A DNA stretch of 37,565 bases from Trichoplax sp. H2 (lineage: Eukaryota), in assembly GCA_003344405.1 (NCBI GenBank), contig NOWV01000126.1, forward strand, positions 186,001 to 223,565. Reading direction: 5' to 3'. Both the position numbers and the translations under genes were made by a program. Under the pieces are notes generated by a model. The model made no database searches, was not told the DNA's origin, and worked only from the letters and a program-made list of their open reading frames with translations. Each line of letters starts with the position of its first letter. Within the stretch, counting starts at the first letter, position 1. Positions 1 to 37,565 of the stretch are shown here, in pieces.

Positions 1-815
1 TTTTATTATGATGAGCTAGACCCCTTATTGTATCAAGTATTAAGTGCTATTTTCCATAGTAAGTAAAAAAATAAAAAAATAATAATAAAATCTCGTCTCT
101 TTTATACTTTTTATCAAAAGAAATAGAAGACCGCATTTCATTTAATTCTGTCTATCGGAAGGAGACAAAAACTTCAGACTTGACTTAAGCATGGTTACTT
201 TGAGCTAGCAATGCCATAATTTAATACCTGGAAATTATGAATAATCAAAGTTCTCGTTTTAAACAATTAGTGGGTTAATACAATATGACAATAGACGTAC
301 AGACTCAATTAAGTTCTAATTAATTTTTGAATGGTTGAAGAACCTTCGTAAACAATCATTGTTAGATTTTTTTTATCGTTAATTAATGATGAATAGATCA
401 GGGTGCTGCACTCAGTCTTTGACGAGCCTACACCGTATCACGTTAACTGATCAAGGTTAAAACATTACTCATCTCAATGATTAGTTATTGATGTACAACA
501 AGTTTTCCGCTTATAAAAATAATTACGCGACAAAACCGTTAGTTATTTTAAATTTTATGAAAATCTTGCATATATAAACTCTTGGAATAAAATTATGATG
601 TTAATTTACGAGCATTTGGGGTTAGAGTAAGGGTTAGGAATAGTGTAAGGTCATATCTAAGTCTATTAAAATACCAAGGGATGACCAAGGCTGTTCTTAA
701 ATATTGAAATTAAGCTTAAATTCTATGGTCCTTCCATCAATTAGATTTACATGAAATAAAAAGATAATTTTCATATTCAGAGCTTTTATATTTAAAATAT
801 TTTAGTTTGCATACG

Positions 816-1174
816 TGTCACGATGTTAAAAACTACCATTAAGTATTGGTACATTATATTGATCATTATAAACACTTGACAGCTTGTCGTTAGGTTATAG
901 ATTGTAAAACTAATCCATTTTCCAGTATGGGCGAATGAATTAGTGAGATACCTAATTTGTTAAAAGAGCTCAAAGGTCAGGTCGTGTTCTAATCATGATG
1001 GCTTCGTGTTAGATGCATGCTCTAACGTATTTTAAAATAAGGTATGAAACTTAAGGAAACGGTTCAATTATCAAGGACAATTAATCTTGATAAGTATATC
1101 GAGAAAAAAGAAGACCAGAAATATCTACGGTGTATTTTTGTCATTAAAAAATAAGATATCTATTTTCGGTGACA
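816..1174 (-). mobile_element. 359-bp TGTCAC...GTGACA element, probably a diverged family member in reverse orientation
   Basis: 6-bp terminal inverted repeat; flanks ATACG (811-815) and ATAAG (1175-1179), a TSD with one mismatch; minus-strand end ATGGTAGTTTTTAACATCGTGACA resembles A/B right ends; internal similarity weak. Confidence 0.55.
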
Positions 1175-3161
1175 ATAAGTCAGACAGTGTGTCAGATAGT
1201 GCGATGGGGTTTATTTTAAGTTGAATTCAATCGATTAATCATAAAATTTTTACTAAGAAATTTAGAAATTCCAACGCCATATAGTTTGTCATTATGCATC
1301 AGTAATTGCTTCAACCGTGAGAAAGCGAATTATCTTTCTTGTCCCATTTGATTTAAGGTCATCTGTATCTGTGCATGTTATAGTACGTTGAATCTATCTT
1401 TTGTTCTTCTGTAGTTAATTGATTTAGAGTTTGACTCTATCGGTTTGATTTGACAATAAAATTTCCAATTAGGTTTCATAAGTTAGATCGTGAATTTTTC
1501 CTTATATCGAAATTTTATATAACCGAATTTCAAGAAAATCAATTTAATAATAGTTCTGGTCAGTCTAATCTTGATTTCGATAGCAAACCTACGTTTGTTA
1601 TCAAATTAGACAATATTAAGATATGGCAACATTAATCGTAAAAAAAACAATCTTATTTACGGTTAATATTTCCATCGCTTGTGCGTAGTTACGATCTAGA
1701 CAATCCTCTATTAGCAGATCTAGCTTCTAAAGTTTTCTCATAGTCTTTGTTATTCCTAATTATCTAACTATGAATAAGATGACAAAGCTAAAAGCGATAT
1801 TTTGACGAAACATTGTGACAAAATTTCGTGAACGGTTATACTATCTTGCTAACGCAAGGAATAACTTACAAATAGAAATAGAAAATACCTGCACGTAATC
1901 TTAGACTGAGATTCCTACATTTTCTAACTATTACAGTAGGCGTTGCAATCTACACTGCAGTGAAACAATAATCTATCATTATAGGCTGGCATAATATCTG
2001 CGTAATCGAAAGAAATCGACTGAAGGATGATCCAAATCTTTGAAGAATTCTTAGCAGCCTCTTAATATGGAGTAAATCGAAAGCCAATTAAGTTAATATT
2101 CTCATCGTGCATTACAGTTTAACGATGAACTGAAATATATAGAATTAGTAATAGAAACTAACAAATTATATCTTTTAATATCAAATATCTTCTACTGCTG
2201 ACTCTGTTAAGGTTATAATTCTTATCAAAAATCTCCGAAATGAATAGATATAGTATCAAATGCCCGTTTAAGTTGAAGTGATTCCGATGTTTAACATTTT
2301 TAAAACATTAAGACATTTAACAGCGTACCTTTGGAATCTTATTTACCTTTATTTCACGCATTTGTAACGAAATTAGACGCGTATAACATTCATATAATTA
2401 ATCACCTTAAAAGCATGCTTCTGAAGTGCAGAACGAAGATGCAAGTCTTGATCTACGAAAGAATCTATACATACAGACTACAGTTGTGAAATTTTCCATC
2501 TCCTAGAATTTATCCAACCTCCATTGATAGTAATTGTTATTTTTAGAGAAGAAATAAGTTACGAGCACTACGTAATCGCAAATATAAGAATGAATAATCA
2601 TTTCAGACGAAATATTACAATCAGTAATTAATCAGTAACTAATCATTTCATTCTATTTCCAATTTCCAGTCAGCTACTACAACATCCAGAAAAACTGACT
2701 GCAACCAGGTAATTAATCTCATATAAGATGATGAAGTTCATGAGTTTAAATAAAACAAATGAGTTATGTTAACGTAATTACATACGTTTCTAAATCAATT
2801 CACGTAGTAACACCAAATATCACTATCGATGCACATAAGGATGCTCCTCATGAGAGAGGTCTTTTATTTTTAAAAAATTAAGTAGGCACTTCAGAAATTG
2901 GATTCAGGACCATTAGACCATTCATGATAGATCTTAAAGCTACAGTTTACTTAGTAAAGCTAAGAAAAGACTACGAATAAGTCAATGTTATATTTCCAAA
3001 CAATCAGATAGGAGAAAGGAAAATAACTATAGTATTTTCTAATATTGGTACATTTTGCAAAATGGCCGATTATATATTATTTATAGTACGGTATATGACT
3101 ATGATCAATTGTACTTTCTATGCAAACACGGAAGTAAATTAGGAGATAATTTACAAAATTT

Positions 3162-4217
3162 TTAAGCTGGAGTTTCTTTAGATGCGGCAGTCGGCAAGTT
3201 ACTAGAGCTTTCATTGCTAATATTCATCCCTCTTTTTATCTGTCCATAGAGACGAGTTATTCGAGCGCCGATATTTTTATCAAAACGAATTAACAATATC
3301 GGATTAACCACCGAAGTCATAACGGTACTTGAAGCGGCAACAGCACATAAAAGGAAAAGAAACAGACTTTTTCGTTCTAAGTCGCGAATATCAATTCCTG
3401 TCACAGCCATACCGGATGCCATAGCAAAAAATGGCCATGTCATTGCTGCAAATACTGTTGTTATGATGATTAATGTTTTCACCAATGCCTTTCTTTTATC
3501 ATTAGTTAAAAAAGAAGAAGCGACTGCTGTTTGCTTGCTTGGATCGTTTGATTCTGCTTTGCAAATCTTTGCTTTAGCTACCAAGAAACAATAAATTTTG
3601 TTGTAGAGAACTGACATGGTAACCAATGGAGCGACATACAACAAAACAGTTACTGTGATAAAATAAATAAAGTTAAAGTGATCTCGTTGCAAAACAGCAC
3701 AAGAATTTGTTGAGCCTGGTATCGTCCCTGTAACGTATATTAGCGGTAAAGAGGCTGTTATGCTAATAATCCAGATGGCAACAATAAGGCGCTTAAATAC
3801 TATAAGCTTTTTCTGTCTTGATGCCAGTAATAGAGGTTTTAAAATAGATAAATATCGATCTAGACTTATGGCCACTAAAGTCAATATTGAAGCCATGTAG
3901 GACATTCCAATTATATACGATAGAGCTCGACAAATTATATCAGCCATTACAAAGGGCAAGGGAAATGATGACACAAATGGTAAGATAGAAAATGTAATTC
4001 CAGTTGCTAGATCAGAACCAACCATATTTGCAATGAGATGATAAGTGGGCAATTTAGATAAATTTTTGCTTTTAGTAATTGTGTGTAAGATTGCGCCATT
4101 TAATATTAAAGCAGTTAAAGAAGGCACCACAAAAAATCGTTGTGCAATTTGAAGAATACGGAATGTGGAACTTATATTAGCACTCATATTAGCGTTCTCG
4201 ATTTCTGATTGATTCAT
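3162..4217 (-). CDS. Intronless class A (rhodopsin-like) 7TM G protein-coupled receptor, orphan (paralog 1), 351 aa
   Basis: Seven hydrophobic segments; N-terminal NxS sites (NQS, NMS, NIS); TM1 Asn (LILNG), TM2 NMVGSDL, C3.25 (ICR), ISLDRY, TM4 Trp (AIWII..SLP), ECL2 Cys, TM5 YVAP..LY, TM6 FAAMTWPFF, TM7 VNPILL. Confidence 0.96.
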   Translation of the reverse strand: MNQSEIENANMSANISSTFRILQIAQRFFVVPSLTALILNGAILHTITKSKNLSKLPTYHLIANMVGSDLATGITFSILPFVSSFPLPFVMADIICRALSYIIGMSYMASILTLVAISLDRYLSILKPLLLASRQKKLIVFKRLIVAIWIISITASLPLIYVTGTIPGSTNSCAVLQRDHFNFIYFITVTVLLYVAPLVTMSVLYNKIYCFLVAKAKICKAESNDPSKQTAVASSFLTNDKRKALVKTLIIITTVFAAMTWPFFAMASGMAVTGIDIRDLERKSLFLFLLCAVAASSTVMTSVVNPILLIRFDKNIGARITRLYGQIKRGMNISNESSSNLPTAASKETPA

Positions 4218-7200
4218 TACTCAAAATGGTCTTTTTCCTATTAGTAAGACAATTTACAAAGATCAGTCGGTTAGATAAGAGTGGCAGTGAATGATAGAAA
4301 GTATCGCTATAAATAATTGACTTTTCTGGGATATCCTTTAGCAGGACCATCAGTGGTTTTATTATGGTATTTAAAGCTCATATGTAATATGACTATTATT
4401 ATTCTATTTATAGCTATCCTATAGGAAACAATTACTGGTATCATAACGATTATTAGATAATAAAATAACTAGCCAATGCAAAATGAAATAATAATTTCTA
4501 ATAGTTGTTACCCTAATTATAATGGATTATTTTTAATTTTGTCATTTTATTTATCCAGCCGTACAGTGCGATCCTAGTATTCAAATTCAGTTTCATGTAT
4601 AGCAGAACATGTTATATCATTTATACTGAAACATCTAACATCTACTTTCATGTTTGATTATGAGCATCTGATCTATCACAAAAGTTAGATTCTAGCCATC
4701 ATTTCGATCATAAAACTAGTCACAGTTATTAAAACAACTAAGATACGTCTTTTCCGATTCTAAATGACTTCAGTGTAATATCTCATATAAATTTATAAAA
4801 TTATTTCCAATTATCTATGGTAACCACCTAAACAAAAGTTGTACGAAATTTCAAATGCCTAAGAGAGACTGCAGAATCATTTAATGATGTAATATTTAAT
4901 AATATTTTATATTTTTATAACGAGCTGAAGAAAGGATTTACTGTTTAACGAAAACTTATTTTGATCATTCTTTAAGCCGCTTGGCAATTGGATATAGAGT
5001 ATAAGGAAATTATGCTTAGACACAATTTAACAAGATTACAGAACGTATCATTTAAGTCAGTTGCGTCATGAAATATATTTAAATTGTTGTACATGATCTG
5101 TTGACTCTTCAAAATCTGTAAACGATTACTGCCAAGATTTTCTACAGATAGCTATTCTATTAACAGGAAAAATCTTCATCCTATATATCTGATGCAATAC
5201 CTGTGTAGGATACTGCATTAGATAGAGTTCGATACTTATTTATCAAGGATGTAAGGCCAACATTTTATAAATGTTTTATGTTGATTGATCGCGAAACTGT
5301 ACGTTCAGACTGCATTGCAAGTTAGTCTTAAATCCACACAGTTAACACTAATCAAACTTCCTGCCACAATATGAAACTGGCACCATTCTGAAGGTTGAAT
5401 ATTCCTATTTATTTTTGAAATACCATGACTCAAGGTAAAACAATGCTGTCCAAGTTCATATTATCTTAGGGCTCTACAATTGGAAGAAATCTATTCAAGT
5501 CTAAATTTTACCGTAATAATTGTCTATTTCTGTCATTCATATCGGGATCTCACGACATAGCAGTATTCCGTGAATACAATGAACTTGTGTTATTCTTTTA
5601 ATTCAACACCGTTATTCCTTCTTCGCTTGATCGCTTTCAATCTTTGATATAATTTGATGTTAATAAGGAAGTTGATTGTATAGCTATGTATTTTGCCTAT
5701 GGCTCAATCATTTAATTCGCTATGCAACAGTGAAAATACTTTGCATACTGCCTCATCATTTTCATAAAAATTCGATATTCTAAGTCGATATATTAAATAG
5801 GCGTGACAGTTTATCGACTTAAAAATGCCAAATTTGTATAGAATTAGCCGAGAAAGTATAGGAAATATGGCATTTTTCTTAAATTGCAATACAGCGTATA
5901 ATTACTAGAAGGACTGAGTCAATGTTTGCTACATCCAATTTAAATCGCATTTAAGTGAGTATTTGCAAGAATAGAGTCTTCATACCGTATTTTGAATAAA
6001 CGGCAACATAATATTAACATCATGTAAGCAGAATAAAGCATGGATAGATACTGGATAATACAGTAAAAACTCTCAAATATTCGTAATACCTACCGATACT
6101 TGCAGGAATCATTAAAAAGAAAATTATACTTCAATAGAATCCGCGAGCTACGATGTCTACGAATTTACACACTATCATCGAAAATTTATTGCCGATTCAG
6201 CATTATCTGATTTTGGTAAAGCGTCCTCAAAATATTAGAACAAGAACTAGTAATTTTTGTAAAACTTGATGCTATTACTTTGACTAAGTTCTTCTAACAA
6301 TCCTAAAAGACTAAAAATAGGCCTATCGCCCCCAGTAGTTTCAATTTCTATTTCAAAATTATCATTCTGTAGGATAATTAAATACTGCGCGTACTTACTT
6401 TTACTATAGCATTATTCGATAGATCTTACGTAGACATACAATAGAAAATTGATCATAAAGGAGCAAATAACCGTATTAAATGTACAAATAATTCAGTTCA
6501 GTGTTCTAAAAAATGCATAAAATTTTTGCCCTTAAGGCAAAAGAAAAACCATTTGAAAGCTTAGCCTTTCCTTTATCATAGGATTACTAAAGCATAACAC
6601 GGCCAGTTAGGATCGCCATTTACAATTAGCAGTTTTTTAATATAGTAGCACCGTCCACGTAAGAGTATCAGAAGTATAGTGGTGCAAAAGTTCGACTCAA
6701 TTTAGAATGTGTAATACTTTGAAAATTTTGTTGATTAATTTACTCATAGCATTAGTATAGCTAATTTATAGATGGACAGGCGAGTGTAACATTTTTATCG
6801 GGTCTCGGACCTACAGCTACTATATAAGTTGTATATTTGTTGTTTGTTGTTGCTATATATAGCTTCTTATAACGGTTACCCATAAGCTGAAGTGGTACGG
6901 AAATGTACATTTTGCCTTGTTAGTTTCCTTGCTGTGTCAGTGCAGCTTACAAGTAGTGAATAGCAATATTGTATTTGTGGCTAGCAATTCTAAACGAGTA
7001 TTGCAAGAATTGCGTTACGATACACTATTAAGTAGTCCTCTATTGCTATGAATCAAGCAAGCAATCCCAGAATTTAGTAGTATAGATAGACTACATTAAA
7101 CTATTTAGCAAATATAAACTCCCATGGAAATAATTTTAAAGTACAAACGGTAATTGTCTAAAGAGGCATAGAATCACGATTTAAAACCTTATGCTATAGA

Positions 7201-10200
7201 AGTTATGAATTTGCATTATGATGGGGGCGTTTGCACTAAGAAATACCGTACAGGGTATTTAATTTCTCAACTGGTATAAAGCTTTTTTTGACTATTTAGT
7301 ATCATTGTGAACGCCGACAATAATCATAATAAATTATACATACCGTAGTACTTTACATCATATTGCTATCATACTTCCAAAGTACACAACTATCGCAATT
7401 AGCTGAATCACCACAATAGCGTAGAAGAGTTTGTTATTTAGCTATTTCTTATTCTAGTTCTGTCATCGTTTGAAATCACAATAATGATATCATTGGTAAC
7501 AAACCTTGACTTAAAATCGGTAACCTAATTAGGAATGTAGGAAAATAGGTGCTACAGTAAGTCCATAGTGATCATAAGTAAGATAGTACTTTAGATCTGA
7601 GTGGAATAGTGTTAACTAGGGTTAAATTAACCGTTAAGTTATTTGTCTGCGACGGTTAATAGATAATTTAAAGACGATAGCATTCGCATTAAGTGAGAAT
7701 GTAAGGCGCCTCAGTTGCTTACGGTTAAACTTTTAGGATTGCACAGGAATAACACGAGTTGTACGAGTATATGAAATTGTAAGATTATGGACAAGCACGT
7801 GTCTCTATAGGATAATTTGGTAAACGAAATCAGTTTATGTAATAATGTGAAGTTGTACAGTACAAGAAATTGAATTTCTTTCTATACCAATTTATAGCAC
7901 TTTAATACTGCTGTAATTTCAAGCATAAATTGTTACGATACTGGTTTTATAGCACATATCAAGTCCGATATCGTGCTAGACTTTGATTGTAATCCCATAA
8001 ATACTGAAAAAACTACGAAAATTTTTCTATGTAACCTAAACTTACTACCACTCTTCGTTAGTCATATGGAATACTAACAATTCTAATCAGTCAGTAATCA
8101 AGCTTTACAGAGACTAGCAATCATGATACTCTCAAATAGATCTTAAATCTGGGCTTTTAAATCTTCTGTTTTGAGTATCCCTATCTGGCACATCGTGAAT
8201 TAGCCACTTCAAACATTTAAACATAAAAAGGAGTATGACGCCGCTGTAGGCACTCTAAAGAAAGGTAATCAGGTTCAATTAAAAATGAATAAGAATATTA
8301 GAATGCATTGAAATTTGCGAGCGTAACAGTCTGGCACGATGCCGAAGCTGATCTTCCTAGCGACAATAGAATTATGTGATAGACTTATTAATTCGTATAC
8401 CTTAATTTAATTGATGTGCGATTCATTTTTGTTTACATAGGTATCAGCCGTCATAGCACTAAATATTTACTTTTAAACGAAGTTTATTCCTTACGCTATG
8501 CAAGATATATTGATTTTGAAAGTATTAAAAATACACGCCAATTAACAAATCTTCATAGTCTTATAGTGCAAAACTATTTTATAACGCAATTGCCCATTGT
8601 TTCCTTTAACAATGAGCAAAGAGAATTGTATACGAATCGGCAGACATATTATACTTAAGTAAATTTAGCGAGCTGAGACTCGACATTGATTATGGTTAGG
8701 AAAGACTCGAAAACCTGTAGAGGACTGATTGCAGCGTGCTGCTATTACAATAGTGTGGTGACGTTGAAAAGCGTACGAGAAAATTTGTTTTGATCGAAGA
8801 TGTTATAAACCAACATTTTATTTACAAGATAGTATACATTTCACTAATTGAGTTCTTTACCTCTTATCAAAAGGACATATCTGGCGTGGTTCTTTTACTA
8901 AAATAAAGCACCACTAAGAGTAAAGTGTTTATTACTGGTTGCATTGTTAATCTAATTGGCGGTCTCCTTAGCTATGAACAATTTTAATCTCTTCACCATC
9001 TTTCACATGAGAATACAAGGCCAAAAACCTATTAATTGCTTGTTTAGCATCTTTATTAGTAAATATTCTCAACCCAAAACTACCAACTTTACTCATATGT
9101 AATCTTTTGGTTAGTGTACATTAGATCCTAGTACCATTAAAAGGACTTCTGTACTACAAGATAATCTTTTTCTAGTCCTAGAACTCAACTATTTCAGGCT
9201 TGATTATCCAATTAATCTTCCCAATCAAAATATAATCGGTGTCAAATATTGATCAGATATCCAACTATTTAAATAAAGTCTTCGATAAGGTATGAGCTAC
9301 CGTATCTAGCATTACTGTAATGAACTATACGAATTTAGCTAAATTCGTGACATTACTGAAACGATGAGATGCCAGAGTACGAAAGGCTAATAATTAATTA
9401 CATCTAAACTTAATCGCTACCAACAGTTATGAGATTAAAAAGAAAAACAGGCGTTATTTCAGCTACATTTAAAATAAATCAATGATAGTACGTATTATTT
9501 ACACGGTATCTTATTTTCTCTCTGAATTACTTGAATATTATGATATCTTTCAAATTTTAGTAGATATTGAGTAAAAGTGATCAAATTTTCGATATTGTGA
9601 GATATATTCATAAAGGTGCTGTAATGACTTTTATTTCTTTATTCTGATTATAAGCTACGGCGCTTCTAATATAGAAAAAGTCAATAGTTGATTTTTATTG
9701 CCCGGACATTGAAAGTAAAGGGGAATTCAATTTTCTTTCTATTATATACTAATTCTAGAATTTAAACGTTTATTGAGAATAGCTGCTGTATATAGTTTGA
9801 TAATCGCAATCATAAAGTTTCAGTTGAACGAAATTTCAAGATATGTTAGTGGTCCTAAATTAGTTGAACGTTATATTCTTTGAAGTCATCTGTCAAGAAG
9901 TAGCAATTGGTAACTAATTCTTATCTCGTTTTGATCAGATAACATACTTTTGGTATCTGTTAAAAATACCGTTATCTGTGATCTTATATAAATGCTTAAT
10001 TTTATAATATCACCTATAAATTAATAATTAATTTCTATTTGGATTTAACATAAATTGGGGAATTTTCAATAAAGTTTGGATTCAGCCTTCTATAAAGAGG
10101 GACCAGTAGTGTTATGGATCTTCCTAATGATAGGAGATAGTCAATATCAGAATTACACCGTAGATAGAAGTCTGAGAGGACAAATTTAATAGTAGACTCA

Positions 10201-13200
10201 TAGTATTATATTTCTAGTTGTAGTTTTAATTTCTCACGTTAAACATTTAGATTTGTAGCATTACCACTTCAAGGAAAGAAAATCAATTTCTTTTCATTGG
10301 AAAAACAACAGCGGGTCTGAATTGAGTAGAATGTCTAACGTGAGATGTATAATAATTAGGTGCGATTAACGTTGTGCTTGTCATTTAATTAAGATATCCT
10401 TTTTTAATGCTTCATTGATTGATATCTTCAAGATATATCCAGCTATTTACGAAGAAACAACCTATTCATCTACTTTATGCATACAGCATATCATTGGTGT
10501 TGAAGTAGCGATAGTACATTAATATATTAGGGATTTAATGAAATGTTTGTCTATTAGACACCGATGATAAAATAAATCTTACAATGGTCGCGAAGTTTTA
10601 TGCAGAATCGTACGCTGGTGTAACCTTACAGTGTTTATGTTTCTATCATGAGAATGCAGAAGAATGGAAAATTTTAAATTCAAAGTTTAAAAGTCGATTA
10701 GGAGATGAAAATTAATTCAACATATTTAATCAAATTGAATAAATTCAATAATTACTTCGAGTTAATTTGAAAGCTAATTGACTTCTTTTTAGAAGTATTC
10801 TAATCTAAAGAACTAAAAAGTCAATGGGGGATCTAAAAATAATGACTTGAGCACTTTACTTAATTTAAATCTCCATACTAAATATGGAAGCATTTTAGTC
10901 CTTTAAAGTTCATTATTGTGTAATTTTAACACTATTCTACAATAATATATTTTTCAGCTGTTTCTGTGTATATGTAATCGAGCTTGAGTGAAATATCGTA
11001 TTAGAAATAGTGTTGCTACGTATACAAGATTTTCAAGCTGATTTAAATTTAAAATTCTTGCTTAATTATGATATACTAACTTACCGATTCAATTTTCAAT
11101 GATTGTTATCGCCTTCAGCCAGAATATTTGATAGGATTCACCGTAATGCCATTAACATGGAAGCAAGGGGATTATTATTTGGCTATTCTGCTGCGGTATG
11201 AGTTAAGTATCGTTAACAATTTGAACCTTAGTCTGTAACTGCAAGTTGCTGTGATATAAATGATTTCTAAAACCACTGTCCAAGGCTCTAATAAGTATAA
11301 AAGATCTGATTTGTTTACTATTTCTCATACAAAAAAAGCGATGTTACGGTCTGATGAAAAATTAACTGTCAAAATTGAATGCCTTAACTAAGATAGATTT
11401 GTCCTTTTATTGATCCTTCTCAGTAAGGCGAATATGAAATTTTTTTGTCATTCTTCCTTATTGTCAGAAAATACGACCAGACTAGACATTTCTATTACAA
11501 ATTTAAAGGCTTAAAAAAGGAAGCTCTCTAAACAGACACATTCAATAATATCATTGTTTCACTCCAAAATGAATATGATTAAATAAACTACTATTTTATT
11601 TCGGTTTATTACATAGCGGTATTTTTATATTCATTAAAATTTGCTTGTATGAACCCTACTTTAAGATAAAGTTTCGAACCGTTTTCCTTTAATGATTCAA
11701 GTCAAAGACACAGACTTTCATTATAAATGAAGGATTTAAATCCTAAAATGCTAGCATTACCAATGGAAATCGCACACGCTAATAACTCACTAATATCTTA
11801 AATTGTTTTAAGCTATATCCATTGACCAAAGAGCGGAAATGAAAGCAACAAATAAAAAACACAGTATGCTAATATGTGTAAGTTCATATTAAACGTATAT
11901 ATTCAAAGAGAGGGTTGACTGAAAGAGTTAAAAACATGAGCATTAAAGATTTTGCCTTATTCAACTTAATTCTTTTCTTTGTGAACCTACAAGTGTAAAC
12001 AAATTATTACAGAACAAAGTCTTATTGTGAACCCAACATTTATGTACTGACGTTGATCTAATAAATTTTTAGTAATAACCACAATACTTTCACTTTATTG
12101 ATAGACAGATATTATTATAATCATATTAATATTAACTAAATTAATATCATTTATCAAATATAAATTAAACCATCCATGACAGTTTATCATTATCGTATAA
12201 CTAAATTGCGTCATGTCATACGCCATGGTGCTTGTGAATTAAGGTTTTAATTAAAATAAATTACATTGTGTAGATTATAGGCCTCTGTAATAAAATATTT
12301 CTCATTATGATAAGGATCTTTTATAGTAAATACATCGGGCAATTTCATTTACATTTGCTGAAGGAGGTATCAGTAGCATGAAATCATTTCTGCAATAATT
12401 TATAATAAGTCAGAAATGAAATACTCATATATGTGACGTTCATAATATTACAGTACTGTACTGAGCACACCGATTTAGCAAAAAGTATAAACAAAAGTAT
12501 AATCTCTGACGCCAATTTTATAAGATGCTAGCTTAGAAGATTCACTAGCTAGCAAGCCTTTTAATAAATCGAAACTAACAAAGATACGGTGCAATCCGAA
12601 GCTAAACTTTAGTAAACTATCGTTATCTATAAGTCGAGTATGATATTTTTGGCTAGATTGATTGATTCATCGTGAAATTTCAAAAAGGATATTTTCAGAG
12701 ATTACTACCTTAATTCGTGAGTATGGCTAATAAACACACACACATAATACTACAATATTGGCCAATCACCACTTTTGAAACGGTTCTATTATTACAGTAT
12801 ATACGTACTATATAATATCGTATCTGTTACTAAAAAAAGAATATAATTTGCCTTAGTATAATATAATGAACCCTTAAGTTTTGCACATAATAAATTGAGA
12901 GTACAGATATGTAATTAATCTCAAGAAATTATAGCTAAACAAGCTCCTATCTAAGCCAGTCTTAATGGGTTGGCATATCACGATTAATGCCCTCATTGAA
13001 CTTTATTTTTCTCCTCCTTTGATTGTCTACGACTAGATGTACGCATTTCATAACAGATTAAGTGCTTTCATCTATGTTTACGTAGTTACTGGAGTATTGT
13101 ATAATTAAAGAAACTTCAATTTAGTGCCTACAGGAGTTTATTAGTCTTTAGGAAAAGATTCTACGAAGGACAAAGCTATAAATCTGATATGTGTAGTATT

Positions 13201-16200
13201 AGAAGTAATCACTATAGTAGTTGTTCTTGAATTATTATTCCATGCATTATTCCCTAAACAAAACATTCATCCAAAGTCCTTAAATTAAGGCACCATTCAT
13301 GAATACGAATGTTTTGTCGGTAAGTGATGGCTACTTTTATCTACCTTTCTATATTAGTAATACTAATTACTGCTAGTCTTATTAGACTTATACAAAAATA
13401 AGTAAAACAGTTTGATAGAAATATATAATGCTCCCTTCATAGTACGCTGACCTGTTATAGAGGATATAACTTTTAAAAATACATGAAAAGCTATTTAGTT
13501 TGAAATAATTTAGAAAACAGTAAATTTATATAGATTTCAAAAGGTATCTACCTCATAATAATTATTACCATGCTATATTATTATAGATAACTTGAGATAT
13601 TTCCTGTAATAAATCAAAATTTTACGCTACAGAAACTTGGAAGATCCAATTAGGTACCGTACTAGCCAAATAATTGAGTTTGTTCTGGACTGCTAATCAT
13701 TCTTGAATTACATACTGACATTAAAAACAAATTAAATTCCATTCTCATCGGTATGCTTTATGGGATGAAAAATTAACATTGATTACTCACCTTTGTTAGA
13801 TTATAACTGGAAATATGGTTTGACTGACTGATTAAGCTAATGCAGTTGCGCTGCACACTACATAGTCAATATATGGATGAAATAAAAGTAAAATAGCTAG
13901 CAATTCTAGCTTGAGAGTCATCATCACATGCGGGTCAATTCTATGAATAGTATAAGCGTTGCATATTTTCATTGACATCATAGTTCGATCATTTTATATA
14001 TTGCATGGATACGGTAATATAATTTAACCAAACCCTACCAGCACGTATAAAATAAAAATTTTATGCAAGTGCTATTAGTGGTAAGTATTCTTAGCTTAAA
14101 AGCGCTGATAAGTTACTTAGTCCACAATATCTTAATTATGTTAATATTGAAAATCAAGATAATAATTGATGATAAATAATACTAATGAAATAAAAGCAAT
14201 TAAAAATTGTCATGTTTAGATTTTGCAAAGTTTTAAATTACCTCGATTCTAATCTACTAAATTTTATTAAATTTTGTTATAACTTTTGGCGATGAAGCTG
14301 TAAAATTAATAATATTTTTTAAAATTCTTTTATAAATTTACTAACTTAAAAAGAATCTATTTATACGTAGGAATAAAGGATACGGTATCGTATTCTATTG
14401 CGGGATTATAATTTTCGAAAAGGATAAGTTAACTGCTATCGTACCTTTCCCTGTTATGAATTACAACTTGAACCAAAAACTTAATGCAACTTTATTAATT
14501 ACAATTTTAAAAGGATAAATCAGAAATAAATGGTTTATTTAAGACGTATGTTTGCAGAAGTCTGATGTCATATAAATTAACCATTCCTCTGGATTGTAAT
14601 ATATCCCAAGACAAATTAAAATTCCAAATACTATTCAATTTATGTGGGTTATAATTGAAAGGAGATTTATAAAGTCTCCTATTCAATTTCGGGATTGCAA
14701 TTTACAATAAGCAAAGTCTTGCTAAACTTGCTTTTAGGAGATTAAAAATCATGCTATATATAGAAATTGTAACAATAGCGTGCCATTAAAGGTTTTAGCT
14801 CAAGAGTGATCCTATTCATAATTAAATGAACAACTTTAATCTACGGTATAATTATTATACTCCGTAAAAATTATACAGAGCAATAGGATTTCGGAAATTA
14901 GTATCTGTACTATTGCCTCAATGCTATTACATCTATGCTAGTATTGATATTGCTAAGCTAATCTAGGCTGTAGGAGCTTGGCGATGCAATTCTTAGTTAC
15001 CACGCTTCCTTTAGATTCTCAGATAACAGCGATAGACTGTAATATAACTGAAATAATTCTAAAGAAATTTCATCAACGTCGTTTATTCATCCTTTCATAC
15101 GTATCTATAGGCTTAAATAGATCCTTATAACTGTTTTAAGTACCGAGGCAAACGAAATCGTGATTTTACTAAATTATCTAATTATGGAAAGCCAAAAATT
15201 GTTAATCTTACACCTCTTGAAGTTCCAAACATTCCTATAGAATTACAGAGTATCTATCAGATAGCTAAACCTAAGTAACTACAAATATAAATTTTAATGA
15301 ATTCTATTCAAGGTTACAATTTAGAATATGCAATCTAAGAATAATAAATTCTGTTTGATTGTATATTATTATTTTACCACGATAATCTACATTAATTAAT
15401 TATAACGTTCTAGTGGGGATACACATGTTTACGTTATAACGATATATTTTTTTAGTGTTTGTTATTAAAGGTATTTGCCGTGATCAACTATTCTTTCTGC
15501 TTTGCTTTATTAAAGATATGGGTAAAATATATTAGATTAGGAGAATAGGCTAATAAATATCTAACGCATTGAAGTTGTATTTACTATTGTGTTGGTGAAC
15601 AGTTTACATTGGCATACTTTGTACATATGCTGCTCAGTTAGTAAAAATGAATTTAAAGTTGTGAGATCTCCTGTACGAGATCGAGTGCTAATATTTGGTA
15701 GCCTCGAAAATATACAAAACCCTAAGGTGGCGTAATATACAGGAAGAATAAATAATTGTTTTTGTTAACCGTGATCTATTTATTTGTATTGCCGAAAGTA
15801 AACGATCCACCTAATAACAGTCACCGAAGCGTAATTCCACAATCCGGGGGGCGGTGGCCCTAATTATAAGGGTCGCTCTAAATATCCGTTAATCAGCATT
15901 ATGATTGACGTCATTACCGAGAGAAATATTTGCTGTTATATTAGAGGAATTTCTGTATGGCTGTATCACAAGAGCAGTTGTGAGAATGATTGATCGCAAA
16001 CGTCTAAAGTCTACGCTAAAACAATATTTCAACGTAGAAGTTCTGTAAAATTTGCCCTTCCATAGGCGTAATAAACTTAAAATTTAATACCGATACGCTG
16101 CCTGGCCTAGTTATCACAAATTGAATAGTATATATTTCACTTTTTATCCGTCTACAATTCGTTCTCTACTTTGCTAATAAAAATAATAAAAAGTTAAATC

Positions 16201-19200
16201 ACTGTCTGATACTCGATGTTCGAAATATTTATTATTTTGATTCCTGTTATTTAGTCATAAGCAACTTGGTGCTACCGATTCATGATGCTAATTTTGTGTA
16301 TTTGTAATAAGAGCTATTCTATTCTACTTTAAGACAGTCTCTCAATAAATCATTTTCCAGTCATAATGGACGAAATAGTTTACTACTTAAAAATATTTAT
16401 TATTAAATTTTACAGAGTACTACCTAGACAATATGATAAGTAGCAGTATACGGCTAGGCCGCAGACTAATAATTTCGCTCCTAAAGAAATAAGTCTTCCT
16501 AAGCAGGTTTCAATACCGAAATCTACTGACGCTGCTTACCGAGGCACCTTGTCTCCTCACTTAAGAGTATTGCTGACGACTCTACTTTATCTACTAGTGG
16601 CACTTAACTATCCCAGCGCCATTAGTAATATTTTTAACACTACAAATCCTCATCGAACTGGTACCGCCATCTTACCACTCATCATTGGGATCTCTATTTT
16701 ATTATAAAATTTATCTCCTATAGTTCTGGTAAGTTATATACACACTTGTCGAAGCACCCAGCTCGCAATACTTCGAATAACTATTTGCTGACTTACAGAA
16801 CATTTCAACGTATCTGCTGAGTCAAGTTTAACAACTGCACGATATTCGACTGTCAATAGGATTATTCTTAGTAATATACTCTCAATCTAGCGTGCAAAGC
16901 TGTTAAGTTCTAATTTACTTTACGAAGGTTACGAGTCCCGGACTATCAGATAATCTTTTAGAATGTATGTATGTATGCTAAGATATCCCTAGTATCTGAT
17001 TATATCCGATGTTGGAAAGGTGGAAAGGTAGTGAATAAATCAATTTAACTCTGTTTTTAATTCGAGAGAAATGAAGCAACTATAGAAGAACAAAATTTAA
17101 CAAATATTAATGCCATAATATCTTGTAATCCTATAGTGCATTACAACTACGGTTAATAATATCTTGGTACAGTACTAGAACTGCACCCTAAAAGCACGTT
17201 ATCAACTAGCGTACATTATAAATGTAAGGTTGTTAATTTGTTTATTGAATCCTTGGAGCAATCATCTCCGACTTTCTGCGTAGGAAATAGCTTCTATCGT
17301 AGGATCAATATAATCATAAGATGGGAGCGTTAGAACTGGTATAGCTTGCAGAATCAAGTATTACATTTTGGCATTAGTTTTGTTAATAAAGGATATGAAA
17401 GGCTTGCTCTTTTAGGATGAAGTTCAGTCAGAGAAATCAAGCTGCGATTGATTTACGTACTCTAAGATTTACTACAATAATGTTCAAAAAATAATTTTAA
17501 CCCTTTACATTTGAGAGACAAATTATTTAGTGATTGGTTCAGACTAGCGCTCGAAATAGTACGGTACTCTACAGTATTACAAACTGATCTGATAATCGGA
17601 GTACATCATGAGCTATCCCAGTTCCGCCGCAGTCAGCAAACTAAAACAGCAACAGCGATAGCACTATAAAATACTATAGAATGGAACAATTTATTTTTAC
17701 CTTCGCTGTATCATGTATATGGACTCTGTGGTGCGGATATTGAGGTGTGCACCACATGCAATTTTGGATTCGATTTCTGCCCTTTCCCCCCCCCCCCACT
17801 TTTTCCTTTAAAAAAACTAATCTAAAGTCTATCTTTAACAAATGCACTGTACTAGTAATCTGTAGAAAGTTGGTTGATGTAGGAAAACTGGTTTGAATGC
17901 TTACCATTATTTTGTACTTTTTATAAAAAAATAACGAAATAACTTATTTTGGGGGCAATTATTCTATGTGGTAGTTGTCTTTTCGTGAATATAAGCGGTA
18001 GCTGTAATTCAAGAAGAATTATCCCAGCTGTGGCTTTGAGTATATGTTAGTTATAAAAAGTTCTTTTGTAGCAAACTCGAACTGTGATACAATTAGATTG
18101 AATTAGTACATCATATTAATTAATAAAATGATTTCGAGGTATTAATTTTGTTAAAATGAATAGCTCTAATTGCCCAGAAAGCAGCATACATCATGACGGC
18201 ATGATGGCTGTACTGCCTTTATAAGATACAGCAGTCATGATGTGGTTTATCTTTTACTTGGCTAAATTATCCTCGTTTTAATATCATAAGCTGTGATGTT
18301 AATATATACTGTGACTTGCAACAAAAGTCCCATAAATAACCAGCAATGTTTAATGTGCTCTTAGTATGCGAACAAAATACACTAAGGTTTTACTTCTATT
18401 TCTAAAGTTTATTCTTTAGTAATTGTCTATAAGCCTTTGTGCTGTATAACAACAAAATAAAAAAGGCGTTTCTAAAGGGACTTCATTTTTTAATCATATT
18501 TAAATGGATAGGCTAGTTCTTATCCATATTTTATGAAGCTTCCATAGCTGTTGGCGACTAAGAAACCACAGTCAAAATCTGAATTGAATATTATATTTTC
18601 ACAGTAATGGATTCTCACATGAATTATAAATTGTTAATCAATATTTAATGAGAAATAGTGAAACTTAAAATCACTGTAATAAGTATAATAAATCCTTATT
18701 AAAGATGTTCCATAGTTTTTCTTAAAAAGCTGTTGAATTAGACAGGATTCTGAAGTATTGTTCTTATCTAAAATCGTAAAATCTTTGTAATCGGATGTGT
18801 AAATTGATGCATGACTATATAAGAGACCTCTCTAATAATAAAGAATAATGTTAGAATTTTCTTAAACTATGCACTAAACTGTTGCTACAGTTGTCGAGGA
18901 GACCAGTAACCTGTACATTATAGGTTTATCCTTCCATATTTACAATGCAAATTAAAGAGTTCAATTAAATTTGTTACAGATTTTTTCGTGCTGTAAAGCT
19001 CGATTTTATATACACTCATTACTAATTTAACTTCCGTAATAATTATAATATAAAGAAATTATTATAATGTATCAGCATCGTTTCTAGCGTGCATAACATC
19101 TATCATTATTAGCTAGGCCTTTCTAAATGAGTTAAGACAGACACTGTTCCAGACTAATGGCTGCAGTGAATAGGTTTAATAATCGTTAGGTTATCAATTC

Positions 19201-20029
19201 AATAAATTAAAATTTCAGTTATTAAAACTGACTAATTATCTAATGCCACAAAATTAGGTTAACGCCGTTTTTCAACCTTACAGATATCGTTTATTAATAT
19301 CAGTCATCAAGAATAAAAATTCACTTTTCTTTTCCTCATAAAAGTAGTTGAAAGTGGCTGAGATAAAACGAATAATTGACTTAAAGCCTCTACAACAACA
19401 ATTCAGTACAACTTAAGAATCATATAGGTGCACTATATAAAATCTAACTTAAAATAGCTGTCAGCTACGGCTTTATAGGAATCCAATAGCTAACTATACT
19501 GTTCATCATATCAGCCATCACACCATCATTTTATTAACTATAACAGTTTATCGTCCTTTCTATTACCGTAATTAGCTGAAATTACTATAATATCAATAGT
19601 GATAAAGAAAGATTTATGCTTTATTAGTAAATAAAATAAAATAAATAAAAATAAGGCAGCATGCACCCTATCTTAACTGAACAATTTTCAATTAGAAATA
19701 TTTTTATACAATTTATTAGTTGAAAAATCATTACCAATCATCAAACAAAGGATATTATTAGAAATATTCTTTGTTCTAAATCAATTGCACATTTGCTTAA
19801 GATTACCGTATTCAAACTTAAAGAGGTAGACTTTAACTTAGGATAAAGGAATAGCATGTCATAATTCTACTGTAAAATAAATTTAGCATGATTTTTTTCA
19901 TATACTGTTTCTGTAAGTTCACTCTTAAGGGCTTGCAATCATGCCAGATATTTCAAAGTCATCGTAGAAGATGATTATTGTTAGTAATGCAACGTAATTT
20001 GAAAATCAAAGACCATTTAGCGATTAGTC

Positions 20030-21136
20030 TTAGCCGATAAGTCCATCTTTACCAACGCTTAATGTATTTGGGGACAGGTTAGGTTTGTATGACACAAATA
20101 TTTTACGACGGTTATGGGAAAAAAATGTATTTGTAAATTGAGCAAGAATATTTATGCATCGACGGTGAATGTTCTTATCAAACTTCATCAGTAGCATTGG
20201 ATTTGCAATAGAAGTACTAGCAGAACAAGAAACGGCAATAGTACACAGTACGAATAAAAAGGTATTTTTTTTTTCTACATCTTCGATACCAACACCCGAG
20301 ATTGCTAGCGCTAAGGCCATAACTAAAAAAGGCCAAGACATGATAGCAAATGCTGCTGTAACAATCACTAATGTTTTAATTAATGCTTTGCGTTCCATCT
20401 GCGTTAAGAATTTTCCTTGAAAACTATTTGAAGTGGTATTTTTCGCTAGGGATCGTCGACGAATGCCTTTTATCCAATAATGATAGATTTTTACATATAA
20501 TACAGCCATAGTAATTATGGGAATTAGATACAATAACAATGTAAGCAGTAAAAAGTAGATAACACTGATTACGCCGCGATAGATTATTCCACAAGTACTA
20601 TCCGTTCCTGATATGGCCCCAGTGACGATTGCGAAAGGAAGTGCGCCCATAATACTAATAATCCAAATAAGGACGATAACTGATTTAATAACAGATAATT
20701 TCTTGTTTCGAGATGGAAATAGAAAAGGTTTGAGAATGGATAGATATCGATCGATGCTTATAATTGTTAAACTTAACACTGAAGCCATGTATGATATTCC
20801 AGTACCTACCGATAATGCTCGACAAATAACGTCTAAACTGAAAAATGATATCGTAAAGCACGAAACGATGGAAAAGGCAATAAATAAAGACGCCGTCATA
20901 ATATCACAGGTTACCATATTGCCGATGAGATAATATGTCGGTGATTTTGACCATTCTTTGCTTGAAAATATCGAATGAATTATAAGTACATTTAATATTA
21001 ACGAAATTAAGGCTGGAAAGGCAAAAGAGATTTGTGCTATTCTAAGAAACCGAAATACAGTCTCGTTGTACGTATTAAAATCATTATCAAGGCCTTCAGT
21101 AGTCTGATTAAACGTAGAGTGATGTGATATGGTCAT
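20030..21136 (-). CDS. Intronless class A (rhodopsin-like) 7TM G protein-coupled receptor, orphan (paralog 2), 368 aa
   Basis: Same architecture: NQT/NET glycosylation sites, LILNV, NMVTCDI, ICR, ISIDRY, LIWII..ALP, YLIP..LY, FAIMSWPF, ANPMLL; aligns end to end with the other two paralogs. Confidence 0.96.
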   Translation of the reverse strand: MTISHHSTFNQTTEGLDNDFNTYNETVFRFLRIAQISFAFPALISLILNVLIIHSIFSSKEWSKSPTYYLIGNMVTCDIMTASLFIAFSIVSCFTISFFSLDVICRALSVGTGISYMASVLSLTIISIDRYLSILKPFLFPSRNKKLSVIKSVIVLIWIISIMGALPFAIVTGAISGTDSTCGIIYRGVISVIYFLLLTLLLYLIPIITMAVLYVKIYHYWIKGIRRRSLAKNTTSNSFQGKFLTQMERKALIKTLVIVTAAFAIMSWPFLVMALALAISGVGIEDVEKKNTFLFVLCTIAVSCSASTSIANPMLLMKFDKNIHRRCINILAQFTNTFFSHNRRKIFVSYKPNLSPNTLSVGKDGLIG

Positions 21137-21275
21137 GGCTATTCAGTTAGTTATGTCAAACAGACTGAAAATAATCTTAATAAATATTGCTTTGCCTAAA
21201 TTAAATGGGATAATTCATGAAACTAAACTATTGAGTTAGTTTTAACTAGAAGCACCTCTATTGTGAAATTTTAAT

Positions 21276-21349
21276 ATTGGTTGGGCGGGTACGTGCTTTA
21301 AGTATTTATTGCAGCATGTGTATTTTAAAAATGTTGACAAGTGACGTAA
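21276..21349 (-). promoter_or_regulatory. Candidate proximal promoter motifs of GPCR paralog 2
   Basis: CCAAT on minus strand (ATTGG 21276-21280), GC box GGGCGG (21283-21288) and CRE-like TGACGTAA (21342-21349), 140-213 bp upstream of the ATG; motif matches only. Confidence 0.35.
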
Positions 21350-23761
21350 ATGCGTTTGAAGTAAGTTTTTAGATTTATAGCTCTTATACAAAGGTCTAAT
21401 TAGAATATTCCATTCATGTATAAGTCAGATAAATAGATCATTACCGGTAGCTAAGATGATTTTAATATCTGTAGCGCAATCATTGTTAGTGCAAGCCAAT
21501 ATTTATGTGTTCGTGATATCGTATAGCATGCTTATAATTCATTAATTAATAACATATATTACATTTCAAGTTATAGCTTTACAGATTTTATAAGCCTGAT
21601 TAGAATTAAAAAAAAATATTATGATTCAGCTATTATATGCCGAATTCATTTCTCGGATATCACACCCGATAAGTTCCTGTTTTTTATTTTGCAAACAGTT
21701 AGTTTCAACTCAATTCTCCGAAATAACCATTGAAGTGATTATTACGTAGCTAAAATGATAATTTTAGACATATAAATGGCAGCTTTCAAGGCATTATTGA
21801 ATAGAATACCAATTCATTAATGTGATAAAATCCGATCACGAAAATTCCAAAGTTGTAGAAAATTAGAACTTAATTAGATCTAATACAAAAGACAACGTAT
21901 ACACAGCTCTACTCTAGCCGAATAATACTACTGAAAAACTTCTAGAAAGAACAATCAGATAATCTAATGTCTCCTGCTTTTATACTCTCCTCAGCTTTAG
22001 CAGCTACAATCAGCATAGCAGCATTCTACCATATTTTACACATATTCAGCTTATTATTAGTTACAATATTTTACAGCGAAGTCTAATTAATCCAATATGG
22101 AAATGATTACAGTATTTTTCTAGACATACATTGTTCCTACCACTAAAAGTAGAATGAACTAAGCATATCCTAATATATGATTTGCAATTCTATTTCTACC
22201 TCTAACCTTATTAGTAACTCAAAATATTACTGTATATAGCCCATCTATAGTCAAGCATAGAGTTTATTCTTACAGTCTATAATTATGGCTACTAAATATA
22301 TATCTTGAGATATATATAGAAAAGACACTGCCGTGCTTCGTAATAAGCACGGCTAATAGCCTACAAGCAATTGAAAAATTTTTAAGAGAAGTCCTGTTTG
22401 AAATACGTTAGATAAGTTGTCATGCTGCCATTGGGCACTCATCTAAACATGATTGTTCCACGTAGCCTTAGCTCTGGATATTAATTAATTTAGATAAATT
22501 AAGAATATGCAGCTAGGTTTTATTGTTGGTTTTTGTAATAATTTCAGCTAATAACAGTACTTATGTGTTAGGAAGTACAGTGATAGTACGCGATGTAGAA
22601 ATGCATATCTTAATAAAGTAAGTCTTAATTAAGGCTTGTGTGATAAAATGGCTCCATTATGCCTGTACTATGTACTATAGAACGATACAGGTGATAGTCA
22701 TACTGATTATTGTTACTAAGAAATATACTGATACGATTGATGACTCATATGTAGAGGAGTATTTAATTATAATTTATATAAGTCGTAAAGAATTGTTATC
22801 GTAGAGGCTAGCCGATAAGAGTAATTGGCTTTAATTGCCAGTAAGTATTACAGTATTTACTTTTATTACTTATTGTTCAAGTCAATCATCCGGTTTCTTT
22901 CACGCACTTTCAACTGTTCTTATAAGGGGAAAAATTTTAATTTCTTAACCAATAGATGGGTACAATAAACGCTAACAATATGGTGTTGACTGTTTGTAAC
23001 ACGCTAGAGATTTTGCTCTACTTTAATAATGCAGAATTTTGAGTTACCGTATGGCAAACCTAGGGTTAAACAAGCCATGAACTGCAGTTTTAGACAATTG
23101 CTCGCATTTAGTAATAAATTTTATTTCTCTGCTTTGCTATTGATTAGTTTTATTGTCCAAGTAGACGACGCATAATAAAATACAGCAGTATTATTAAGAA
23201 AGGTTAGAATGACAGAGTTTTACATCGGATTTCAGATTATGAAATTTTATTTAACCATGTCATTATGCATTCTTTTATATGTATTGCTTTAAAAAAATAA
23301 TTTCCTTTGCTAAATAGACGGCTTCATGAAGCAAAATCAGTTCTTATATACCAAACCGGTATGTAATACGATATACTCAAGCATTCCAGATAAAATTAGT
23401 GATTGAAATGAACACATAGTTTTGCTACATTATTTAGTGTTACTATGAAAATATGAATTATTTTATTCAGGTAATAAGTCATATGTCAAAAACAATTGCC
23501 ATCTATTATTAGGAATCGTCAATATAATACCAATAATGGGATAGAGTTTGGAAATTTTCCAATTATTTTAACTAATAGTTGATTATATGCGAATGGAAAA
23601 AATTAAAATCCTCAGCTACAGGTCTTATTTCGAAATTGTACTTCTCAATATTAAGTACCTTCAGCCCTAATAATATCAGTTTTTTATTCTTGTATTTTAC
23701 CTTCGTGATTAATTTTCTGAATACCGGGCTACATTAGTAAATTTATTGTTAAACATAGTTT

Positions 23762-24404
23762 TGCTGTAAAATAGCTTTGCAATAAGAAAAGGTAATGTAC
23801 GATCATAAAGTCGATTCCCTGAACCACATATCAGGGAGCAATGTTTACTCTTTCAGGAACACTTTTCCTATACTAGTAGACTACAAACAGACTTGCACAT
23901 CTCGTATCTTACGTTAAACACTAATCTTAAAAAACTATCTTTATTATACGATATATCGCATTTATATATACTCTTTTACAACAGCAAAGACATATTAGTT
24001 AGCAATACTAATGTTGACACCTGCTAATGAATCAAAAGCTAATTTATCTACTGCTATCTAATGAAGAAAGCAGTATTTGTGAAGATAGAAATCAAATGAC
24101 TAATACAAAATTGTCAGATTATAATATGTCCTATTACGGAACATTTCTGCGATAATCTACAATCTACCATAAGTAAGTTACAAGCACTGTGATTTAAATT
24201 GTAAGAAGATTATTCTCGATTCGCTAATTAAACTACTAATTTTCAGTAGGCTGTATCTATATATAACAGCATAAAAGCTATTGCCATACTTAAAAATCAC
24301 GTATCTAAATTAGAAACTCTTTAAATAAGGAAAAATCAACAAAATTATCGTAATTTAGATATTTCTACTCTAATTTAGATATTATAGTTTATAGAGCTGT
24401 AAAA
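23762..24404 (+). mobile_element. 643-bp diverged copy of subfamily B (B3)
   Basis: Colinear with B1/B2 (TACGTTAAACACTAA, GTCAGATTATAATATGTCCTATTACGGAACATTTC, GATATTTCTACTCTAAT); decayed ends TGCTGT...CTGTAAAA; perfect TSD AGTTT (23757-23761 and 24405-24409). Confidence 0.85.
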
Positions 24405-25268
24405 AGTTTGTAAATACTTTGATTAAAAAATTCGTCATTAACTCATGCTTAATTGTATCTAAGTATCAGTTTTGCTAAAAATACTACAATAAACGAGAAT
24501 GTATATTAGAACCATCATTGCAATCATCTATTCTATGCAAATACTGTGCAAAAGATCATGATGTAGTCTTGTTGTCAGTTGTAATAGAGAGCTGATACCA
24601 TAATAATCTATTACAAGATTTAATTTACATTGATTGAATGTAATTTAAAAAGTGCCATATACCAAAGATAATGGCGAAAATTATAGAAATGTATAATTTT
24701 CATTTAATTATCTTGACTTCTTAATTTTTGAAAACATTCCACTGACTGTGAGTATGTTTCCTGTTTGATTTGTAGAATTAATTGAAATAAATAGTTCGAT
24801 TAAATCTTACAAAAGAGTGGTTAACATAAATATTTCTTACTTGGTAAGTAATATTAAAAATTGTAATTATTTTTTTTAGCTTCATGTAGAATGGATATTG
24901 CGTTCACCATCAGCATAAAATTTTGAAATGACTCTCAAAGTTTAATTTTAAAAAAATAAAATTGAATTTCTGTGATAAGGAATTCAAATACTAACCAGTA
25001 ACTACAATAAGAGATAGAATTATCTATTAAAAGGATTTTTACGTTAGATAAGAATTCTTATCAAGGATCTGATACGTAGTGATTGGAGCAATATCGAAAA
25101 TCCGAGATATTAAATATTTAAATCAGCTAAGTTATAGTTTATTGCATACTGATGAAGGTGGAAATGGCATGAATGACCCTTCTGCAGATGTTTCGTTTTC
25201 CTTTTGTGTTAGATTACAAAGTTTTCACCACATTGTAGTGACAATATCCATCATTTTTTGTATGCCAC

Positions 25269-25459
25269 TGTCACAACCCTCACTTGTGGCAAAGGAAAGT
25301 AAAGAACTCTAGTGTAGTTACTTAAAACTTGGGCTATTTCTCCCAGTACTTTCAGTTTCTATGAGAGAAGTATTTGAGAACTCGATTTCTCGGCTGATCT
25401 CCACAGACAACTGACTAATTATTACACTATTCTTCACGATATGAGTCTTGCCGTTTCTT
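25269..25459 (+). mobile_element. Left part of a related TGTCAC element (subfamily C), truncated by assembly gap
   Basis: Begins TGTCACAA exactly where the duplicated flank (25097-25268) diverges from its empty counterpart (25650|25651); same 8+7+8 left hairpin (TGTCACAA-CCCTCAC-TTGTGGCA); TTCACGATAT shared with B1; right end not visible. Confidence 0.75.
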
Positions 25460-25479
25460 NNNNNNNNNNNNNNNNNNNN
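25460..25479. other. Assembly gap (20 N)
   Basis: N run. Confidence 1.
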
Positions 25480-26540
25480 AAAATCCGAGATATTAAATAT
25501 TTAAATCAGCTAAGTTATAGTTTATTGCATACTGATGAAGGTGGAAATGGCATGAATGACCCTTCTGCAGATGTTTCGTTTTCCTTTTGTGTTAGATTAC
25601 AAAGTTTTCACACATTGTAGTGACAATATCCATCATTTTTTGTATGCCACCTATGTATTAAAACTTAAGATAGTAAGCATATATAAATTTATATAGAATA
25701 CCGTTGAACCTATAAAGTCACAGCATCAGTTTATCTTTTTCTATATAACTAAGTTAAGGTATTAAGTTACGGCTAAATAAAATTATAGCTAGTCTAATTG
25801 GCGACGTATTATTTTTTTCTAGTTTCTTATGGATGAAAAGATCGCTATTTTTTATGTTATCCAACAGAGAACATACTGAAGAAATGTAGCTAGTGGCAGG
25901 ATGGCTTGCCTTAGCTGATATACGTATCTCGAATTGTAGACTCATAATGTTAAGAAATCTGAAAAATCATGCAAATATTAGCATAATCTGCTAGCCCACT
26001 CATCAAGGTCTTAAACTATAATGTAATCAATGTATGCGTAATGATGTTCTATTCTAGTACGGGACGTATATAAGCTTTACCGCAGCAGCAGAGAGCACTG
26101 TACGAGTATTACCGAAGTTGCAAATATAGTTTTTTGGACATGAAATTCGTTGAAGATAGTACTAGCTGACATCCTATTTGTATACGAGCAGATTCGTGCT
26201 TTAAAGTCGTAAGCAAAGAATTAATTTCTGGTACAATTCCTTCATGAGCCACTTTATTGAAATTTTAGACTTAATAAATTGAGAAAAGTAGAAAACGGTG
26301 ATATCGAAATTTTAATGCAGTACTTATCTACTTCGAAGGTATTTTTTACTTCAGTATCTTTCCTATTTAATACATTTGATTAAGTGAGACCCTTAAAGCA
26401 GACTAAGCTAATTCGTCGAACGATCAAATGATACACCACTAAGTATCAGATCAATTGTGATGTACGGCTAAATTAAATAGATTGATTCTAAAGTATTTCT
26501 ATATCTTCCCCTTCTATGACTAAGGGTAATTAAAAGCCGG

Positions 26541-27061
26541 TGTCACAAAACAGCTTTGCAACAAGATAACGTAATCTACGATCAATAAGTCAATTCCTTG
26601 AACTACGTATCAAGGAACGATATCTGCACTATCACGAGCACTTTTGCTCTACTAGCAGACTACACAAAGACTTAAACGCCTCGTATTTTACGTTAAACAC
26701 TAAGTTGGACAATTCTTCTTTATTTCACGATATACTGCATTTATATACTATTCCTCAATAGTTCATGAGTCATAGTTAATACAATTAACATTAGAATCAT
26801 TTACTGAATTAGATATTAATTTTAGCTACTGCTCTCTTAATGCAGACAACAGTATTTACGAACATAGACATGTAATAACTAATACAGAATAGTCAGATTA
26901 CGATATGTCCTATCACGGAACATTTCCATGATAATTTACAGTCTATCATAAGTAAATTACANNNNNNNNNNNNNNNNNNNNGTTAACTAAATAAGGATAG
27001 TCTAACAGAATTATCCTAACATAGTTATTTCTACTGTAATACAGTATTTAACACTGTAACA
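26541..27061 (+). mobile_element. TG...CA non-coding element, long subfamily B, copy B1 (internal assembly gap; true length probably about 630 bp)
   Basis: Starts TGTCACAAAACAGC, ends CTGTAACA; perfect TSD GCCGG (26536-26540 and 27062-27066); empty site visible at 27449-27453; colinear with 30637-31264. Confidence 0.93.
26962..26981. other. Assembly gap (20 N) inside element B1
   Basis: N run; comparison with B2 suggests about 130 bp are missing. Confidence 1.
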
Positions 27062-27247
27062 GCCGGACATTGAGGTTTTTTATATGTATGATGATACTTT
27101 TAAGATTAATTTAGATTTTAAATTCTATATTTTTATTGCTAGGTACATATAAGTGAGAAGAATTCTAGGATCGAAGTTGCTCTTAGTCTGACATATGCCT
27201 ACATCAAAAACTTGGTAATTCTTTTCTTAAAAATTTTACATAAAAAT

Positions 27248-27267
27248 NNNNNNNNNNNNNNNNNNNN
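27248..27267. other. Assembly gap (20 N)
   Basis: N run. Confidence 1.
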
Positions 27268-29073
27268 TATCTTTCCTATTTAATACATTTGATTAAGTGA
27301 GACCCTTAAAGCAGACTAAGCTAATTCGTCGAACGATCAAATGATACACCACTAAGTATCAGATCAATTGTGATGTACGGCTAAATTAAACAGATTGATT
27401 CTAAAGTATTTCTATATCTTCCCCTTCTATGACTAAGGGTAATTAAAAGTCGGACATTGAGATTTTTTATATGTATGATGATACTTTTAAGATTAATTTA
27501 GATTTTAAATTCTATATTTTTATTGCTAGGTACATATAAGTGAGAAGAATTCTAGGATCGAAGTTGCTCTTAGTCTGACATATGCCTACATCAAAAACTT
27601 GGTAATTCTTTTCTTAAAAATTTTACATAAAAATGACTTAATTTAAATTTACCGCTAAGAATTGATTGTGACATTTTAAAGCATGCTTACAATTTTCTAT
27701 CTGAATTCACTATATAATAATTGACTAAAATAGTATAGCACCGTCAAAATTATTCCTATTCTCTGTTTAAGCATTGGAAAATTAGTATTCCTTATTTCAA
27801 CGCAATATAGGATAGGGTAGAAATACTAGAGGCATAAAATCAAAATCCTTTAATATCTAATTTTAAAATATTGTGAAACGTATGCAGCATAAAGTAATTT
27901 GTCCATTTTATAAATTTGAATAATTTAGAAAGGCAATTTTATGTTCGGATCTACTCCTTCTGATGTTAAGATTTAATTTTATATGTTAACGAAGCTATGG
28001 ATAGCTAGATAGCATTCTATGCATACATAATAAATAGCAAAGACATTATACTCAAAAACTAGCTATTCATACATCAAGTTGATACATTTTAAAGTATTCA
28101 GATATTATCATGTGACTTATACATGAAGATTGGCATTCTTTCGAAATAAGCTGACCATTATACGACAATTCATTGGACGGTGTAAAACTTATACTAGCTA
28201 TTTGACCTTTAAACCTCCATCATAAATCAGCAAGCCTAAATTATAAATATGATTACCGGTAATTAAGCATCATACTAATTAGAAAGTGACTTTAAACGAT
28301 ATTAGAGTTATTTCGATTGAAATCAAATGATCATTAATGCTGGTTTATTCCTTTGTAGTACCTCTAAATTTGCTACTCAAATCTGAGGTAGACCTAAAAA
28401 ATTGTAACAACGGCCCTACCTATAAGATTGTTCTTGCAGCAAAACGCTATTTTCTACTTATTACGGCTATAATTTAAACAAAATAAAAAATCAAGTTTTA
28501 CAGAAATATCTTACTTCGATATATATGATCAATTCATAATGATATAAGCATCAATTGTAGGTGATAACAAGAGGGTCTATGTTGAACTTTATACAAATTT
28601 GATAATTCTACGGCCAATTTATTACTTCAATTTCATTTACGAATTTAAATCATTGCCTTTAATATAAAATAATTATCGGTCTTCAAATTTCTAGCGCTTT
28701 TCTAAGATAGTCTATGCCGTGTATTTAGTTCGTGTCGTTAGCCATATGGATTGGCGTGCATTTTCCAGGTTTGATAGATAATTACAATTTTGAAACTAGT
28801 TATCTTAAAGCGTACTAATTAGACGTTCCACCTGTAAATCTTTTATTAAACCTACTGATATTGCAATTCAATATGTATCGACAAGAAAATAAACTAATTC
28901 ACAGATTATAATCTTTATAACTAATTATTTCAAGTTACTTTCGTATATGTTTATAGATCAAAACTTAAAAAAATTTTTATCTCAAAAATGAAAGTACATT
29001 TTTGTTTGCCGACATAAATAATATTATTATGCAATACGAACCAGTATAAATGTAAAGGTAGCTTTTGGTTAGT

Positions 29074-30147
29074 CTAAGTAGACAGCTTAGTTGCAGGCTT
29101 CACTGTGTTATTTTTGGCACGATTAAAACTACTAGTGCCATTATCTCGTAGTGTGGAGTTACTGCCATGTCTTTTCGTTATCATTGGTATTGATATTCGA
29201 GTACCAATGTTCTTGTCTATGCAAATCAATAGGATTGGGTTCACCACAGATGTCATGACTGTACTAGAGGCAGCAAATGCAGCAAGGAGGAACAGAAATA
29301 TGTTAGTTCTCAATAAATCTCGAATATCAATTCCAGTAACAGCCGTTCCTGATGCCATTGCAAAGAAAGGCCATGTCATCAATCCAAAAGCGCCAGTAAT
29401 TGTGATAAGAGTTTTAACTAGATCCTTTCTTTTAGAATTATTTAAAAAAGTCATATTTCTACTCGAAGAAATGTCTGAATGCGAAATAGTATTCATACGT
29501 GATCTTCTAACTAAATAGCGATAAATTTTAAAATATAGTATTAACATCGCAACTAGTGGAACTACATATAGCAGTGACGTGATGGAGAAGAAATAAATCA
29601 AATTAGACATTCCGCGATTAAGTATAGCACAAGACTTGTCTTCTTCTGATATAACACCAGTTACATATACTAATGGTATAGAGAATGTAATGCTAATCAA
29701 CCAAATCAACACTATAACCCTCTTACTGATGATTAACTTTTTAGATTGATAATGTGTTGATAAAGATTTTACTATAGTTTGATATCGATCGACACTAATG
29801 GCTACTAAACTCAAAATAGAAGCCATATATGTTACACCTGTAACATAGGACAAAGTACGACAAATTATATCGGCTATAACATAAGGTAAAGGAAATGAAG
29901 ATATAAACGGTAATACAGTAAATATGATCCCCGTAGCCAGATCGGAAAATACCATATTAGCAATGTAGCGGTACGTCGATGATCTTAGTAAGTCTTTGCT
30001 TTGAAAGATACTTCGAATGATACAAACATTTAATACCAAAGCTACGATGGCAGGTAATACGAAAAGCCGTTGGACAATTTGAAAGATTTGAAATGTTGAG
30101 GAAATATTAGGAGCAAGAGTTTCATTTTTAGTCGCCAATGCAATCAT
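29074..30147 (-). CDS. Intronless class A (rhodopsin-like) 7TM G protein-coupled receptor, orphan (paralog 3), 357 aa
   Basis: NET/NIS sites, LVLNV, NMVFSDL, ICR, ISVDRY, LIWLI..SIP, YVVP..LY, FGLMTWPFF, VNPILL; closest to paralog 1 (shared TWPFFAMASGxAVTGIDIRDL and ASSTVMTSVVNPILLI). Confidence 0.96.
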   Translation of the reverse strand: MIALATKNETLAPNISSTFQIFQIVQRLFVLPAIVALVLNVCIIRSIFQSKDLLRSSTYRYIANMVFSDLATGIIFTVLPFISSFPLPYVIADIICRTLSYVTGVTYMASILSLVAISVDRYQTIVKSLSTHYQSKKLIISKRVIVLIWLISITFSIPLVYVTGVISEEDKSCAILNRGMSNLIYFFSITSLLYVVPLVAMLILYFKIYRYLVRRSRMNTISHSDISSSRNMTFLNNSKRKDLVKTLITITGAFGLMTWPFFAMASGTAVTGIDIRDLLRTNIFLFLLAAFAASSTVMTSVVNPILLICIDKNIGTRISIPMITKRHGSNSTLRDNGTSSFNRAKNNTVKPATKLST

Positions 30148-30636
30148 GGTAATTCGTTTGATAAATGAAATAGTGAAAATTAAAAAAATTGGCAGATTAC
30201 ACGGTCATCACATATTAGAAATTATCAGTTTCTAATTTACATAAAAATTTATATTAGGTAATACGGACTCATTTACGAATGGAATGATTTAGAACTCGCT
30301 ATTACTTTAAACACTTCTTTTTTGAATTTACACATTGTTTCAAGTAATGAGTAGCTTTGTCTGCTCTAGTTACTATTACAATACTTTTATGATAACAGTG
30401 CAATCAAAATTTTCTTTTGTAATCAAGGTAAATATGCAACTACAAGAACTATTTGACCTTTATACTCTGCTGTACTGTTGTGCCAAAATTACAAAATGAT
30501 CAAAGGCTTTCCTGCCTTAGGAATACTTCGCCTTAAGGGATAGCATACCATTTAATCAATCGGGCGCCAAGGAAATTACCTGTTAAAAATATCTCTTACA
30601 AAACAAAATAATAAAAGGGAGTATAAATAAGTGGGT

Positions 30637-31264
30637 TGTCACAAAACAGCTTTGCAACAAGATAACGTAATGTTCGATCAATAAATCAATTCCTTGAACT
30701 ACGTATCAAGGAACGATATCTGCACTATCAGAAACACTTTTGCTCTACTAGCAGACTACATAAAAACTTAGATGCCTGGTATTTTACGTTAAACACTAAC
30801 TTTAAGAATCCACTTTATTACACGATATACTGCATTTATAAACTCTTCCTAAATAGTTCATGAGTTATAGTTAGTACGATTAACTTTGGAATCATTCACT
30901 GAATTAGATATTAATTTTAGCTACTGCTTCCTTAATGCAGACAACATTATTTACGAACGTAGATATCTGGTGACTAATACAGAATAGTCAGATTATGATA
31001 TGTTCTATCACGGAACATTTCCGCGACAATTTACAATCTACCATAGTAAGTTACAATCACAACGATTCGAACTGTAAGTAGATGATTTGTATTCCCTATT
31101 ATAACTATTAATTTCAGTATGTGTATATATATATCACTGTCAAAAAAGTCAGTGCTATATTAAAACACAGTATATTCAAGTTAGAAATTAACTAAATAAG
31201 GATAGGCTAACAGAATTATCTTAACAGATATTTCTACTCTAATAAAGTATATAACACTGTTACA
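30637..31264 (+). mobile_element. 628-bp TG...CA non-coding element, long subfamily B, copy B2
   Basis: Starts with the same 35 nt as B1, ends CTGTTACA; flanks TGGGT (30632-30636) and TGGGC (31265-31269), a TSD with one mismatch; TATA-like run near 31123 and AATAAA at 31241. Confidence 0.9.
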
Positions 31265-34200
31265 TGGGCGTTTACAATATGAAACATGTTTACAAAAACA
31301 ATACCACAGGAGTGAAAAAGCAAAATTGCAATTATAGCATACGATTTCATTAAATTAGCGCTAAACATACGTGTCAGTAATTAAAATTCTGAATAACCAT
31401 GTTTGCATTCGTAATATTTCAAAATACAACAGCCGCAAACACTAACAATTAAATATGTCGCTGTTGGAATTGAATCGTAAATGATAAACTCTGATCGACA
31501 CAGTATAAATGATTTCAGTATAGTTATCATGTATTTTTAAGAATTTTAAGCTGCGTAATGGATAATTTTAAGTGATACAAGATAATAATCACAGATTTTC
31601 AGTTAATAATATTATTGGAAAGTTCCGGACTATTAGTATAAGGAAGGCAAAGATAACGTAATTATCCAAAGAAAATATAAAAGTTAAGCAAAGTAGTACA
31701 CGCAATGGCCGAGTTAACTTGGCAATTATTCCAAGCATTCAAGCAGTCATTTCTAGATTATCAAAATGCTCAGAAATTCATAATTCATGATGCTTAATAT
31801 CGATGACCACTTTAGTGAAATAACCACCATCTAAACGTTATTTCTTAATTAGATACTGGCACAAATTAACTTTAGGTGAAGGTAACGTAAAGGAATGTCC
31901 TTAAGCTAAATTTTTGGACACCTGTCTATTACAAATATCTGACTAACCTGAATATCCCGTATGGTGTGCGTGCTTGCATAGTGTATATAACTAGCCACTG
32001 TAAAAGAAGAAAATTTCGTTAGAATCTTTTTATTAACTATATTGCTTCAAATTAAATAGGAGCCGTCTAACTTTAAACAATTACAATTCCGTTGCTATTT
32101 ACCATTCATAGAAATTTCTTATTGAAAAAATTCTCTGCTAATTAAGCTATTACAAACTAAAAATTTAATCATCTAATGACTTCCAACACAAAATAAAATT
32201 TGGTTCAATTTAACATAAAAGTAACGGCCTATCTAAAGTAGGGGAATATTTAAGGTGAAGGATTACATATGTAAACTTTATTAATTTTATCTTAAATTAT
32301 CACTGAGTTATTTGAGTCTATAACATTCTTTATTAGCTGTTAAGTTCATGCTGCATAAGATTATATTAATCAAGTAACTTACTTAATCATAAAACTATTC
32401 TTACAATAAAACACCGAAATAGCTACATTAATTGGAATTTGAATCATATTGTACATTTGTTGGCAATCTGATCGAGCAAAGTTTTCAAGAAAGGAGAAAA
32501 TCTCATTTAAAGAATAACTTTGCAGATTCTAATGCGGTCATTGACTTGATTATATTAATTTGAGTAAAACTCATTTTATTCGTTATTATTAATTGTTAGT
32601 AATGTATAACTATAAAAGGCAATCTATGATTTTTGCTTCATTCAATCTATTATTTATTTTATAATTCTTAAAATTTATAGTCTAATTTGTAGAATATTGA
32701 CTAACGATAAAATTCATCATTAACAATTCTATTAAATAATGAAGTTTCATTTCGCTGCTGAGCATCGCTTGTTAATATCATTTCGGAAAATCTAATGCTT
32801 AAAAAAGCACAATTGTTCACGTTCATAATTTTAATTGAACGCTTTAAAACAATTTTTGAAGATCTCTTAAGCATAATTCACTAAAAATTTTGTCTGATGA
32901 TGATATTTACGACATTGATGTAAAAATGAATAAATATGGAAAACATATATGTATCGCAAGTTTACTTTGATATCAAGGTCATATTAAACCGATAGGTTTC
33001 AGAATAATTTCTATGTTGAATTATTACATGGATTTGTCATGATGCAATATGTTGGCTCAATAAAAGGCAAAATAATCAATATAAAGTGGACATATACTTA
33101 TAAGATAATAGTTAAAGAAAGGAATTAGAAATATTAATTACTTTTCGATCCTTATGATGACTAGAATTTTGAAATTTGTAATGTCATCAGTGCAATTCAG
33201 AAGCCTATGATCTAAAGAATCTTTTGATTTACCTAAATTGTATGGTATTGGAGTATTAATAATAAATTCGCTCTAGAACAAGGATAATAAAAGAAGACAA
33301 TAGATAATAAGGAGCAGTAAAATACCCCAAAAATCGATATTACTGGAGGCTGATTAATTACTGTAATTGTAAACAGTATGATCTTGTATCTGCAAAGTAG
33401 TGAGCAATTCTCAGCTAATCTCATCACCAGCAATTTTTATATTGGTTAATTAGAATTATTAGTACATTATGATCGTGCATCAAATCCAGTAAATTTCCTG
33501 TGGCATGTCCAAAAATACCGTTGAAACGGCTCTATCCCTTCATAATACCTTTCCAAGTAAATTCCGCAAATTTTCACGAAATGAACTAAAATCTTAAGGA
33601 AATGAAAGAGTCTACTGTACATTAGAGTAATGTAACTTAGTATTGTGATTGTAGACTGTTATTCATGCTTAGTATAATGTACGGTAGCGTAACTTCTATA
33701 TTTATCCTAAGATATATTTGGTAGCCATAACTGTAGACTGTAGAGGTATAGACTCTATGCTAGAGTACAGATGACTATATACAGTAAAGTGTAGAGTTAC
33801 TAATAAGGCAATAGGTAAAAAATAGAACTGTAAATCATATATTAGGATATGGTTAATCCATTATACTTTGGTTGGTGTGAATAATGTCTACGTAAATACT
33901 GTAGTCGTATCCATATCGGATTAGTGATGGTCCGCAGTAGAATGGTGTTACTAAGAATAATTTAACTATGTGTAAAATAAGGTAAAAGAATGCCGTACGG
34001 ATTGTAGCTACAAATACTACGAAAAATATGAAAGCATGCAACTTTAGATTATTCAGTTAGTTCGTTGTAGAAGTCTTTAGTAGTAGTATTCAGCTAGACT
34101 AGAGCTGCGTGTAGTTAATCTCTGTATAAGATTCAATAAAGCTCTTATTTTTCTAAAGTTTGGAATTTCGTGATCGGTATATATCACAATTAGGTACAGA

Positions 34201-35847
34201 TCATAATTAAATGTGATTCTTTTCTTCAGTATTTCGATTAATAGTTTTCAATAGCTTGCTACATGAATCGTAATCGGAAATTACATTTCCGCTATTGATA
34301 AACATCTCAAAATAGATTGAATAATTTTAATTTGTAGACACTTTCTTATTTCTGATCGCTAAATTGAAATTTTAATTATTAAATCAAATGGATTTTTATC
34401 AATTTTTTTATTGAAGTAATTGGAAAAGGCTACTTTATAGAAATTTTCGATAAAGATTTACTGCTGCTGCCATGACCAGTTAAGAAAAAAATTGCTAGTA
34501 AGTGTTAGATCGTAGTTACAGCACGCCCACAAACTATCGTAGCATAACCTTTTCTTAATATCCTAAGATGCATAGTTAAAATAAAATAATGAATGAAAGA
34601 AGCATCACCTTATAATCTATTACTAATCGTAGGGTATCAAGACATAAATTTAACATTCTATAAAATTATCTATTAGCACAGACGTATTATAAAGTATAGT
34701 GGTTATTGCGTTTATGAATTTCCTCTATACAATTTCAATCTCCTCAACGAAGGCTCACATTTCGATTATATTTCGGACCAAGCTTAGGATAAGAAATTGC
34801 CATAAAAGTACTGTTCAATTGGTGCAGTTTCGAAAGCAATCATTAGGTTTGGTGAAGCCTGAGATCTTTCTGAAGCTTAAGAACTCACATTAATAATGCA
34901 TACCTCGATATTTAATAGTTATTCGGAGCACTTAATTTATTTCCGCTCAAAATTTTAACATCGAAGTCATCCCTTTATTATCCAATGATTATTTCTTACT
35001 CGCCAGTCTAATTGCCATTAAAATTGATATACTGGCAATTAATAGAATCATCTTAATTAAATTTGGATTCACTTATCGTTCAATTTTGATGACTAGATCT
35101 TAATAAGCAAATTTTTCGAATAAAGTAATGCATTCCTTTCAATTCTGCCTTAGGAGTTAAATTATCGCTAAAATCACCTAGTCTTCGTTGTGTAATCGGG
35201 TTTCCAATCGAAAATCAGTCTGGCATTAATTACATTTTATATCTATTAAAGTTTTTTACTGACTCAGTAGGTCAGCAATATATTGATATTGATAATGCTT
35301 TCAAATAATAATTAAAATTTTCTTCTATACAGATCAATAGAAGCTATAGTTTTACAATAGTAAATAAGTTCATTATGTATGGACAATAAGACTATTGCTG
35401 CACTACGTTGTTTAAGATGACAGAATTTATAGAAATCTTCTTGCTTACAATATGTCAGTGTTATGTCTTAGAAAATGCCATTATTTATTTTACCTACGGT
35501 CTGATTTCGTGAATAGCGAGAAGCAAGTTCTCTGAATAAATCTGTCTTGTGAACTATTGTTCAGTATATCTAGATGAACTTATAATAGGGTAATTCTAAG
35601 GCATAGTAATTGTAGCACAATGTCCTTAATAGATCCATACAACTGCTTAGGGTAATAATCTGTAGACGTAACTCAAAGTATGATGCATCAGACTAGTAAG
35701 CTTGTCGTCAAGTACGATAGTGCGTAATAAAAGAAAAGGTATCGTATTCTGTATTTAATGCATAACGTCACGTTTCAATCTATTAAAAAATATCAAAATT
35801 ATTTTTATCAAGAGTAGCAGACAACAAAACTAGATGGTATCAGCCAT

Positions 35848-36283
35848 TGTCACAAACCAACTTCGTGACGAGGATACCGTAAAATAAATCTCTAAATCTC
35901 TAAAAATCTGCGGATTCAGTATCCCTACTCACAAGAATTTAGACGACTTAGATTCTACGTTAAACTCAACTAGACAATTGAGAACTATTTTATTCAACTA
36001 TCTGACGGGTTTATATGCCCTTCTACAGCAGCTAACAATCATGAGTCATCTTATAAAAATACTTAGGTGAGAACATCTACTAACTAATTATTCACAGTCG
36101 GACTACAATATGTCCATTCACAGAATCATTTCAGTGCACATTACAGCACAGCATTAAATTTACTGTAAGACATTTATAATTAGAGTAATTCCTATTGTAA
36201 GTAACTAGTTGTAATATATTATCACTATATTATATTAACCAAATTTAGATATCTATTTCTTCACGGTAGTTCGTACCGTGACA
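35848..36283 (+). mobile_element. 436-bp TG...CA non-coding element (solo-LTR-like), short subfamily A, copy A1
   Basis: Starts TGTCAC, ends GTGACA; flanks GCCAT (35843-35847) and GCCCT (36284-36288), a 5-bp TSD with one mismatch; similarity to copy A2 stops exactly at these ends. Confidence 0.9.
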
Positions 36284-36855
36284 GCCCTTCATATCAGCTC
36301 ATTTAAGATTTATTAGTTTAATGAGGTAAATCAATGAATTACGCAAGACTTATGCATCTGGTAATACAATACTATAAATATTGTACTTGTATTCTTCCAA
36401 GATGTCATAACGTAAAAAACAAAAAATTATTGGGCTAATTATACATTATATTAAATGATCTAGATAACGGTATCATTTTGAAATTTGCATAAATTATATG
36501 ACTATTCATTATGATGCTTCAACTCTACAAATCTAAATCTTAGCATAAGCTATAACTTTACATTTGATAAGCTTTCCCATATCCGTATTGTTACTTTTTA
36601 AATATAATTGCTATTAAATGTTATAAATTAATACACTAATGACTTTAAATAAATTACAATAAATTAATCGCGTGATCGTCTTACTTAATATTTTAATGAT
36701 GGTTTTTAGCACGATCAGTTGCATAATTAATTCGATCATAAGTCGTGCTTCAAAGGCTTAATTCTAGAAATCCATTACTATATATAATTTGCTTGAAAAT
36801 ATATCGCTACCATAAATTATGCCATCATCATCTCAAAGAAATGGGTATATGTTTA

Positions 36856-37291
36856 TGTCACAAACCAGCTTCGTGACAAGGATAACGTAAAACTAATCTC
36901 TAAATTACTATAGTCTCCGGGATTCAGTATCCCTACTCACAAGAATTTAGACGCCTTTGATTCTACGTTAAACTCAACTAGACAATTTAGAACTACTTTA
37001 TTCAACTGTCTGGCGGGCTTATATACCCTTCTACAGCAGCTAACATTCACGAGTTATCTTATAAAAATACTTGGTGAGAACATCTACCTAACTAATTTTT
37101 CACAGTTGGACTACAATATGTCCATTCACAGAATCATTTCAGTGCACATTACAGCACAGCATTAAATTTACTGAAACACATTTATAATTAGAGTAATTCC
37201 TATTGTAAGTAACTAGTTGTAATATAATATCACTATATTATATTAACCAAATTTAGATATCTATTCCTTCACGGTAGTTCGTACCGTGACA
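36856..37291 (+). mobile_element. 436-bp TG...CA non-coding element (solo-LTR-like), short subfamily A, copy A2
   Basis: Starts TGTCAC, ends GTGACA; perfect 5-bp TSD GTTTA (36851-36855 and 37292-37296); roughly 90-95% identical by eye to 35848-36283. Confidence 0.92.
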
Positions 37292-37565
37292 GTTTAGTAG
37301 CTTAAAACTTAACTGTCAATGGCAACTTGTCTAATGTTCAGGAACGAAGAACTATCTCTGAAATTTACTAATGCATTCTAATGCAAGATACATATCTATA
37401 ATTACCAAGATCTATGCTACTTTAACAAATAAATAAGTTGCTTATTCCAATTTTCATTTTTACAATGAAATTTAGTTATCTGAAAAGTTCATATAATCGG
37501 TAAATTATCATTATTATAAAGAAAATTAAGAAGAAATGAAAGGGCAATTAATGAACGTTACGATT

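Follow-up and report, generated by a model that had tools for sequence, protein, structure and literature searches.

Short TG..CA elements clustered in a placozoan scaffold are probably solo LTRs of uncatalogued retrotransposons

The analysed stretch of 37,565 nucleotides, hereafter the window, is part of an AT-rich placozoan scaffold (30.5% GC) and contains at least eight copies of non-coding elements from four families (A, B, C and D). The elements are 436-643 bp in size, have TG..CA ends and 5-bp target-site duplications (TSDs), and form a cluster between paralogous receptor genes. These repeats are genuine mobile-element insertions, and we consider them probably (at a probability of roughly 0.7) to be the solo long terminal repeats (LTRs) left by LTR retrotransposons that are uncatalogued, were recently active and form several related families. 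The superfamily would be Ty3/gypsy, BEL/Pao or Ty1/copia, and the data do not discriminate among the three. The kind of element is ordinary, and what is mildly surprising is to find it so abundant and so recently active in a placozoan.

According to this model, a retroviral-type integrase would insert a full-length cDNA copy, and recombination between its two LTRs would later remove the interior and leave a single LTR. Integration may be biased to GC-rich pentamers and to sites that already hold such elements. In favour of solo LTRs are the TGT..ACA termini, the 5-bp TSDs, the sizes and the short inverted repeats, all as in LTRs, along with diverged yet colinear subfamilies, empty sites, a high copy number, heterogeneous flanks and private mutations. 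Against them, the window contains neither a paired copy nor an interior, every contiguous copy being single, and few coding LTR retrotransposons have been reported in Trichoplax, which may not apply to the species of the window.

Copies, ends and target sites

Family A is represented by two complete copies of 436 bp on the forward strand, A1 (35848..36283; TSD GCCAT/GCCCT) and A2 (36856..37291; TSD GTTTA/GTTTA), which are identical at 407 of 434 aligned positions. The ends of A1 form a 6-bp inverted repeat (TGTCAC/GTGACA), and a significant hairpin of 8 bp is located 2 nt from its 3' end. Three copies of family B are located on the same strand. B0 (23762..24404, 643 bp) is an old copy with degenerate ends, TGCTGT..GTAAAA, and an intact TSD (AGTTT/AGTTT), B1 (26541..27061; TSD GCCGG/GCCGG) is heterozygous and broken by a gap of 20 Ns at 26962-26981, and B2 (30637..31264; TSD TGGGT/TGGGC) is a complete copy of 628 bp that was present in contigs from three DNA runs, three of these contigs reaching about 30 nt into the element. 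B2 matches the left part of B1 at 375 of 419 positions and is identical to B0 at 475 of 621 (76.5%).

For family D, the core of one copy, D1 (33646..34188, forward strand, 543 bp), ends in ..CACA and has an uncertain left boundary; a start 20 nt further upstream (33626) would yield an ATTAG/ATTAG duplication, and high contig depth begins near 33650. The other copy, D2 (21821..22369, reverse strand, 549 bp), has TG..CA ends flanked by the 5-mers TCAAT and TTAAT (4/5 matching), and the identity between D1 and D2 is 75% over 554 nt. Of a fourth family, C, the 5' part is present (25269..25459, forward strand); it is also heterozygous, starts with TGTCACAA, beginning TGTCAC, has GCCAC as its left flank and breaks off at an N gap (25460-25479). 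Two further occurrences of TGTCACAA on the reverse strand, at 1813-1820 and 27666-27673, have no element end or TSD recognisable by eye, the chance expectation being 1.2 matches. A match of C to 6312-6362 (51 nt, 74.5%) was likewise taken as chance.

The original prediction had listed six copies, starting at 23762, 25269, 26541, 30637, 35848 and 36856, all of which were found at these positions, and had divided them into at least three subfamilies. They belong to families A, B and C; family D had been missed, and D2 was absent from the list. Also correct was the claim that A and B are related through colinear blocks, which are all that they have in common (63-69% identity over 92-167 nt). As to the individual blocks proposed to be conserved between them, TACGTTAAAC is present in five of the five A and B copies, but TGAGTCA in two of five only. 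Each copy has private changes relative to the family majority when its sequence is compared with the contig consensus, and B1 has the family-majority base at all 6 of the 6 checked sites at which B2 differs.

The termini read TGTCAC..ACA in A1, A2, B1 and B2. Terminal inverted repeats do not exceed 6 bp, as had been stated; the longest perfect repeat, 6 bp, belongs to A, followed by 3 bp for B1 and B2, 2 bp for D and 1 bp for B0. Within each element, the two ends show no relationship in sequence, the first 40 nt and the reverse-complemented last 40 nt having 7-18 ungapped identities in 40 positions. Small size, lack of coding sequence, a fixed TSD length and many copies would also suit MITE-type derivatives of a classical TIR DNA transposon with 5-bp TSDs, for example Transib or a 5-bp hAT group. 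For such derivatives, however, inverted repeats of 10 bp or more are expected, whereas none longer than 6 bp is present here and the element ends are mutually unrelated; the TGT..ACA termini are not known as the ends of the Transib and hAT superfamilies. We regard a MITE-type origin as very improbable.

All five complete A and B copies had been credited with a 5-bp TSD. The duplication is exact (5/5) in B0, B1 and A2 but imperfect (4/5) in B2 and A1, and the probability that random pairs of 5-mers in the window match is 0.002 at five positions and 0.026 at four or more. The GC content of the TSDs is 47.5%, compared to 30.5% for the window, and four of the eight read GCCNN or NNGGC (post-hoc p = 5e-7, or p = 4e-5 if three of eight are counted). 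The elements had further been described as hairpin-ended, and this is true of the A 3' end (z = -4.5 and -4.05) and of one D copy. The other 12 of the 15 folded termini were no better than shuffles, which rules out hairpin ends as a family-wide feature. No element contains an ORF of 90 aa or more, in agreement with the non-coding nature ascribed to them. As for a U3-R-U5 layout with promoter and polyadenylation signal, TATA-like and AATAAA/ATTAAA motifs occur in most copies, but such motifs are common by chance in DNA of 30% GC.

Empty sites, abundance and internal sequences

Three of the eight copies in the window (B1, C and A2) are presence/absence polymorphisms with precise empty sites, which indicates that the families have recently been mobile. 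For B1 and C, the polymorphism is evident from haplotype duplications within the scaffold. The empty-site haplotype for C (25480..25650) repeats positions 25097-25268, with 132/132 and 40/40 identical nucleotides and one 1-nt indel, and then continues straight into the right flank. In the corresponding haplotype for B1 (27268..27634), the left flank (184/186 identical) meets the right flank (180/181 identical) via a single GTCGG. Contigs from X5 and X9, two other sequencing runs, lack A2; in them, position 36850 is joined directly to 37292, so that 441 bp (436 + 5) are skipped.

The empty sites keep one copy of the TSD, and these sites, together with the TG..CA ends and the 5-bp TSDs, bear out the integrase-type insertion that had been proposed. 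They have no excision footprint, and the alleles may simply never have received the insertion. The earlier argument that polymorphic copies lack internal sequence applies to A2, which is a contiguous single unit, and is weakened by B1 and C, both of which are broken by N gaps. All six uninterrupted copies are single units.

The window was also said to show no retrotransposon interior, PBS or PPT, and none was seen; neither a paired copy nor an internal domain was found in it. A domain scan covered 116 of the 132 window ORFs of 45 aa or more, the remaining 16 overlapping receptor genes, and gave only three 7tm_1 matches; RT, integrase and gag domains were absent from the results. Nothing resembling a PBS or PPT adjoins any copy. 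Searches of positions 21000-37565 yielded no Rfam family at E <= 1, and retrozymes were rejected on the lack of a hammerhead ribozyme in the same search. Tandem repeats, considered as a targeting cue, are absent from the window. Metagenome scans with the 31-nt start of B gave 0 matches; the single match to a degenerate 22-nt A/B start came from a sequence (L001) with 53% GC that is otherwise unlike the window, and was attributed to chance.

To quantify copy numbers, we related the summed contig depth to the depth of single-copy flanks, about 60 in run X1 and about 30 in runs X9 and X5, using roughly 3,000 contigs aligned to the stretch for each of these three DNA runs. The depth per family was approximately 350-1700 times that of the single-copy flank. 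The values were 68,000-74,000 (X1), 40,600-52,800 (X9) and about 44,500 (X5) for the B2 bins, 69,100, 35,000 and 35,700 for the D1 bin, and 20,900-36,100, 8,800-20,400 and 11,000-19,800 for the A bins, in the same order of runs. By this depth ratio, there are hundreds to more than 1,000 copies per family. The flanks are heterogeneous. Downstream of B (45 and 40 contigs at the 3' end) and upstream of A (35 and 36 contigs at the 5' end), the consensus agreement is 0.41-0.43, although identical interiors would collapse into one contig. Head-to-tail junctions were seen at single-copy depth, one example being the A end joined to an A start (36283 to 36856) by 1, 3 and 1 contigs in X1, X9 and X5.

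In an RNA run (X17), 245 contigs aligned to the stretch, with depths of 135-450 in the LTR bins and 3-7 in the receptor bins, and zero depth in 11 of 30 bins. We do not take this as LTR transcription, since the repeat-to-single-copy ratio in the DNA runs is about 1000 and DNA carry-over of about 0.3x would look alike.

Related elements and alternative origins

Clustered solo LTRs of retrotransposons are familiar from the delta and sigma elements of yeast, and among known solo LTRs the solo copies far outnumber the full copies. The window elements resemble the solo LTRs of Ty3/gypsy, BEL/Pao and Ty1/copia in their TG..CA ends, short inverted repeat, 5-bp TSD, length of a few hundred bp and non-coding nature. 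As for delta, sigma and other solo LTRs, several insertions are clustered in one intergenic stretch and some are polymorphic for presence or absence. In contrast to known solo LTRs, a full-length partner is seen in the window for none of the four families, and no tRNA gene or other obvious target is present there. The host also differs, being a placozoan, a group for which two genome surveys give no report of active LTR retrotransposons (PMC2871265, PMC6057997).

Within the phylum, the survey of Trichoplax adhaerens lists gypsy-like fragments of the Tag and Mag clades (Ta1-11), with 53 gypsy matches and a total of 38.7 kb, and describes them as degenerate coding sequences, with no LTRs mentioned in that account (PMC2871265). 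The missing coding partner would most likely belong to the gypsy superfamily. In a comparison by description only, the window elements differ from these fragments in that they are LTR-like units only, have a far higher copy number and are partly polymorphic.

TRIM and LARD elements are non-coding, have LTR-type ends and TSDs, are mobilised in trans, and are defined by two LTRs around an interior with a PBS and a PPT. The repeats could be the LTRs of such non-autonomous retroelements (of TRIM, LARD or SMART type), pairs of which would elsewhere flank a short non-coding PBS/PPT interior and be copied in trans by a rare autonomous element, the window showing only solo derivatives. Every feature of the ends and TSDs fits this origin as it does solo LTRs, and the high copy number is set against the few coding LTR retrotransposons that both surveys report in Trichoplax (PMC2871265, PMC6057997). 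A short interior is also possible at the A-A head-to-tail junctions. Nevertheless, the window holds no LTR pair with a common TSD. The sole candidate pair, A1 and A2, located 572 bp apart, is not one element, because each copy has its own TSD and the empty allele loses A2 only. With no copy adjoined by PBS-like or PPT-like sequence, we consider this origin unlikely.

That uninterrupted copies are all single, polymorphic A2 included, would also be expected of self-standing LTR-like units that never had any interior and are moved singly by an integrase-type (DDE) transposase acting in trans, such as that of Ginger, for which the TGT..ACA ends would be the recognition sites and which would insert the unit at a 5-bp staggered cut. 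The termini (here TGTCA) are of the TGTNR form found in Ginger1 and Ginger2/TDD, which likewise have an integrase-type enzyme, the GC-rich TSDs recall the CCGG/CCGT target preference of Ginger1, and TDD-4 and TDD-5 make 5-bp TSDs (PMC2836005). Ginger is also reported to account for 0.3% of the Trichoplax genome, more than any other group of DNA transposons there (PMC6057997). Yet the comparison with Ginger made in the original prediction fails on the defining terminal inverted repeats, which are 40-270 bp in Ginger but at most 6 bp here, and the 5-bp TSD fits only the Dictyostelium members TDD-4 and TDD-5, not metazoan Ginger with its 4-bp TSDs (PMC2836005). Furthermore, there is no transposase among the scanned window ORFs and no excision footprint at the empty sites. 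We know of no enzyme documented to move single LTRs, and movement of this kind appears improbable. Equally doubtful is the proposal that all four families are stand-alone units of a new non-autonomous class, with no retrotransposon interior anywhere in the genome, that favour 5-bp targets with a GCC bias and tend to insert head-to-tail next to existing older ones; if true, this class would lie between LTR retrotransposons and Ginger DNA transposons.

Transposon content of placozoan genomes

Placozoan genomes generally have the reputation of being compact, TE-poor and almost devoid of active transposons. In Trichoplax, 56 LTR retrotransposon fragments, none of them active, and a TE content of 0.13% were reported (Wang 2010; PMC2871265), and a later study gave an LTR content of 0.11-0.16% and left most repeats "unclassified" (Kamm 2018; PMC6057997). 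The scarcity of TEs was established with tblastx against Repbase, with LTR_FINDER, which looks for paired LTRs, and with MUST, which looks for MITEs (PMC2871265); none of these can detect solo LTRs. In our literature searches, neither solo LTRs nor TE insertion polymorphism in placozoans were the subject of any paper found.

Provided that the depth ratios are near the true copy numbers, three of the families would amount to 2,600-3,800 copies and about 1.4-2.1 Mb, or 1.5-2.4% of a genome of 87-105 Mb. In that case, part of the "unclassified" repeat fraction would be LTR-derived and recently mobile, and the searches from which placozoan transposons were judged "inactive" would have been blind to it. 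The insertions are ready presence/absence markers for questions of clonality and sex in placozoans. Given their position between paralogous receptor genes, LTR promoters or enhancers could matter there.

Copies and families in the repeat cluster

The window has a GC content of 30% and contains three intronless, paralogous receptor genes of the rhodopsin type (class-A, 7tm_1), all on the minus strand (3162-4220, 20030-21142 and 29074-30204), which are its only long ORFs and form a dispersed tandem array. A cluster of non-coding TG..CA elements occupies the space between the second and third of these genes and the stretch downstream of them. The six copies listed in the original prediction were all recovered at their predicted starts, and the subfamilies, proposed to be at least three, were seen as A, B and C plus a further family, D. 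This gives at least eight copies of four families, all within 21.8-37.3 kb. Only D2 is on the minus strand, the other seven being antisense to the receptor genes on the plus strand.

The two A copies, A1 (35848-36283) and A2 (36856-37291), are both 436 bp in size, are identical at 407 of 434 aligned positions and each carry private changes. The B copies are B2 (30637-31264, 628 bp), B1 (26541-27061), which has an internal N gap and a left part identical to B2 at 375 of 419 positions, and B0 (23762-24404, 643 bp), which has decayed ends and matches B2 at 475 of 621 positions. Family C is present as a 5' part only (25269-25459), followed by an N gap. D1 (33646-34188, plus strand) and D2 (21821-22369, minus strand, flanked by TCAAT/TTAAT) share 75% identity over 554 nt and both end in CA; an alternative start of D1 at 33626 would yield an ATTAG/ATTAG duplication.

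The kinship of A and B through colinear blocks was borne out at 63-69% identity over 92-167 nt, the two families being related in those blocks only. All five A and B copies contain TACGTTAAAC, and two of the five contain TGAGTCA. A palindromic AP-1/GCN4-type site, ATGAGTCAT, is located at homologous places in A1 (36041-36051) and B1 (26763-26773), where it could serve as an LTR enhancer element; A2, B2 and B0 carry a mutated version. Matches to TGTCACAA numbered seven, including five element starts, versus 1.2 expected by chance. Two further exact motifs are on the minus strand (27634-27673 and 1813-1820), and the one at 27673, immediately to the right of the B1 target site, may mark where an unrecognised element of the opposite strand begins.

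As predicted, the elements are devoid of coding sequence, with no ORF of at least 90 aa in any of them. Pfam searches of 116 of the 132 ORFs of at least 45 aa (the 16 dropped were those overlapping the receptor genes) yielded only three significant matches, to 7tm_1, and no reverse transcriptase, integrase, gag or transposase, in agreement with the claim that the window holds no internal retrotransposon sequence. No tRNA gene or tandem repeat was found in the window, and Rfam gave no family at E <= 1.

Element ends and target sites

Each complete copy had been credited with its own 5-bp target-site duplication (TSD). B0 (AGTTT), B1 (GCCGG) and A2 (GTTTA) have the same 5-mer on both sides, and the 5-mers next to B2 (TGGGT/TGGGC) and A1 (GCCAT/GCCCT) agree at four of five positions. 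For random pairs of 5-mers from the window, the probability of five matches is 0.002 and that of at least four is 0.026. The terminal inverted repeats do not exceed the predicted 6 bp, the perfect repeat being 6 bp long in family A, 3 bp in both B1 and B2, and 1 bp in B0. The description of the elements as hairpin-ended holds for the 3' ends of A (z -4.5 and -4.05, with none of 200 shuffles equally stable) and for one 5' end in family D (z -4.2), but the remaining 12 of the 15 termini folded against shuffles fall in the range expected by chance (z -1.33 to +1.13).

The GC content of the TSDs is 47.5%, versus 30.5% for the window. Four of the eight TSDs read GCCNN or NNGGC (post hoc p = 5e-7); one of these qualifies by its right-hand copy alone, and three of eight correspond to p = 4e-5. 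With a start at 33626, the target site of D1, the left boundary of which is uncertain, would have been the palindrome CTGTAC-ATTAG-GTACAG (33611-34203). Such symmetry is typical of the sites targeted by dimers of an integrase or transposase.

Insertion polymorphism

The C and B1 copies are heterozygous insertions with precise empty sites, since filled and empty haplotypes are both present in the scaffold and the N gaps are located exactly between the two versions. The segment 25097-25268 is repeated at 25480-25650 (132/132 and 40/40 identical), where it continues into the right flank without C. Likewise, 26355-26540 is repeated at 27268-27453 (184/186 identical) and the right flank of B1 at 27454-27634 (180/181 identical). 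In the empty B1 allele the flanks meet at a single GTCGG, and the filled allele has GCCGG on each side. The window contains three 20-N gaps (25460, 26962 and 27248), and the scaffold concatenates both haplotypes of the two sites (25097-25650 and 26355-27634), each around such a gap; parts of these regions are therefore assembly duplications and no real tandem repeats.

A2 is absent from the alleles represented by two contigs of the DNA sequencing runs X5 (record 22) and X9 (record 29), since these join 36850 directly to 37292 and skip exactly 441 bp, corresponding to A2 and one TSD copy. A contig of the third DNA run, X1, on the A2 side likewise ends exactly at 36850. Flank contigs of the DNA runs run into B2 and A1 (records 2, 18, 23 and 21). 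At positions where B2 departs from the base most common in the family, that base is found in B1 at all six covered sites and in B0 at five of eight. Together with the heterozygosity of B1, this suggests that B1 is young and B2 older.

Polymorphic copies without internal sequence had been put forward as a case for self-standing units. A2 is indeed a contiguous, single polymorphic unit, but this case is weaker than originally stated because, among the three polymorphic copies, both B1 and C are interrupted by gaps. The B1 gap begins about 10 nt past 31045, a point where contigs break family-wide, and is explicable as an ordinary repeat-induced break. A mobilisation of single units at the DNA level retains a slim chance because of the GC-rich TSDs with their apparent GCC bias and the presence in Trichoplax of Ginger, its main DNA-transposon group according to Kamm et al. 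2018 (PMC6057997). The elements do not fit Ginger itself in a defining feature, terminal inverted repeats of 40-270 bp as opposed to at most 6 bp here, and metazoan Ginger elements have a 4-bp TSD (PMC2836005), as opposed to 5 bp here.

Copy number, origin and neighbouring genes

To assess abundance, contigs of the three DNA runs (2,994, 3,305 and 3,081 placed) and one RNA run (245 placed) were mapped to 28000-37565 at a minimum likeness of 85%. The word depth of single-copy bins was about 50-77 in X1 and 22-49 in X9 and X5. Summed depths in X1, X9 and X5, respectively, were 68,240-74,185, 40,631-52,813 and about 44,500 for the B2 bins, 69,111, 34,973 and 35,690 for the D1 bin, and 20,875-36,072, 8,807-20,409 and 11,062-19,762 for the A bins. 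The ratios of repeat to single-copy depth, which are not copy numbers since depths were summed, agreed among the runs at about 1,100-1,700 for B, 1,100 for D and 350-950 for A.

Most A and B copies are in differing surroundings, since the sequence following B at its 3' end (45 and 40 contigs, median 255 nt) and that preceding A at its 5' end (35 and 36 contigs) were heterogeneous, with a consensus agreement of 0.41-0.43. This is compatible with full-length copies, as identical retrotransposon interiors would collapse into one contig. Several end-to-start junctions between like-oriented elements (B to D, D to A, D to B, A to A and B to A), possibly with a short stretch between the two, were found at single-copy depth; by a hand estimate (about 3,000 copies spread over about 90 Mb), chance would account for less than one of these, which hints at targeted insertion beside existing copies.

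LTRs inserted by an integrase of the retroviral type bear the signature seen here: TG..CA ends, a duplication fixed at 5 bp, inverted repeats of very short length, a size of a few hundred bp, several subfamilies that are diverged yet colinear, a high copy number and precise empty sites. Most simply, A-D would be solo LTRs belonging to uncatalogued families of LTR retrotransposons, a reading to which we assign a probability of roughly 0.7. A paired form that is itself non-coding (TRIM/LARD) is considered unlikely. Elements of this kind are already known; what is mildly surprising is that they are abundant and recently mobile in a placozoan.

Wang et al. 2010 (PMC2871265) give a TE content of 0.13% for T. 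adhaerens, with no active TE and no LTR retrotransposon at more than two copies, using tblastx against Repbase, LTR_FINDER and a MITE finder. Solo LTRs are undetectable by all three methods. Kamm et al. 2018 (PMC6057997) reported 6.6-6.7% repeats, mostly unclassified, with LTR elements at 0.11-0.16%. In the Hoilungia genome paper (PMC6067683), which describes an 87 Mb assembly with 1.6% heterozygosity, repeats were masked only with the T. adhaerens library, and Kim et al. 2025 (PMC12221973) annotated placozoan repeats with EDTA and discussed Mutator elements. Our search yielded no paper dealing with solo LTRs or TE insertion polymorphism in placozoans; families A-D may already be listed in Repbase, Dfam or the supplements of these papers.

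The best named homologue of the third receptor gene is a Trichoplax adhaerens protein (62% identity, 82% query coverage), on which ground the window is taken to be placozoan, at phylum level only. A 1529-nt contig of the RNA run (X17 record 9) covers 28000-28234 and 29042-30052, the two parts being separated by 48 unplaced letters, a layout suggesting that the 3' region of this gene's transcript is spliced or variant.
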